In this document: piece by piece, positions 1 to 64,000 of the stretch
Layout: each line of letters opens with the position of its first letter
Position numbering within the stretch: position 1 is the first letter of the stretch
Assembly (NCBI GenBank): GCA_963849335.1
Contig: CAWKGZ010000003.1
Location: 1,132,022-1,196,021 of the forward strand
DNA length: 64,000 nucleotides
Reading direction: 5' to 3'
From: an uncultured Chloroflexia bacterium
GTDB lineage: Bacteria > Chloroflexota > Anaerolineae > Anaerolineales > UBA4823
The notes under the pieces: model-generated
What the model was told of the DNA's origin: nothing
Databases searched by the model: none
The model's input: the letters and a program-made list of their open reading frames with translations, nothing else
Program-made: the position numbers and the translations under genes

Positions 1-649
1 CCATTTTCACCTCGGCGATAGCGATATTGTCCAGCCGGGACATGCGCGCCCCGGCATAAAAAGCCAGCTCCACATCCAGCGTCACCCGCTCGCACAGCTG
101 CTTGCTCACCAGGGTCAGGCGGGTGAAGGTGTTCCACAGCTTTGGCTCCAGCGCCTGGCTGTCGTAGGGGTAAACATCCTGCAGCCAACCTTCTGCTTCT
201 TCGGTCATATAGGTCAGCGGCTGCGGCGTGGAGAAGCGCTCCTTGATCGTGCGGTCTTTCGGCGTGCGGTGTTTCACTTCCAGGTAGGAAAGGTGGGTAT
301 CGGTGTATTCCCGGCTGCGCACCTTGTAGCGGTCCGCCCGCCCGTTGACGTGCAGCAGGTACAGCTCAAAGCCCGGGGAGTCGAAGTACAGTGTGCGGTA
401 GTGGTTCAGGCGCTGCCCGTCCACCGCCAGCATCCAGTAATCTTGCTGCAGTGCAGCCAATGCCTGGCGCAGCTGCCCGCTGGACAGCAAGAACTTGGTA
501 TCCGTGCGGTCCAGCAGCGCCACCGCTTCCATCTGCTCCAGTCTGATCGGCTCGTAGTTTTGTGCCAGGGCTGCCAGGCCATAGGGGATGGTGTACCATC
601 CCTGGCTGGTGCCCGGTACTACCCATTGCTGTAGCCGGGATTGGTCCAT
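1..649 (-). CDS. VTC domain-containing protein (polyphosphate-polymerase-like); C-terminus lies beyond the window edge
   Basis: Absent from the ORF track because it has no in-window stop. The reverse strand from ATG (649-647) reads MDQSRLQQWVVPGTSQGWYTIPYG...HVNGRADRYKVRSREYTDTHLSYLEVKHRTPKDRTIKERF...CERVTLDVELAFYAGA and stays open to base 1. The RxKVRxRxY / LEVK block is what I associate with bacterial VTC (PF09359-type) proteins. Confidence 0.65.
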   Translation of the reverse strand, partial: MDQSRLQQWVVPGTSQGWYTIPYGLAALAQNYEPIRLEQMEAVALLDRTDTKFLLSSGQLRQALAALQQDYWMLAVDGQRLNHYRTLYFDSPGFELYLLHVNGRADRYKVRSREYTDTHLSYLEVKHRTPKDRTIKERFSTPQPLTYMTEEAEGWLQDVYPYDSQALEPKLWNTFTRLTLVSKQLCERVTLDVELAFYAGARMSRLDNIAIAEVKM

Positions 650-821
650 TGTGCTCGTTGTATGCCAGGTCGTAGGTTGTATCATGTGTCTCCTGAGGGC
701 GCAAATGTGTAATCGTTGAGAAGCATGATACTGTGAGATCAGCGAAGATTGGTTTATTTTTTGTATAGGGATGGTGAAGTGAAAACATCCTTTTCCAGCA
801 AGAAGCGCATGTTACTCAAAA

Positions 822-916
822 AGACCCTAAAGGTTTCCATTGCTTCCTGGGCGCCAGGATTGCCAGGCATTCGAGTCAGCCATAGTTCGGTCTGGCACGG
901 GAAACCTTTAGGGTCT
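822..916. repeat. Perfect 17-bp inverted repeat (AGACCCTAAAGGTTTCC / GGAAACCTTTAGGGTCT) with a 61-nt spacer, just downstream of the beta-helix lipoprotein gene
   Basis: Arms 822-838 and 900-916 are exact reverse complements. The GACCCTAA(A/G)GG core recurs near 18556, 18695, 46871 and 46915. Confidence 0.8.
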
Positions 917-950
917 GTATTCCAATCAATATAGGCGATCTTCTACGGCC

Positions 951-2803
951 TCATCCTCCCCCACCGCCCCCGCTGCCGATCATCGTTACCACGCCGGAGA
1001 CGGTGAAGCTGGTCAGCTCCGTTCCCGCGCTGTACGCCCCATCCTGGTACAGCCCGTCGACCAGGCTGCCGCTGGAGCTGCCGCCGTAGTACACCGTGTA
1101 CGTCTCACCATTGACCAGCTCTGGCGACGAGAAGGCGATCGACTGGTACTGCTTGGTCGCGGCAAAGGTCAGGATATCTTCGCCGGCGCTGTTCTGAATG
1201 TGGATCAGCGTGCCGGCTGGCAGGCTGCCGTTGAGGTTGATCAGCAGCGAATTCTGGCTGGAGGATCCGTCGGGCGCCTGCGCCATACCGGCGCTGCCTG
1301 CCGCTACCAAAAAGCCGCCGCTCAGGCTGAATCCGCCGTCATAATCCAGCGCGCCGTTCATGTTCTCGGTGGGGCCGTTCACCAGCACCGTTCCGCCGGT
1401 CATGGCGATGGCGCCGTTGATATCCAGCCCATCACCATCCGCATCTACATAGATGTACCCGCCGTTGATATAGAGATAGTAATCGCCGGTAGTAGTTGAA
1501 CGCATCCTGCCCCGGCCCGCCGCCTCGCCCGCCGCCAAAGCCGGGATTCATCCCCGAGGCGTCGTTGCCCGCCGCGACGTTGATGCCGTCATCGCTGGAC
1601 AGGATGTGCATCTCGCCGCCGTTGATCGTGATCACCGCGCTTTCCAGCCCTTCATAGGACTTGGTGATTTGAATATTCCCACCGTTGATGGTCAGCGTGG
1701 CATCCGCGTGCATGCCGTCATCGCCGGAAGCGATGTCGAAGCTGCCGTTGTTGATCGTGATGCTGCCGTTGGAGTGGATCGCGTCGTCGGCGCAGTCGAA
1801 GGCAAAGCGTGCCGCCGTCGATGTTCACGCTCACCACGCCCTTGATGCCCTTCGCCGAGATGGTTTCGTCGGCCCAGGCGCCGCTGCCGCCCCCCGAGTG
1901 CACTGTGATCTCGCCCCCGCGCACCATTACATCCGTCTGCGCGCTGATCGCATCCCCGCCGGCGGTGATGTTCAACACCCCCGCCTCGATGGAGATAAAG
2001 CCTTTGGCCGCGTCTTCTGCGTTGTCGGCTTTCAGCCCGTCGCCCCCGGCCTCGACCGTGATGGCGCCGTCTTCGATCACCAGGTAATCCTTACCGCGCA
2101 CGCCGTCGTCCACCGCCGTCACGTTGATCGTACCGCTGGCGATGATCAGCCCGTCCTTGCTGGCGATGCCGTCGTTGTTGTTGCCCTGCACGCTCAGCGA
2201 GCCGCTGCCGAAGATGGTCAGGTCCGCGGCGCTGAAGATGGCCGCATTGGGCTCATCGGTATCGGGGTTTTCCAGGACATAGTCCTCACCGTCAGAGATC
2301 GTATTGTCTGTATTCTCAGCCAGGTAGATCAGCGTTTCATCGCTCTGCAGGATATAGATCGCTGCGCTGCTCGAATTGTGGATGTCCACGCCGTTCAGGA
2401 TCAGGCGCACCATCCCCTCCGCCTCGCTATTGACGATGATCTGTCCATCATCCAGCGCGCCGCTCAGGCTGTAGGTGCCCGCCGCGGTGATCGTCGCCGT
2501 GCCCCCACCCTCCACCGTGACGCCCTCGCCGTCTACGGAGATCGAATCACCGTTCAGCGTGATCGGGATCACCACCGCATCTTCCCAGGTGTAGTCACTG
2601 GCGTCTTCGTGCACCGTGCTGTTCTCCGCCAGCGCCTCAGCGACCGTCGCCGCGCCGGTGGCGGCGCTGGGGGCGGATACAGTGGTCGTATTTTCGCTTT
2701 GCCCGCTGCTCACCCCGCTGATCGTTTCCGCGCTGCTCGCCGAGCAGGCGCTAAGTGTCAAAACTAAAATAAGCGTGCTGATTGCTGCAATTGTTTTCTG
2801 CAT
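951..2803 (-). CDS. Cthe_2159-type (PF14262-like) carbohydrate-binding parallel beta-helix lipoprotein; reading frame broken twice in this assembly
   Basis: Minus-strand ORFs 1718-2803, 1432-1713 and 951-1538 form one protein. It has the lipoprotein signal MQKTIAAISTLILVLTLSAC, then repeated beta-helix rungs (G-x-I-x-I, DDGI/DDGM/GDGL) that continue across both breaks: ...VNIDGGTL | DDGMHADATLTINGGNIQITKSYEGLES | YLYINGGYIYVDADGDGLDING... The breaks are near ~1800 and ~1510. Confidence 0.7.
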
Positions 2804-2922
2804 ACCAAATCTCCTGTGTTTGCTTTGCTGGAATCCAGCTTGCCTGATTGTACGCGACAGGCGCTCGCTTCAGGTATAGATTTGGTATAGCGCTCGGACA
2901 GGTTTCTACGGTAACCTGCTCG

Positions 2923-4812
2923 TCATATCGTCCCGTCACTCAACTCGAAATTCAAGAACATATTCACTACATCCGGATCGAAATGCTTTCCAGACTGCTC
3001 ACGAATATAATCCAACACTTTTTCTCTGGGCCATGCAGCCCGGTAAGGCCGGTCCGATAAGAGGGCATCCCATACATCGACGATACTGAAGATTCGTGCC
3101 GCCAACGGGATTTGCTTACCTTTTAAACCGCACGGGTAGCCCGTTCCATCCCATTTCTCATGGTGGCAGTAGGGAATATCCAGCGCCGGACGCAGATAGG
3201 CGATGGGGAAGAGCATGTTGTGGGCATACTGCGGGTGTCGCTTCAGGAGCGCCCATTCCTCTTCAGTAGGTTTGCCGGGTTTGAACAGGATGGCGTCGGG
3301 CACGCCTAGCTTGCCGATATCGTGCAAGAGCGCCCCGCGCCGGGTATGGACGAGTTCATCTTCCTTCATGCCTATTACCCTCGCCAGTCGCATGGTGAGT
3401 TCGGTGACACGCAAGGTGTGGCCTTGCGTTTCCCTATCGCGCAAGTCCATAGCTTGCGACCAGCCCTCGATGGTGGCGTCGTAAGCCTGCTGCAACTCCA
3501 GGTTGGAGCACTGCAGGTCAGTGAACAATTGGCTATTATCAATGGCAAGCGCAGCTTGCCCGGCCAGTGTTTTCAGGAAATCCAACCATTCAGTGTTCGG
3601 ATTTGGCGCAGAGCGAAGGAAGACCTCCATCACGCCTTTGACCACACCTTTGGTGATCAGAGGAATACCGAAATAACACACAAAGCCTTCCTGATAAAAT
3701 ATGGGCGAACGTAAGAAGTCCGTCTTGCGGGTTTGAAGATCTGGAAGATGTACGATTTGCCGGCTCATCGCTACCCGGCCAGCGTAACTCTCACCCAGCC
3801 GCAGGTGCGTGTGGTGCAAGGCATCTGTGCGAAAACCGCGGCCAGTGCACCATTCGAGAATTTGGGTATGCGGATCGAGCAGCAAGATGCCGGCAGCATC
3901 TATACCCAATTGAGCCGCGCTCTGCTCTAGTACCAACTTGAGGGCTGGTAGCATGTCCATGTTGGCGGCGATGGTGATGTCTATCTCATGCAAGGCAGCC
4001 AGGCGGTTCAATTGACGGCGAATTTTTTCTTCGGCTTGCTCGCGCTCGGTGATGTCGGTGATCACGGCGATCGCGCCGGCGACTTTACCATCGACCAGGC
4101 GAGGCACGTCTGTAATCAACACCGGCACTTCGTGTCCGTCGCTGTGGCGCAGGCGAGTCTCATAGGTTTCCGAGGTTGCCGATTCAGGGTTGCGTCTGCG
4201 TGCGAGCCCTCTTTCCAACTCCGCCAGACCGGCGTCGATGGTGTAATACTGCAGTCTTTTGCCCGATAGTTCCTCGGGGGTGCTGCCAATCATCCGCGCG
4301 AAGGCAGGGTTGACGTACTCGAAGTATCCTTCGGGGTTGGTGATGATCAACCCTTGCCCCATGCTGTCCATCACCTGTGCAGAAAAGTCACGCTCGGCGC
4401 GCAATGTCTCTTCCGCCCGTTGACGCTCAATCGCATAGCGCAGGACGCGCAACAGCGTAGAACCTTCAATTTCTCTCTTGACCAGGTAATCTTGCGCACC
4501 CTGTCTGATCGCTTCGAGGGTGGTGAAATCATCGCCCAGGCCGCTGAGCACCACAACCGGTATTTTGGGGAACCCTTTAATGATGGTGGTAAGTGTCTCC
4601 AGCCCGTGGCTATCTGGCAGGTTGAGGTCCAGCAGGATCACATCATAGTCCTGCTCAGCAAGCTGGATCAAGCCGTTGGAAAGACAGTCGGCGTGTGTCA
4701 GTTTGATCTTAGCATTTTCGGCCTTTGCTAGAGCAACCCTCAATAGGAGGACGTCATCTGGATCGTCCTCAATCAGCAGGATTTGGATAGTACCAGGGTT
4801 TGTTTTGTCCAT
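2923..4812 (-). CDS. Response regulator with REC-PAS-GAF-HD-GYP architecture (putative c-di-GMP phosphodiesterase output)
   Basis: 629-aa ORF. Receiver domain (ILLIEDDPDDVLLL...DVILLDLNLPDSHG...VVVLSG), then a PAS region, a GAF region, and a C-terminal HD-GYP domain (LHDIGKLGVPD...HHEKWDGTGYPCGL...DVWDALLSDRPYR). Confidence 0.85.
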   Translation of the reverse strand: MDKTNPGTIQILLIEDDPDDVLLLRVALAKAENAKIKLTHADCLSNGLIQLAEQDYDVILLDLNLPDSHGLETLTTIIKGFPKIPVVVLSGLGDDFTTLEAIRQGAQDYLVKREIEGSTLLRVLRYAIERQRAEETLRAERDFSAQVMDSMGQGLIITNPEGYFEYVNPAFARMIGSTPEELSGKRLQYYTIDAGLAELERGLARRRNPESATSETYETRLRHSDGHEVPVLITDVPRLVDGKVAGAIAVITDITEREQAEEKIRRQLNRLAALHEIDITIAANMDMLPALKLVLEQSAAQLGIDAAGILLLDPHTQILEWCTGRGFRTDALHHTHLRLGESYAGRVAMSRQIVHLPDLQTRKTDFLRSPIFYQEGFVCYFGIPLITKGVVKGVMEVFLRSAPNPNTEWLDFLKTLAGQAALAIDNSQLFTDLQCSNLELQQAYDATIEGWSQAMDLRDRETQGHTLRVTELTMRLARVIGMKEDELVHTRRGALLHDIGKLGVPDAILFKPGKPTEEEWALLKRHPQYAHNMLFPIAYLRPALDIPYCHHEKWDGTGYPCGLKGKQIPLAARIFSIVDVWDALLSDRPYRAAWPREKVLDYIREQSGKHFDPDVVNMFLNFELSDGTI

Positions 4813-4875
4813 GAGGTCTGTAGGCTTCTATCAGCGCTTCCTAGTATCAACCATGCACTTAAGTTCCAATTTGAT

Positions 4876-6040
4876 TTATGCTACCCATCCTGGGGATGCT
4901 GATAACCTTTTGGTTATCTCGACAAAAGCCCTCGAGGTATCACAATCGGGCCGGTAGAGCACAACCGGTACTCCCGCGCGTTGTGCTGCGGATACAACTT
5001 CAGCTCCTGTTGGGATAACCCCGCTGACCTCATGCCCCAACCCGGCTCTGAACGCATCGAGTTTAATTGGCGTAGGGACAAGGTGTACGGTTGACCACGA
5101 TTACGCCAATCCGATCCCCCTGCAATCCCCATGCCCTCATCTGCTCTACAGCAACAATTCCCGACGCCAGAGCAGTTGATTCAGGTTCGACAACTAATGT
5201 GACTAGATCACAGCGTTGCATGGATACCTGGTTGGCGACCGAGGGATAGCAGGGTAAATCAAGGATTACATAATCTACCATCGAGGCGATTGTATTGAGT
5301 ATCATCTCCACTTGTTTCGGTTCAATCTCTCGATTTTCTGCCACGCTTTGCGGGCCGACCAAGAGCCTCAAACCTGATGGGAGATCGATCAAATGCGAAC
5401 TAACATCACGCTCACCGATTTTACCTGGATCAAGTTCAAGCAAACTAACCAAACCTAGAGGCTGAACCAGGTTTAACTGGGCCGAGAATGTCCCATAGCT
5501 GGACCTGATTTCTGCAGCTACTACCTTTTTCCCCTGCATGACGAATGCGGTAGCGAAGTTCAGTGCAACCGTAGTTGTGCCGACACCCCCTTTGGCGCCT
5601 ATAAAGCCCAACACCTTGGCTGGTTTTCTAGGTATGGAACGGCGCAAATGGCGATAGCGTAACAAGAGAGCTTTTACACGCGCAAAGAGTTCTTCCGGTG
5701 TAATGGGTTTGGTTAGATATTCATCCGCACCTGCTTCCAAACCTTTGATCTTGTCAGATACTTGCATCTTGGCGCTTAGCATGATGATAGGCAAATCGGC
5801 GGTCTCTTGCCTCTTCCTTAGTTGTTCACATACTTCCACGCCGGTCATGTCTGGCATCATATCATCCAGGATGACTAAATCTGGCGCCTCAGTTTGGACT
5901 TTGCTTAAAGCCTCTGCGCCGTTCGGCGCAACAACCACATCATAACCCTCAGCTTGTAAGGCATAACTGACCATGCGCAATACATTCGGCTCATCATCAA
6001 CAACCAGGATCTTGGCACCCAAGCTAATCCGCTCAACCAT
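4876..6040 (-). CDS. REC domain fused to a CpaE/TadZ/MinD-type P-loop ATPase; one frameshift near ~5080
   Basis: ORF 5063-6040 has a receiver domain (ILVVDDEPNVLRMV...DLVILDDMMPDMTG) plus the deviant Walker A GAKGGVGTTTVALNFA. It stops abruptly at ...VVNRTPCPYAN. A -1/+1 shift continues as LVPTPIKLDAFRAGLGHEVSGVIPTGAEVVSAAQRAGVPVVLYRPDCDTSRAFVEITKRL, a typical MinD/CpaE C-terminus, ending at TAA 4878-4876. Confidence 0.75.
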
Positions 6041-6043
6041 AGA

Positions 6044-7529
6044 TCATCTCCCTTTCCTCTCGGGGATGGTTACGGTGAATGCGCTTCCCACACCCAATTT
6101 ACTCTTCACCGTAATGCATCCTCCGTGAGCTTCAACGAATTGTTGAGAAATATACAGCCCTAAGCCCGTTCCATAGATATTCTTTTTAAGCGGGTTCCTG
6201 ACTTGGTAGAATTTATCAAATACCTTTGATAAGTCTTCTTCAGGAATGCCAGATCCCTGATCAATAATTCGGATCGTTATGTTGCCATTCATTTTCTTCC
6301 CCGAAACCAATATTTTACTGCCTGGTTCAGAGAACTTTATGGCATTCTCCACCAAATTGGCCAACACGCGTCGCATCCGCAACGGATCGACTTCGGCAAT
6401 CATCGATGATTCCATTGGGGCCGATGTCAAAGAAATATGCCCCACATTTGCTTTTTCTTGAAATGATTGTAAGTACTTCCAGGATGACCGCGCCCAGATC
6501 TAGTTCCTCCCAGTTCAACACCAAACGATCACTTTCCAATCGAGAAATATCTAACAATTCGTTCACCATATCCAATAAGCGATCTACATCCTTAGCTGCA
6601 CGTGTAAGGAACTCCTTCTGCACCTCAACATCGTTCACTTTCCCATTGCGCAGCAAGTCCAAATATCCAATCAGGCTAAACAGCGGAGTTCTCAGATCAT
6701 GGGACACACTTGCTATGAATTCTTCCTTCAATTTCATTAGCCGCTTTTCCGCTTCCATCGCATGGATCCACGCAGTGATGTCACGCGTGATACCGATGAA
6801 GGCTGTGGGGGTGCCATGCACGTCGCGAATGATGGCAGTGTTGAGTTCTGCTGAAAAACGACTGCTATCCTTGCGCAGCATTGTGTAATTGATATTTGTG
6901 ACCTTGCCATCTTCGAGCGCCTTCAGGCTATTCTGCACTGCAAATTGTCGTTCTTCCGGAACAATCAGTTCGAAGACATTAATGCCTATCATGGCCTCGG
7001 GGCTATCATAGCCATGTAGGAGCGCCGTTTGTTGATTGCACAGCACCAGTTTGCCTTCCATGTCAGTCAGGGTAATACCATCGGGGGAAGCATCTACCAG
7101 GGCGCGGTATTTGGCCTCGCTTATCCGTAGCACAGACTCGACCTGCTTACGCTCAATCGCATAATGTAGCAGGTGCACCAGGATTGAGCTGCCAATTTCA
7201 CTCTTGACCAGGTAATCTTGCGCACCCAACTCGATCGCTGCAATGGTTGTGGCGTCGTCGGACAGGCCACTGAGTACCACAACCGGCAGCTCGGGGAACC
7301 TTTTGACGATGGTGGTCAGTGTCTCTAGCCCGCGGCTATCTGGCAAGTTGAGGTCCAACAGGACAACATCAAAGTCTTGCTCGGCAAGTTGGATTAAACC
7401 GCTGGAAAGAGTTGCGGCATGTACCAGCTTGATCTGGAGCACATTGGCTTTTGCTAGAGATGTTTTCAATAGCAGGACGTCATCTGGATCATCCTCGATC
7501 AGCAAGGCGCGAATTAGCTCAGTACCCAT
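6044..7529 (-). CDS. Hybrid sensor kinase REC-PAS-HisKA-HATPase_c; one frameshift near ~6450
   Basis: ORF 6327-7619 (likely start MGTELIRALLIEDDPDD at 7529) carries REC, PAS and the H-box FIASVSHDLRTPL. The catalytic domain (RRVLANLVENAIKF...DQGSGIP...GTGLGLYISQQFVEAHGG) lies in overlapping ORF 6044-6445 in another frame. Confidence 0.8.
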
Positions 7530-7542
7530 ATCATTATTCCGT

Positions 7543-8000
7543 TCAGGTACCCTCTGCAGGCAAGCGCACGACATGCTCCCAATACTGCTGCAATCCTTGG
7601 ATGGCTTCAACCAGGCCACCGAATTTCATTGGTTTTGTGATGTAGCCGGCGGCACCAGCATCATAACTTTGCATGATATCTTCCTCGGAATTAGAAGTGG
7701 TTAGCACCACCACCGGGATGCGCCTCAGTGCCGGATCGGCTTTGATTTCTTCGAGGACTTCACGGCCATTTTTGCGCGGCATATTCAGGTCAAGCAAGAT
7801 CACGTCGGGCATGCGGATAGTTCGCCTGGTTGCTGAATTCTCCCTGCCGCCGCAGGTACTCCAACAATTCGACGCCGTCGTTAACGAAGTGTAAGGCATC
7901 ACTCATATTGTCGTTCTCGAAAGGCTTCTTTGACCATCAAACGGTCATCGGAGTCATCCTCGGCCATCAGATAGATTAAATAATTTACTTTGTTACTCAT
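7543..8000 (-). CDS. Single-domain CheY-like response regulator; two frameshifts (~7915 and ~7815)
   Basis: ATG at 8000 overlaps the upstream kinase stop (TGATG). Three frames join to MSNKVNYLIYLMAEDDSDDRLMVKEAF | NDNMSDALHFVNDGVELLEYLRRQGEF... | MPDVILLDLNMPRKNGREVLEEIKADPALRRIPVVVLTTS...GYITKP, a complete receiver domain. Confidence 0.65.
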
Positions 8001-11000
8001 CAGGTCTGTCTCCTTTTAGATTGATGGATGGGCATAGTGACAATGAAGGTTGATCCTTCTCCAGGGGTAGTGGTGGCGGTGATCTTCCCACGATGGCGTT
8101 CGACGATCCGGCGGCAGATGGCTAACCCCATGCCACTGCCCACATATTCTTCCCGGCTGTGCAGGCGCTCGAAGGGCTTGAAAATGCGGTCCAGATATTT
8201 GATGTCAAAGCCAATCCCGTTGTCTTCGACTGAGATCTGACAGTCATCCCCATCGATATTCGCAGATATCTTGATCAGCGGAGATGATCCCTCGCGTTGG
8301 AATTTCAAGGCGTTGATGATCAGGTTTTGTAACAACTGGTGCATCTGGGTCGGGTCAGCCTCGATCATGGGCAGATTGCCGATTTCTATGCGGCCTTGGG
8401 TTCTCTCGATTTGGTTCTCCAGGTCAGAGATCACTTCCTGAGCAACCGTCTTTAGGTCAACTTCGGTATAGGGTCGGGAGCGCGTTCCACGCGGGCGAAG
8501 CTCAACAAGTCAGTGATCAAAGTCATCATGCGCTGGCTGGCGGATTCCATCCGTTTCATGTAGTCGCGTCCGGTTTCGTCGAGCGCATCTCCATATTCGC
8601 TTACTATCAAGTCGCTAAAGGCCAGCACCTTGCGCAGGGGTTCCTGTAAGTCGTGGGAGGCGACGTAGGCAAACTCCTGCAGGTCGCGGTTGCTCTGCTC
8701 GAGGGCAGTCGCGTAAACCTGCAAGTCAATCTCAGCCTGCTTAGCGATGGCTATGTCCTCGATTGTTGTAAGCAAGTGCTGCTCTCCATTAGAAACAAAG
8801 GGAGTAAAGCTGGCAATCCAGCCAGACTTCTTTCCCAAACTCGCTTGTTATATGGATTTCCCGCCGTGTTTCCTTACCGCTGGCTACCACCTCACGGGCA
8901 GACTCGAGCAACCCTGATTTCTTCCAGGATTCAATGGAATTGTAATTCTGGCCCAGAACCTGTGCGCGGGTCGCGCCAAGGATCTTAGCGATTGCCTCGT
9001 TTGCTAAGATGCACTGCCCGGAAGAGTTATAGACACTGATGCCCAATGAAGACGCATTAATCAGCGTAAGGTTTAACTCGAGCGCGTCGGCAATTCGTTG
9101 TTGGATTAGTTTGCGCTCGATGACATTGGTCACTTGAGCGGAGACAAACTCCAGCATTTCCATATCTGCATGACTGAACCGCACGCTCTCAGTGTAACTC
9201 TGTACGGCGATCACACCGAAAATCTTCTCGCCCACTTTCAACGGTACACCCAGCCAATCCACTGAATCACTGCCCACCAGCGCCACTTCGCCTTGCTGGA
9301 CAAGTGATATAAATGTCTGCCTATCAGCCAATAATGGGCGACCGGTGCGCAGTACGTATTCGGTTAAACCGCGGCCTGGTTTTTGGGTCGGGGAGGCTTC
9401 GTCTTTCTGATCCACAAAGTAAGGAAAACTGAGCAAGTCAGTGTCCGGATCGTACAATGCGATGTAGAAGTTGTCCACCGGCATCAGCTTGCCGAGGGCG
9501 CGATGGATGGTGAGATAGAGATCTTCAGGCCTCCCGGTGACCGCCGCGTGGGAGATGGTATACAGCGCCTCCTTCACCAGCTCCGCCTGCCTGCGCTCGG
9601 CGATGTCGGTAAGGAAATTCAATGAAGCGGGCTTGCCTTCCCACTCGATCAATACCGCGCTGATCTCTACCCATGTGGTTGTGCCGTCGCGCCCCATCAA
9701 CCGGAAAGTGTATCTAGGAATCACATCGCCCTTCATCCGGCTCCGATAATGTTCCATCACCAAGCCCCGGTCATCCGGGTGGATGAACTCGGAAAAAGGC
9801 CGCGATAATAATTCCTGCTCCGCATAACCGGATATGTCACAGGTAATGCGATTAACGAACTTAAGCATGCCCTCCTGTATTACGATGATGGCTTCGCTGG
9901 CATTGTCCACCAGCAGGCGGTACTTCTGCTCGCTTTCCTGGAGGGCCAACTCCACACGCCTGCGCTCGGTGGTGTCCAGTACTATGCCTTCCAGACGCAC
10001 GGCTTTGCCCGTTGCATCGTAAAAACCGCGTCCTTTTGCCGCAAGCCAATGGATGCTTCCATCAGGCCAGAGACTGCGATATTCAATGTCGTAATCTTTG
10101 TGATTGTCGAGCGTATCCTTTACCGCCATATCTGTCCTCTCACGGTCATCAGGATGTAATGCATCACTGAAGCGCTGATAGCTCATGGTTTCATCAAGCG
10201 GTATGCCAAAAAGTGCTTTGCACTGATTGGACCAGATCAATTCGCCGGTAACGATATTCCAATTCCAAATCCCGAGATTAGCACCTTCTGTTGCAAAGAG
10301 CAAGCGCTCTTTACTTATCTTAAGAGTTTCTTCCGCCTGCTTGCGCTCGGTGATGTCGGTAAGGAAATTCGATGTAGCCGGCTTGCCTTCCCACTCAATC
10401 AATCCATGTCTGATCTCTACCCATTTGCTTTTGCCATCGCGTTCCAGCATCCGGATGGTGTGTTCATGTGTAATCCTTTCGCCCTTCATCCGGCTCAGAT
10501 AATGTTCCATCACCAGGCCCCGGTCATCCGGGTGGATGAACTCGGAAAAAGGCCGCGATAATAATTCCTGCTCCGAATAACCGGTTAGGTCACATGTAAT
10601 GGGATTGACGAACTTAAGGTAGCCATCCTGTACTACGACGATGGCTTCGCTGGCATTGTCCACCAGCTGGCGGTACTTCTGCTCGCTTTCCTGGATGGCC
10701 AACTCCACACGCTTGTGCTCGCTGATATCCCAGAAAATGCCGAGAATAGCAACGATTTCACCGTTCTCGTCCTTTACCGGTACCTTTATGGTGTGAATCC
10801 ATGTTTCTCTACCTGCCTGCAGGTGCTCATCGTCAAACTCCTCTTGCTGCGCCGTTTCCATGATTCTGATATCCTCCGCCCTGTACTTTTCGGCAGTATC
10901 CTTGGGGAAGAATTCGTAGTCCGTTTTCCCCACGATATCTGCTGGTCGAATACCGAGATCTCGGGCGAAGTTCTCATTGACGGAAAAATATCTTAACTCC

Positions 11001-12607
11001 CTATCCTTCATAAAGATATTTTGCGGAAGGTTCTCAACGAGCGTCCGGTACATCGCCTCGCTTTCCTGGATGGCCAGCTCCGCACGCTTACGCTCGGTGA
11101 TGTCGCGGCTACTGAAGACTGCCCCTGTAGGCGATCCATTGTCGTCATAGATGAGTTTGCCGATTGATTCCAGCCATAGGTAGTGTCCATCCGCATGACG
11201 ATAGCGATACTCCTGCTTTCCTGGCGTTTCAGCTTGGATGATCGCAAGAGCTGCATTTTCCACCCGGTCTCTGTCTTCCGGATGCATATAGTTATAAATT
11301 GACATGCCCAAAAGGCTGGCAGGCTCATACCCTAAAACGGTCTTGTGTGATGGGCTGGCGTACAGGATATTCCCTTGGAAGTCGGTCCGCACGACCATAT
11401 CCAGCATATTTTCGGTAATCAGGCGTAATTGTTCCTCAGAGGCTTGCAGAGCTTCTTCCGCCCGTTTGCGCTCGGTGATATCCGTGTTAGCCCCTCGATA
11501 TCCGAGCAGGTTTCCCTTGTCGTCAAGCAATGGCACCGCGCTGATGGAAAGCCAAACGATTTGACCGTTCTTATGCATGTTGCGGTTGATAAATTCCCGA
11601 AACGGCTGTTTGGCAGCAATAGAGGCAAACACCGTTGCCTTTACCGCTTCCCTGTCCTCCGGGTAAAAAGTGTCATAGAAATTTTTTTGCAGAAACTCCT
11701 CCGGTGTATAGCCCAGGATCTTTTCAATCGCCGGGCTAATATACGTGCACCTACCCCGTGCATCAAGCTCCCAGATGAATTCCTGCGCGTTATCCGAAAT
11801 ATCCCGGAATCTTTGTTCACTATCCTTCAACGCCTGCTCGGCCCGCTTGCGCTCGGTGATGTCGTGATTGGCGCTGACATATCCTGAAAACTGTCCGCTC
11901 TCATCGTGGAGTACAATGGTAGATACCTCGACGGGAAACCGTGTCCCATCTCTGCGTACCTGAGTTACTTCTCCACGCCAGCGTTTTGCCTTGGCTATTG
12001 TGCACCTCATAGCCTCCGCCTCCACATCGGGCCATTCGGTGCATGTTATTTCCAGTCCATTCCGCCCAAGGACTTCCTCCGCCTTCCAACCGTAAAGAGT
12101 TTCCGCTGCCGCGTTCCAGGCGGTTATCCGGTACTGGGAGTCGCAGGCGATGATGGCGTCACTCACGCTTGCCAGCAGATTGGCCTGGTAGCGCAATTGC
12201 TCTTCAACGCGCCTGTGGTCCGCCCGTAGTTGTTTGGCTTCCAGTGCATGACGCACTGCCTGTCCCAGCCGTCCCAGGCGGTCTTTCATCACGTAATCGG
12301 CCGCGCCCTGGCGCATCGCATCCACGGCAGCCTCCTCGCCAATAATCCCGGAGACGATGACGAAGGGAATATCCTGACCGCATTCGTTCAACAACTGCAG
12401 AACACGCATACCGCTGAACTGCGGAAGCGACCAGTCAACCAGGATCAGGTCGGGGTTTGTTTCGAGTCCCGCCAGGAAATCCGCCTCAGTTTCCACGCGC
12501 TGCCAATCTGTGTCAAAACCTGCCTGGTGTAACTCGTGCAGCATCAACTCGGCGTCTGCTGCCTGGTCCTCGACGATCAGCACGCGGATTGGAGTGGACA
12601 TAATCAC
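8000..12607 (-). CDS. Giant hybrid sensor histidine kinase: REC, about eight PAS, GAF, HisKA, HATPase_c; two frameshifts (~8820, ~8500)
   Basis: ORFs 8789-12607, 8452-8838 and 8000-8434 are contiguous parts. There is an N-terminal receiver (VLIVEDQAADAELM...). PAS modules are separated by recurring DITERKRAE-type linkers, followed by a GAF. The H-box is YVASHDLQEPLRKV, and the ATPase motifs are LLQNLIINALKF...DNGIGF...GSGMGLAICRRIVERHRG. Confidence 0.85.
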
Positions 12608-12625
12608 CTCATCATATCTACAATC

Positions 12626-13069
12626 TCAAGGCATTGGCGGTTGGTTGAGCAGAAGCCAGTACAGACCCAACTGCCGCACAGTCTCGGTAAACTTCTTGAA
12701 ATCCACCGGCTTGGTGATGTAACTGTTGACGCCCAACCGGTAACTTTCAACGATATCGCGCTCCTCGCGCGATGAAGTGAGTACCACCACGGGAATCGAA
12801 CGCGTGAACTCATCGCATTTGATGCGCCGTAACACTTCCATCCCATCCACTTTGGGCAATTTCAGATCGAGCAGGATCACCTTCGGCATGTTGTTGAGCT
12901 TGCGTTCCGCAGAATTCCCGCTACAGAAGAGGAATTCCAACGCCTCTGCGCCGTCGCGGACGACGTGAATGCGGTTGGTGAGATTGTTTTTCTTAAAAGC
13001 GTGGAGTGTCAATTCCACGTCGTTGGGATCGTCTTCGACCAGCAGAATTTCGATATAATTATTGTTCAT
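12626..13069 (-). CDS. CheY-like single-domain response regulator
   Basis: 147-aa ORF: [19 protein letters not shown]...[17 protein letters not shown]...PVVVLTSS...NSYITKP. Its start overlaps the stop of the upstream kinase at 13069. Confidence 0.9.
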
Positions 13070-15087
13070 TATCTCTCTCTTCCAAGAGTGAAGTAAAATG
13101 CAGCGCCTTTGTCCACTTCCGCCTCGGCCCAGACGCGCCCACCGTGGCGGTGGACGATCCGCTGGACGATGGCCAGCCCCACGCCGGTTCCTTCGTACTC
13201 TTCAGTACGGTGCAGGCGCTGAAAGACGCCATACAGTTTATCGGCGTATTGCATGTCAAAGCCCACGCCGTTGTCTTTGACAAAGTAAATGGTTTCGCCA
13301 GAGCCTTGCGTAGGTTCGGTACTTTTGGATGTATAACACCCAATCTCGATGCGGGCTGTCTCCCGCTTGCCCGTGAACTTGAGTGCATTGGAGAGCAGAT
13401 TGACAAAGACCTGTTTCAACAGGATTGGATCGGCCTGGCAGGCGGGCAGGTCGCCGACGATGAATTCGACTTGCCGCCCTTCCTGTTCAGCGCGCAAATC
13501 GACCAGCACCTCCCGTACCAGTGTGGCTGGATCCACCGTCTGCTTGTTCAGCGGCTGGCGGCCGAGATGCGAGAAAGCCAGCAGGCCTTCGATCAGACGC
13601 TCCATCCGTTGGGTGTTGTCGTGCAGCAGGTCAAGGTAGCGCTGTGCCTCAATGGGGAAGCCTGAGGCATATTCTTCGAGCAAAATGAGCGAGAAGCCGT
13701 CTATCGCCCGTAGCGGGGCGCGCAGATCGTGCGAGACGGTGTACGAGAAGGCTATCAGCTCCTGGTTGGCGTCTTCTAATTCCTCCGTGCGTCGCTGGAG
13801 CGTCTCATATAGCTGCGCGTTCTTAACCGCAACCCCTATTTGCAGAGCGATAGTTGTCAGCAATGCCAGTTCTTCCGGCAAAAAGGAGCGAGAACGGCGT
13901 GTTGACAGGTTCAGCGCACCCATGGCTTGACCCGCTGATAAGATAGGTATACTCACCGACGATTGAATTCCCTCACGAAGAAGGTGGGGGGCATATCGCG
14001 CCGAAGGATAATCCTGGATATTGAGCACCAGCAGCTTCTGCTCAGCGACAGCCCGTCCTGACATGCCCTCTCCAAGTTTAACCTGGCGGAGGCTCCTGGC
14101 AGTCTCGTCTGAAACACCTCGCATCGCCCGCAATATCAGCGTCTTGCCGTCAGGCTCCAGCAGGTATACACCGCCAATTTCAATATCCAGGGCTTCCAGC
14201 GTCAAATCAATGGCATTACTCAGGCATTTCTCCAGTTCCATTGATTCTGTGATGGCTTGGTTGGTCAGGTAAAGAATAGAGAGTTCGCGGTTGTGTCGGT
14301 GGAGCTCTCCATAAAGGCGCGCTTTCTCCACACCGATGCCTATCTGCTGCCCCAAGATGACTAGAACCTCCAGACCAATCGCGTCGAAATAGTGTGGGCT
14401 GGCCGCTTCCAGGTTCATAACTCCGATTATGCCGCTATGCCCAACGAGTGGTACACTGGCTGCTGACCGTATACCCTCCTTTTCGACAAAAGCACGCAAT
14501 ACCCCTGGGTACTCAGCCAGGCTGTTCACGGTAACCGGCTTGCCTGTTTCCGCTACCTTCCCTGCCAACCCCTCACCCAGCCTTATTCGGCTGAAGGCTT
14601 GAACGAATTCCTCGCTCAGGCCTCGATGGACTGTCATCACCAGCTCGCAAGTTTCTTTGTCGAGTAGCATCATGGTGCCCGCTTCAATACCCACCAGCCG
14701 CAATGATTTGTCCATCGCCCGGTTGAAGATTTCGTCCACGTCCAGCGATTGGTTGACGATGTTTGCCATGGAATTGAGCGCAGTCAAATTGGAGACGCGG
14801 CGACTCAACGCCTCTTCTACACGCTTACACCGGGTAATTTCGCTTTCAAGTTGTATGTTTACTGATTGGAGTTGCGCCGTGAGGTCTCGGACCGACCCTT
14901 CCAGTTCTGCATTGAGTTTGCGGATTTCCTCCTCCGCTAGCTCGCGCTCGGTGACATCGACTTGTTGGTCTTCTTGTTTTCCCCTCTCCCATTCTGCTTC
15001 CCTGGACTGATAGGACTTGATCTTACCCCGTAGGGTGTCAATTTCCTGAATCAGCGCAGCCTCACGTTGCTTATCCATGATCCCCAC
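13069..15087 (-). CDS. Cytoplasmic sensor histidine kinase (coiled coil, two GAF, HisKA, HATPase_c)
   Basis: 672-aa ORF. The N-terminus is coiled-coil rich, followed by two GAF-like regions. The H-box is [16 protein letters not shown] and the catalytic core is [15 protein letters not shown]...DNGVGFD...[26 protein letters not shown]. Confidence 0.9.
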
Positions 15088-15372
15088 TCCAATCGCTAAT
15101 CCGAAGTTCTTCTTTGGTATATCCCAACCTCAAGGCAATGTTCCTGGCCCAAAACGCGGTCTTGCTGGCATGGTTTTGTGAAAGAGCATTGCAGTGATTT
15201 TATGGAATAAGCCAGCTTGTATAATGTTATCATAAAATCATCCTCCAGGGATGGATCACCATGCTCCCGATGGATGGTCAGACTGGCGCGCCTACTCCCT
15301 GAAACTGCTGCCGCCATAGTCGAATAAAATACTTTGCTCCCCCTAAATCCTTATGAACAAAATCACAGAGAT

Positions 15373-15726
15373 TTACGCAGAAATCCCTGGGCGTGTTTCC
15401 AGCTCAGCAAAAGCCATATCAGGGGCTGGCGTTATATCGCAGGTTTGCTTCACAGTCTGGATCAGTAAATTAGAAAATTCGGCCAGGCTGCTGGAATGGA
15501 TCTGCTTGATCTGCTGTTTTTCTTCCCGGGTAAAGGAAAATTTCTCACCACAGAAGCCGTCCTCGATCGATTGAATCGGGTTGGTCAGCAAGGTATTCAG
15601 GAAGCGCTTGCTGATCACCGCGGCGTGGATCAGCCGCCCACACTCCAATAACGTCGATTCATGTGGATCGGAGAATAATTGCGGTGAGGTTGGTACGAAA
15701 TGGTCTACCTGATTAAGGAATGTCAT
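15373..15726 (-). CDS. Small hypothetical protein (117 aa from the ATG preceded by GGAGA); weak resemblance to LigA/NHLP-like helical domains
   Basis: ORF 15373-15750. The internal ATG at 15726 has AAATAGGAGACAGA upstream. The sequence ...RLIHAAVISKRFLNTLLTNPIQSIEDGF...FSFTREEKQQIKQIHSSSLAEFSNLL is protein-like, but I cannot place it in a family. Confidence 0.45.
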   Translation of the reverse strand: MTFLNQVDHFVPTSPQLFSDPHESTLLECGRLIHAAVISKRFLNTLLTNPIQSIEDGFCGEKFSFTREEKQQIKQIHSSSLAEFSNLLIQTVKQTCDITPAPDMAFAELETRPGISA

Positions 15727-16009
15727 TCTGTCTCCTATTTTCTGGATCACTCAGCGACCAAAGCAGCCATAGTGTCCCAACGGCGATCAAGAGATCACCT
15801 GAAAAGTTTGGGTATTAATTTAGGTATTATAAAGATGGGCGGTCTCAAAACAGGCATTAAAGCGGCCTCAATGAGACCAATGATTTCACCAATTACTTGA
15901 TGAGTTTTAAATATAAGGATTGCGTTTGGAGTGAAGGCGCACTGGCAAAATTCAAGCGCGGTAAGGAATCAACTCCAGGATTGTCGCCGCTTGATAAAAT
16001 GCCTGATCC

Positions 16010-17335
16010 CTAGCGGTGACTGCTAGCGTGCGGGTGTGACGGATTTTCTGTCCTGAACATCTCTGCACTGAGCTTATATCCAATCGTCTCCAAGCGTTGG
16101 GAGAACATCGGTCGGATGCCGGTTGGTTTGAAATGGCCGATAACTACGCCTTCGGGTGACACCCCGGTCTGCTCATATTTGAAGATGTCGGACATGACAA
16201 TCGTATCCGATTCCATACCGGCTACTTCCGTAATTGCAGTTATTTTACGCGGCCCATTTCTCAGGCGAGATTGTTGTACGATCAAATCCACGGCAGATGC
16301 AATTTGCTGGCGGATAACCTTTAATGGCAATTCCATCCCGGACATCAGCACCATTGTCTCCAATCGTGAGAGCGCATCACGCGGCGTGTTGGCATGCAAG
16401 GTGGTCAACGAACCATCGTGACCGGTATTCATTGCCTGTAACATGTCGAGCGCTTCACCCCCACGACACTCGCCCACGATGATCCGATCCGGGCGCATGC
16501 GCAGACTGTTCCGAACCATGTCGCGAATGCTGACCTCCCCGTGGCCATCGAGGTCGGGAAGCCTGGCTTCCATTCGGACCACATGTGCCTGATCTAGGCG
16601 AAGTTCAGCAGAATCTTCGATTGTTACGACACGCTCTGTCTCTGGTATAAAACCGGAGAGTACGTTGAGCAAAGTTGTTTTGCCCGAACCCGTACCACCC
16701 GAAATGACGATATTCAGCCTGCCCAACACGCACGCCCGCAGAAAATCAGCCATCAAGGGTGTGAGTGTATCGAATTCGATAAGTTGTTCAATGGTCAATT
16801 TGTTTTTGCTGAATTTCCGGATAGTCAGCATGGGCCCATCGATGGCAACCGGTGGGATCACGGCATTGACCCGTGAGCCATCCGGTAAACGCGCATCCAC
16901 CATCGGGCTTTCAGCGTCCACCCGGCGACCAAGGGGTGCGAGGATTCTTTCGATAATGTGCATGACATGGTCGTCATTAACGAAGGTCACTCTGGTTTCA
17001 GTAATCTTGCCAGCTCGTTCGATGTAAACCTTATCGTAGCGGTTGACCATCACCTCGCTCACCTCAGGGTCATTTAACAAGGGCTGTATCGGGCCATAGC
17101 CAATCAAGTCGTCCAAAATTTCCCGAAAGAGGTGAGCGCGCAGCCTATCTGGTAGTTTTAAGCCGGTCTGCTCGTAAGCTTTGGTCAGGCTCTCTTGAAT
17201 GACTGCCACTCGTTCACCCGGTGATGTTGCTGCCTGATTAAACTCGCGGGTTACGGTGGTGGTGAGATAAGCTTTTAGTTTAGTCAGGTAAGAATCTTGT
17301 TTATCGAGGCTATCGAGATCCACAGGGAGTTCCAT
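16010..17335 (-). CDS. CpaF/TadA-family secretion ATPase (VirB11/PilT-like hexameric ATPase)
   Basis: 441-aa ORF. Walker A is [16 protein letters not shown]. Family-typical blocks are [71 protein letters not shown] and DLIVQQSRL. Confidence 0.9.
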
Positions 17336-17337
17336 AA

Positions 17338-17643
17338 TTAGTCTCCTGTTTCCTCAGACTGGTCTTGAGCTTCTTCTATGGGCATCAACCAGACGATGTG
17401 CTCGCGATTAATAGCCAGAAAGTCGCTAGTATAGAGGATCTCCCCCTCCAGAGTATAGATTTCCGCACGGGTCACGGCTATAAACAGGTTAGCTTTATTG
17501 ATCTCGTCACTCAAACGTTCATCCTGGCGCACATGCACACAGCCCCGGATTCTATGATTCGGAGTCTGGATATGGCATAGAATTATATCTTTTGAGATGA
17601 ATTCGGTAAAAATCTTGCCCTTTTCTTCATAATTGAGACCCAT
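17338..17643 (-). CDS. Small conserved-looking hypothetical protein (101 aa), tightly coupled to the CpaF-type ATPase gene
   Basis: Start ATG 17643 is preceded by AAGGAGATTAACC. The stop lies 2 nt before the cpaF-like ATG. Sequence: MGLNYEEKGKIFTEFISKDIILCHIQTPNHRIRGCVHVRQDERLSDEINKANLFIAVTRAEIYTLEGEILYTSDFLAINREHIVWLMPIEE plus an acidic tail. Confidence 0.55.
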   Translation of the reverse strand: MGLNYEEKGKIFTEFISKDIILCHIQTPNHRIRGCVHVRQDERLSDEINKANLFIAVTRAEIYTLEGEILYTSDFLAINREHIVWLMPIEEAQDQSEETGD

Positions 17644-17929
17644 GGTTAATCTCCTTAACAACCTGTTTTGGCGTAAAACTTTCAGCACTCTGTTTGATCC
17701 CCACCGGATCAGGTTGAGCGACCGCCCAGGCAATATGGTATCGTTGAAGGAGGGGTTACTCAGCCAAGGTCTGTAGAAGGACAGCCGGTAATGCCGTTGA
17801 ACACCCTGCAGTTAGCTGTCTAGCAATCCCTGGAATGAGGCAAGGATGGGTGTAGCCCTACTGCCGTGTATTGTAACACCATCGGGCCAAACGAAAAACC
17901 ATAGCCGACGAGCTATGGTTTCAGGTTAG

Positions 17930-18001
17930 TAGCGGGGCTCAGATTCGAACTGAGGACCTTCGGGTTATGAGCCCGACGAGCTGCCACTGCTCCACCCCGC
18001 A
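17930..18001 (-). tRNA. tRNA-Met (anticodon CAU), initiator type; no encoded CCA
   Basis: The reverse strand folds as U-GCGGGG UG GAGC AGUGGCA GCUC G UCGGG CUCAUAA CCCGA AGGUC CUCAG UUCGAAU CUGAG CCCCGC-U A. It has three consecutive G-C pairs closing the anticodon stem and an unpaired 1:72 position, both hallmarks of bacterial initiator tRNA. The anticodon is at 17969-17967. Confidence 0.85.
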
Positions 18002-18077
18002 TCGATTGTCTTGCCCGGTCACCGAGCGGGCGAATTATAGCACGCTGCCGCAGGCGCGTCAAGCGCGCTATTTGGTT

Positions 18078-18467
18078 TTACGGCTGGTCGACGAACAAGG
18101 ACAGCCACACCTGCCAGTTTTGGATCACTTCCGGGGTGGGGGTGGGCGTCGGTTCCGGCGTGGGGATGCTGCCCGGCACTTCGATGGGCACGATCAGCGT
18201 GTCGCCTTCCTTCACTTCGTGCTGGAAAGTGTAAGCCCAGATCAGAACTGCCTCTTCGGCGGTCGCTTTTGCCACCGCGGTCTCATAGCTGGTTTGCGTG
18301 CTGTACAGATCGGTCACCTGCGCGCTGACCTGGTCATGTTCGGAGGTCAGGCGGCGCAGCTCTGCCATGCGGGTATTGAAATCCATCACCATCAGCGCCA
18401 ACAGTGCAAACCCGATCATCAGCACACCCAACCGCCAGCCGCTTCGCCATGTGTTCATAGATGTCAT
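18078..18467 (-). CDS. Small bitopic membrane protein with FtsB/DivIC-like (septum formation initiator) layout and a Pro/Thr linker
   Basis: From ATG 18467: one TM segment (WRLGVLMIGFALLALMVM), then a coiled-coil stretch (RMAELRRLTSEHDQVSAQVTDLY), then ...EVKEGDTLIVPIEVPGSIPTPEPTPTPTPE. The call rests on architecture only. Confidence 0.5.
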   Translation of the reverse strand: MTSMNTWRSGWRLGVLMIGFALLALMVMDFNTRMAELRRLTSEHDQVSAQVTDLYSTQTSYETAVAKATAEEAVLIWAYTFQHEVKEGDTLIVPIEVPGSIPTPEPTPTPTPEVIQNWQVWLSLFVDQP

Positions 18468-18515
18468 CTTACCGCAGCCTTTTTGAATCCGCAAGAGGAA
18501 AGAATATTTTCACAT

Positions 18516-18710
18516 AGCTAACAAGATCTGCCCGGCTCTTAAGACCGAAGGTAAAGACCCTAAGAACTATCCGAGATTTCATACATAGCTGTCATTGCGA
18601 GGAGCATTGCGACGAAGCAATCCCTTCAGACCAAGGCTGAGATTGCTTCGCAAAAACCGCTCGCAATGACAATTGGGAGAATATTCGGAAAGATCCTTAG
18701 GGTCTGGGTG
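18516..18710. repeat. MITE-like ~190-bp dispersed repeat, copy 1 (contains an 80-nt nested hairpin at 18591-18670)
   Basis: It shares AGCTAACAAGAT, CTGCCCGGCTCTTAAGACC and GAGGAGC-N-GCGACGAAGCAATCCCTTCA-N-CAAGG-TGAGATTGCTTCGCAAAAACCGC with the reverse complement of 46766-46947. Internal arms are GTCATTGCGAG/CTCGCAATGAC and GAAGCAATC/GATTGCTTC. Confidence 0.7.
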
Positions 18711-18844
18711 AGCAAAGTTTTGTCAGACCTCTTACATACCTTTGCAACCTCCATGCCAGTTGGCACGTCCCATGCATCCTTCTACCAGATAATGGCGTTG
18801 CAATTACCAATTAACAAATCCCCGCGGGATGCGGGGATCGGGTG

Positions 18845-18928
<84 letters not shown>

Positions 18929-19044
18929 TTGCGCACAGAATTTTACCTTGAATCTTCGATTTGTCAACCTCTGCGCTATACGAGGTGCGTTGCACTTCAA
19001 AAAGTGCAACGCACCTGTGCCAGAGCGTGCTATAATTTTATCAG

Positions 19045-21423
19045 GTGCCGCATATGTCATCCATCCTTGAACAATTCCTCCTTTTACCAGTCGTGCCGCC
19101 CGGCAGCCTGGCCTACCATGCCATCCTGGCTTTCACCATCTTTGGCGCGCTGCAGGGCGCGCTGAACAACCGCTCCACCTCTGGCAGCTCTGTTAGCCGG
19201 CGTATGACCGTTGGGCTGGTTGCCATGCTGCTCTTGCAGGTGGTGCAGTTCATTGCCGCCGGGCTGGTGTGGCAGGGGCTGGTCGCCGCCGAAAGCCTGA
19301 CGCCGGTTTTGGATCGCGCCGTCGGTCTGCTCAGCCTGCTGATCATCATCTGGCTGTGGGCCTATCCCACCACCAACCGCCTGGTCGATGCCGTGGCCGC
19401 GCTGCTCGGGCTGGTGCTGCTCGCGCTGGCTGTCTATGCTCTGGTGTGGTGGCACGCGCAGCAGCCCGCCGAAGCGGGGCTTTACTTCAACGCCTCAGCG
19501 GCAGATGTGATCGGCGGCGGGGTGGCGCTGGCGATGCTGCTGCTGGGCGTCTTCATTGTTATTATCCGCCGCCCCAATGGTTGGGGCTTTGGCCTGGCGA
19601 TGCTGCTCGGTCTGACCGCAGGGTATCTTGCCCATTGGTTTGTCCCGCTGGCGGACAATGATTTTGCCGGCGCGGTGCGGCTGGCCGAAATGGCCTTATA
19701 CCCGCTGCTGCTGGCGCTGCCGCAGCGCTTCCCCGTCGTCCGCGAAGCGGCGCCCACCCCGGTCTCCAGTGAGCCTTCCCAACGCCTTACCTTCAGCAAG
19801 GATCCCAAAGCCCAGCAAGAGCTGCTCAAGCTGTCGCTGGCTTCTTCACCCCGGCAGTTCTACCAGGACCTGGCCCGCAGCATGTCGCAGTTGATGGCTG
19901 CCGATATCTGTTTGCTCGCCTTGCCTCAGCTCAACGATCGATTTTTGATCTTCCCCGGCGGCTATAACCTGATCACGGACAGCCGCATGGATGGCTTCTC
20001 GCTTGAGCAGCGCAAGATTCCCGCCCTGGTTAATGCCTTGAACAGCAGCCAGCCGCTGCACCTCCCGGCTGGCTCTGCCGCGCCTGAGCTGCACAGCCTG
20101 GCCACTGCACTCATGGTTGACCGCGCCGGGGCGCTGCTGGCGGCGCCGGTTGTCGAAGCGAGCCAACCCCCCTTGTTAGGCATTGTCTTACTGACCGCCT
20201 ACTCCAATCACCCCTGGAGCGAGGCCGACCAGCAGTATCTGGCCGAGGCTGCCCAGGCATTGCTGCCGGTGATCCAGCGCATGCAGCACAGCGTCCAACT
20301 GGCGGAGCAGCTTGAACAATCCGCCCAGCGCATGGAAGCGCTGGATGGCGATGCCACCCAGGCGGTCAGCGAAAATGAGCAGCTCATCTCCCGGCTGGAA
20401 GCGCTGCAGATTGAGCTGTCTGAGGAGCGCCAGCGCTCGACCAGCCTGGCCGCGCTGGTATCCGAGCATGCCACGCAGCAGGATGCAATCCCTCATCTTG
20501 CACAGCCCGATCTGCTGCCGGGTAGCCTTTTGAACACCACCGCCGCGCTGGATGATGGGCAGTTGGAAAACGATTTGCGCCTGGTTTTGGAGGAAATGGC
20601 TAATTTACGCCAGTCGCTGGCCCAGGCCGACCAGAAAGTCTTAGAGCTGCAAACGCAGACCACCCAGGCAGCCGCGGCTCCCGCCTCCAATGATCGCGAG
20701 GTGGTCATCTCCATCGCCCAGGAGCTGCGCCAGCCTATGTCCTCCATCATCGGCTACATCGATCTGCTGCTAGGTGAATCGGTGGGATTGCTGGGCGCCA
20801 TGCAGCGCAAATTCCTCGAGCGGGTCAAGTCATCTTCTGAACGCATGGGCGGATTGTTGGAGGAGCTGATCCAGGTTTCCTCCCTGGATGGCCGGGTGAT
20901 GAGCATTACTCCCGTGATGGTGGACCTGAACGCGGTCATCGATGATGCCATGTCTGGCATGATCGCCCAGTTGAGCGAGAAGAATATCGCCCTGCGCGTG
21001 GATCTGCCGGACGAGCTGCCCCCTATCCAGGCCGATTTGGAGGCTTTGCAGCAGATCCTGTCGAACTTGCTCTCCAACGCCAGCCTGGCTACCCCCGCCG
21101 ATGGCGAGATCACCCTGCGCGCCCGCGTCGAAGCCAAAGAGAACGAACCCAGCTTCTTGCTGTTGCAAGTCACCGATCAGGGCGGCGGCATCCCTGCCGA
21201 GGATATGCCGCGTGTCTTCTCGCGCCTGTACCGCGCCGACAATGTGCTCATCCAGGGCATCGGCGAGACGGGGGTGGGTCTGTCCATCGTCAAGACGCTG
21301 GTTGACGCGCATGGCGGGCGCATCTGGGTGGATACCGAGATGGGCCAGGGCTCGGCCTTCAGCATTTTGCTGCCCCTCAGCCCCACCAAGACCGGGGAAC
21401 CTGCTGGAGCGCCCGCGCCATGA
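19045..21423 (+). CDS. Membrane-bound sensor histidine kinase (polytopic N-terminal domain, long coiled coil, HisKA, HATPase_c)
   Basis: 792-aa ORF (GTG 19045; alternative ATG 19054). About 6-7 hydrophobic helices lie in the first 220 aa. The H-box region is ISIAQELRQPMSSIIGYIDLL and the catalytic core is LSNLLSNASLAT...DQGGGIP...GVGLSIVKTLVDAHGGRIWVDTEMGQGS. A TATAAT box sits at 19031-19036. Confidence 0.85.
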   Translation: MPHMSSILEQFLLLPVVPPGSLAYHAILAFTIFGALQGALNNRSTSGSSVSRRMTVGLVAMLLLQVVQFIAAGLVWQGLVAAESLTPVLDRAVGLLSLLIIIWLWAYPTTNRLVDAVAALLGLVLLALAVYALVWWHAQQPAEAGLYFNASAADVIGGGVALAMLLLGVFIVIIRRPNGWGFGLAMLLGLTAGYLAHWFVPLADNDFAGAVRLAEMALYPLLLALPQRFPVVREAAPTPVSSEPSQRLTFSKDPKAQQELLKLSLASSPRQFYQDLARSMSQLMAADICLLALPQLNDRFLIFPGGYNLITDSRMDGFSLEQRKIPALVNALNSSQPLHLPAGSAAPELHSLATALMVDRAGALLAAPVVEASQPPLLGIVLLTAYSNHPWSEADQQYLAEAAQALLPVIQRMQHSVQLAEQLEQSAQRMEALDGDATQAVSENEQLISRLEALQIELSEERQRSTSLAALVSEHATQQDAIPHLAQPDLLPGSLLNTTAALDDGQLENDLRLVLEEMANLRQSLAQADQKVLELQTQTTQAAAAPASNDREVVISIAQELRQPMSSIIGYIDLLLGESVGLLGAMQRKFLERVKSSSERMGGLLEELIQVSSLDGRVMSITPVMVDLNAVIDDAMSGMIAQLSEKNIALRVDLPDELPPIQADLEALQQILSNLLSNASLATPADGEITLRARVEAKENEPSFLLLQVTDQGGGIPAEDMPRVFSRLYRADNVLIQGIGETGVGLSIVKTLVDAHGGRIWVDTEMGQGSAFSILLPLSPTKTGEPAGAPAP

Positions 21424-22352
21424 AAGATCTGCGCCAGGTCATCCTGGGTATCCTGGCGGCTTTGCTTACCACCGCACTGCTGTTCGGCAGCCTTTCCCTG
21501 GCGTTGGTCGAAGGCAACCTGCGCCGGGCGCTGGCTCCCAGCGCCACCCTGCCCGGCAGCCCTACCTCTACGCCGCCCGGCTTTACCCCTTCGGCGACCT
21601 TTACCCTGCCGCCCGGTGCGCTGACCCCTACACCCACCCAGACCCTAACCCCCACCATCACACCCACCAGCGCCTGCCCCTATCCCTCGGACTGGATCCG
21701 GATCACCATCCAACCCGGCGACACGCTGGAAAGCCTGGCGGAGCAGTACCACACCTCCCCAGAAGAACTGATCGCCAACAACTGCCTGCCGACAACTTTC
21801 CTGGTGCCAGAAAGCTTTCTGTATGTGCCCCCGCTCCCACAACCAGAGCCCACGGATACACCTACCCGCCTGCCCTGCGGCCCGTATCCCGGCTGGGTGC
21901 TCTACACCATCCGCTTGGGGGATAACCTTTATCGCCTGTCGATCTATTTCGACGTCTCCGAGTATGAACTGATGTTCGCCAACTGCCTGACCAGCTCCAA
22001 TATTACCGCCGGGGAGCTGCTCTACGTGCCCAACCTCCCCCCACCCACCCTCGTGCCCCCTCCCACCCGCACACCGACCCGCACGCCGACTGCCACCAGC
22101 ACCCTGCCGGTCTTGCCTCCAACCGATATACCCACCCTGACACCCACCGGCACGGAAACGCCTACGGAAACGCCAACGGACACACCCACGGTCACGCCTA
22201 CGGACACACCTACGGACATACCTACGGACATACCTCCTACGGAAATCCCTAATGCAACTCTAAAATCAACCAGCCTGCCGCCGTCTTATCCCAATGTGCT
22301 GATATCCTGGCTGCTCAGGCTGGTTTACCCCGGTATCTATGGAGGCCGCTAA
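21420..22352 (+). CDS. Secreted/anchored protein with two LysM domains and Pro/Thr-rich linkers
   Basis: The start overlaps the kinase stop (ATGA). An N-terminal TM/signal segment is followed by LysM-like blocks ITIQPGDTLESLAEQYHTSPEELIANNCL and YTIRLGDNLYRLSIYFDVSEYELMFANCL...GELLYVP, then (P/T)-rich repeats (TPTxTPT). Confidence 0.8.
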   Translation: MKDLRQVILGILAALLTTALLFGSLSLALVEGNLRRALAPSATLPGSPTSTPPGFTPSATFTLPPGALTPTPTQTLTPTITPTSACPYPSDWIRITIQPGDTLESLAEQYHTSPEELIANNCLPTTFLVPESFLYVPPLPQPEPTDTPTRLPCGPYPGWVLYTIRLGDNLYRLSIYFDVSEYELMFANCLTSSNITAGELLYVPNLPPPTLVPPPTRTPTRTPTATSTLPVLPPTDIPTLTPTGTETPTETPTDTPTVTPTDTPTDIPTDIPPTEIPNATLKSTSLPPSYPNVLISWLLRLVYPGIYGGR

Positions 22353-22426
22353 CGTGAGAGCATCTGAACCTGGAGCGCTGCCCGGTTCTTTGGGAACCAG
22401 GCAGCCCGGTTGAGCGTTTACCTTGT

Positions 22427-23533
22427 ATGACCATTAAAACACTGCGCGCCCTGTCTCTGCTCTTATTGTTCTGCCTGCCGTTAGCCTGCAACCTGCCGGC
22501 TTACGCGCCGGACGCTGGCTACCCCGCCCCGGCGGAAGGGCGTAATTTGCTGCTGGTGGCGCCGCCCGGTTCCACCCCCACGGCAACCCCCTTCCAACCC
22601 CTGGCGCCTACGCCTACCTACCTGCCCACCGATTTCCCCACCCCCATCCCCTCTGACACCCCCACGCCTGAGCCCGCCCAGCTGGCGCCCGCCGTCAGCC
22701 GCAGCTGGGCCGACTACCCCGGTCCTACCATCTGGCCTGACATCGAAGTGCCCGCGCCGACCGGTATCCTGGCCCATCCTGAAGGACAGGTGAACATCCT
22801 GCTGCTGGGCTCCGACCAGCGCCCCAATGACGGTGGCTTCCGCACCGATACCATCATCCTGCTGACCCTCAATCCTGCCGAGGGCACCGCCCACCTGACC
22901 TCCTTCCCCCGCGACCTGTACGTCTACATCCCCGGCTGGACGGTGCAGCGCATCAACACCGCGTTTGCTTTTGGCGGCTTCGAAGAGCTGGCGCTGACCA
23001 TGGAGTACAATTTCGGCGTCGTCCCCGACCATTATGTGATGATCAACCTGTGGTCGTTCATCGATGTGATCGACAGCCTGGGCGGGGTCGATGTCGAGGT
23101 CAGCCAAACTTTGTGCGATCACCGCGATGATCATGGCAACGTGTGCGTCTACCAGGGCACAGAGTACATGGATGGCGAGGAGGCGCTCTGGTATGTGCGC
23201 TCGCGCTACTCCACCAGCGATTTTGACCGCGGCCGCCGCCAGCAAGAGGTGATCCTGGCTGTTTTCGAAAAGCTGCTCACCATGGATGGGCTGCAGCAAG
23301 CGCCGGAGCTATATAATATTTACCGCGACAATGTGGACACCGATATGGATTTCGGCGACATGGTCGCCTATCTGCCCCTGGCGGCTGACCTGGCAATTAC
23401 GCGGGATTTTGAACGCTTTTACATCGGCCCACCCCAGGTGATAAACTGGACCAATTACTCTGGTGCCAGCGTGCTGCTTCCCATCCGCTCCGCGGTGCTG
23501 GACGTGATGCGCCAGGCATTGAATACCCCATAA
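22427..23533 (+). CDS. LytR-CpsA-Psr (LCP) family cell-envelope glycopolymer transferase
   Basis: 368-aa ORF. Signal/anchor and Pro-rich spacer, then NILLLGSDQRPNDGGFRTDTIILLTLNP...LTSFPRDLYVYIPG...RINTAFAFGG...ALWYVRSRYSTSDFDRGRRQQEVI, which are canonical LCP blocks. Confidence 0.9.
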   Translation: MTIKTLRALSLLLLFCLPLACNLPAYAPDAGYPAPAEGRNLLLVAPPGSTPTATPFQPLAPTPTYLPTDFPTPIPSDTPTPEPAQLAPAVSRSWADYPGPTIWPDIEVPAPTGILAHPEGQVNILLLGSDQRPNDGGFRTDTIILLTLNPAEGTAHLTSFPRDLYVYIPGWTVQRINTAFAFGGFEELALTMEYNFGVVPDHYVMINLWSFIDVIDSLGGVDVEVSQTLCDHRDDHGNVCVYQGTEYMDGEEALWYVRSRYSTSDFDRGRRQQEVILAVFEKLLTMDGLQQAPELYNIYRDNVDTDMDFGDMVAYLPLAADLAITRDFERFYIGPPQVINWTNYSGASVLLPIRSAVLDVMRQALNTP

Positions 23534-23551
23534 GCAACCGGAGGTCGTGGC

Positions 23552-24658
23552 ATGGATCTGCAAGGCAAAGGCTTTTTTACCTGGAAAATCCCCAACTGTG
23601 AGCATGGGGATGAGCGCAAGATCGCCAGCCTGGCGGCAGAAGCCGGCCTGACCCACCTGATCTTGAAGGTTGCCGATGGCGCCGGCGCCTATAACGGCAG
23701 TTGGGGCGAGACCAAAGATTACATCACCCCGCTGATTGCCGAGCTGCGCAGCAAAGGCATCAAGGTCTATGGCTGGCATTACCTGTACGGCAATGCGCCT
23801 GACAGCGAGGCGACCGTTGCCACCCGCCGCATCCGTCAGTTCAATCTGGACGGCTATGTGCTCGATGTCGAGAAAGAGTATAAAACCGCGGGCAAAAAAG
23901 CCGCTGCCAAACGCTTCATGGATCAACTGCGCTCGGCCTACCCGGCCCTACCGGTGGCGCTCAGCTCTTACCGCTACCCCTCGCTCCACCCCCAGGTGCC
24001 GTGGAAAGAGTTCCTCGAGCATTGTACCCTCAACATGCCGCAGGTCTACTGGATGAAGGCGCACAACCCCGGCGAGCAGCTGGTGAAGTGTGTGCGTGAG
24101 TTCCAGGCGATGACCCCCTCCCGCCCCATCTTGCCCACCGGGGCGGCATTCAGCGAGTTCGGCTGGAAGCCCAGCAGCGATGAGCTGCTGGAGTTCATGC
24201 GCACCGCCAAGGAGCTGAACCTGAGCGGGGTCAACTTCTGGGAATGGTCGGCGGCGCGCGACGGCAAGATTAGTGGGGTGTGGGACGCCATCCGCGATTA
24301 CCCCTGGGGCGGCACGCCCGCTCCCCGCGAGATCTGCGAGCGCTACATCACCGCGCTGAACAGCCACGACCCCAACGAAATGTTATCCCTGTACACCAAT
24401 ACCGCCGTGCACATCAATGCCTCTCGCTCGGTGCAGGGGCTGGACAACCTGCGCACCTGGTACACCCAGCTCTTCAACACCCTGCTCCCCGACGCCGCCT
24501 TCAAGCTGACCGGTTACTCCGGCACGGGCAACTCCCGCCACCTGACCTGGACCGCCACCTCCGCCAACGGCCGCGTCAACAACGGCAACGACACCCTCGG
24601 CCTGCAGGGCGGTAAGATCAACTACCACTACAGCTTCTTCAGCCTGCAGGCGATGTAA
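23552..24658 (+). CDS. Two-domain protein: glycoside-hydrolase-like TIM-barrel region fused to an NTF2/SnoaL-like domain
   Basis: 368-aa ORF. The N-terminal ~250 aa (LILKVADGAGAY...GIKVYGWHYLYG...DGYVLDVEKEY...NLSGVNFWEW) resemble GH-like barrel proteins. The C-terminal ~110 aa (ICERYITALNSHDPNEMLSLYTNTAVHI...) resemble SnoaL/NTF2 folds. The family assignment is tentative. Confidence 0.55.
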   Translation: MDLQGKGFFTWKIPNCEHGDERKIASLAAEAGLTHLILKVADGAGAYNGSWGETKDYITPLIAELRSKGIKVYGWHYLYGNAPDSEATVATRRIRQFNLDGYVLDVEKEYKTAGKKAAAKRFMDQLRSAYPALPVALSSYRYPSLHPQVPWKEFLEHCTLNMPQVYWMKAHNPGEQLVKCVREFQAMTPSRPILPTGAAFSEFGWKPSSDELLEFMRTAKELNLSGVNFWEWSAARDGKISGVWDAIRDYPWGGTPAPREICERYITALNSHDPNEMLSLYTNTAVHINASRSVQGLDNLRTWYTQLFNTLLPDAAFKLTGYSGTGNSRHLTWTATSANGRVNNGNDTLGLQGGKINYHYSFFSLQAM

Positions 24659-24683
24659 TTACGCAGATGGAAAGTGCCCTCAT

Positions 24684-25130
24684 GCGTAGGATGGGTTGAG
24701 GGCGGTATCTTGCAGAACGCTTGCCGGGCATAGCGCAGCCCGAAACCCATCGTCATGGCGCGCGATGACAGGGAACACGCGCTGCTCAAGCCGCGGCTTA
24801 ATCCGTGCAACCCCGCTGGGCCGGGTAGCCCTCACGCGTAGGATGGGTTGAGGGCGGTATCTTGCAGAACGCTTGCCGGGCATAGCACAGCCCGAAACCC
24901 ATCGTCATAGCGCGCGATGACAGGGAACACGCGCTGCTCAAGCCGCGGCTTAATACGTGCAACCCCGCTGGGCTGGGTAGCCCTCACGCGGTAGGATGGG
25001 TTGAGGGCGGTATCTTGCAGAACGCTTGCCGGGCATAGCACAGCCCGAAACCCATCGTCATGGCGCGGATGACAGGGAACACGCGCTGCTCAAGCCGCGG
25101 CTCAACCCGTGCAAGCCCGCTGGGCTGGAG
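24684..25130. repeat. Tandem array of three ~152-bp units between two convergent genes
   Basis: Units start at 24684, 24836 and 24988 (GCG(G)TAGGATGGGTTGAGGGCGGTATCTTGCAGAACGCTTGCCGGGCATAGC...). Each unit holds a GATGGGTT/AACCCATC stem, a GTCAT/ATGAC hairpin and the palindrome AAGCCGCGGCTT. Only a few substitutions separate the units. Confidence 0.85.
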
Positions 25131-25157
25131 GGGAGATTGGTCAATGGATTCCCAGAT

Positions 25158-26334
25158 TCACCGCATGATCATCGGCGTAAATATGAAATAATTCCCCACC
25201 GCAAACGCATCGAAACTGTCCAGCGCGAGGTGCTCGAAATCGAACAGCGCCTGGTTTTCCCACGGCGAGCCGTCCCGGTCGCGTTCGCCGACCGCGATCC
25301 AGGTGCCTTCCCAATAGAAAAAGCCCCGCCCCAGTCCGCCCGGGACATCTTCGAGCACCTGCCTCACCGCCTGCAAGAAGGCGGTTTGGCCTGCCACCGT
25401 GGCGGGATAGCCGGTCAGGAGCTGGGACTCCAACCCGATGATGTTGTCCGTCCAATCGGCCCATCCCAGTGTCCAGGGATAGGCAGTCTCGGCGAGCACG
25501 ATCGGCTTGCCATAACGGGTCGCCAGGTCATTCAGGTTAGCCTGCATTGTCTCGATCGGGCCGTGCCAGGTGCTGTAGTAAGACAGGCCGATGATGTCGA
25601 AATCGACCTCCTGGGCGAACAGCCGGTCGAAAAACCACCTCGCCCCCTCATTATCGCCGCCTTTGTCGATGTGGATCATGATCTCGGCGCTCGAGCCAGC
25701 ATCCTTGACGCCCTGGGTACCGGCTTCGATCAGCCCGGCCAACTTCGCCCACTGCTCCTCGGTGTCGAACTCCTCCGGCCACACCCGCCCATCGTCCCAC
25801 AGCATCCCCGCCGGAATCTCATTGCCGATCTGCACCATGGCAGGCGGGGTGCCCTGGGCGATCAGGTCGTGTACCACCAGGTAGGTGTAATCATGCACTG
25901 CCTGCTGTAGCTCGGTGTAGCTCAGGCTCTCCCAGGCGGCAGGCTTGGTCTGCGTGTCCGGGTCGGCCCACTCATCCGAGTAGTGGAAATCGAGCAGGAT
26001 CTTCAATCCCGCCTGCTGCGCCCGCAGCGCCAGTGCCAGCACATCCGCCTCATTGCAGTAGCCCTCATCCGGGTCGTTCCACAGCCGGAAGCGCACGAAA
26101 TTGACCCCGTTTTCGCTCAGGATTTCGAACACCTCCCCACTGCTGCCATCTCGGTGAAAGAAGCTGCCGCCTTTCTCCTCCACCCGGGTCACATAGGAGG
26201 CATCGACGCCGCGGATGAACTCGCTCGAGGGCGGACTCTTTGCCCAGACCGGTTGAGAGGCTCAAGGAGAAGAGCAGACCAAGGCAAACGAGGCCCACCA
26301 GTGCATATTTGGGGTGAGGGTTTCTGCCGGACAT
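25158..26334 (-). CDS. GH53 arabinogalactan endo-beta-1,4-galactanase with signal peptide; one frameshift near ~26260
   Basis: ORF 25158-26192 reads ...SEFIRGVDASYVTRVEEKGGSFF...VNFVRFRLWNDP...LLDFHYSDEWADPDTQTKPAAW...QIGNEI..., the GH53 signature. The signal peptide MSGRNPHPKYALVGLVCLGLLFSLSLS is in another frame, starting at ATG 26334. Confidence 0.85.
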
Positions 26335-26594
26335 TATTTGCGCTTGCGTTTCAGCAGAAAGGGATAGAGTATCGCCATCAAGATCAACCCTACCAGGGTG
26401 GAGGTCAGGATCATCGGCATAAATTTCCAAACTTGAGCATCTACCGCTTGAATCCCCTGGTTTGTTGGTAGAGCAGGTGCCACAAAATCTATTGCCTCTT
26501 CTGGCTGGGAGAGCTCGAATTGGCAGCTCGGACAGCTCCCATCCGATCTTGGTATGACTTTCATCTTACAATTTGGACAGACCACAATGTTCAT
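26334..26594 (-). CDS. Small zinc-ribbon membrane protein (86 aa)
   Basis: MNIVVCPNCKMKVIPRSDGSCPSCQFEL (CxxC...CxxC) followed by one C-terminal TM helix (MPMILTSTLVGLILMAILYPFLL) and KRKRK. The stop overlaps the GH53 start (TAATG). Confidence 0.55.
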   Translation of the reverse strand: MNIVVCPNCKMKVIPRSDGSCPSCQFELSQPEEAIDFVAPALPTNQGIQAVDAQVWKFMPMILTSTLVGLILMAILYPFLLKRKRK

Positions 26595-26824
26595 TTTTTG
26601 TCCTTCCTCATATCAAAATCTCTGACCATTATTATAGTTCACTATTATTTATCCCCCAGCCCCTCACCCCCCCCACGATCGTGCCTTTCGTGATCCAACG
26701 GTTTTTCGCCCCTCCCTCGTACGGGCGCAGGGGTGCGTTGAGAGGCGATGGTCATGGAATATCCCCCTGCGCCCCTACATATGCCGTACGCATTTCATCC
26801 CATGCACCTGAGCCGGGTTTACCC

Positions 26825-26868
26825 GGCGCCGCCTGATCTCCAGGCGCCGCCTGATCTCCAGGCGCCGC
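26825..26868. repeat. 18-bp tandem duplication (GGCGCCGCCTGATCTCCA x2.4)
   Basis: Units at 26825-26842 and 26843-26860 are identical, followed by a partial third copy. They lie inside a repeat-rich spacer. Confidence 0.8.
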
Positions 26869-26936
26869 GCCCAGCCCGGGCGTTTACGCCCGGTGCGATG
26901 CGCTGCCTGCACAAATCGGTCAACGGATGGGTAACG

Positions 26937-27034
26937 GATTAGTGGATGAATCCCCCCAAAAATCATTCGCCCCCTATTGGCGTCATTCGCGGACGATTCG
27001 CTGCGATAACAGCCGCAAACCCGATGTGTTCAAA
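26937..27034 (+). repeat. ~100-bp direct repeat, copy A (left flank of the pentapeptide-repeat gene; contains its stop codon)
   Basis: GATTAGTGGATGAATCCCCCC...CGTCATTCGCGGACGATTCGCTGCGATAACAGCCGCAAACCCGATGTGTTCAAA aligns in the same orientation with 29019-29118. The last ~55 nt have 4 mismatches. Confidence 0.8.
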
Positions 27035-28382
27035 CATCCTCGCGAGCTTTTTGTAACCTCGCAATTTCTGCGTGACTGGCGGAATTATATTTCTTTCCGT
27101 CCGTCATGATTGCGTCTTTCAGCGTTTCCGTTGTGGCAAGTTGCTCTGGAGTTACGTTCCTTGCTCTGGTTAGATTTGACCCTGTCAGGTCGGCGCCATC
27201 CAGGATAGCCTCTTTGAGATTGGCACGACTGAGGTAGGCTTTAGTCAGGTTTGCCCCAGTCAGTTCGGCTTTTTCGAGGATAGCCCCTTTGAGGTTGGCA
27301 TCGCTAAGGTAAGCCCTGGTCATGTTAGCCTCAATCAGTTCGGCTTTTTCAAGGATAGCCCCTGTCAGGTTGGCATCATTAAGATTAGCCCGATTCAGAG
27401 TGCCATGAATCAACTGTGCCTCGACAAGTCGAGCTTTGCTCAGGTTGGCATCGTGCAGCCAGGCCCAAACCAGGTAAGCACCGTTCAGGTATGCCTCGCT
27501 CAGATCAGCTTCGGTCAGGTTAGCTTTATTCAGCCTGGCCCCATTCAGGTCGGCCTTCTTCAGAGATGCCTTGTTTAGTTTGGCCTCGCTCAGGTTAGCC
27601 TTGCTAAGTTTGGCCCCGTTCAGATTGGCATTATTCAAGTCAGCCCTGCGCAGGTTGGCATCCTTCAGATCAGTCTTGATAAGGCATGCCCTGCTCAAGC
27701 TGGCCTCTCTCAGGTCGGCTTCGCTTAGTTTTGCCTCACTCAGGTCAGACCCGCTCAGGTTGGACCAACTCAGGTTGGCACTGCTAAGGTCAACCCTGCT
27801 CAGGTTAACCGTGCTCAAGTTGTCCCAACTCAGATCTGCACCATTTAACTCGGCACCTTCTAAATGAATGATCGGCTTTTCTTTATCGATCAATTTTGCT
27901 TCATTCAGATACATGATCAGCAAGCCTTTTCGAACACCATCCAAGGATCTTAGCGTTGCCAATGTTTTTGATCGTGCCAGTGCACTAACTTCTCCATCTT
28001 CTGGCGCTTCGCGGAGATTTCTTTCCAATAAAAGCTCGGTCATAGTATCGTAAAATACTTGCAGTGCTGCTTCTTGCAGCCGGTCAGTGGCAATTCCACG
28101 ATCTATCTGCGCACGTTGATTTGCAGAATCCCGGTCATTCTTGCGTATCTGCCTGCTGAACCACAAAGCAATTACCCCCAAAACTACCGGCACAATCAAC
28201 AGCTCCAGCCAATCCCAAAGCGTCTTTCCACGGTAAACGATCTGATCAGCACTCGTTTGCGATTCGACATACCCCACCACCCCAGTCCATCCCCACCCCC
28301 ACCGGGTGACGCTCATCAAGACAACCCCGCCCATTATCAATAGAGCAATAAGTATCAACAGGTATTTTTGCCAGGGTTTCAT
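27030..28382 (-). CDS. Membrane-anchored pentapeptide-repeat protein
   Basis: 450-aa ORF. Two N-terminal TM helices and a helical linker are followed by ~270 aa of uninterrupted A(D/N)LxX pentapeptides (ADLSWDNLSTVNLSRVDLSSANLSWSNLSGSDLSEAKLSEADL...). Confidence 0.9.
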   Translation of the reverse strand: MKPWQKYLLILIALLIMGGVVLMSVTRWGWGWTGVVGYVESQTSADQIVYRGKTLWDWLELLIVPVVLGVIALWFSRQIRKNDRDSANQRAQIDRGIATDRLQEAALQVFYDTMTELLLERNLREAPEDGEVSALARSKTLATLRSLDGVRKGLLIMYLNEAKLIDKEKPIIHLEGAELNGADLSWDNLSTVNLSRVDLSSANLSWSNLSGSDLSEAKLSEADLREASLSRACLIKTDLKDANLRRADLNNANLNGAKLSKANLSEAKLNKASLKKADLNGARLNKANLTEADLSEAYLNGAYLVWAWLHDANLSKARLVEAQLIHGTLNRANLNDANLTGAILEKAELIEANMTRAYLSDANLKGAILEKAELTGANLTKAYLSRANLKEAILDGADLTGSNLTRARNVTPEQLATTETLKDAIMTDGKKYNSASHAEIARLQKAREDV

Positions 28383-28925
28383 ATCTCAATCCTCCTCCCT
28401 GAGGGCTGGATTAACCGGATCACTTCCCTTTCCGGCAAGCCTAACCACGAACAGACTCCTGATTCCAACTAGCGTAAACCAGCCCTTGATGAATTGCTAT
28501 CAGTGGCTGGGATGCATCGCCATATTGATTCAAGCCTTGTCAGATGGCTTGAATGCACTTACCTTTGGTAGCATTATGGTTGTCGATATATAAATAGTAT
28601 ATATGATTTCATCTGCAGAGTCAATTGGCAATCATCAGTTTCAAGAAATTATAGTTGCCATCCCTTTTCATTCCCAGCTATCGGTAAACCCCCACCGCTG
28701 CCCTGCCCCCACCCGCTGTAGGTGGCTTCGCCTGTATAGCGGATTAGCGGATACGATGCTCGCGTAGGGTGCGTTCGCCCTTGAACGCACCGCCCTGTGT
28801 AAAACCACTGCCCCCCGAGCTCCCGGATATGCCCCAAACCCTTGGATCGCGAAACCCGCGAAAGGTCGCGAAAAACGCAAAAGGACCCCCTGCGCCCCTA
28901 CAGCGCCATGCGAGGTTGTGTGCCT

Positions 28926-28994
28926 GTTGGGTTTCGGGCTGCGTCATGAACGTTACCAGCGTCTTGCGCAAAACGCCCTCAACCGCAACCTACG
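28926..28994. repeat. Inverted partial copy of the 152-bp tandem-repeat unit
   Basis: GTTGGGTTTCGGGCTGCGTCATGAACGTTACCAGCGTCTTGCGCAAAACGCCCTCAACCGCAACCTACG matches the reverse complement of the unit core (GATGGGTTTCGGGCTGTGCTATGCCCGGCAAGCGTTCTGCAAGATACCGCCCTCAACCCATCCTACG) at both ends. Confidence 0.6.
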
Positions 28995-29018
28995 AATTCA
29001 TTAATTCAGATTAGTGCA

Positions 29019-29118
29019 GATTAGCGGATTAATCCCCCCTCCTCCCATCATTTGCGTCCATTGCCGTCATTCGCGGATGATTTGCTGCGATAACAGCCGC
29101 AATCCCGGTGTGTTCAAA
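29019..29118 (+). repeat. ~100-bp direct repeat, copy B (right flank of the pentapeptide-repeat gene region)
   Basis: GATTAGCGGATTAATCCCCCC...CGTCATTCGCGGATGATTTGCTGCGATAACAGCCGCAATCCCGGTGTGTTCAAA, in the same orientation as 26937-27034. Related GATTAGCGGAT motifs also occur near 28745, 57487 and 61522. Confidence 0.8.
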
Positions 29119-29631
29119 AGCGAACACACCCTACCCCACTAACATTAAAACCCTCAATTTGGACTTGTGAAATCAGAACATTTGTGCTATAATACTCTCG
29201 GCCTGGCGAATCCATCCAGCGCCGGCCTACTAATTTATCCGCACACCCACAGTCAGGAGTATTTGCCCGTTGTCCACCCCGCCCGTTTTTCCAAGCATCG
29301 TCTTCAGCCTGCCTCCCGCCTTATTGCCCTCCTCTATTCGTTCCTTTGTTTTGTCCTCAGGTTTTTCTCGCCTCCCGCCTTACTACCCACCCGCATTTGT
29401 TTTATTAGTTCCCTCCAATCTGTCCTCTTGTGCCTCTTTCAAATCCCCACCTTGCGCCTCTACGGCTGCGCCCTCATTCGCTTAGATTAGTGATCCTTTC
29501 TCCGCGTTCTTTGCGTACTCTGCGGTAAACCGGTTTTTCTCTTCAAAAAAAGCTTCTCTGTGATCTCTGTGTGCTCTGTGGTGACCTGTTCTTTCCCCCC
29601 AATTTGTGTTTATAATACCCCTCACCCAACC

Positions 29632-30603
29632 ATGTACAGCCTATCGAAAATCCCACTCAGCGCCGCCATCGCCCAGGACATCGTCCGCCACCATTTTGGC
29701 GCGCAGCGCAAGCTCGCCGCCTTCGAGGAGCTGCACGAGGGCTATTTCAACGCCGCCGCCCGCCTCGAGCTGGATGACGGCTTTGCCTGCGTGCTCAAAG
29801 CAGCGCCCCTGGATGGCGTGAAAGGGCTGCGTTATGAGAAGGATATCTTGCGCGCCGAGGTGGAGTCCATGCGGCTGGTGCGCCAGCGCACGGATGTGCC
29901 CGTGGCGGAGATCTATGTGCACGACGCCGCGCGCCGCCTGCTGCCCAGCGCTTTTTTCATCATGCAGCTGTTGCCCGGCAGCCCGCTGCACAAGGTTCGC
30001 CGGCAGATCCCGCCGGAAGGGCAGATCGCCATCGAGCGCAGTCTGGGGCGCATGGCATTCGAAATCAGCCAGCTTACCCACGCTGTCTTTGGCTACTGGG
30101 CGCAGCCGCAGCCGCCCGGCGCCTCCTGGCGCGCAACCTTCCTGCAGATGCTCGATTGGGTCATCGCCGACGGCAAAGCCATCGACGTGAAGCTGCCCAT
30201 CCCCTACGATGACCTCCTCGCCCTCATGGCGCCCCACTTTCCCGCCCTGGACGAGGTCACCCTCCCCCGCCTGGTGCACTGGGACATCTGGGATGGCAAC
30301 GTCTTCGTCGACCCCACCACCTGCCAGGTCACCGGGCTGATCGACTTTGAGCGTGTCCTGTGGGGCGACCCGCTGCTCGAATCCTTCTTCGGCGACCGCA
30401 ACCCCCTCAGCCACTACGCCGGAGGCTTCGGGCATGGCGCGTTATCCACCCGCCCCCAGGTCCAGCGCCGCATGCTCTATAACACCTACCTGTGGCTGAT
30501 CATGATCATCGAGACCTTCTACCGTCAATACGACAACGACTGGCAGATCAATTGGGCTACCGCCCGCCTCCACGAAGAGATCCTCCTCCTCTCCCAATCC
30601 TGA
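29632..30603 (+). CDS. Phosphotransferase-family kinase (APH / choline-kinase-like fold)
   Basis: From MYSLSKIPLS (ATG 29632 within ORF 29560-30603). It has the Brenner-type catalytic block LVHWDIWDGNVFVDP and the downstream GLIDFERVLWGDPL, typical of aminoglycoside/ethanolamine phosphotransferase-like enzymes. The substrate cannot be inferred. Confidence 0.8.
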   Translation: MYSLSKIPLSAAIAQDIVRHHFGAQRKLAAFEELHEGYFNAAARLELDDGFACVLKAAPLDGVKGLRYEKDILRAEVESMRLVRQRTDVPVAEIYVHDAARRLLPSAFFIMQLLPGSPLHKVRRQIPPEGQIAIERSLGRMAFEISQLTHAVFGYWAQPQPPGASWRATFLQMLDWVIADGKAIDVKLPIPYDDLLALMAPHFPALDEVTLPRLVHWDIWDGNVFVDPTTCQVTGLIDFERVLWGDPLLESFFGDRNPLSHYAGGFGHGALSTRPQVQRRMLYNTYLWLIMIIETFYRQYDNDWQINWATARLHEEILLLSQS

Positions 30604-30678
30604 TCTCCCCACCAAAAACGATCACCGTCAGCTCAATATTGGCCAATCAAAAAAATTGATGCGCTGTCTTATTTTGTT

Positions 30679-31893
30679 CTACCGCTCCAAAGAAATTTCC
30701 GACAGTCCATAAAGAGGAATGCTCATCCTGATCCCATCCGGACGAACCGCGCTAATAAACCCCTCCTCCAGATATGCCTCACCCCGAAGCACCTGACCAT
30801 CAACCAGCGTGATCTCAACTGTCTGCCAGAATTTCGCGTATCGTTGGCTTAACAACCAGGAATTCTCACCAAAGAACTTCACCTGACGGACATCCTCCCA
30901 TGGAACCTCCCAGGGGCTGTCATTGATGCTCAGCTGAATGGATTCAACATTTGCAGTCTCGACGCCTAACCTTTCCCCCGCTGTGGTTGTACACGAGCCA
31001 ACCGTATCTGGATTCTCCAAAGCTAGATCGGGGGTAGCAGACCGGCTGAAGTCCACCCGAAAATTTCCCGTAGGGGCGATATGCCAGGTACCGAACGCAT
31101 TTTCACCCTGGAATGACATCATTGACCCCTCGGGCTTTAGCGCCCACGAGGTATGGAACTCACCCCGCAGGGTTTGCAGTCCAAGCCGCGGCGACTGGTA
31201 TTGAATACCATCTGCCCACGACATCGAGATCAGGGTTTCAAGTGGGATCTGGTACTCTATATATACATTTCCATCCTGTGTGACATTGACCCGCAGAACA
31301 TACTCAGTATCACTACCGTTTATACACTGCTGATACCCATTTACCGGCTCACCGGAAGGGGTGCAGTAACTCTGAATCACCTTCAATCCGTATAGCGGCA
31401 GACTCCCCGCAACCTCATCGTAGAATAAAGCTTCCACGCCCTGGGGCGGAACGTATCCAGCCTGACCGGGATCACAAGAGATGGCTGCCTCACGGATGTT
31501 TTTCCATTCAACCTGGTGGTCGCCCAGCTGGTTTGTGCCGTTCAAGCTGCCAGAAAGATAACCGGTGAGGGTGACGAAATCCCGCAATTGTATTTCGTGT
31601 AAATCGGTTCCCTGGACCAATATTGCTTTCTCGATCGCGGCTGGTTTCAGCTCCACAGCGCCGGCGCCAAATGTCTGGGGGATGAGGACCGAGACAAGCA
31701 ACCATTCGCTGGTGATCTCGGTCAGCTCAATCCGGCTTCCATCCAAGGTCAGCACGCTGGCAGAACAAAGTTGTTGTTCTGCTGCCTGGTTCGTCTCACC
31801 AGGGGTAAACCCACCCGACCCACAGGCTGAGAGCAGCGCAGGTAGCACTAGCAGAGTAAAGAGAAAGAATATATGACCAACCACTCGTTTCAT
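30679..31893 (-). CDS. Hypothetical lipoprotein
   Basis: ORF 30679-31947. The likely start is MKRVVGHIFFLFTLLVLPALLSACGSGG (lipobox LSAC). The rest is non-repetitive and protein-like with no family motif I recognise. Confidence 0.6.
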   Translation of the reverse strand: MKRVVGHIFFLFTLLVLPALLSACGSGGFTPGETNQAAEQQLCSASVLTLDGSRIELTEITSEWLLVSVLIPQTFGAGAVELKPAAIEKAILVQGTDLHEIQLRDFVTLTGYLSGSLNGTNQLGDHQVEWKNIREAAISCDPGQAGYVPPQGVEALFYDEVAGSLPLYGLKVIQSYCTPSGEPVNGYQQCINGSDTEYVLRVNVTQDGNVYIEYQIPLETLISMSWADGIQYQSPRLGLQTLRGEFHTSWALKPEGSMMSFQGENAFGTWHIAPTGNFRVDFSRSATPDLALENPDTVGSCTTTAGERLGVETANVESIQLSINDSPWEVPWEDVRQVKFFGENSWLLSQRYAKFWQTVEITLVDGQVLRGEAYLEEGFISAVRPDGIRMSIPLYGLSEISLER

Positions 31894-31971
31894 ATCCATG
31901 CTCCATTCCCCTGCCAGGTGATCCCCTTGCCCAGCCCATTGCTCCATTTGCCCCTTTCTGTTCCTGGCTTA

Positions 31972-35093
<3,122 letters not shown>

Positions 35094-35272
35094 AAGTGCC
35101 TCGGAGAAAAGTGATCAGTGAACAGTAATCAGTAGGTCGGATTTCTATATCCGACCGGTGAAGATATAATAATATTGCACGGTTATCTTAAGTGCAAACA
35201 TTGGAAACGTCAAGCGGATATTAAGGATGCAAACCATTCACACAATCATGAAAATAGCATTACAATAAAGCC

Positions 35273-35590
35273 ATGGATCACAGAAAAATCAAGATACCAA
35301 AATTCAGGCTGGCAAAATATTGCAGTAAGTGGAAAATCACTGAGCTGTCGTTATTTGGCTCTGTGTTACGGGATGATTTTAATCAAAACAGCGATATCGA
35401 TGTACTGGTAGTTTTTGCTGCAAATGCCCATTGGAGTCTTTTTGACCTGGTTAATGCGCAAACTGAACTGGAGCAGATCCTGGGCCGTCCGGTGGATTTA
35501 GTTGAGCGCCGGGCAGTTGAACGCAGTGAAAATTATATCCGCCGCAGGCATATCCTTGACACAGCGGAGACGGTTTATGTGGCGGGATGA
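35273..35590 (+). CDS. mntA: MNT-type nucleotidyltransferase antitoxin (type VII TA, MntA-like)
   Basis: 105-aa ORF with LFGSVLRDDFNQNSDIDVLVVF (the GS-x10-DxD minimal nucleotidyltransferase motif). It overlaps the downstream DUF86 gene by 14 nt. Confidence 0.85.
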   Translation: MDHRKIKIPKFRLAKYCSKWKITELSLFGSVLRDDFNQNSDIDVLVVFAANAHWSLFDLVNAQTELEQILGRPVDLVERRAVERSENYIRRRHILDTAETVYVAG

Positions 35591-35915
35591 TGCTTATATC
35601 CTGGATATGCTGCTTGCTTCCAGGAAGATTCTACGCTACTGCCAGGGTGTAGCCTGGGATGAATTTGAACGCCAGGAGGTCCTCCAGGATGCGGTATTGC
35701 GTTTAATTCAAATTATTGGCGAGGCAGCATGGAAATTATCGCCGGAATATCGAGATTCCCATCCTGATATCCCCTGGCAAGAGATCATCGGTATGCGCCA
35801 CCGCCTCGTTCACGAATACTTCCATATTGATCTGGAGCGCGTATGGGATGTAATCCAAAATGATATCCCTGGATTGATATCTCTGCTTGAGCCTCTTGTA
35901 CCGAAGGATATATAG
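35577..35915 (+). CDS. hepT: HepT-like (DUF86) RNase toxin
   Basis: From MWRDDAYILDML (ATG 35577 in ORF 35502-35915). It contains the RxxxH motif region GMRHRLVHEYFHIDLERVWDVI characteristic of HEPN/DUF86 toxins. Confidence 0.85.
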   Translation: MWRDDAYILDMLLASRKILRYCQGVAWDEFERQEVLQDAVLRLIQIIGEAAWKLSPEYRDSHPDIPWQEIIGMRHRLVHEYFHIDLERVWDVIQNDIPGLISLLEPLVPKDI

Positions 35916-35918
35916 AGA

Positions 35919-36896
35919 TTACGGTTCACACAGCCGCTGAGACACTCCTGGCGCGGTGTTGATCTCTTCTATTCTCCAACCCAGTCCTTCGATCTCCTGG
36001 TTTAGCACCATGAATCGCAAGTTCTCGCCCTCAGGGATGGTCGGCATGTGCGGATCATAGAATTGGAAATCTATACTGGCTGCATACACTGGCAGACAGC
36101 TGCCCAGAGCAGGATTTAATTTCCTGATGCTTAGCAGCGTTGCACTCTCGATGTTATCAATCCAAAAGGTATACGACGCCTGCTCTTGCAGGTTGAATAA
36201 CGATTGGGCATCCTTGTTGCTGAACAGGTCGTAGGTGAAACTGCGGCGCGAGCGGAGTGCATTCACCATTTGGTAGTCATGGGCATTCAAGGCTGTGTAA
36301 TACAGGGTGATGATCTCTTCCGGGGTCTTGGCGGCTAACTCGGTATCCAATGGGTGGGTAAGATCTACCACCCCTGAAGCTACCAACCACTCTCTCCATG
36401 CCGGGCTTTCAAGATCGGCGATCATCTGGCGATCCAACGAACAGGCAAATCCAACGGCTTTTTCTATCCAGGCGCCGATGATCTCGTCCTCAACCGTGAT
36501 GATCACTGCCCGCGCTTCTTCATAAGGTAAAAACACATCCGGTAGAGGCTCATTCAGGATGTAGATGGAGGCCTGAACGGTTTGTCCCAGGTAGGGTGCG
36601 AGATCCAACCCAATAGCCTGGTTCAGGGTGTTGTTGTACGCCCAATAAATAGCATACGGAAATTCTCCTGCAGCATGCTGTAAGCTGCCAGGAAGGTTGA
36701 CCGTGTGTGCAGCCAACAAATGATTAATGGTCCAGCCATACTGGCTGAGCAGCTGCTCAACTTTTAGCTCCAACCCAGGAGTGGCAGTGGGTTGTGTTGA
36801 AGCAGATACCGTAGATTCATTCTCCGGTGCAGCGCTTTCGCAACCTACCAACAGGAAACTCAGGATGCTGATTCCCATGATCACAGTTCTTATCAT
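35919..36896 (-). CDS. Hypothetical lipoprotein
   Basis: ORF 35919-37061. The likely start is MIRTVIMGISILSFLLVGCESAAP (lipobox LVGC) at 36896. The upstream part of the ORF overlaps the lyase gene and is Arg/Cys-rich junk. No family is recognised. Confidence 0.6.
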   Translation of the reverse strand: MIRTVIMGISILSFLLVGCESAAPENESTVSASTQPTATPGLELKVEQLLSQYGWTINHLLAAHTVNLPGSLQHAAGEFPYAIYWAYNNTLNQAIGLDLAPYLGQTVQASIYILNEPLPDVFLPYEEARAVIITVEDEIIGAWIEKAVGFACSLDRQMIADLESPAWREWLVASGVVDLTHPLDTELAAKTPEEIITLYYTALNAHDYQMVNALRSRRSFTYDLFSNKDAQSLFNLQEQASYTFWIDNIESATLLSIRKLNPALGSCLPVYAASIDFQFYDPHMPTIPEGENLRFMVLNQEIEGLGWRIEEINTAPGVSQRLCEP

Positions 36897-36945
36897 CGTA
36901 ACTATTCCTCCCCTTCTGGAAATCTGCGAAATCTGTGGATAAGCT

Positions 36946-38325
36946 CTAAACCACCTCAAACCGCGCCGTGAAATGCCGCAGCAGCTTGGGGGCGTAGGTG
37001 AAGCGCACCCCGCGCAGCTCGGCTTTACGCGCTGCGATCCGCCCGCACACCTCCACCACATAATCCATGTGCGACTGGGTGTACACCCGGCGCGGGATCG
37101 CCAGCCGCACCAGCTCCAGCGCCGGGTAGACCATCTCCCCGGTCTCGGGGGAGGGGTGGGCGAACATCACCGAGCCGATCTCGCTGGCGCGGATGCCGCC
37201 TTCGCGGTACAGCTCGACGGACAGCGCCTGCCCGGGGAACTGCGCCTGGGGAATGTGCGGCAGCAGCTGCCCGGCGTCGATGTAGATGGCATGCCCGCCC
37301 GGCGGCTCGACGATGGGGATGCCGGCTTCGAGCAGCCGCTCGCCCAGGTAGCTGGTCTGGTCCAGGCGGTAAGCCAGGTAGCTCTCGTCCAGCCCTTCCC
37401 ACAGCCCGGTCGCCATCGCATCCAGGTCGCGGCCGGCCAGCCCGCCGTAGGTGGGGAAGCCCTCGCGCAGGATCAGCTCATTGCAGGCGCGCTGGTACAG
37501 GCTCTCATCGTTCATGCACAGGAAGCCGCCGATGTTGACGATGGCATCTTTCTTGGCGGACATGGTGCAGCCATCCGCCAGGGCGAACATCTCGCGGGCG
37601 ATCTCCAGTGTGGGTCTTATTTTCATAGCCCGGCTCGCGCAGCTTGATGAAGTAGGCATTCTCGGCAAAGCGGCAGGCGTCGATGAAGAAGGGGATGCCG
37701 AATTCGTGGTAGGTATCTGCCACCTGGCGCAGGTTCGCCATCGAAACCGGCTGACCGCCGCCGGCGTTGTTGGTGATGGTGATCATCCCCAGCGGGATGT
37801 TTCCTGGGCCCGGTCTCGACGATGAACTGGCGCAGTTTGGCGATGTCCATGTTGCCCTTGAAGGGGATGCGCAGCTTTGGGTCGGCGGCGGCATCGATGA
37901 TCAGGTTGACCGGGCTCCCGCCGCGGGCGCTGATGTTGGCGAAGGTGGTGTCGAAGTGCATGTTGGACGGCACCGATTTGCCCGGCGCCGACCAGCAGGG
38001 CGCTCAGGATGTTCTCGGCGGCGCGGCCCTGGTGGGTGGGCACGAAGTACTTGAACCCGAAGATCTGTCCGATGGCCTCTTTCAGCCGGAAGAAGGAGCG
38101 TGCCCCGGCATAGGACTCGTCGCCCTGCATGATCGCCGCCCACTGCGCCTGGCTCATCGCGCCGGTGCCTGAGTCGGTCAGCAGATCGATGAAGACATCC
38201 TCGGCGCGTAAGTTGAAGCAGTTGAAGCCGGCGGCTTGCAGGGCCTGCTCGCGTGCCTGGCGGTCGATCAGGCGGATCGGTTCAACCATTTTGATGCGGA
38301 AGGGTTCAGGGGGATAGGCGGGCAT
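36946..38325 (-). CDS. Beta-eliminating lyase (tryptophanase / tyrosine phenol-lyase family); at least three frameshifts (~37980, ~37805, ~37620)
   Basis: Four frame segments join to [29 protein letters not shown]...[12 protein letters not shown]...[15 protein letters not shown] | [15 protein letters not shown]...[14 protein letters not shown] | [28 protein letters not shown]...[16 protein letters not shown] | ...[19 protein letters not shown] (PLP-Lys region)...[13 protein letters not shown]. Confidence 0.8.
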
Positions 38326-38421
38326 GAGGTCTCCGGGATAGGGGATAGGGGTTGTTGGTAGGATGTTTGATTATTGAGTTTAACACGGAAAATGTAAAAT
38401 TCCAAGGATACGCCGGGGTGG

Positions 38422-38459
38422 AAAAAACCGGTGAGGTCTGCGAGACCTCACCGGTTTTG
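38422..38459. terminator. Bidirectional intrinsic-terminator-like hairpin (13-bp perfect stem flanked by an A-run and a T-run)
   Basis: GAAAAAACCGGTGAGGTCT-GCG-AGACCTCACCGGTTTT. It lies ~55 nt downstream of the corrected aldo-keto reductase stop on the minus strand. Confidence 0.7.
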
Positions 38460-38512
38460 TGGGGGAGCCTGCTTCAGCGGGCGTGGTGCCCAAGCCCGGT
38501 GCGTTCAGCCGA

Positions 38513-39389
<877 letters not shown>

Positions 39390-39776
39390 TTAATGGTGTT
39401 GCTCTGGGGTAAGCAGCCGGGTGAACGAGAGCGAGGCTAACTTCCAGGTGCCGCTTTGCTGCACATACACTTCTGTCACCATGAAGGGATTGGTGACCTC
39501 ATTGCCGCCAACCACGGCTAGCAGCGTAATTCTGTTTAAAAGGATGGCAGTTGCGCCAATGATATTCACCGACACTTCATGGATGTCCGCTTGCTTATAG
39601 TGAATTCCGCCGCTCTTGATAATCTCAAGTTCCTGTTCTTTTCCCCAGGATCCGCCCATATGGACAAAGACAGCCTTTTCATGGAAGAGAGCGTCCAGGG
39701 AATCTACATTGCGCTCTGACATCCAGCGCCATTTCTCTTTAGAGAGATTGATTACTTCTTGTTCCGAAATTTTCAT
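39390..39776 (-). CDS. NTF2-like / DUF4440-type small protein
   Basis: From MKISEQEVINLSKEKWRWMSERNVDSLDALFHEKAVFVHMGG...TEVYVQQSGTWKLASLSFTRL. The size and pattern fit SnoaL/DUF4440 folds. Confidence 0.6.
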   Translation of the reverse strand: MKISEQEVINLSKEKWRWMSERNVDSLDALFHEKAVFVHMGGSWGKEQELEIIKSGGIHYKQADIHEVSVNIIGATAILLNRITLLAVVGGNEVTNPFMVTEVYVQQSGTWKLASLSFTRLLTPEQHH

Positions 39777-39975
39777 ATACCACCTCGAACGAGAGTCTAC
39801 CACCTGGAGGCGACTCCAGGTCAAGGGTATTGCATGTGCGTTCGAGGAGGAATTTATAATACACAGGTTATTATCTCGCGAAAGCGGGGCTAATATCTGC
39901 TCGAAACGTACCTGGGCCGCGGCAACGCCCTCTCGCTGTCATTGCCGCAAGATCTCCTATGAGTAGAAATCGGGC

Positions 39976-41668
39976 TCAGGGAGTTCCATACAATTGAACC
40001 TGTCCCCCATAAAACTCGCTCGTCCGGATCAATTCCATTTGCGATGCAAGCGTTTGCGGGATGAGCCCCATTGGATCCGTATACGAGTCATGGCTGTAAA
40101 CCAGCCAGAACTCTGTCATGCCCACTCACCAAAGAGATTAACTTGGGTATATCGTTTACCGTCATCTCGGGTTCCGGGATACCACTATCGAAAAGATCTA
40201 GAGGAACCCCCTGTTTTTCTACCTGGATATAACCCAGGATTTCATAGCTTCTAAAATAATAGTTGAACGGGATTTCCACAAAATTGGAGTTGAAAAGAAC
40301 CAAATCATCGTCTTCACCAAAATTCGCCACATAACCGGCAGCGGCGCTCCAATCCTCTTTTTGGTAAAACCGGTAATAATCGACGGTAGAAAACAGGTTG
40401 ATGGTACCTAAACTTCCCAGCACCAGGATCACCAGAGTACGAAATTTGAATTGAGTGACACCAGCCGCCAGTACCAGATACATGGGTATCGTTGTCCAGA
40501 TCAGGGTTCGATCGAAAAAGATAGGCCGGCGAATGCTCACGATCAGCTCGCCCAGGAAGGGGATAGCAAACAGGGCAGCCAGAAATAAGAATTGAGAGAA
40601 TTTTTTCCGAAAATATACCAGCCCTAAACATAGCACCAGCACGTACAAGATCCAGATCCCCCTGGCCAGGTTGGCTGGAAGTGGCGCAGATGGATTCAAA
40701 AAGGATTTAAGCACCTGGATCACGGCGTCCCAAGTTGGTTCAGGAATCCAAAATCTCTGATAGACTGCGCTGGCTTGCTTGATAAAGAAATATATCCATG
40801 GACTCCAAAGTATGAAGATGCCAATCTGAGCCTTCACCCAGTTCCAAAAAGAGGGGGCCTGGAAGGCGGGTAGAGGTCCCGATTTCTTATTCCTTTGATA
40901 AAGCATCAGACCAAGAACGAAGATATTGGTAGCCAAAGGGAAAAGGACAGCCGTATTGTGGCTGAGCAGCGTCGCAGCCGAGAACACGATGAATGCAACC
41001 CAGGCCAGGTCCGTCTCAATGGCCTGGATGGGTAACCAACGATGGCGGAAAAACCATCCCCTCCATCCGGATTGATCGTGGCTGTAATCCTTATAGCTGA
41101 ACTCTGCATTGGTGTCTGGTTCAACTGGCCCAGCGGTACGCCAGGCATGCAGATATTCCCGAAATTGGCTGCCGATCGGCCTGACAGAGCGTGAATCCGT
41201 AAGCAGCCTGACCAGTGCATAAATCGCCACCGCCGCATTGAACGTCAGAAGGGTGTACATGCGCGTTTCCTGGGCAAAGAAGATGTTGAAAAGCGAAAGA
41301 GCCAGGAGCACTGATGCCACCAATCCCATCACTGCACCAGAAATGCGTTTGCCGATCAGGTAAATTATTGGGATTGTGCCTACACCGAAGAGTGTAGAAA
41401 GCAGACGGACAGTATAAGGCGTATCTCCTTTGAGCGCCATCCAGTAATGGAGCAGGAGGTAATAAAGGGGTGGATGTTGGTCAATCTTGACCGTCCAGTG
41501 CAGCAACTCAACAACACTATGGTTGGCCAGCCACACGCTGAACGTTTCATCCAACCACATCCCTTTACTCCCGAGTAGAAAAACTCGTAGAAAACCACCC
41601 ACCAATGCGATGATGATCACCAACCAGGGCGCAATCTCTTCAATATCGATTTCTTCGTTCATCGTCAC
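39976..41668 (-). CDS. Polytopic membrane glycosyltransferase (GT39/ArnT/PMT_2-like); one frameshift near ~40115
   Basis: ORF 40088-41668 has ~11 hydrophobic helices and the N-terminal loop GMWLDETFSVWLA (a DE-containing loop typical of the family). The ORF ends ...SGHDRVLAGLQP, but a frame change gives FWLVYSHDSYTDPMGLIPQTLASQMELIRTSEFYGGQVQLYGTP, ending at 39978-39976. Confidence 0.75.
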
Positions 41669-41672
41669 TAAC

Positions 41673-42317
41673 CTAAGCCGTCCTGATCACTTTCAAAGAT
41701 GCTACTTTCCTCACCCCTTTGTCATTCGCCGCAAAGTCTTCTAGCTCAGTCAAATAATACATGAATCCATCTGGACCATACTTCTTTTCCGACCCATTCA
41801 CATAGTCATCTTCAATCGCGGCCCAGACAACTTTCCCAATAACTAAGGCGGATATCCCTTTCCTCGAAAGATCTATCTGCGAGTCAAAAATACATTCCAA
41901 CGAAAGAAATGCCTCCCGAATGCGAGGCACATTAATACAGTGTCCTGGCTCAGAGGTGAACCCACCAATAGCTATCTCATCTGTATCTTCTGCGTTATTA
42001 AATACTGTCTCATAACACGCATCAAAATATCGAACACTCAGAAAGTTAATACAAAATTCGTTTGTCCGCAGTATGTTGTGATACGTATGCGTTTTCTGGA
42101 GAAGCGGCGTAAGCGCAAAATAGCCGCCACTGTCTCCACAAAACGAACTCCATGACTGAAAACAAGCATTCGGCTTACCATTCTCTTTAACTGTGGTGAT
42201 TAGAAACAGGGAATGGGGTATCCCCAAGACTGACTCATAACGAGAGAACACATCGAACTCTCCTGGCCACTTCTCGATAGAATTAATCGGCCGGCTATCA
42301 CCTATTTCAATTTTCAT
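41673..42317 (-). CDS. Flavin reductase-like (FMN-binding split-barrel) protein
   Basis: 214-aa ORF: ...LFLITTVKENGKPNACFQSWSSFCGDSGGYFALTPLLQKTHTYHNILRTNEFCINFL..., which fits the Flavin_Reduct domain pattern. Confidence 0.7.
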   Translation of the reverse strand: MKIEIGDSRPINSIEKWPGEFDVFSRYESVLGIPHSLFLITTVKENGKPNACFQSWSSFCGDSGGYFALTPLLQKTHTYHNILRTNEFCINFLSVRYFDACYETVFNNAEDTDEIAIGGFTSEPGHCINVPRIREAFLSLECIFDSQIDLSRKGISALVIGKVVWAAIEDDYVNGSEKKYGPDGFMYYLTELEDFAANDKGVRKVASLKVIRTA

Positions 42318-42587
42318 GACATGTTCCTATTCTGCGAGCAACCCAACGATGAATTATCCAGACTTCCGCTATACAGCACCGTAACGGTAATTTTACACCG
42401 AACTGCTTACAGCGCACGATTTGCTGCCTACTCCTTGCTCACCGACGACCGCAGGTTTTGTGGGTGAGCCCGCTGCAGCAGGCGCCGAACCCAGCCCGGG
42501 CGTTTACACCCGGTGCGCCGCCGCTCTGCGCCCTCTGCAGCTTCGGGGTGAGAGTTATTTTTACCCGTTCCAGTTATAATACCCTCC

Positions 42588-43328
42588 ATGAACATTCGCA
42601 CCATCCGCCGTGTGCTGTTGGGTTTGCTACTGCTGGCCTCCCTGGTGCTGCTTGTTTGGGGCGCCTGGCCGGGTGGCGAGCAGGCCAAAAAGCAGATCAT
42701 CTCCCGTACGGAGATGCAGCTCACCACCCAACCCGAGCAGCCGGGTATCCAGCCCCCGGCAGTGCCGGAAGAGCGTCTGTTGACCTTGGAATGGCCAGCT
42801 GTTTTGCGCCAGGGGGATGAAAACCGCTTCGTCCAGCTGACCCTGGCGGTGGCTGAGAATGGCGCGGTCACACCGACCCTGTCTGCGGCGGGGGATGAGA
42901 CCAGCCAAGAGCCTGTGCTGATCCCCAATGTCTACGACACGCACAACGTGATGGCAGAGGCGCGGCTGGATATTGCTGGGCTGGCGGTGGCGCCGGACGA
43001 CCTGACCAGCCTGTCGCTGCGCCCGGGTGAAACGGTGCTGTTTCGCTGGAACGTGCATGCTGCTCAGATCGGCACCTACCGCGGCACGGTGTGGCTCTAC
43101 CTGCGCTACCTGCCGCTGGACGGCGGGTCGGAAAGCCGGGATGCGCTCAAGGCGATGGATATCGATATCAGGACGGTCAATTTTCTGGGGATTGGCGGAC
43201 CGGCAGCGCGCCTGATGGGTGTGATGGGTATGATCACCTGCGGCTTGTTTGGAATCAGTGACCTGGTGCGCGGCGTGAGCTGGCTGCGCCGGCGGGTGTG
43301 GAGGAAGGGGCAGCATGATGCAAATTGA
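42588..43328 (+). CDS. Hypothetical membrane protein (N- and C-terminal TM segments)
   Basis: 246-aa ORF. It has N-terminal RRVLLGLLLLASLVLLVWGAW and C-terminal LMGVMGMITCGLFGISDLV. It overlaps the MBL hydrolase start by 14 nt. No family is recognised. Confidence 0.5.
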   Translation: MNIRTIRRVLLGLLLLASLVLLVWGAWPGGEQAKKQIISRTEMQLTTQPEQPGIQPPAVPEERLLTLEWPAVLRQGDENRFVQLTLAVAENGAVTPTLSAAGDETSQEPVLIPNVYDTHNVMAEARLDIAGLAVAPDDLTSLSLRPGETVLFRWNVHAAQIGTYRGTVWLYLRYLPLDGGSESRDALKAMDIDIRTVNFLGIGGPAARLMGVMGMITCGLFGISDLVRGVSWLRRRVWRKGQHDAN

Positions 43329-43956
43329 GAGTTTTGTCTTGGGACTGGCCCAAACAAATGCCTACCTGGTCGCCGATCCTGCCAGCGGCGAGGCGGTGGT
43401 GATCGACCCGGCGTGGGAGGGGGCGACTATTCAGGCGGCTGCGGAGCGGCATGGCTGGCACATCACGCAGCTCTGGTTCACCCACGCCCATTTTGACCAC
43501 ATTGGTGGGGCGGCAGCGCTGGTGAAAGGCGTCCAGCCGCCACCCTCCCAGGCGCTGCACCCAGCCGATCTGCCGCTGTGGCGGGCGCAAGGTGGGGCGC
43601 CGCTGTTCGGGCTGCGCCTCGATGCCGGGCCGGAGCCAGAGGTGGCATTGGCGCACGGGCAGATATTGAAGCTGGGAGCGTTGGAGTTCGAGGTGCGCCA
43701 CGCCCCCGGGCATACGCCAGGGCATGTGCTGTTCTATTGTGCTTCGGAAGGGGTGATGTTCTGCGGGGACGTGATCTTCGCCGGGAGCATCGGGCGCACC
43801 GACCTGCCCGGCGGCGATTATGCCACGCTGCTGCACAGCATCCGCAGCCAGGTGATCAACCTGCCCGCCGAGACACGCCTGCTCTCCGGTCACGGCGAGG
43901 AAACAACTGTGGGCTGGGAAAAGCGCTGGAACCCATTTTTAACTTTAAAAGCATAA
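43315..43956 (+). CDS. MBL-fold metallo-hydrolase (GloB/hydroxyacylglutathione-hydrolase-like)
   Basis: 213-aa ORF with LWFTHAHFDHIGG (HxHxDH), HAPGHTPGH and the GDVIFAGSIGRTDLPGGD motif. Confidence 0.85.
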   Translation: MMQIESFVLGLAQTNAYLVADPASGEAVVIDPAWEGATIQAAAERHGWHITQLWFTHAHFDHIGGAAALVKGVQPPPSQALHPADLPLWRAQGGAPLFGLRLDAGPEPEVALAHGQILKLGALEFEVRHAPGHTPGHVLFYCASEGVMFCGDVIFAGSIGRTDLPGGDYATLLHSIRSQVINLPAETRLLSGHGEETTVGWEKRWNPFLTLKA

Positions 43957-43976
43957 CACAAAGGCCACTAAGGAAA

Positions 43977-44012
43977 CACAAAGGACACAAATTTCCCTTT
44001 GTGTCCTTTGTG
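43977..44012. repeat. Perfect 15-bp hairpin made of the CACAAAGGACACAAA motif, between convergent gene ends
   Basis: CACAAAGGACACAAA-TTTCCC-TTTGTGTCCTTTGTG. Related ACAAAGG/ACGAAGG motifs recur at ~57567, ~57669 and ~61443-61480. It may act as a terminator for both the MBL gene and rny, but it has no U-tract. Confidence 0.6.
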
Positions 44013-44042
44013 CGTACTTGGTGTACTTTGTGAGAAACGCTT

Positions 44043-45579
44043 TTATTTAGCGTAGTCGATGGCCCGCGTTTCGCGGATCACCGTCACCTTGATCTGCCCG
44101 GGGTAGTGCATCGATTCTTCGATCTTCTTGGCGATGTCGCGCGCCAGGCGGATCGAGTCCAGGTCGTCGATCTCCTCGGGGCGGACGAAGATGCGTACCT
44201 CACGCCCGGCCTGCAGGGCGAAGGATTGGTTGACGCCTTTGAAGGAATTGGCCAGGTCTTCCAGGCGCGCACCCGCTTGATGTACTGCTCCAGGCTCTCA
44301 CGGCGGGCGCCGGGACGAGCGCCGGAGATGGCGTCGGCGGCCTCGGCGATAGCCGCCTCGACCGACTCCTGCTCGATCTCATGGTGGTGCGAGGCGATGG
44401 CATTGACCACCTGCGGGTTCACCCCGTAGCGCTTGGCAAAATCGGCGCCCAGCAGGGCGTGTGTGCCTTCCATGTTGTGGTCCATCGCCTTGCCCAGGTC
44501 GTGCAGCAGCCCGGCGGCCTTGGAAATTTCGATATTGGCACCTAGCTCGGCGGCGATCACCGCCGACAGGTGGGCGACCTCCACGGCATGCTGCAGCTGG
44601 TTTTGTCCGTAGGAGGTGCGGAATTTCAGCCGCCCGAGCATCTTGATCACCTCGGGGTGCAGCCCGGGTACGCCGGCATCAAAGGCTGCTTGTTCGCCGG
44701 CATCGGCGATCACTTCTGTCGACTTCCTTCTGCTCATTCTTGAGCACCTTTTCGACGTGCGCTGGGTGGATGCGCCCATCCAGCACCAGCTTGGCCAGCG
44801 CCCGGCGGGCAACTTCGCGGCGCACCGGGTCGAAGCAGGAGATGGTCACCGCTTCGGGGGTGTCATCGACGATCACGTCGACGCCGGCGGCCTGCTCGAA
44901 GGCATGGATGTTGCGCCCGTTGCGCCCGATGATGCGCCCCTTCATCTCGTCGGAGGGGATGGTCACGGTGGAGGTGGTTACCTCAGAGACGTGCTCGGAG
45001 GCGACGCGCTGGATGGCGGTGGTGATGATCTCGCGGGCCCGGCGATCGCCTTCTTCCTGCGCCTCGGCTTCGACCTGGCGGATGATGCGCGCCATATCGT
45101 TGCGGGCTGTCCTTCTCCACCTCAGCCAGCAGCAGCGCCGCGGGCTTCTTCGTTGGTCAGCTGGGAGATGCGCTGCAGCTCCGTCCAGCTGGTCTGCGTG
45201 CAGTTTCTCGATCTCGTTGGCGCGCTTATCCACCAAACTCTGGCGCTTGTTCAAGCGTCTGCTCGCGCTTTTCCAGCCGGTCGATGCGCAGGTCTAGCTC
45301 TTCACGGCGTTTTTGCAGGCGGTCTTCCTCGCGGGTAAGGTCGCCGCGCCGCCGGGTGACCTCTGCCTCGGCCTGCTGGCGGATCTGCAGGGCTTTATCC
45401 TTGGCCTGCAGCTCGGTATCTTTGGCCTTTTCTTCGGCGGCGTTCAGGATATCGGTAGTCTTTATTTGCAGTCTCTCCTGAGCCTGTTTTTGAAGAAAGT
45501 AGTGGATGGCATAGCCTGCAGCCCCGCCGATGAGCAGGCTGATTATGCCGGTTACAATCGCTATTAGTGGTCCATTCAT
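44043..45579 (-). CDS. rny: Ribonuclease Y; at least six frame disruptions in this assembly
   Basis: N-terminal TM ([21 protein letters not shown]), then a coiled coil. The KH domain reads [36 protein letters not shown]. The HD domain reads [17 protein letters not shown]...[14 protein letters not shown]...[10 protein letters not shown]. The C-terminal end, ...[53 protein letters not shown], is found only after frame changes at ~45235, ~45185, ~45150, ~45112, ~44720 and ~44268. Confidence 0.85.
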
Positions 45580-46217
45580 CAGTTTTCATCCTCAATCGTC
45601 AAAGTCTCCTGCCAGACCCGTTCGAGCACCGGTTCGATCACGGTGTAGCCAAAGCCACGGCGGGCCAGAAAACCGGCCAGTTTTCGCCGGAAGTCGGGTT
45701 TGGACAGGCCTTGCAGCTTGCGCCGGTACTTGAGCGCTGCCTGAGCTGCCAGCTCTTCTTCATCCAGCTCGGAGAGTGCAGATTCGATCGCCTCGTCGTC
45801 CAGGCCTTTCTGGCGCAGCTCCATGCTCAGTAGGCGCCGCCCGCGCGGGCGGAATTCAGAGCGGTTGTCCACCCAGGTCTGGGCGAACTGTCCGTCGTTG
45901 ACCAGGCCGCTGTGCCCCAGGCGCTCGAGCACCTGCTCGATCACCTCAGGGTCATAGCCATGCTTCTCCAGGTTCTTGCGCACCTCGGCGCTGGAGCGGG
46001 GACGGTAATTCAGCAGGTGGAGTGCTTTCTGGTAAGCAGCTTCGTAGCTGTCGTCGCCTTTGAGCTGAGCGATCTTCTCGTCGCTGAGCTGTTGGCCGAT
46101 CTGCAACCAGGCGGCGGTGATGCGCGCCAGCCCGAAGGCGTATTCCCCATCCAGGTAAATGTTCACCCGCTGGAGGTTGCGTTTCTGCACCTTCATGGCG
46201 GTGACCGTCCCGCTCAT
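45579..46217 (-). CDS. recX: RecX family regulatory protein
   Basis: From MSGTVTAMKVQKRNLQRVNIYLDGEYAFGL (ATG 46217, GGGAG 7 nt upstream). It has three-helix repeats ...ALHLLNYRPRSSAEVRKNLEKHGYDPEVIEQVLERL...GLVNDGQFAQTWV... typical of RecX. The stop overlaps the rny start region. Confidence 0.8.
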   Translation of the reverse strand: MSGTVTAMKVQKRNLQRVNIYLDGEYAFGLARITAAWLQIGQQLSDEKIAQLKGDDSYEAAYQKALHLLNYRPRSSAEVRKNLEKHGYDPEVIEQVLERLGHSGLVNDGQFAQTWVDNRSEFRPRGRRLLSMELRQKGLDDEAIESALSELDEEELAAQAALKYRRKLQGLSKPDFRRKLAGFLARRGFGYTVIEPVLERVWQETLTIEDEN

Positions 46218-46229
46218 CCCACACTCCCA

Positions 46230-46264
46230 AAATAAAAAACCGCGACCCATCTCACAGGCCACGG
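46230..46264 (-). terminator. Intrinsic-terminator-like hairpin plus U-tract, directly upstream of the recX ribosome-binding site
   Basis: The minus-strand RNA reads CCGUGGCC-UGUGAGAUG-GGUCGCGG-UUUUUUAUUUU. The 8-bp stem includes one U.G and one G.U pair. These would be C.A mismatches on the other strand, so the structure is strand-specific. Confidence 0.6.
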
Positions 46265-46733
46265 CCAGGTACAATGCTTACTGAGCTCGGTTAACGTTCG
46301 GTGTCGGTTGCGGGCAGGGCGCTGCGGCTCGACCGGAAAGGTGTAGCCGGCAGCACGCCTGCTAAGGGCTTTGCTGCAGGATCACGACCGTCTGGCGGTG
46401 GGCCAGCCGGGGGTGGGGAATGAATGAAAGAGGATGCTTCACACCGTACTCGTGATCTACCTTCTGCTAAAAAATCTACCCGATTGGATGAGGGTCAAAT
46501 CGATATACCGGCTCATCGCCAACAACAGGTTCACTCGACACTGAACTACGTGGTATCTCAGGACAATCGTATCCAAAACCGTGGCTGCGCTCGAAAAAGC
46601 AATGACTGATAACGTACCGCGCAGCGCCTGGGTTTCCGCTGGTCGGGTTAGGACTTTATCTGCCATCCCGGCACTTGCGGAGCCTTTCAAGTGCTCTCTA
46701 CCGGGGTAGAAAGCAGCGCATGTCTGACAAGAT
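46230..46733 (-). ncRNA. Candidate ~0.5-kb non-coding transcript or regulatory leader of recX-rny (unclassified)
   Basis: Neither strand has a credible ORF. The region is bounded by a TGTATAAT box (46747-46740) and the terminator hairpin (46264-46230). Local hairpins include GCACUUG-N10-CAAGUGC and GCUGCGC-N29-GCGCAGC. No match by eye to RNase P, tmRNA, SRP or T-box cores. Confidence 0.3.
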
Positions 46734-46739
46734 CGATTG

Positions 46740-46747
46740 ATTATACA
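46740..46747 (-). promoter_or_regulatory. Extended -10 promoter element TGTATAAT (minus strand)
   Basis: The reverse complement of ATTATACA at 46740-46747. There is no good -35, which is acceptable for TGn-extended -10 promoters. The predicted start is near 46733. Confidence 0.35.
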
Positions 46748-46765
46748 ATAAAATGGGGAATCACG

Positions 46766-46947
46766 CGGCGGTTTTTGCGAAGCAATCTCAACCTTGGCAA
46801 TGAAGGGATTGCTTCGGCGCAAAGAACGCTCCTCCAAAGAAACAGTTCGCCAGCTGTCGCTGCGATGCCAGACCCTAAGGGTCTTAAGAGCCGGGCAGGT
46901 TTTGTTAGTGGTTCTTAGGGTCTCTAAGCTCAGAAATCTTGTTAGCT
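46766..46947. repeat. MITE-like ~190-bp dispersed repeat, copy 2 (inverted relative to copy 1 at 18516-18710)
   Basis: The reverse complement shares AGCTAACAAGAT, CTGCCCGGCTCTTAAGACC, GAGGAGCGTT...GCGCCGAAGCAATCCCTTCATTGCCAAGGTTGAGATTGCTTCGCAAAAACCGC with copy 1. It also contains AGACCCTAAGGGTCT and CTTAGGGTCT palindromic cores. Confidence 0.7.
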
Positions 46948-47033
46948 CCTATCACCCTGGCGCAATAATCGTGCTACAATCCAGATATGCGATCATAGAA
47001 TAACTAGCTTTATCGATCTGTGGAGAGAAAAAC

Positions 47034-47903
47034 ATGGGCGAAACAATCGAATTAGGCAGCCTTTTCCAGACAGTCACCCGCGACCTGGTGAAAAATCAGC
47101 AGACCCTGAACCAGGCGGATGGTTACAACCAGAACCATGGCGATAACATGGTGCGTACGTTTCAAACCATCACCAAGGCAGTGAAGTTAAAGCAGAAGCA
47201 GGGCAGCTCGGACAGCGCGGCGTTGGCTTATGCCGCCAAACGGCTGACCAAGAGCAGCACGAGCCAATCGGCGCAGCTCTACGCCCAGGGGCTTACCCGG
47301 GCGGCGACCCAGCTCCAGGGTAAGCAGGTCGACCAGCGCACCGGTATGCAGCTATTACAGACGCTGATCGGCGGCGGGCAGGCTACCTCGGGCAGCTCGC
47401 AGGCTCTCCAAGGCGGTGACATGCTAAGCAGCCTGTTAGGTGGGCTAGCAGGCAGTTCCGCATCCCAGGGGAACGAACCCACCCAGGGCGGCGACCTGCT
47501 GAGCAGCCTGCTGGGCGGCTTGGCAGGTGGCGCTGAACAGCAAGGCGCTTCCTCGCAGGGCGGCGACTTACTGGGCAGCTTATTGGGCGGCATGGCGGGC
47601 GGCACGCAGCAGCAATCCCAGCAAAGCAGCGCTTCGTCTCAGGGCGGAGACCTGCTGGGCAGCCTGTTGGGCGGCTTGACTGGTGGATCAGGCTCCGGCT
47701 CCGGGCTGCAGGACGGTCTGGACCTGGGCGATCTGCTGTCCGTGGGCATGGCCTATATGCAGTATAAGCAGCAGGGCAAAAGCACGTTCGAGGCGCTGAT
47801 CCAGGCGTTCATGAAGATGAGCGGCATGGGCGGCTCGAAGGATCGCACCCAATCCACGCAGGTGGTGGTGAGCTCGTTTTTGCAGGCGCTGGGAGCGGGC
47901 TAG
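47034..47903 (+). CDS. Hypothetical protein with four tandem QGGDLL(S/G)SLLGG(L/M)AGG repeats in a Gly/Ser/Gln-rich low-complexity core
   Basis: 289-aa ORF with GGAGAGAAAAAC upstream of the ATG. It has a structured-looking N-terminus (ELGSLFQTVTRDLVKNQQTLNQADGYNQNHGDNMVRTFQTITKAV) and C-terminus (LLSVGMAYMQYKQQGKSTFEALIQAFMKMSG). The repeats lie at roughly aa 125-215. Confidence 0.6.
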   Translation: MGETIELGSLFQTVTRDLVKNQQTLNQADGYNQNHGDNMVRTFQTITKAVKLKQKQGSSDSAALAYAAKRLTKSSTSQSAQLYAQGLTRAATQLQGKQVDQRTGMQLLQTLIGGGQATSGSSQALQGGDMLSSLLGGLAGSSASQGNEPTQGGDLLSSLLGGLAGGAEQQGASSQGGDLLGSLLGGMAGGTQQQSQQSSASSQGGDLLGSLLGGLTGGSGSGSGLQDGLDLGDLLSVGMAYMQYKQQGKSTFEALIQAFMKMSGMGGSKDRTQSTQVVVSSFLQALGAG

Positions 47904-48018
47904 CCGGAGGGCTGGCGGGGCTGGCTGGTCGGGGGCTGGCAGGGCTGGCAATACAGCCAGGCCACACCGGTGGCAGGGTTCGTTCCAGTACAAAACAATT
48001 GAAATTTGATTTACCTGC

Positions 48019-48047
48019 TTGCCAAGCATGTCCATCTGTGTCATAAT
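48019..48047 (+). promoter_or_regulatory. Sigma70-like promoter candidate for the giant repeat protein gene
   Basis: TTGCCA (48019-48024), a 17-nt spacer, then CATAAT (48042-48047). It lies ~60 nt upstream of the GGAGG-preceded ATG at 48107. Confidence 0.4.
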
Positions 48048-48106
48048 CTCGGCAGGTTATTTTATACTTTTTCATCCTAATGCAGCACATTCACACCGGA
48101 GGCAGT

Positions 48107-51100
48107 ATGTACATTAATAATTGGCACGACAAATCATTGATTAAGACCTTGCTATTATCCTTTATAAGCCTGCTTCTGATCACAGGCCTGCTGATGGGGG
48201 ACACCAACCTTGCTGCGGCGCGCTCGGAGAAATCGGTGGTCATCCCCGGCGCGACGATCAGCACCGATACCACCTGGACGCTGGCAAACAGCCCCTATGT
48301 GATCACCGGCTGGGTGTACGTCAATGCCGGGGTCACGCTTACCATCGAGCCCGGCGTGGTGGTGAAATTCAGCGGTACTATTGGGATGGTCAACTATGGC
48401 ACACTGGATGTGAACGGCGTCGACGGCACGCCGGTGATCTTCACCGAGTACCGGGACGACACCGCCGGCGGGGATACGAATGGCGATTTGGGTGCAACTT
48501 CACCCGCGCCCGGCGCGTGGACGGGAATGTACGTGACCAACAACGCCGACGCATTTTTTGAGTATACCGAGATCCGCTACGGCGGCGCGGTGTTCTTTAA
48601 CGGCGATAGTACTGCGCCGCATTACGGCAACCTGCGCAAGGATGGCGCGGGTACACTGACCCTCGACCACACCGTGGTCACCCAATCCTTGAGCTGCGGG
48701 GTGCGCTTTGACACGTCCAATGGGGTGAACACCATCGCGGATAGCACCTTCAGTTTCAACAGCGGGTATGGTGTTTGCCTGAACAACCCGGTCAACACCA
48801 TCTCATTCTCCGGTTCTACCTTCACCCAGAATGCACCCTGGTCCATCTACACCACCCCCTTCAGCTCCGGCTTCTCCATCCCGCCCGACAACATCCTGGA
48901 CAAACCCATCTTTGTAGATACCGGCAGTATGGCAGTGGATTCAACCTGGAGCCGGCAGGTCTACCTGATCAACAATCTCACCGTCGACACCGGGATGACG
49001 CTGACCATCCCCGCCGGCGCGGTGGTCAAATTCAACGGTCCGACCAGCCTGGCTGTAAACGGCACGCTGGAGGTGAACGGCAACGATAGCAGCCCAGTCA
49101 TTTTCACCGATTTGCGCGATGACACCGCCGGCGGCGACTCCAACGGCGATGCCGGTGGCTCACTCCCCACGCCCGGTGGCTGGAACGGGATGTACGTGAG
49201 GAACAACGCCAACGCATCCTTCGAGTATGCCGAGATCCGCTACGGCGGGGCGGTGTTCTTTAACGGTGATAGTACTGCGCCGCATTACGGCAACCTGCGC
49301 AAGGATGGTGCGGGTACACTGACCCTCGACCATACAAGGATCACACAATCCTTGAGCTGCGGGTTGCGCCTGGATGGCACCAGCGGTGTGAATACCATCA
49401 CCGACAGCACCTTCGACCTGAATAGCGGCTATGGGGTATGCCTGAACAACGCAGGCAACACCGTCTCTTTCTCCGGCTCGCTCTTCTCACAGAACGGACC
49501 CTGGTCCATCTACACCACGCCCTTCAGCTCGGGCTTCTCCATCCCGCCCGACAACATCCTGGACAAACCCATCTTTGTAGATACCGGCAGCATGGCAGTG
49601 GATTCAACCTGGAGCCGGCAGGTCTACCTGATCAACAATCTCACCGTCGACACCGGGATAACGCTGACCATCCCCGCCGGCGCGGTGGTCAAATTCAACG
49701 GTTCGACCAGCATGGCTGTAAACGGCACGCTGGATGTGAACGGGACCGATGGCACCCCGGTCATTTTCACTGAGTTGCGCGATGACACCGCCGGCGGCGA
49801 TACCAATGGCGATGGCGGTGACACCCTGCCTGCGCCCGGCGGCTGGAACGGGATGTACGTGAGGAACAACGCCAACGCATCCTTCGAGTATGCCGAGATC
49901 CGCTACGGCGGCGCGGTGTTCTTTAACGGCGATAGTACTGCGCCGCATTACGGCAACCTGCGCAAGGATGGCGCGGGTACACTGACCCTCGACCACACCG
50001 TGGTCACCCAATCCTTGAGCTGCGGGGTGCGCTTTGACACGTCCAATGGGGTGAACACCATCGCGGATAGCACCTTCAGTTTCAACAGCGGGTATGGTGT
50101 TTGCCTGAACAACCCGGTCAACACCATCTCATTCTCCGGTTCTACCTTCACCCAGAATGCACCCTGGTCCATCTACACCACCCCCTTCAGCTCCGGCTTC
50201 TCCATCCCGCCCGACAACATCCTGGACAAACCCATCTTTGTAGATACCGGCAGTATGGCAGTGGATTCAACCTGGAGCCGGCAGGTCTACCTGATCAACA
50301 ATCTCACCGTCGACACCGGGATGACGCTGACCATCCCCGCCGGCGCGGTGGTCAAATTCAACGGTTCGACCAGCCTGGCTGTAAACGGCACGCTGGAGGT
50401 GAACGGGACCGATGGCACCCCGGTCATTTTCACCGATTTGCGCGATGACACCGCCGGCGGCGATACCAATGGCGATGGCGGCTCCACCCTGCCTGCGCCC
50501 GGCGGCTGGAACGGGATGTACGTGGGGAACAACGCCAACGCATCCTTCGAGTATGCCGAGATCCGCTACGGCGGGGCGGTGTTCTTTAACGGTGATACTA
50601 CTGCGCCGCATTACGGCAACCTGCGCAAGGATGGCGCAGGCACGCTGACCCTTGACCACACCGTGGTCACCCAATCCTTGAACTGCGGCGTGCGCTTTGA
50701 CTCGTCCAATGGTGTGAACACCATCGCGGATAGCACCTTCAGTTTCAACAGCGGGTATGGTGTTTGCCTGAACAACCCGGTCAACACCATCTCATTCTCC
50801 GGTTCTACCTTTGCCCAGAATGCACCCTGGTCCATCTACACCACCCCCCTCAGCTCCGGCTTCTCCATCCCGCCCGACAACATCCTGGACAAACCTATCT
50901 TTGTAGATACCGGCAGCATGGCGGTGGATTCAACCTGGAGCCGACAGGTGTATGTGACCAATAGCTTTACGGTCGACAGCGGATATTCTTTGACCATCCC
51001 GGCTGGGGCTGTACTCAAATTCATTGGTATGACTGGCATCACCGCAGCTGGCACGCTGGATGTTAATGGAACGGAGGCGCTGCCCGTCATCATCACCGAG

Positions 51101-52186
51101 CTCCGCGATGACACCGCCGGCGGCGATTCGAATGGCGATAACAATTCCACCTTGCCTGCGGCTGGCGCCTGGACTGGACTTTATGTGCCCGGTGGTAATG
51201 CCAGCTTTACCTATGCCGAGATCCGCTATGGGGGCGGCGTGTTTTTTAATGGCGATAGCACTGCCTGCCACTATGGCAACCTGCGCAAGGGTGGGACGGG
51301 AACTTTAACCACCGATCACCTGACCTCCATGTACAGCGGCTGCAGCGGGCTGTGGCTGACCAGCACAGTCACCCAGGCCGAGATCGTGGATTCGCACTTC
51401 CTGAACAACAACGGCTGGGGGGTGCTGTTCCAATCCTCCACCAGCGACCTGCTGTTGCAGGGAACCCTGATCGACCACAACACCACCGGCGGGCTGCACA
51501 TCAACAATCCGGGTGGGGTCACGGAGATCATGCGCAATACCATCGTCGCCAACGCCGGCGCCGGGATCCAGGTTGTCAACGAGACCGCCGCGCTCATCGG
51601 CGGTACGGATGTGGATGGCAATAACCTGTATGGCAACCAGTTTTTCCAGCTCCAGAATTTGAATGCCACATTCAGCGTGGATGCCAGCCACAACTGGTGG
51701 GGGATCAACCCGCCCTTCACCGCAGAGATTTCTGGATTGGTAGATTCCACCTCGCCGTTGACTGCCCCTGCCGTCAATGCGCCTGTCTACCTGGCGGATA
51801 TCGCCCTCTCGGCGGACAGCATCCCGGCGAAGGCCATGCTCAACGAAACAGTCGTTTACACGATCGATATCGCCAACCAGGGGCCGCGCGAAGCCTACCA
51901 CCTGGTGATCACTGCCAGCGTGCCAGACCCGGCTGAGCTGCTCACGGTCAGCGGCACTGGCTGGGACTGCAGCGTGGATGGCAACCAGTTTAGCTGCTAT
52001 CTGCCTTACCTGGCAGTCGATGGGACAGCGGCGATCAGCTTCTCGATGCGCTCCGCGGTCGCTTCCCCAATCAGCTTTGACGTCTCGATCAGCCAGGCGA
52101 ACAACGATCCTGACGCAGAAAATAGCCGGCTGACCATCGATACAACGATCGTCATGCAGGTCAGGCTGCCTTTGATCACCAAGTAA
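48107..52186 (+). CDS. Large secreted or surface protein: signal anchor, five tandem right-handed beta-helix modules, further beta-helix region, C-terminal DUF11-like domain
   Basis: From MYINNWHDKSLIKTLLLSFISLLLITGLLMG (ATG 48107, RBS GGAGG). The modules (~221 aa) each contain ...TLTIPAGAVVKFNG...LRDDTAGGDTNGDG...EYAEIRYGG...NSGYGVCLNN... The C-terminal region, AKAMLNETVVYTIDIANQGPREAYHLVITASVP, resembles the DUF11 conserved repeat domain. Confidence 0.85.
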   Translation: MYINNWHDKSLIKTLLLSFISLLLITGLLMGDTNLAAARSEKSVVIPGATISTDTTWTLANSPYVITGWVYVNAGVTLTIEPGVVVKFSGTIGMVNYGTLDVNGVDGTPVIFTEYRDDTAGGDTNGDLGATSPAPGAWTGMYVTNNADAFFEYTEIRYGGAVFFNGDSTAPHYGNLRKDGAGTLTLDHTVVTQSLSCGVRFDTSNGVNTIADSTFSFNSGYGVCLNNPVNTISFSGSTFTQNAPWSIYTTPFSSGFSIPPDNILDKPIFVDTGSMAVDSTWSRQVYLINNLTVDTGMTLTIPAGAVVKFNGPTSLAVNGTLEVNGNDSSPVIFTDLRDDTAGGDSNGDAGGSLPTPGGWNGMYVRNNANASFEYAEIRYGGAVFFNGDSTAPHYGNLRKDGAGTLTLDHTRITQSLSCGLRLDGTSGVNTITDSTFDLNSGYGVCLNNAGNTVSFSGSLFSQNGPWSIYTTPFSSGFSIPPDNILDKPIFVDTGSMAVDSTWSRQVYLINNLTVDTGITLTIPAGAVVKFNGSTSMAVNGTLDVNGTDGTPVIFTELRDDTAGGDTNGDGGDTLPAPGGWNGMYVRNNANASFEYAEIRYGGAVFFNGDSTAPHYGNLRKDGAGTLTLDHTVVTQSLSCGVRFDTSNGVNTIADSTFSFNSGYGVCLNNPVNTISFSGSTFTQNAPWSIYTTPFSSGFSIPPDNILDKPIFVDTGSMAVDSTWSRQVYLINNLTVDTGMTLTIPAGAVVKFNGSTSLAVNGTLEVNGTDGTPVIFTDLRDDTAGGDTNGDGGSTLPAPGGWNGMYVGNNANASFEYAEIRYGGAVFFNGDTTAPHYGNLRKDGAGTLTLDHTVVTQSLNCGVRFDSSNGVNTIADSTFSFNSGYGVCLNNPVNTISFSGSTFAQNAPWSIYTTPLSSGFSIPPDNILDKPIFVDTGSMAVDSTWSRQVYVTNSFTVDSGYSLTIPAGAVLKFIGMTGITAAGTLDVNGTEALPVIITELRDDTAGGDSNGDNNSTLPAAGAWTGLYVPGGNASFTYAEIRYGGGVFFNGDSTACHYGNLRKGGTGTLTTDHLTSMYSGCSGLWLTSTVTQAEIVDSHFLNNNGWGVLFQSSTSDLLLQGTLIDHNTTGGLHINNPGGVTEIMRNTIVANAGAGIQVVNETAALIGGTDVDGNNLYGNQFFQLQNLNATFSVDASHNWWGINPPFTAEISGLVDSTSPLTAPAVNAPVYLADIALSADSIPAKAMLNETVVYTIDIANQGPREAYHLVITASVPDPAELLTVSGTGWDCSVDGNQFSCYLPYLAVDGTAAISFSMRSAVASPISFDVSISQANNDPDAENSRLTIDTTIVMQVRLPLITK
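48230..51330 (+). repeat. Intragenic tandem repeat, period 663 bp, about 4.7 copies (outer copies diverged)
   Basis: CTACCTGATCAACAATCTCACCGTCGACACCGGGAT recurs at 48961, 49624 and 50287 (spacing 663), with a diverged copy near 50950. The stretch 48571-49039 is identical to 49897-50365. Confidence 0.9.
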
Positions 52187-52205
52187 TCCCTCTGATGCTT
52201 TAAAA

Positions 52206-52253
52206 GCCACCCACAGTGCAGGGTGAAACCCCGCTGCGTGGGTGGCGTTTTTT
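52206..52253 (+). terminator. Rho-independent terminator of the giant repeat protein gene
   Basis: GCCACCCAC-N23-GTGGGTGGC followed by GTTTTTTATT, 20 nt after the stop codon. Confidence 0.75.
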
Positions 52254-52313
52254 ATTAAGTTGGGGTATAGTTTAATGTGAATTAATCCTTGGTCATCTCA
52301 GGAGAACCCATCC

Positions 52314-53612
52314 ATGGTCACCGCCATGAGCCTGACCGAATTGATGGCAGAACCGCACACGATCGAAGATTTGCAGATTCCGCAAAATCTGGTGATCGAT
52401 ATCCTGCTGCGTCTGCTGTACAACGAAGGCAATGTCAATTTTCGGCGCATGTCCCAGGTGACGCGCGTGCCGACAGTATTGGACGAGGTGCTGGAATGGC
52501 TGCGCAAGGAACACCTGGTGGAGGTTTCGCAAGCCAGCGCCGGCGCCGGGCGCTTGAATTATGTGTTCAAGCTCACCCAGGCCGGCGAGGAACGCGCCCA
52601 GGCTGCTATGGAGCGCAGCCAATATGTCGGCCCATTCCCTGTGCCGGTGCACTATTACAATCGGGCGATCGAGCTGCAAACCCAGACGACGCGTAAAATT
52701 TCCCAGAAAAGAATCCAGGAAACCCTGAGCGACCTGATCCTGCCGGCGGATTTCCATCGCCGTATCGGCCCGGCAATCAACTCGGGCGCTTCGTTGTTCT
52801 TATATGGCCCGTCAGGCAATGGCAAGACCACCGTTGCCCAGAAGATCGCCGCGCTGGTTACTGGCACCGATCCCATTTGGCTGCCCTACGCCCTGACCGC
52901 TGGCGGGCAGATCATTCAAATCCATGACCGCCTGTTCCACACCCCGTTCCACTCGGAGCGCAGTAAAGCCAGCAGTGAGGGCGCCGATGGGCGCTGGAAT
53001 TTGTTCCACCGCCCATCGGTGGTAGTTGGCGGCGAGCTGAAGATGGAAGCGCTCGACCTACGCCTAGACCCGATGGCAAAGATTTATGAAGCTCCCCTGC
53101 AGCTTAAAGCCAATGGCGGCATCTTCCTGATCGATGACTTCGGACGGCAGCAGGTCAGCCCGGCCGACCTGCTCAACCGCTGGATCGTCCCACTCGAGAA
53201 CGGGGTGGACTACCTGCGCCTGCGCACCGGTCAGACCATCGTGGTTCCTTTCCGCACACTGATCATCTTCAGTACCAACCTGGATCCCTACAAGCTGGCG
53301 GACGATGCCTTCTACCGCCGGATTCAAATGAAGGTGGGTATCTTCAGCCCCGACCGGGTACGCTTCCAGGCGACCTTCCAGCGGGTATGCGCTCAGATGG
53401 CGATGCCCTATGATGAAGAAAGCTTCGAGCACCTGGTAACCACCTGGTACCAGAAACCCGGGCGCACTTTTCAATCGGTCCATCCGCGTGACTTGCTGAA
53501 GATTGTGGTGGCTTTGTGTGAATATACCGGCTGCGCGCCCAGCCTGACCCCCGACCTGATCGATGAGGCCTGCGCCACCTATTTTGTCGAGGAGCGTTTT
53601 TCGGCAGGCTGA
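52314..53612 (+). CDS. AAA+ ATPase with N-terminal winged-helix-like domain (family not resolved)
   Basis: 432-aa ORF. Walker A is LFLYGPSGNGKTTVAQKIA and Walker B is GGIFLIDDFGRQ. Then LLNRWIVPLENGVDYLRL..GQTIVVPFRTLIIFSTNLDP (sensor 1) and DDAFYRRI (Arg finger region). The layout is reminiscent of MoxR/ChlI-type AAA+ proteins. Confidence 0.8.
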   Translation: MVTAMSLTELMAEPHTIEDLQIPQNLVIDILLRLLYNEGNVNFRRMSQVTRVPTVLDEVLEWLRKEHLVEVSQASAGAGRLNYVFKLTQAGEERAQAAMERSQYVGPFPVPVHYYNRAIELQTQTTRKISQKRIQETLSDLILPADFHRRIGPAINSGASLFLYGPSGNGKTTVAQKIAALVTGTDPIWLPYALTAGGQIIQIHDRLFHTPFHSERSKASSEGADGRWNLFHRPSVVVGGELKMEALDLRLDPMAKIYEAPLQLKANGGIFLIDDFGRQQVSPADLLNRWIVPLENGVDYLRLRTGQTIVVPFRTLIIFSTNLDPYKLADDAFYRRIQMKVGIFSPDRVRFQATFQRVCAQMAMPYDEESFEHLVTTWYQKPGRTFQSVHPRDLLKIVVALCEYTGCAPSLTPDLIDEACATYFVEERFSAG

Positions 53613-53646
53613 TCTCTTGCCCTTGCGAAACCCCCAGGCTGAACCA

Positions 53647-54783
53647 ATGGATGATCCAACCCTGCACACTACTGCGCCAGACATCATGATCATCGATGAT
53701 TCCATCGACAATCTCAGCCTGCTGACGCGCATCCTGCACCGGCGGGGCTACCAGGTACGCACCTTCACTAACGGTGCATCGGCATTGGCAGCCGCCTGCG
53801 TCCAACCGCCCGACCTGATCCTGCTGGATATTATGATGCCCGAAATGGACGGTTTTATGGTCTGCGAGCGGCTCAAATCGGCAGAGATTACCCGCCATGT
53901 GCCGGTGATCTTCTTGAGTGCGCTGAGCCAGACGGAGGATAAGCTGCGCGCCTTCCAGGCTGGGGGGGCGGATTACATCACCAAACCTTTCCATCACGAA
54001 GAGGTGCTGGTACGGGTGGATAATCACCTGCGCCTGCAGACCCTGCACCGCCAGCTTCTGCAAACCAACCAGCAGCTGCAGATCAGCAACCAGGCGCTGC
54101 AAATGCGCAATGAGGAGCTGGATGCGTTTGCGCAGACCGTCGCACATGACCTGAAAAACCCGCTGGGCAACGTGCTCGGGTATGCCTCCCTGCTGGCGGA
54201 TCATTATCCCCAGCTGAGCGAGGCTGACCGGTTGAATGCCGTTGACTGCATCGCCCGGGCGAGCAAGAATATGATGGGCATCATCGACGGGCTGCTGCTG
54301 CTGGCACGGGTGGGCAGCAGCGAGGTCACGTACACCCCACTCAACATGGGGCTGATCGTGCGCCAGGCGCTGGAGCGGCTAGCGCAGCCGCTGCACGAAT
54401 CCGGAGCGCAGGTAACCCTGTCCGAAAATTGGCCGGGAGCGATGGGCTACGCCCCCTGGGTGGAAGAAGTGTGGGTCAACTACCTGAGCAACGGGCTGAA
54501 ATACGGCGGGCAGCCACCGGTGCTAACCCTGGGCGGGGAGACGCAGCCCGGCGGCATGGTGCGCTTCTGGGTAGGCGACAACGGCGAAGGGCTGAGCGCG
54601 GAGCAGCAGAGCCACCTGTTCATCCCCTTCACCCGCCTGCAGGCGGGCAAAGTCAGCGGGCACGGGTTGGGCCTGTCGATCGTGCGCCGCATCATCGAGA
54701 AGCTGGGCGGGGCGGTAGGGGTGGAAAGCCAGCCGGGTAATGGCAGCCGGTTTTATTTTACGCTGCCATATATTCGTGTATGA
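53647..54783 (+). CDS. Hybrid histidine kinase REC-HisKA-HATPase_c (no sensor domain)
   Basis: From MDDPTLHTTAPDIMIIDDSIDNL (ATG 53647 within ORF 53563-54783). The receiver reads DLILLDIMMPEMDGF...VIFLSAL...ADYITKP. The H-box is FAQTVAHDLKNPLGNV and the catalytic core is NYLSNGLKYGG...DNGEGLS...GHGLGLSIVRRIIEKLGG. Confidence 0.85.
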   Translation: MDDPTLHTTAPDIMIIDDSIDNLSLLTRILHRRGYQVRTFTNGASALAAACVQPPDLILLDIMMPEMDGFMVCERLKSAEITRHVPVIFLSALSQTEDKLRAFQAGGADYITKPFHHEEVLVRVDNHLRLQTLHRQLLQTNQQLQISNQALQMRNEELDAFAQTVAHDLKNPLGNVLGYASLLADHYPQLSEADRLNAVDCIARASKNMMGIIDGLLLLARVGSSEVTYTPLNMGLIVRQALERLAQPLHESGAQVTLSENWPGAMGYAPWVEEVWVNYLSNGLKYGGQPPVLTLGGETQPGGMVRFWVGDNGEGLSAEQQSHLFIPFTRLQAGKVSGHGLGLSIVRRIIEKLGGAVGVESQPGNGSRFYFTLPYIRV

Positions 54784-55094
54784 AGAGACCATTGCTACAA
54801 TCCATTCTCATGCTGTATGGTAGGCCGAATAACGCCAAGACCCGCCCTGCCTGGTCGATACGGATTGCTGTCGGGGATTTGTAATTATCCGGCCGGGAAG
54901 GCGGGTTGGGGCATTGACGGTTTTGATGTTAGGCAGGGAGGGCGGGTCAAGGTTATAAAAGGTCAGAGGGCTTGCCAGATGGAGTGAGATATTGCCCAGG
55001 TGCCTGGCAATCAGACCCGCCCCTACGTGACCACCAGGCATTCTCAGGGTTGGCTGTTTTGGATGGCCACGCTAGATACCAGATCAGGGAGGTT

Positions 55095-57426
55095 CTATCG
55101 ATAAACCGAATATTCCACCTCCACCCTCGCCTGCCCGGTGAAATTTAACTCTAACCGGTACACCTCCTCCCCTTCCTGCTCCACCGCCACTGCCTCCCCA
55201 TTGCACCTTGCGCGGACCGGGCGCCTCGGCAGCCTCAGCCACAACGAACCCCTGGCCTCACGCCCCAGATCCACCGTCCACAATTCCAGCCGCCCCGGCT
55301 CAGCTTCCCACCCTTCAATCTCCAGCCCCTGGGTGATGTGCAGGGTATCGCCGACCAAAGCCGGCGCCCCCTCGTCCAGTGCGCCGAGGCGCAGCAAACG
55401 GCAGCCGTGGGCGGGGATTTCGGGGAAGACCAGCTCGGCCTCCGCCGTCTGCCAGCCGCGAGCAGCCCAGAAATCGAACACATAGACAGCCTGCCCGGGG
55501 GTAAATCCCAGCTGCCTTAGCGACAGGCGTTTGCTCGCCGGGCATTCCTGCCAGTTGAACAGCCCGACCAGGTGCCATCGGCCCGCGGCGCCTTTAACCG
55601 GCACGTGGTACAGCTCGGGCATATCCCGCTGCAGCAGATCGAGCGGCTGCCCGCCGGGACTGAGAATCGGGGTGAGCAGGCTGAGCTGCGCCAAACGCGG
55701 CGTGGGGAGGCGGGTCAGGTCGTCGCTGTCTACCAGCATGCCGCCCGAGAGGCCAACCAGCGTGACGTTGCTGCGCACTTCAGCCTCGCTCAGGCGGGTA
55801 TCCTGCGCTGCGCAGCAGCAGGCAGTCGGGGTCGTTCCACCACCAGCGGCGGTGCAGGGCGCTCAGGTTGAGCACGTGGCGCAGACTGTTGCGCAGCGAT
55901 GGCGGCGACGGCTCTTTTCTGAGCAGCCTGGTCGCCCAGGGCGCCCAGTTGAACCACGGCTCCCAGATGGGGGCGGTATCGGGCCCGATGCGCATCGCAT
56001 CCACCATGCCGATCGCCGGGCCGAAGGGACAACCGCAGCCGAGCAGGAAGGTCTGATCACCGGCTGCCTGGCGCATGACCTGCAGCCCGCGGCGCAGCGC
56101 CTGGGCGCGCGTGGCGTGGGGGTCATAGTGCCGCGCCGGCAGCGCCGCAGCATAGCAGAAGTCGAGCTTGAGCAGCCCATAGCCCCAGCGTTGGGTGATG
56201 GTTTCGGCAAGTGCCCACAGGTGTTCCTGCACCGCGGGATGGGTGGCATCCAGCGCCCGCCCAAAGAACTGGTAGAAGAATCCAGCATTGATCGGGCGGC
56301 GGCGTCCATCTTGCAGCAGCCAGTCCGGATGGTCACGCTCGATCGTCGAGCCGGGCTGGACGACGAACGGCGCTAACCACAGCCCGGGGAGATAGCCTGC
56401 CTGGCGCACGCATTCTGCCAGCGCCGCCAGCCCATGCGGGAACTTGGCATTGGTGGTGGTCCAATCCCCCCAGGCGGACTGGTAGCCGTCATCCAGCTGA
56501 ACGACCTGAAATGGAACCTGGCTGCGTGCAGCAGTGATCGCCTCCAGGTTGGCAATGAACTTCTCGGCGCTGATCTGCTGGTAAAAGTGGTACCAGTGCG
56601 TCCACTGCAACTGCGGCTCAAGCTGCGTGCGCGCGCCCATCTGCCGCGCCACGGCGCAGACATATTCGCGCCCCGGGTCAGGGTCCGGCAGCGGCAGCAC
56701 CTGCAGGTAGCCCCACTCCGAGGCGAAGCTTTCGCCGGGGGCGAGCAGCACCCCATCCGCCTGGGTCGCCAGGCGCAGGCTAAGCTCGCCGGGGCGGCAG
56801 CAAGCCTGCACCTGCCCGAACTGGTCCGCCATGGAGGCCAATCCGACGACCAGCGCGGCCCGCTCCCCCGCCAGGATAGCCCAACCTTCGCTGTTGAACT
56901 CCCCCCGCCGGCGGGAAAACAGCGTGGTGGGGTTGGTGTATTGTCTACGCACCAGGCTGCCCAGCAGGGTGTGCGGCTCCCCTTCCGCGGCATGGCGCAG
57001 CCCACTGTACGACCAGCCATGCCAGCCCAGCTTGAAGAAATCAAGCCCCCGACCAGGCGCATCCATTTGCAGCTGCCCCGGTGCGGTCTCCAGCAGTACC
57101 AGCTCATGCAGATACCTCGCCTGCTGGCTGAGGTTGAGCACCGAAAGCCGCAGCAGCAGGAAGGGCCGCTGCGGGTAGTGCTTGATGGAGTAGGTCAGCT
57201 CCAGCCCGTCCGCCACCCTGCCACGAAGCGTGAGCTGCATGCCTTCCCCATGCACATCGCGCACCTGCGTCTGCTGCGTGGAGCAGCGATCTGGTGCCAA
57301 GTCGACGCGGCGCGGCTTGCCGCTGGGAAGGGCGTAGAACAAATGGGCAGAGCCATCGGCTATACGCATGCCGGACTCGCTGCAGAAATTAAGACCGTGC
57401 TCCTGGAGCGAATAAGAAATTTTCAT
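55095..57426 (-). CDS. GH36-family alpha-galactosidase-like glycoside hydrolase; one frameshift near ~55790
   Basis: ORF 55780-57426 contains ...FQVVQLDDGYQSAWGDW...GLWLAPFVV...GYGLLKLDFCYAA...RIGPDT...NDPDCLLLR. The C-terminal beta-sandwich continues in ORF 55095-55778 (...VTLVGLSGGMLVDSDDL...LVGLFNW...). Confidence 0.8.
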
Positions 57427-57737
57427 AGGTACTCAGCACATTTCCTGAGATTCACCAGCCATCCTGCTTTCTAAAAAAAATTTCGCGTGGATTAGCGGAT
57501 AATTCGTTGTTCATTGCAGTACCCAACCGGATAAATTATACAAGATATCCGGTAGTAAACCATCCACTACAAAGGACACGAAGATCTTTTAATAAACTCT
57601 TTGCCCCAAAGGATGGAAAAGAACGACTGAAGTCGTTACTACAATTGGTGGGTTCTTATGACCAGGCACGAAGGTACACAAAGGTTTTTGGTGAATAATC
57701 GGTTAGAATCAACCTGCACCAAGGAATAGGAGGCACG

Positions 57738-59234
57738 ATGCACATCCGCCAAACCCCAGGCTTGACCTTCGACGATGTCCTGCTCGTCCCCCGGCGCTCT
57801 GCCATCGCCAGCCGCTCAGCGGTGGATACCCGCGCCCGCCTGACCCGCCGCCTGATGCTGGCAATCCCGCTGATCAGCGCCAACATGGATACCGTCACCG
57901 AGGCCAATATGGCGATTGCCATGGCCCAGGCGGGCGGGCTAGGCGCCATCCACCGCTTCATGACCCCGGAGCGACAGGCGGCTGAGGTGTTGCGGGTGAA
58001 GCGCGCCGAATCATTCGTGGTCGAATCGCCCGCCAGCATCCCCCCGGAGGCCTCGGTGGCACAGGCGCGCCAGCTGCTGGCTGAACTGGAGATTGGCGGC
58101 TTGTTGGTCACCGACGCGGCCAACCGCCTGCTGGGCATGCTGACCAACCGCGATGTACTGTTTGCACCCGACCCGCTGGCAGCGGTCTCGACGGTGATGA
58201 CCCCGCGCGAGCAGCTGATCACCCTGTCTGCCAGCGGTTCGCAGGGCGAGAACCTGGAGCATGCCCGGGCGCTTCTGCACACTCACCGCATCGAGAAGCT
58301 GCCCCTGATCAACGAAGCGGGCGAGACCATCGGGTTGGTCACGGCCCAGGATATCATCAAGCACGAGCAATACCCCCACGCCACCAAGGACAGCAAAGGC
58401 CGTCTGTGCGTCGCTGCCGCGGTGGGGGTCAAACCCGGCGATCTGCTGCGCTGGGAGGCCTGCGTGGCTGCCGGCGCCGACGCGCTGGTGGTGGATATCG
58501 CCCACGGGCACTCCGATCACGCCATCCAGGTGGTGCGTGAGCTGAAGCACAGCTTCCCCCAGGTGGAGATCATCGCTGGCAATGTCGCCACCGCCCAGGG
58601 CGTGTTCGACCTGGCGGAGGCGGGCGCGGATGCGGTCAAGGTGGGCGTCGGCTCGGGCTCCATCTGCACCACACGCATCGTCACCGGCTATGGCGTGCCG
58701 CAACTCACCGCCATCATGGACTGCGCCTTAGCGGCGCGGCAGGCGGGCATACCCTTGATCGCCGATGGCGGCATCCGCACCGGCGGCGACCTGACCAAGG
58801 CGCTGGCGGCGGGCGCCGACACCGCCATGATCGGCAGCCTGCTGGCGGGCACCGAGGAAAGCCCGGGCGCCAGCGTGGTGCGCGATGGGCGGCGCTACAA
58901 GATCGTGCGCGGCATGGCTTCGCTCTCCGCCAATATCGAGCGCAAGATGGTCGAGAAGGGCGGCGAGGTCGACCTGGTGGATTGGGAGCAGGTGGTGCCC
59001 GAAGGTGTGGAGGCGATCGTGCCTTACCGCGGCGCGGTGACTGACCTGCTGCACCAACTGGTCGGTGGGCTGCGCTCGGGGATGAGCTATGCCGGGGCGA
59101 ACACGCTAAGCAAGCTGCACGAGAATGCAGAGTTCATCTGCATCAGCGGGGCGGGGATGCGCGAGAGCGGGGCGCACGATGTGGAGAAGATGGTAGAGAA
59201 GATTACCACAGAGAACACAGAGATTCACCACTGA
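57738..59234 (+). CDS. guaB: IMP dehydrogenase with CBS pair
   Basis: 498-aa ORF preceded by AGGAGG. It reads [10 protein letters not shown]...[11 protein letters not shown]..., then a CBS pair, then IIAGNVAT...[14 protein letters not shown] (catalytic Cys loop)...[20 protein letters not shown]...GMAS. The last ~10 codons run into an intergenic repeat motif. Confidence 0.9.
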
Positions 59235-59306
59235 GAACGCAGAGAAAGATACTTACACGAGATCAAGAGCGCTGAGCAAATAAGAAAACTCTGTGTGCTC
59301 CGTGGT
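59205..59306. repeat. Imperfect hairpin of the ACCACAGAGAACACAGAG motif family, overlapping the guaB stop
   Basis: ACCACAGAGAACACAGAG (59205-59222) pairs with CTCTGTGTGCTCCGTGGT (59289-59306) with 2 mismatches. Related CTCTGTG(A/T)...CTCTGTGGTGA motifs lie at ~29541-29590. Confidence 0.6.
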
Positions 59307-59355
59307 GAATTCATTGACTACACGACAAAACTAAACTTGCATTGAGGATGACACC

Positions 59356-61440
59356 ATGGCAAAATTGAATACCCTAAGAGCGCCACCGGGGAACAGGTGG
59401 ATGATTATCATGGCACGCGGGTGGCTGATCCGTACCGCTGGCTGGAGGACACCGACTCGGCGGAGACCCGGGCGTGGATCGAGGCGCAGAACAAGCTCAC
59501 CTTCGGCTTCCTGGAGCGCATCCCCGAGCGGGAGATGCTGCGCCAGCGGCTGACCGAGCTGTGGGATTATCCCAAAGCCTGGGCGCCGCTGCAAAAAGGG
59601 CAGCCGCTATTTCCAGCTGCGCAACTCCGGGCTGCAAAACCAGGATGTGCTGTATGTGATGGACAACCTGAAAACCGAGCCGCGCCTGCTGCTCGATCCC
59701 AACACACTCTCCAGCGACGGCACAGTGGCGCTGACCGGGTGGGAAGCCAGTCCTGACGGGCACTGGCTGGCTTACGCCACCTCCGCCAGTGGCTCAGACT
59801 GGTTGACATGGCGGGTGCGGGACGTGGACTCCGGCGCCGATCTGCCCGACTTGATCGAATGGAGCAAGTTCTCCGGCGCGGCCTGGCTGCAGGATAACAG
59901 CGGATTTTATTATTCCCGCTATGACGCCCCCGAGGCGGGCCAGGAATACCTGAACGCTACCTACTACCACAAACTTTACTTCCACACCTTGAATACACCC
60001 CAGGCAGAGGATACGCTGGTCTACCAGCGAGCGGACCAGAAGGAATGGGGCTTCGGCGCCCAGGTCAGCGACGAAGGGCGCTACCTGATCATTAATGTCT
60101 GGCAGGGCACCGAGGTTCGCAACCGCCTGTTCTACCAGGATCTGCACGAGGGCGGTCCTGCCGTCGAGCTGATCGCCGAGATGGAAGCTGCCTACGCCTT
60201 CCTGGGCAACGATGGTCCGCTCTTCTACCTGCGCACCGACCTGGAGGCGCCGCGCGGCAAAATTATCCTGGTGGATATCCGCCAGCCGGAAAAAGCCAGC
60301 TGGCGCACCCTGGTGCCCGAGTCGGCGGATGTGATCGAGTCCGCCAAGCTGCTGCAGGATACCTTCATCTGCGTTGAGCTGCACGACGCCCACCACCGGA
60401 TGCGGCAATACGGGTTGGATGGCACGCCGCGGGGTGAGATCCCGCTGCCCACGCTGGGCAGCATCGTGCTGATGGAGAATTGGGGCTTCAACGGCAGCCG
60501 CAGAGACCGGGAGCTGTTCATTGCCTTCCAGTCCTTTGCCTGGCCCACCACCATCTACCGCTACATTCTGCGCCAGGAAGGCCTGGAGACGCTCTTCACC
60601 CCGCCGATCCAGTTCGATTTCAGCCCTTATATCACCCGGCAGGTGTTCGTCCCTTCCAAGGACGGGACGCGCATACCCTTGTTCCTGGTGCACCGGCGGG
60701 AGCTGCCGGATGGGCCACAGCCGGCATTTCTCTACGGCTATGGCGGCTTCTCAATCTCAATGACCCCCAGCTTCATCATCAGCCGGCTGGCCTGGCTGGA
60801 GCGCGGCGGCGTGCTGGCAGTGGCGAATTTGCGCGGCGGCGGCGAGTACGGCGAAGAATGGCACAAAGCGGGCAGTTTGGAGAACAAGCAAAATGTGTTC
60901 GATGATTTCATCGCCTGCGCCGAGTATTTGATCGCCCAGGGCATCACCCGCGCCGATAAGCTCGCCATCCACGGCGGCTCGAATGGCGGGCTGCTGGTCG
61001 GCGCCTGCCTGGCGCAGCGCCCCGACCTGTTCGGCGCAGCTATTCCCGCGGTTGGGGTGCTGGATATGCTGCGTTTCCACAAGTTCACCATCGGCTGGGC
61101 GTGGGTCAGCGACTATGGCTCGGCAGATGACCCAGCGCAGTTCAAGACTCTGTATGCCTACTCACCGCTGCACAATCTGAAGCCCGGCACGGCCTATCCG
61201 CCCACGCTGATCACCACCGCCGATCACGACGACCGGGTGGTGCCCGGGCACTCGTTCAAATTTGCCGCCGCGCTGCAGGCGGCGCAAGGCGGCGAGGCGC
61301 CGGTATTGATCCGCATCCAAACCAAAGCCGGGCACGGCTTTGGCAAGCCCACCGCCATCCTGATCGAAGAGCAGGCCGATTTGTGGGCGTTTGTGATCGA
61401 GGTGTTGGGACTATCGGACGCGGATAGATTAAACCTTTAA
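59356..61440 (+). CDS. Prolyl oligopeptidase (S9A serine peptidase); two N-terminal frameshifts at homopolymers (G4 59388-59391; A5G3 59593-59600)
   Basis: [11 protein letters not shown] | [34 protein letters not shown]...[13 protein letters not shown] | [22 protein letters not shown]... (ORF 59647-61440). The catalytic region reads [15 protein letters not shown] (Ser), ...[11 protein letters not shown] (Asp) and ...KAGHG (His). Confidence 0.8.
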
Positions 61441-61670
61441 CCACAAAGACACCAAGGACACGAAGGTACACAAAGGAATTGAAGGTCAAAGCAGAGTAAA
61501 GATTGGTAAACGGATGGGGAGCGGATTAGCGGGTGAAGGTTAGACATGCTGGTACCACAATCGGTAACCATGAAGGACACCAAGAACCCTCAGAATTTTC
61601 TTGGGCTGATTGGTGAGATAGGCAAGGAAGAACGTCAAATACAACTGAATAAGGAAAGATACATATAGCC

Positions 61671-63778
61671 ATGAAAAAAACATTGATTTCACTACTGCTT
61701 TTCATCGTTGTGATCGGGTTGGGGAATGCCGGGGGACGGCTTACGAGGGCTATGTGACCCACCTGCCACTGGTCACCCGGGCGGGTAACACCTGGCTGGG
61801 CCCGGATGGCGGGCGGCCCGTTTCGCTGGCGGTTGATCCCGCCAACCCGACGACTGTCTATGCCGGCTCGTGGGGCGCCGGGATGTTCAAAAGCCTGGAT
61901 GGCGGCTCCACCTGGTTCCAGACCAATACCGGGCTGGGAAATATGTACATCAACTCGCTGGCGATCGATCCCAGCCAGCCGCAAGTGCTGTATGCGGGGA
62001 CCTACCGCGATGCAGTCTACAAGTCCACCGACGGCGGGCAAAGCTGGTTCTGGTCTGGCAGTGGGATTCAGATCGAAGCTATTGTCTACACCATTGCCAT
62101 CGACCCGCAGAACACGAACAACCTGTACATCGGAACGCGCGGCGTCTCCAACAACGGCAAACCGCCGTGGAATGGCGTGCTATATAAGAGCACCAACGCC
62201 GGCCTGACCTGGACAGCGGTGCTGCAGAACATCGGCGGCCTGGAAGCCCAGGACTGGGTGTATTCCCTGGCGGTCAACCCGCAAGCACCCAACAATGTGT
62301 ATGCTGCCACCCACGAACACGGGGTTTATCGCAGCGAAAACTACGGCTGGAGCTGGTTCTATTCCTCCGAAGGCCTGGAGACCGACGACGACCGCACCGG
62401 TCGCGCGATCCTGGTCGATTGGCAGCTGCCCTCCCCATATCGCATTTACTATGGTGCCTGGCGTGGCAATGGAGTTTACCTCTCATTGGACAATGGCGGT
62501 GCCTGGGAAACTCTCAATGATGGCCTGCTGGGGATGTCAATCTATGCTATGAGCATGAGCCCAACGGATGCAGCCACGATTTACCTGTCCACATTCGGCT
62601 TCGGCATCCTGCGTACTACCAATCGCGGCGACACCTGGCTGCCGCGCGGCCTGCAGTCTGACGGCATCTATGCAGTGGCGATCAACCCGCAGAACGATAC
62701 CATCCTGTACGCGGGCACCGCTGGGGATGGGTTGTTCCGCAGCCTGGATGATAGCGCATCCTGGCAGCACAGCCAGGCTGGTTTTCGCAACGCCGATGTG
62801 CCATCGATGGTGCTGCCCTCCACCTCGCAGCACCTGTTCACCGCCCTGTACGGCGGCGGCGTGCAGGAATCCCAGGATGGAGGGGCCAGCTGGGTTGAGA
62901 TCAACAGCGGTCTGACGGATAAATTTGTGCTGCAACTGGTGGTCGATCCCGGCCATCCGAATCTGATCTATGCCGTGACCTCCACCGACGGGCTGTTCCG
63001 CTATGATAGTCTGATCGGCACCGGCTGGGTCTACGTGGGTGAAGATTTACCGCAGTCCACGAACAACCTGCCGGTGTACAGCGCAGAGGACCCGCGCGCC
63101 AGCCGGGAAACCTTACTGGGCGAGATGCCTCCGGCAGCCAATCGCGTAGAGGGCTTACCCGAAGCAGAAAACTTGCTCTCGATGGCCTACGCCCCTTCCA
63201 ATCCCGGTATCGCCTTCATCGGCACCGGCGGCTCCGGCATCTATAAGAGCTTGACTGACGGGCGAGACTGGTTCTTCAGCGGGCTGGAAGGGCTGGTGGT
63301 GAGCAGCGTGGCGGTTGACCCCTTCAATGCCAATAAGGTTTACGCGGTTACCAACGGTTCCGGGTATGTGCGCTTCTCTGATGACGGCGGCGGGAGCTGG
63401 ACCGCACTGCAGATGTATGCCCTCGGTGTGTATGGGGCAGCAGTTGCCACGGATCACACGGGTGCATTGTACCTGGGCACCAGCCTGGGGGTGATGCGCT
63501 ACACACCCAGCACCGGCTGGACCAATACTGCGTTGACCGGCATCTCCGTACCGGTGCTGGTCACCGACCTGCACCATCCCGGGCTGGTGTTCGCCGGGAC
63601 AGGCAATGGCGCCTACTACACCACGGACAGCGGCGCCACCTGGCAGTACGGGCCGGATGAGCTGGCTGGTTTGACCGTGAAGTCAATCAGCTTCGACCCG
63701 CTCCAGCCGGATGTAGTTTTCTTTGGCACCCAGACCCAGGGAATCTTACGGGCATACCTTGACTTCGAAGCAAAATAA
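61671..63778 (+). CDS. Secreted BNR/Asp-box repeat beta-propeller protein (Ycf48/sortilin-like repeats); frameshift in a G5 run at 61731-61735
   Basis: The signal peptide MKKTLISLLLFIVVIGLGNAGG (ATG 61671) is in a different frame from ORF 61754-63778. That ORF carries many S-x-D-x-G-x-(S/T)-W units (KSLDGGSTW, KSTDGGQSW, STNAGLTW, SENYGWSW, SLDNGGAWE, TTNRGDTW, SQDGGASW, SDDGGGSW, TTDSGATW). Confidence 0.7.
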
Positions 63779-63787
63779 TTCGCATTT

Positions 63788-63831
63788 CCCTGAGGGGAGG
63801 GGCGGGTGGTAGGTCCCCCCTCCCTTCAGGG
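63788..63831. repeat. GC-rich hairpin CCCTGAGGGGAGGGG / CCCCTCCCTTCAGGG downstream of the BNR gene
   Basis: 15-bp arms with one G.U position and a 14-nt loop. There is no U-tract, so terminator function is uncertain. Confidence 0.4.
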
Positions 63832-64000
63832 ATGGGCCGGGGGTAGGTGAAATTCTTCACCAAAAAAAACCTCTATTTCTGGTATGATTAATACATACTG
63901 AGAAAAACATACACAAGCATGTAAAAACCAGTATCACCCCCCGCCGGGCACCCGCCCAACTCGCCAGCTCCACCATGCCTGCTCAGGAGGAAGCCCATGA

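Follow-up and report, generated by a model that had tools for sequence, protein, structure and literature searches.

Two separately conserved modules, a DUF6812–CpaF-family ATPase pair and a phosphorelay ending in a REC–MinD ATPase, may form a composite locus in an Anaerolineae-like lineage

What could a CpaF-type ATPase and a MinD-type ATPase do in one array of phosphorelay genes that has no pilus genes around it? Tad systems are known to pair a CpaE-like with a CpaF-like ATPase, and the 64-kb stretch of DNA analysed here (the window) encodes one ATPase reminiscent of each. The first-pass annotation of this stretch counted eleven minus-strand genes; its own listing holds ten, head to tail, and ten is the number that stands (Table 1). 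The domain content and spacing that it gave for these genes are borne out by Pfam, ORF coordinates and reading of the sequence, including the 2-nt gap between genes A and B, the ATGA overlap of D and E, and the TGATG overlap of F and G. Genes G and H are about 13 nt apart, H and I 3 nt, and I and J 63 nt. A strong promoter-like site (18062-18034, 11/12 positions matching) lies ahead of the tRNA gene and sets the upstream limit of the A-B unit.

Table 1. Coordinates and assignments of the features in the window
Feature	Position	Strand	Assignment	Evidence
gene A	17338..17643	-	DUF6812 protein, 101 aa	
gene B	16010..17335	-	T2SSE/CpaF-family ATPase, 441 aa, intact ORF	
gene C	15373..15750	-	125-aa ORF, no family assigned	
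gene D	13069..15087	-	GAF-GAF-HisKA-HATPase sensor kinase, 672 aa	Pfam
gene E	12626..13069	-	single-domain response regulator, 147 aa	Pfam Response_reg, E 8e-20
gene F	8000..12607	-	REC, 7 PAS, GAF, PAS-like, HisKA, HATPase kinase	Pfam on three pieces
gene G	7543..8000	-	single-domain response regulator	Pfam Response_reg on C-terminal piece
gene H	6044..7529	-	REC-PAS-HisKA-HATPase kinase	Pfam on both pieces
gene I	4876..6040	-	REC + MinD/ParA-type ATPase, 387 aa after one-indel repair	
gene J	2923..4812	-	REC-PAS-GAF-HD-GYP protein, 629 aa	Pfam
tRNA gene	17930..18001	-	directly upstream of gene A	Rfam RF00005, 63 bits

The absence of pilus machinery, which had been noted at first reading, holds for the whole 64 kb: TadB/TadC, CpaB, Flp and prepilin peptidase are undetected by Pfam, tblastn and motif searches. 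About 50 window ORFs, plausible gene calls nearly all of at least 140 aa from which some overlapping alternative ORFs were left out, gave no Pfam match to T2SSF, RcpC, Flp or Peptidase_A24. TadB, TadC and CpaB seeds from a canonical Chloroflexi locus gave no six-frame tblastn match in the 64 kb, and a regular expression for the Flp-type prepilin motif, positive in 45 related loci, found none in the window.

Sequence and structural homology led to assignments for both products of the A-B pair. The gene A product belongs to Pfam PF20660 (DUF6812; E 3.8e-16), a family mentioned nowhere in the literature searched, and is 100% identical to the 101-aa protein P0241. Its AF2 model (pLDDT 78.6, core above 90) gives Foldseek matches in the PDB whose top 50 are all Sm/LSm proteins (best E 1.5e-3; target-normalised TM 0.52-0.72), and the protein is predicted to form an Sm/LSm-like five-stranded barrel. 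The gene B product matches T2SSE (Pfam, E 8e-67). It had been called CpaF-type and is a genuine member of that family: among solved structures its closest match is Caulobacter CpaF (424 bits), with other T2SSE-type ATPases scoring at most 151 bits. It reaches no NCBIfam equivalog cut-off. The sequence carries a Walker motif ([10 protein letters not shown]), a Walker B/Glu motif ([13 protein letters not shown]) and a His box ([12 protein letters not shown]). Gp B is a CpaF/TadA-family hexameric motor ATPase that appears catalytically intact. More than 100 metagenomic proteins are 74-85% identical to it.

DUF6812 is encoded directly upstream of the ATPase gene in 13 related loci, including that of the cultured Ornatilinea apprima; 11 were recognised by HMM or tblastn and one, L090, by a partial copy at the sequence edge, and the 13 include L087, whose upstream sequence lay outside coverage. 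Their ATPases are 64-79% identical to that of gene B. TadB/TadC lie beside the CpaF relative in 68 of 80 genome loci and are absent beside the DUF6812-linked ones; indeed no pilus genes, nor any for TadB/TadC, CpaB, CpaE or Flp, were found next to the ATPase in any of the 13. In a neighbour-joining tree, crude and drawn without support values, the DUF6812-linked ATPases including B are monophyletic, their sister group consists of other platform-less Chloroflexi paralogues, and canonical Chloroflexi CpaF proteins stand apart. Gene B belongs, as far as such a tree can place it, to a platform-less, DUF6812-linked paralogue clade of Anaerolineae distinct from the canonical Chloroflexi CpaB-CpaE-CpaF-TadB-TadC loci.

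Genes F to H encode a cascade of kinases and receivers that ends in gene I. In loci L100 and L101 the kinase ahead of a G-like REC gene shares 56-69% identity with the kinase core of F, and G is 63-68% identical to the REC genes at the same position there. Gene H is 67% identical to a 494-aa kinase ahead of the REC-MinD gene in L089 and L090, and an H-like kinase core precedes REC-MinD also in L006, L087, L088, L100 and L101. The coupling between this kinase and REC-MinD, which the first reading had pointed out, is kept in all nine loci examined, with a gap of 3 nt in six and of 18-37 nt in the rest. Gene I gives Pfam hits to Response_reg (5e-33), AAA_31, CBP_BcsQ, CbiA and MipZ; its REC domain is canonical, its Walker A motif reads KGGVGTTT, and its homologues of 387-388 aa are 47-85% identical. 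Gene J matches HD_5 (E 1.3e-33), Response_reg, PAS and GAF, and its HDIGK and HHEKWDGTGYP motifs characterise it as a putative c-di-GMP phosphodiesterase. Both L087 and the contig that carries P0155 have, upstream of the kinase, a gene for a stand-alone HD_5 protein 54% identical to gp J. All six REC domains of the array keep the acidic pocket, the phospho-acceptor Asp, the Thr/Ser and the Lys.

Gene order was compared in about 100 related loci with a flank of about 10 kb each, a span beyond which linkage would escape. The 15-kb array had been presented as one unit; its relatives show instead two separately conserved modules, the first made of A-B and the second of F-G-H-I. In five loci (L001-L005) the DUF6812-ATPase pair stands alone, flanked by housekeeping genes (HIT and ICMT among them), and most of these loci have DUF402 and a tRNA synthetase gene farther along. 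Conversely, in the distant relatives L100 and L101 the REC-MinD gene follows genes for an F-like kinase, a G-like REC and an H-like REC-PAS kinase, in that order, and no T2SSE gene was called in the sequence covered, which reaches 10 kb upstream in each but no more than about 1 kb downstream in L100. L006 has the kinase followed by REC-MinD, and no ATPase in 10 kb upstream. Gene C and the D-E pair are found beside neither module in the relatives examined. Gene C has no Pfam, NCBIfam or PADLOC match, nor a tblastn match in any related locus fetched. A terminator-like hairpin (15389-15366) overlaps its stop codon, in a hairpin scan that was overall not above chance. Gp E, 41% identical to gp G, is the likely cognate partner of kinase D.

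We favour the hypothesis, to which we give about an even chance, that the region is composite and joins two independently conserved modules, which adjoin each other in some members of a single Anaerolineae-like lineage. Module 1 would be the DUF6812 protein encoded directly ahead of its CpaF-family ATPase. Lineage-specific two-component genes would be packed between it and module 2 (F-G-H-I, plus J as a side branch), which would work as a tiered phosphorelay; kinases D, F and H would have E, G and I, respectively, as their cognate regulators. Since F, H and J each open with a receiver domain, each tier could be gated by a kinase of the tier above. H and J have closely paralogous REC domains (67% identical), which makes the same phosphate donor probable for both; the signal would thus divide between kinase H, which would pass it to I, and J, which would degrade c-di-GMP. 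The cascade would end in gp I as its output, and we infer that phosphorylation of its receiver controls ATP-dependent dimerisation of the MinD/ParA-type domain, which in turn could set localisation or partner binding. A direct action of gp I on gp B may be proposed on the model of the CpaE/TadZ–CpaF pair (on what TadZ/CpaE does, see PMC11407121); we hold it tentatively, at somewhat under an even chance, and the data do not require it.

Another reading goes further and makes of both modules a single pilus-independent system, in which the phosphorelay would act through gp I to recruit, position or activate the A-B motor, with a c-di-GMP branch contributed by the HD-GYP protein. The motor's work would then be cytoplasmic or at the membrane, other than building a locally encoded pilus, and the lack of platform or pilin genes at all 13 DUF6812-ATPase loci is in line with this. 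The two ATPases had been suspected to act as a pair, and the most compact arrangement, a DUF6812-ATPase-kinase-REC-MinD core, is indeed present in L089 and L090. The closest clade has three differently arranged locus types, those of the window, L087 and L089, and in each of them both modules are found on one strand within about 11 kb; the intervening genes differ, with five or six unrelated ones in L087 and the P0155 contig. Such recurrent linkage might mean that selection keeps the modules together as one system. Signalling neighbours also recur: a GAF kinase and an OmpR-type regulator, unlike the two-component genes of the window, directly precede A-B in L007, receiver-domain matches occupy the same position in L008-L010 (L007-L010 comprise Ornatilinea, Leptolinea and others), and the platform-less sister paralogues L012 and L025 adjoin a module of STAS, RsbW-like kinase and SpoIIE-type phosphatase. 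However, nine loci (L001-L005, L007-L010) have A-B but no gene I within 10 kb, and gene I with its cascade occurs without a T2SSE gene in the sequence covered of the three loci described above. Three of the intervening genes in L087 and the P0155 contig are on the opposite strand, and co-transcription of the modules is therefore not conserved. No DUF6812-ATPase fusion is present among the best 150 of 738 family representatives. On balance we consider a single system unlikely.

It is a good deal more doubtful that the window holds part of an ordinary Tad (Flp) pilus system with dispersed genes, B being the sole CpaF and I the sole CpaE, with tadB, tadC, flp, cpaB and tadV elsewhere in the genome. 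The CpaF-family membership of B speaks for it, as do its 53-63% identity to CpaF of canonical loci (tblastn best-segment figures) and the REC + MinD architecture of gp I. The latter is not unusual in itself: canonical Tad CpaE proteins of Chloroflexi and Firmicutes also carry a canonical receiver domain. Against it, canonical Anaerolineae loci are compact (L021, L031, L042 and others), B falls in a separate clade from canonical CpaF, and its DUF6812-linked relatives are without Tad partners in all 13 loci examined. Gp I, moreover, is only 24-26% identical to canonical CpaE proteins, which share 36-70% among themselves. On these values gp I, initially labelled CpaE/MinD, is not an orthologue of Tad CpaE; it is, by sequence comparison, a separate family with a CpaE-like architecture.

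The first-pass annotation overlooked that genes F to I, at about 4.9-8.9 kb, contain at least six frameshifts. Gene F is spread over three frames (8789-12607, 8452-8838, 8000-8434) by two shifts; gene G has two shifts in three frames, its N-terminal pieces being recovered from other frames; gene H has one near 6330-6445; and gene I is in two frames with one indel near 5075 and its stop codon at 4876-4878. Removal of one base at a CCTT site in gene I restores the conserved-motif spacing of its homologues, consistent with a 1-nt indel. P0122, a 325-aa truncated version of gp I, has a longest contig of 1,361,010 bp, the length also recorded for P0001 (gp B) and P0241 (gp A). Because gyrA, a beta-eliminating lyase gene, a Cthe_2159 gene and an HD gene of the window are similarly split (2-3 shifts per gene), the shifts in F to I are most likely assembly indel errors rather than pseudogenisation. 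Decay of the locus, with real shifts making pseudogenes of the cascade and the MinD-like ATPase here, would fit the packing of the shifts into about 4 kb and the truncated 325-aa gene I product (P0122) in a public protein collection, yet it is highly improbable given that essential gyrA and three unrelated genes are split likewise, that related contigs of the same assembly kind also have split housekeeping genes (e.g. the tRNA synthetase gene of L002), that the gene I shift fits an indel at a short CC/TT run, and that the shifted frames have no internal stops and still encode full-length conserved domains.

The window encodes a CpaF-like ATPase without the genes of the canonical Anaerolineae Tad locus, which is compact and follows the order flp, cpaB, cpaE, cpaF, tadB, tadC; compact canonical tad gene order is likewise found in PMC4877987 and PMC9942424.

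The ten minus-strand genes A to J (see the table) are best read as two modules, each autonomous, which lie side by side in a part of one lineage. One is the pair A-B, a DUF6812 gene with a platform-less CpaF paralogue. The other is a tiered phosphorelay, F-G-H-I with J as a branch, ending in a protein that joins a receiver (REC) domain to a MinD-type ATPase. The first-pass annotation counted eleven packed genes where there are ten, and the junctions it quoted are essentially right: the A-B gap measures 2 nt, G-H about 13 nt, H-I 3 nt and I-J 63 nt, with overlaps of the type ATGA (D/E) and TGATG (F/G).

Features of the A to J region and window genes split over several reading frames
Feature	Window position	Strand	Basis
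Gene A: DUF6812, 101 aa	17338-17643	-	ORF listing, Pfam/NCBIfam
Gene B: T2SSE/CpaF-family ATPase, 441 aa	16010-17335	-	ORF listing, Pfam/NCBIfam
Gene C: 125 aa, without family	15373-15750	-	ORF listing, Pfam/NCBIfam
Gene D: GAF-GAF-HisKA-HATPase	13069-15087	-	ORF listing, Pfam/NCBIfam
Gene E: REC	12626-13069	-	ORF listing, Pfam/NCBIfam
Gene F: REC, 7 PAS, GAF, PAS-like, HisKA, HATPase	8000-12607	-	Pfam/NCBIfam
Gene G: REC	7543-8000	-	ORF listing, Pfam/NCBIfam
Gene H: REC-PAS-HisKA-HATPase	6044-7529	-	ORF listing, Pfam/NCBIfam
Gene I: REC + MinD/ParA-type ATPase	4876-6040	-	ORF listing, Pfam/NCBIfam
Gene J: REC-PAS-GAF-HD_5, motifs HDIGK and HHEKWDGTGYP	2923-4812	-	Pfam, translation
Cthe_2159 carbohydrate-binding protein gene, three frames	954-2803	-	
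gyrA, three frames	31972-35114	-	
Beta-eliminating lyase gene, four frames	36949-38358	-	
HD-domain protein gene, three frames	44046-45134	-	

Gene C, flanked by non-coding gaps of 259 and 285 nt, matches no family and lacks homologues in the roughly 100 related loci compared, and no ORF longer than 67 aa is found in the 925-nt gap equivalent to its site in the related locus L089. It could be specific to this lineage, or a spurious gene call. Neither module has C, D or E beside it in the relatives examined. Two tRNA genes, the only Rfam tRNAs of the window, are found just upstream of gene A (17930-18001 and 18845-18928, minus strand). Upstream of the first of them (17930-18001) is the best promoter-like match of the region, at 18062-18034 with 11 of 12 positions. 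Rfam searches of the intergenic gaps gave no riboswitch or leader, and counts in the promoter and terminator scan were not above shuffled expectation. At a distance of 1.3 kb beyond gene A, the plus strand encodes a further GAF-HisKA-HATPase kinase of 792 aa (19045-21423), followed by LysM and LytR_cpsA_psr genes; sensor kinases are generally abundant in this neighbourhood.

Frame mapping of F, G, H and I used three, three, two and two reading frames, respectively, which means at least six shifts within about 4 kb that the first-pass annotation had not reported. The public record of the gene I product (P0122) is a truncated 325-aa protein; its homologues have 387-388 aa, and removal of a single base from a CCTT site gives back the spacing of the conserved motifs that homologues have. 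A codon-usage frame scan combined with Pfam revealed the same splitting in unrelated genes of the window (last four rows of the table), and housekeeping genes are split also in relatives whose "contig_N" assemblies are of the same kind. The frameshifts in F to I are treated for these reasons as assembly indel errors and not as marks of pseudogenes. Gene calls in this genome, with its indel-rich assembly, need frameshift-aware annotation.

Protein sequence analysis assigns gene B to the T2SSE family (Pfam, E 8e-67), with intact Walker A, Walker B and His-box motifs. Its closest solved relative is Caulobacter CpaF (424 bits), and an archaeal GspE-like protein, FlaI and VirB11 score 100-151 bits. 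The protein lies below every NCBIfam equivalog cut-off, including TIGR03819 (330 for a cut-off of 373). Over 100 proteins from metagenomes share 74-85% identity with B. At five related loci (L001-L005) with ATPases 76-79% identical to B, the single conserved neighbour is DUF6812, directly upstream; around the pair are genes of housekeeping type (HIT and ICMT, joined in most of the loci by DUF402 and a tRNA synthetase gene). The best match in a scan of genome contigs was 67% identical to B, and among the loci of that scan just the four closest, L007-L010 (64-67% identical), had DUF6812 upstream of the ATPase; they belong to Ornatilinea apprima, a Leptolinea MAG and two other MAGs. The L007 pair, on the Ornatilinea/Leptolinea branch, has a GAF kinase and an OmpR-type regulator immediately upstream (7729-9674) and HTH, TPR and GNAT genes downstream. 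Receiver-domain matches occupy the position of this regulator in L008-L010, and the REC concerned is, in L007 and L008, 42-49% identical to that of gene I.

The DUF6812-linked ATPases are monophyletic in a neighbour-joining tree. Their sister group is formed by platform-less Chloroflexi paralogues (loci L012, L025, L030 and L018), with canonical Chloroflexi CpaF placed elsewhere. The paralogue of L012 is followed by STAS, an RsbW-like HATPase_c_2 kinase and a phosphatase with four GAF domains and SpoIIE (9887-15390); that of L025 by STAS, an RsbW-like kinase and a long ORF at the position of the L012 phosphatase (9893-15395). In L030 a second T2SSE ATPase gene stands in tandem with the first. 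It seems that in Chloroflexota pilus-less CpaF paralogues repeatedly have signalling genes next to them. To our knowledge, CpaF-type ATPases are motors of Tad pili and act via TadB/TadC platforms. That the DUF6812-linked clade always comes with DUF6812 and never with adjacent platform or pilin genes suggests either a second Tad motor acting in trans or a new job for the motor.

A profile search of 1.84 billion representative sequences delivered 738 DUF6812 clusters at 50% identity. The members are nearly all stand-alone polypeptides of 90-115 aa, with a few tandem duplications, and a Rosetta-stone test found no fusion to an ATPase among the best 150 of the 738. The AlphaFold2 model of gene A, computed from a shallow alignment of 25 homologues, has a mean pLDDT of 78.6 (core above 90) and consists of five strands and one short helix. 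All top 50 matches in a Foldseek search of the PDB are Sm/LSm proteins, at modest E values of 1.5e-3 to 1e-2 and with TM scores of 0.52-0.72 when normalised by the target and about 0.5 when normalised by the query; the DUF6812 profile gave no match to PDB sequences. An attractive idea, which we infer from the predicted fold, is that DUF6812 might be a ring-forming Sm-like partner for the hexameric ATPase. The literature searched holds no paper that mentions DUF6812, platform-less CpaF paralogues or such Sm-like partners, in keeping with the earlier claim that the arrangement is uncharacterised.

The claim that no pilus machinery is present in the 64 kb stands on three lines of evidence. Pfam gave no hit to T2SSF (PF00482), RcpC, Flp or Peptidase_A24 among about 50 window ORFs, which are plausible gene calls of almost all at least 140 aa. 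TadB, TadC, CpaB and CpaE seeds were taken from the canonical Chloroflexi locus L014 (order RcpC, REC-CpaE, CpaF, T2SSF, T2SSF) and used in six-frame tblastn: the TadB/TadC seeds find matches adjacent to the ATPase in 68 of the 80 control loci, those of TadB, TadC and CpaB had no match in the window, and the sole window match was CpaE to gene I, at 26%. A motif scan of all six-frame ORFs of at least 40 aa found no Flp-type prepilin, either in the window or among the DUF6812 and REC-MinD loci, and was positive in 45 of the related loci. PADLOC gave only trivial P-loop or REC matches for genes A, B, C and I, and excludes known defence systems.

The kinases D, F and H carry HisKA and HATPase_c domains (F and H after joining of frames), and all six REC domains of the region keep the Asp pocket, Thr/Ser and Lys. 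The tiered phosphorelay would be built from the pairs D-E, F-G and H-I; the N-terminal REC of F, H and J would let an upstream kinase gate the next tier, and the cascade would end in a phosphorylatable MinD/ParA-type ATPase (I) with an HD-GYP branch (J) in parallel. Gene J matches PF13487 (E 1.3e-33) with its HD dyad and GYP motif present, and its domain content is that of a putative HD-GYP c-di-GMP phosphodiesterase; the closest NCBIfam entry, below cut-off, is the NosR-type response-regulator c-di-GMP phosphodiesterase. The receivers of J and H share 67% identity. Upstream of the kinase, two relatives that carry both modules (L087 and the contig of protein record P0155) encode an HD_5 protein that stands alone and is 54% identical to J's catalytic part.

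Two more distant loci preserve the cascade. L100, whose REC-MinD protein is 57% identical to gene I, has the order two REC-KaiB-KaiC triplets, PAS kinase, REC, REC, REC-PAS kinase, REC-MinD; L101 (49%) has GAF kinase, GerE regulator, hybrid kinase, REC kinase, REC, REC-PAS kinase, REC-MinD. The kinase cores and RECs of both loci correspond, in unchanged order, to window genes F (56-69% identity), G (63-68%) and H (34-50%). Neither locus shows a T2SSE gene in its 10 kb of upstream sequence or in the downstream stretch, which in L100 is only about 1 kb. The two L100 triplets are consecutive and directly upstream of the cascade (1-5000). There are hints of a KaiC-type input to the cascade in this organism. 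The window itself has a 432-aa AAA+-type P-loop protein gene (52314-53612, plus strand) that overlaps the start of a REC-HisKA-HATPase kinase gene (53563-54783, plus strand); the two form a further signalling pair, and the AAA+ protein, tested for likeness to KaiC, is not KaiC-like. In L087 (6746-9997) and the related locus L006 (7181-9979) the kinase preceding REC-MinD is a fusion of an F-like PAS/GAF sensor (39-46% identical to window F) with an H-like PAS-HisKA-HATPase core (62-69% to H). It has no N-terminal REC, and the G regulator is absent too, so that domains have been shuffled within the cascade.

After repair, gene I encodes 387 aa that comprise a receiver domain canonical throughout and a MinD/ParA-type domain whose Walker A motif reads KGGVGTTT (Pfam Response_reg, AAA_31, CBP_BcsQ, CbiA and MipZ). 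The family is 47-70% identical internally (window, L089, L006, L100, L101). Identity to five CpaE proteins of canonical Tad loci is 24-26%, whereas these are 36-70% identical to each other, even across phyla; their Walker A motifs read KGGVGCST or KGGAGCTT (L014, L031), KGGVGTTT (L042) and KGGVGKTT (L019, L024). Gene I is found 10 kb downstream of B, whereas cpaE directly precedes cpaF in canonical loci. By its sequence, gene I is not an orthologue of CpaE from bona fide tad loci, and the CpaE/Tad identity first given to it was overstated. Since canonical CpaE proteins of Chloroflexi and Firmicutes also carry a canonical REC, the REC-CpaE architecture is not special in itself. The proposed coupling of the MinD-like ATPase to a kinase is conserved: a histidine kinase gene ends just before the gene I homologue in all nine places examined (3 nt in six, 18-37 nt in the others). 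A scan of metagenome contigs with the repaired protein gave distant REC matches only. A MinD/ParA ATPase that bears a canonical REC and is served by a kinase of its own would be a two-component output that works through positioning or recruitment and not through transcription; no output of this sort was found for the ParA/MinD family in the review PMC11407121.

The loci that hold both modules are informative on how these relate. L089 and L090 have the order HIT, 548-aa protein, DUF6812, ATPase, 925-nt gap, REC-PAS kinase, REC-MinD, ICMT. The modules are 9-10 kb apart in the window and also in L087 and the P0155 contig, where unrelated genes, three of them on the opposite strand, lie in between. 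In L001 and L005 ICMT comes directly after the ATPase, which shows that the H-I cassette is absent from the site, and L089 and L090 are nested among loci without H-I in the neighbour-joining tree. The unity of the proposed 15-kb array feeding the ATPases was overstated, as the cascade is kept also where no CpaF-like gene is nearby. Within the two-module reading, a direct functional link from I to B, by analogy with CpaE/TadZ and CpaF, could exist, and we consider it possible with the balance tilting somewhat against it. A more ambitious proposal is that a DUF6812 Sm-like ring and a CpaF-derived hexameric motor might form a platform-less, pilus-independent machine, with its activity or position set in this lineage by the multi-tier phosphorelay through a phosphorylatable MinD/ParA-type ATPase and with c-di-GMP turnover in parallel. 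We regard this as unlikely; if true, it would give a Tad-type motor a new cellular role, as one of several CpaF paralogues of Chloroflexota that lie beside signalling modules. The A-B motor and the REC-MinD output are testable candidates in a phylum with little-studied cell biology.

Canonical Tad/Flp (type IVc) loci of Chloroflexi and Firmicutes, exemplified here by L014, L031 and L042, have the order flp, cpaB, REC-cpaE, cpaF, tadB, tadC; those of Anaerolineae have been described (PMC4877987, PMC9942424). The window shares with them a CpaF-family ATPase (B is 53-63% identical to canonical ones) and a canonical receiver domain joined to a MinD-type ATPase with a KGGVGxTT Walker A motif. It differs in that T2SSF platform genes, CpaB and Flp pilin are absent from the 64 kb, DUF6812 and not cpaE precedes the ATPase, and the MinD-type protein, 24-26% identical to CpaE, is encoded 10 kb away in translational coupling to a kinase. 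An ordinary Tad system with scattered genes is disfavoured, because B belongs to a separate ATPase clade, the identity of I to CpaE is low and canonical Anaerolineae loci are compact.

Gene I resembles TadZ/CpaE, the ATPase of the MinD/ParA family that serves docking and localisation in Tad systems (Perez-Cheeks et al. 2012, cited in PMC11407121), in its receiver-like N-terminus and its MinD-like ATPase with a deviant Walker A lysine (KGG). It is likewise a plausible positioning or recruiting factor. The receiver domain of TadZ is atypical, whereas that of gene I is fully canonical (Asp, Thr/Ser, Lys) and has a dedicated kinase 3 nt upstream. Gene I differs also as the end-point of a conserved multi-kinase cascade, found even where no CpaF-like gene is nearby.

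Motors of type IV filaments may be encoded apart or with small accessory proteins, like the PilT/PilU retraction ATPases or PilB with PilZ and FimX. The A-B pair is similar in that a PilT/VirB11-class hexameric ATPase without platform genes adjoins the gene of a small, predicted beta-barrel protein; B is however of the CpaF family, and its partner DUF6812 has a predicted Sm-like and not a PilZ fold. Known multi-kinase networks include receivers fused to the N-terminus of histidine kinases, and GAF/phytochrome-type kinases with single-domain regulators (Cph1-Rcp1 type). The window follows these designs with its consecutive kinase-regulator pairs in overlapping or nearly abutting genes, the N-terminal REC of the downstream kinases and the single-domain regulators E and G. 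It departs from them in the paralogous REC-PAS-GAF-HD-GYP branch and in a terminal output that is a MinD/ParA-type ATPase instead of a DNA-binding or enzymatic domain.

Follow-up and report, generated by a model that had tools for sequence, protein, structure and literature searches.

What lies in the roughly 500 nucleotides in front of the recX-rny gene pair, and could it decide whether the two genes are expressed? The question arises in a 64,000-nucleotide stretch of DNA (the window) from an uncultured member of the Anaerolineales (Chloroflexota), for which an earlier note had proposed a new conditional-termination leader or noncoding RNA. RNase Y, the product of rny, initiates most mRNA decay in bacteria without RNase E, and RecX is an inhibitor of RecA. 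To our knowledge, the way in which the level of RNase Y is set is known only for Bacillus subtilis, where it works via mRNA stability, and we are aware of almost no RNA biology on record for the Chloroflexota. In the account developed here, positions 46733 to 46229 of the minus strand would form a ~505-nt structured 5' leader of the recX-rny operon, made from a conserved promoter of its own and apparently carried by a clade of Anaerolineales. The landmarks of the locus, in the order of the proposed transcript, are as follows.

46740 to 46782, minus strand: promoter region, with an A-rich tract, a conserved GCGCG block and an invariant TGTATAAT.
46229 to 46269, minus strand: intrinsic-terminator-like hairpin and U-tract (5' arm 46266-46257, 3' arm 46247-46238, U-tract 46239-46229).
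46228-46224 and 46217-46215, minus strand: ribosome-binding sequence GGGAG and ATG start codon of recX, both read directly.
45579 to 46217, minus strand: recX, 212 amino acids, intact, the first gene downstream of the leader RNA.
44046 to 45579, minus strand: rny (RNase Y), the second gene, broken by about seven single-base indels in the window.

The TGTATAAT box was read directly at 46747-46740 of the minus strand, the position given for it originally; its description as an extended -10 box needs refinement, because the TG directly abuts a perfect TATAAT and the arrangement is thus not the canonical TGnTATAAT. The box is identical in all 16 aligned sequences. A two-hexamer sigma-70 scan of 45500-47500, with rules that do not cover the Chloroflexota, returned no promoter, and the box therefore has no recognizable -35 match (TTGACA was sought at a spacing of 16 to 18 nt). 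Judged from spacing, transcription would start near 46733-46734. Conservation among relatives has a sharp onset at 46776-46782, ~35 nt upstream of the -10 box. A LexA/SOS box in the promoter was considered and rejected, as no GAAC-N4-GTTC-type palindrome was seen by eye.

At the other end of the unit, the GGGAG Shine-Dalgarno sequence is present between the U-tract and the recX ATG, as had been described, and the order of U-tract, GGAG and ATG is kept in the relatives. The distance from the U-tract to the ATG is 11 nt and not the 13 nt first given; the hairpin was correctly placed, but its U-tract ends at 46229, 1 nt beyond the end originally assigned to it (46230). The sequence from the U-tract through the Shine-Dalgarno sequence to recX was read directly and leaves no space for a separate promoter, in agreement with the earlier note, and no other conserved promoter was found before recX in the relatives; it follows that expression of recX-rny must pass through the unit, unless there is an rny promoter inside recX. 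The RecX homologues carry Pfam RecX domains, and the best matches are named Anaerolineales. In the relatives, Rny is intact (509-520 amino acids); the frameshifting indels in the window copy of rny mean that the regulated gene may be defective here or that the assembly is locally faulty.

Relatives were obtained as contigs from a metagenome scan and from exact-protein look-ups, with RecX identities of 52-95%. An alignment of 16 distinct sequences from ~10 independent lineages was made with MAFFT, and both blastn and nhmmer align the whole stretch 46776-46218. The leader is kept upstream of recX-rny in at least 13 distinct Anaerolineales metagenome lineages, and the RecX homologues, for which more than 100 clusters are listed, come from Anaerolineales or Chloroflexi where they are named by source. 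Identity of the leader to that of the window is 58-93%, compared with 66-91% for the recX coding sequence, and the 200 nt upstream of the promoter show ~50% identity, which is the random level. All relatives down to 66% RecX identity have a gap of 600-800 nt upstream of recX-rny; the genes beyond this gap vary by lineage (acyltransferase, isochorismatase, META, MamF-like, glyoxalase, MraZ), recX-rny is constant, and in each lineage with available upstream sequence the element precedes this gene pair and has the same orientation. The observation is more than chance, since the whole unit is conserved in relatives and its -10 box does not vary in any of them. The concern that relatives might show no conservation upstream of recX is thus answered by strong sequence conservation. 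A RecX peptide scan of genome contigs confirmed no relative. A degenerate DNA pattern, which was too GC-rich, gave at least 120 chance matches in high-GC genomes when genome contigs were scanned, none of which matched the nhmmer profile, and a scan of viral contigs with GATWACRA found nothing, a result that is uninformative because the pattern misfits most members.

The minus-strand RNA is predicted to fold into three hairpins, P1 to P3, followed by a central domain; stacked long-range helices, LR1 to LR3, would close this domain.

46692 to 46715, minus strand: P1 hairpin, UGCUUUCUAC / GUAGAGAGCA, with a mean pair probability of 0.79 over 10 lineages.
46635 to 46681, minus strand: P2 hairpin, conserved at its base (UCCGC / GCGGA) and variable toward its apex, where it covaries.
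46584 to 46625, minus strand: P3 hairpin, GCUGCGC / GCGCAGC, with a conserved 28-nt loop at 46618-46591.
46536 to 46570, minus strand: long-range 5' strands, LR1 46570-46566, LR2 46561-46557 (CUGAG) and LR3 46546-46536 (GUUCAGUGUCG).
46307 to 46535, minus strand: central domain of ~230 nt, H4-H8, closed by LR1-LR3.
46517-46487, minus strand: H4 hairpin, in the central domain.
46457-46450 with 46387-46380, minus strand: H5 helix, GAUCACGA/UCGUGAUC, which encloses a CU-rich tract (46434-46409) and H6.
46406-46392, minus strand: H6 hairpin, inside H5.
46379-46359, minus strand: H7, in the central domain.
46354-46321, minus strand: H8 hairpin, strongly covarying.
46271 to 46306, minus strand: long-range 3' strands, LR3 46306-46296 (CGACACCGAAC), LR2 46285-46281 (CUCAG) and LR1 46275-46271.

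Analysis of 15 sequences with RNAalifold gave 78 pairs, 32 of which show compensatory changes. A naive all-against-all search for covarying columns was swamped by G.U noise; instead, a 97-pair model was assembled from the base-pair probabilities of individually folded sequences, averaged over 10 lineages. In this model, 86.6% of cells are paired over 16 sequences, compared with 35-43% after a shift of the 3' partners by 1-3 columns; changes on both sides are seen in 35 pairs, and none of 500 shuffles reached any of five measures. P1 is paired in 91% of cells and has compensatory changes in 4 of its 7 pairs (for example, UUUCUAC/GUAGAGA versus CGGAUAC/GUAUCAG). P2, with 88% of cells paired and 4 compensatory pairs, forms in every lineage when it is folded alone, and P3 (helix 5 of the model) is paired in 98% of cells and mostly invariant, with 1 compensatory pair. 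The long-range helices LR1, LR2 and LR3 are 82-95% paired and have 2, 2 and 4 pairs, respectively, with compensatory changes, and the P2 tip and H8, both variable hairpins, are formed again in each lineage from a different sequence. Less certainty attaches to the inner details of the central domain, since MAFFT aligns the variable hairpins imprecisely. The minimum free energy (MFE) of the window leader itself is unexceptional compared with that of shuffled sequences (z = -1.4), and the support for the fold is therefore comparative, not thermodynamic.

The assignment to the minus strand, made originally from the terminator stem, is favored by the G.U bias of the whole model: when read on the opposite strand, 79.4% of cells are paired, as against the 86.6% of the sense reading, in which G.U makes up 10.4% of cells. 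A lack of structural conservation in relatives had been named as a reason to abandon the proposal; the compensatory changes support the fold instead. In our judgment, the minus strand very likely encodes a real RNA here, one that is both structured and conserved.

The leader ends in a hairpin, the core of which reads directly on the minus strand as CCGTGGCC (46264-46257), 9 nt and GGTCGCGG (46247-46240). As RNA, the core is CCGUGGCC-N9-GGUCGCGG (46264-46240), it lies ~475 nt past TGTATAAT, and its pairing extends to 46266-46238; the U-tract at 46239-46229 is TTTTTTATTTT (also given as UUUUUUAUUUU). The direct read bears out the assertion that 2 of the 8 stem pairs are G.U (U.G and G.U). A terminator scan independently placed the hairpin at 46266-46238 and counted 13 pairs in it, 6 of them GC, around a loop of 3 nt. 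With a core stem of 8-10 bp, 9-nt spacing and a U-tract directly after it, this feature has the sequence form of an intrinsic terminator, and it may terminate transcription. Its stem (helix 14 of the model) is 96.9% paired over 16 sequences, with only one-sided changes between G.U and G-C, and its predicted energy ranges from -15 to -25 kcal/mol across lineages. The hairpin sequence before the Shine-Dalgarno sequence, CAGCCGnGGCC, is kept even at 52-64% RecX identity, a degree of conservation that, as far as sequence comparison goes, is greater than a generic terminator needs. The recX Shine-Dalgarno sequence is predicted to pair with the CUCC of the P2 5' strand in three lineages and with other partners elsewhere; because the partner differs among lineages, sequestration of this sequence was rejected and we do not claim translational control.

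A second element, upstream, bears on the same hairpin.

46573 to 46586, minus strand: conserved box, AGCCACGGUUUUGG in the window and GGCCACGG in most relatives, the proposed 5' strand of an antiterminator.

The box is complementary to 46269-46257, ~320 nt downstream, a segment that covers the 5' arm of the terminator. The helix between them continues the LR1-LR3 stack, has a mean pair probability of 0.60 and is paired in 92.7% of cells. It carries a compensatory change from C-G to U-A in relative L025 (box GGUCACGG, arm CCGUGACC) and one from G-C to A-U at its outer end in L020/L022; a shuffle control of this helix alone was not significant, since the helix is invariant at most positions. The antiterminator and the terminator share the arm 46266-46257 and are mutually exclusive pairings, and in every lineage their predicted energies are similar (-18 to -23 kcal/mol for the antiterminator duplex, against the range given above for the terminator). 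Both pairings are conserved; however, they are so nearly invariant, with just 2 compensatory positions in the helix of box and arm, that covariation cannot show that both form in vivo. Equilibrium folding of the full-length leaders, which leaves out co-transcriptional kinetics, predicted the antiterminator state in 13 of 16 (probability of at least 0.76) and the terminator in 3 of 16; for the window leader, the antiterminator was predicted with a probability of 0.99. A range of 320 nt is unusual for an antiterminator. P3 may also be lengthened by 3 bp (46631-46628 with 46581-46579), and part of the box would then be covered; in this model, the extension could hold that part back and so give the classical layout of three competing pairings.

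A conditional attenuator is the most likely reading, because the pairing of box with arm and the terminator exclude each other with similar predicted stabilities. We consider that the element is probably a new, unusually large, cis-acting conditional-termination leader, the long-range fold of which decides read-through into recX-rny. The original proposal, which named such a leader or a noncoding RNA, is supported by the Rfam, conservation, structure and coding tests. The accompanying statement that any recX-rny mRNA must read through the hairpin was right in placing a terminator upstream of recX, but it was too simple, because the 5' arm of the hairpin can be captured by the conserved box farther upstream, which would then act as an antiterminator. 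It can be pictured that the outermost long-range helix joins the box to the 5' arm of the terminator that lies directly before the recX Shine-Dalgarno sequence. When the long-range fold forms, RNA polymerase would read into recX-rny; with the box unavailable, the terminator would form and a ~0.5-kb RNA would be released. The P3 extension could make the box unavailable in this way, as could the binding of a factor or the cleavage or decay of the RNA in its 5' part. Our preferred guess for the effector, by analogy with rne and rny, is feedback from RNase Y or the general RNA-decay capacity of the cell. More tentatively, and with doubt outweighing confidence, the leader may represent an undescribed class of large (~500-nt) sensor RNA that sets the levels of RNase Y and RecX via a long-range, domain-closing antiterminator, the input being RNase Y or RNA-decay activity or else a metabolite or protein acting at P1-P3 or the central domain. 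With RNase Y or RNA-decay activity as the input, this would constitute a transcription-level autoregulatory loop of a kind not known for RNase Y.

The same promoter and terminator could also delimit an independent, stable noncoding RNA of ~0.5 kb with a function of its own, for example, as a protein partner or decoy, in which case the terminator would be efficient and recX-rny would be expressed via leaky termination. Expression of a gene as a by-product of leaky termination has a precedent in 6S RNA and its downstream gene. The perfect, invariant -10 box and the textbook terminator fit such an RNA, leader conservation equals coding-sequence conservation at short distances, and in its size, helix number and conserved loops the RNA goes beyond the needs of known attenuators; the 5' and central domains surpass the requirements of a simple attenuator in both size and conservation, which could point to a function of the RNA itself. 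We nevertheless regard this reading as unlikely. The unit is always fused directly to the recX Shine-Dalgarno sequence, and recX-rny has no other conserved promoter; moreover, the terminator arm has a conserved competitor, and most leaders are predicted to be without the terminator at equilibrium. Searches with a covariance model of the 5' domain only (CM R1) gave one match per locus, with no second copy in the window and none in the relatives L148 and L005-L007.

L148 bears further on this point. In this relative, the RecX of which is 64% identical, the gene order is recA, a 383-nt gap, recX and rny. Neither nhmmer nor CM R1 detected sequence homology between the gap and the leader; present in the gap are a GGCCAC box, a perfect CAGCCGUGGCC terminator and a helix, AAUAUUU/AAAUAUU, that is again long-range. 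This shorter version lacks a separate promoter and lies within the operon, between recA and recX, which tells against an independent RNA and points to a role in cis. The relative L006 (RecX 52% identical, GC content 30%) has no sequence similarity to the leader; a TGTATAAT-like box is present, and the MFE fold has a nearly continuous long-range helix of ~30 bp that includes the terminator 5' arm. L007 has the terminator only, and recX-rny is kept in L148, L006 and L007 alike. The likeness of the shorter leaders of L148 and L005-L007 is limited to architecture (box, long-range helix, terminator); nhmmer and covariance model searches detected no homology for them, and they are therefore taken as analogous or possibly homologous and not as members. 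Because L148 and L006 share the terminator and its competitor, and P1-P3 and the separate promoter are specific to the clade, a terminator before recX with a long-range competitor seems to be older than the 5' domain and the promoter that go with it here.

The long-range duplex itself suggests a constitutive processing or stability leader, in which RNase III or another RNase would cut the ~30 bp formed by the box and LR1-LR3. Such a cut would remove the upstream portion of the RNA, and the terminator-like hairpin would stay beside the Shine-Dalgarno sequence, where it could protect the new 5' end as a stem-loop; rRNA processing stalks and the leaders of pnp and rnc offer parallels. No part of the fold is better supported than the long-range helices, the equivalent helix of L006 is nearly continuous, and the persistence of CAGCCGnGGCC in distant relatives would suit a retained hairpin of this kind better than a generic terminator. 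We think this reading distinctly unlikely, as neither the conservation of the U-tract nor the balanced-energy complementarity of the terminator 3' arm to the same 5' arm is explained in this way. Processing is compatible with the switch, and neither it nor the independent RNA excludes the conditional attenuator.

A degraded or misassembled coding gene, or conserved promoter or regulatory DNA with no function as RNA structure, is most improbable, since compensatory changes and a G.U strand bias are not expected of conservation at the DNA level and no trace of coding was found, even though the neighboring rny has many single-base indels in the window, a 126-amino-acid open reading frame (ORF; 46457-46837, minus strand) is among those that overlap the region, and one database entry (P0020) extends RecX by 67 amino acids into the gap. 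The claim that the stretch holds no credible ORF is upheld: no ORF is conserved across the relatives, in which the stop-free stretches differ, a Pfam search of the local ORFs gave no match above the cutoff, and no relative has a separate gene call in the gap upstream of recX. Substitutions show no 3-nt periodicity, with mismatches spread evenly by codon phase (56/55/56 for L004, for example), and indels of 1-2 nt are frequent in the stretch between relatives, close ones included. Neither a conserved ORF nor codon-periodic substitution marks this stretch as a protein-coding gene, and no protein gene could be recovered from it; compared with that of the closest relative, L011, the window leader is free of indels. 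A remnant of recA was also considered and rejected, as tblastn of the L148 RecA against the window gave only a chance match elsewhere and no similarity in the region. A leader peptide was rejected as well; the sole conserved start-like codon (A/UUG near 46721) has no Shine-Dalgarno sequence, and the short frames differ between lineages.

A conserved 0.5-kb terminator/antiterminator leader in front of rny would represent a different solution to the control of RNase Y, at the level of transcription. The RNA would join the short list of very large structured bacterial RNAs and would illustrate clearly that an antiterminator can form across ~320 nt. Mutants of the box and of the arm would provide a testable handle on the coupling of RecX and RNase Y expression.

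To place the leader among known systems, we used Rfam 15, whose 4,227 models include T-box, known riboswitches, RNase P, tmRNA, SRP, 6S, OLE, GOLLD, ROOL, raiA and rne5. At the gathering threshold, the whole window gave only two tRNAs, both elsewhere; at an E value of up to 10, the region 46100-47100 gave only three chance-level matches of 10-14 bits, and the leaders of ten homologous loci gave no match. A match to a known family would have removed the novelty suggested in the earlier note; no family matches the window leader or its homologues. A full-text literature search found no RNA described upstream of recX or rny in Chloroflexi.

The recX-rny leader is reminiscent of T-box and metabolite riboswitch leaders of Gram-positive bacteria, which are likewise sense 5' leaders with a covarying fold and a terminator directly before the gene; here, too, the terminator 5' arm is predicted to have a conserved alternative partner, and the predicted energies of the two states are balanced. 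Unlike those leaders, it is ~505 nt long, two to four times the typical length, and has no Rfam homology to them; in addition, its antiterminator spans ~320 nt and closes a whole domain, whereas theirs is a local hairpin. The UGGN bulge of the T-box is not conserved, as L025, L147, L019 and L020 have UUG, UAG or UGA in place of the UGG next to the box.

The OLE, GOLLD, ROOL, raiA and HEARO RNAs resemble the leader in their length of several hundred nucleotides, their many covarying helices and conserved loops, and their narrow phylogenetic range. The leader has no Rfam match to any of them and differs in being coupled to a downstream Shine-Dalgarno sequence through a terminator and antiterminator, a coupling that we do not know of for these RNAs.

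In Escherichia coli, recX is expressed through ~10% read-through of a terminator, according to work cited in PMC3542578, and to that extent both systems have a terminator hairpin immediately upstream of recX and expression that depends, or here would depend, on read-through. The L148 element, too, lies between recA and recX. The window clade differs in that recA is not found upstream and in that the unit brings a separate putative promoter, ~500 nt of structured RNA and a predicted antiterminator as competitor.

The biological setting recalls the genes of other decay-initiating enzymes. The E. coli rne 5' untranslated region (Rfam rne5, RF00040) mediates autoregulation of RNase E. RNase Y of B. 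subtilis autoregulates via its own mRNA, of which the 164-nt 5' untranslated region and early ORF are cut by RNase Y (PMC10303841). All of these are long leaders before the gene for the main decay-initiating endoribonuclease, and in both models the enzyme feeds back there; feedback in the present case would be by analogy. The differences are that the recX-rny leader has no sequence or structure homology to them (Rfam negative), that the two models act on mRNA stability and not on termination, and that recX sits here between the leader and rny. By function, the closest known systems are the terminator/antiterminator leaders; in biological terms, the RNA comes nearest to the autoregulatory leaders that precede major endoribonuclease genes.

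The leader lies amid the following features, listed in window coordinates.

48080-52186, plus strand: gene for a protein of 1368 aa containing ~220-aa repeat units, adjoining the low-complexity gene
47034-47903, plus strand: gene for a low-complexity protein in which GGDLL(S/G)SLLGG motifs recur, divergent from the leader
46775-46908: repeat directly upstream of the leader promoter, labeled MITE-like in the earlier note
46778-46816: imperfect 19-nt inverted repeat, CGAAGCAATCTCAACCTTG / CAATGAAGGGATTGCTTCG, 79% complementary
46409-46434, minus strand: CU-rich, purine-poor tract within the leader, UCCUCUUUCAUUCAUUCCCCACCCCC
44046-45579, minus strand: rny (RNase Y), its frame broken into four segments in three reading frames

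In relatives, neither of the two plus-strand genes is kept beside the leader, and the MITE-like repeat is missing from the region upstream of it. At the DNA level, the ~220-aa units of the 1368-aa protein are nearly identical. The MITE-like repeat has a second copy, inverted, at positions 18518 to 18653 of the window, near tRNA genes (17930-18928); the two copies are 90 to 93% identical over 48 and 29 nt. The 19-nt inverted repeat belongs to this element and adjoins the A-rich tract of the promoter, and no U-tract accompanies it on either strand.

Within the leader, the CU-rich tract, which includes anti-SD-like motifs (CCUC/CUCC), is pyrimidine-rich in most lineages despite sequence drift; no partner with which it pairs consistently was identified.

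Downstream, one relative's recX (L008:3202-4044, protein entry P0020) is publicly annotated as encoding a 280-aa RecX that starts 67 codons upstream; this start falls within the leader RNA and has probably been mis-called. Alignment to two further relatives (contigs L010 and L011) placed ~7 single-base indels in the window's rny, namely, about five insertions from roughly 45254 to 44716 and deletions at ~44266 and ~44183; unlike rny, recX and the 520-nt leader are indel-free in this alignment. Rny is intact (509 to 520 aa) in all relatives. Either the window's rny is a recent pseudogene, or the assembly contains local errors.

In the more distant relative L148 (L148:1658-3645; GCA_020723385.1), whose RecX is 64% identical, the gene order is recA, a 383-nt gap, recX, and rny. 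In the window's clade, recX-rny is not preceded by recA, and recA was not found within the 64-kb window. In L148 and in three other distant relatives (L005, L006, and L007), the hairpin before the recX Shine-Dalgarno sequence retains its sequence (CAGCCG-n-GGCC ... GGCUG with a U-rich tail), even at 52 to 64% RecX identity and at 30% GC. Its conservation exceeds what a generic terminator would need.
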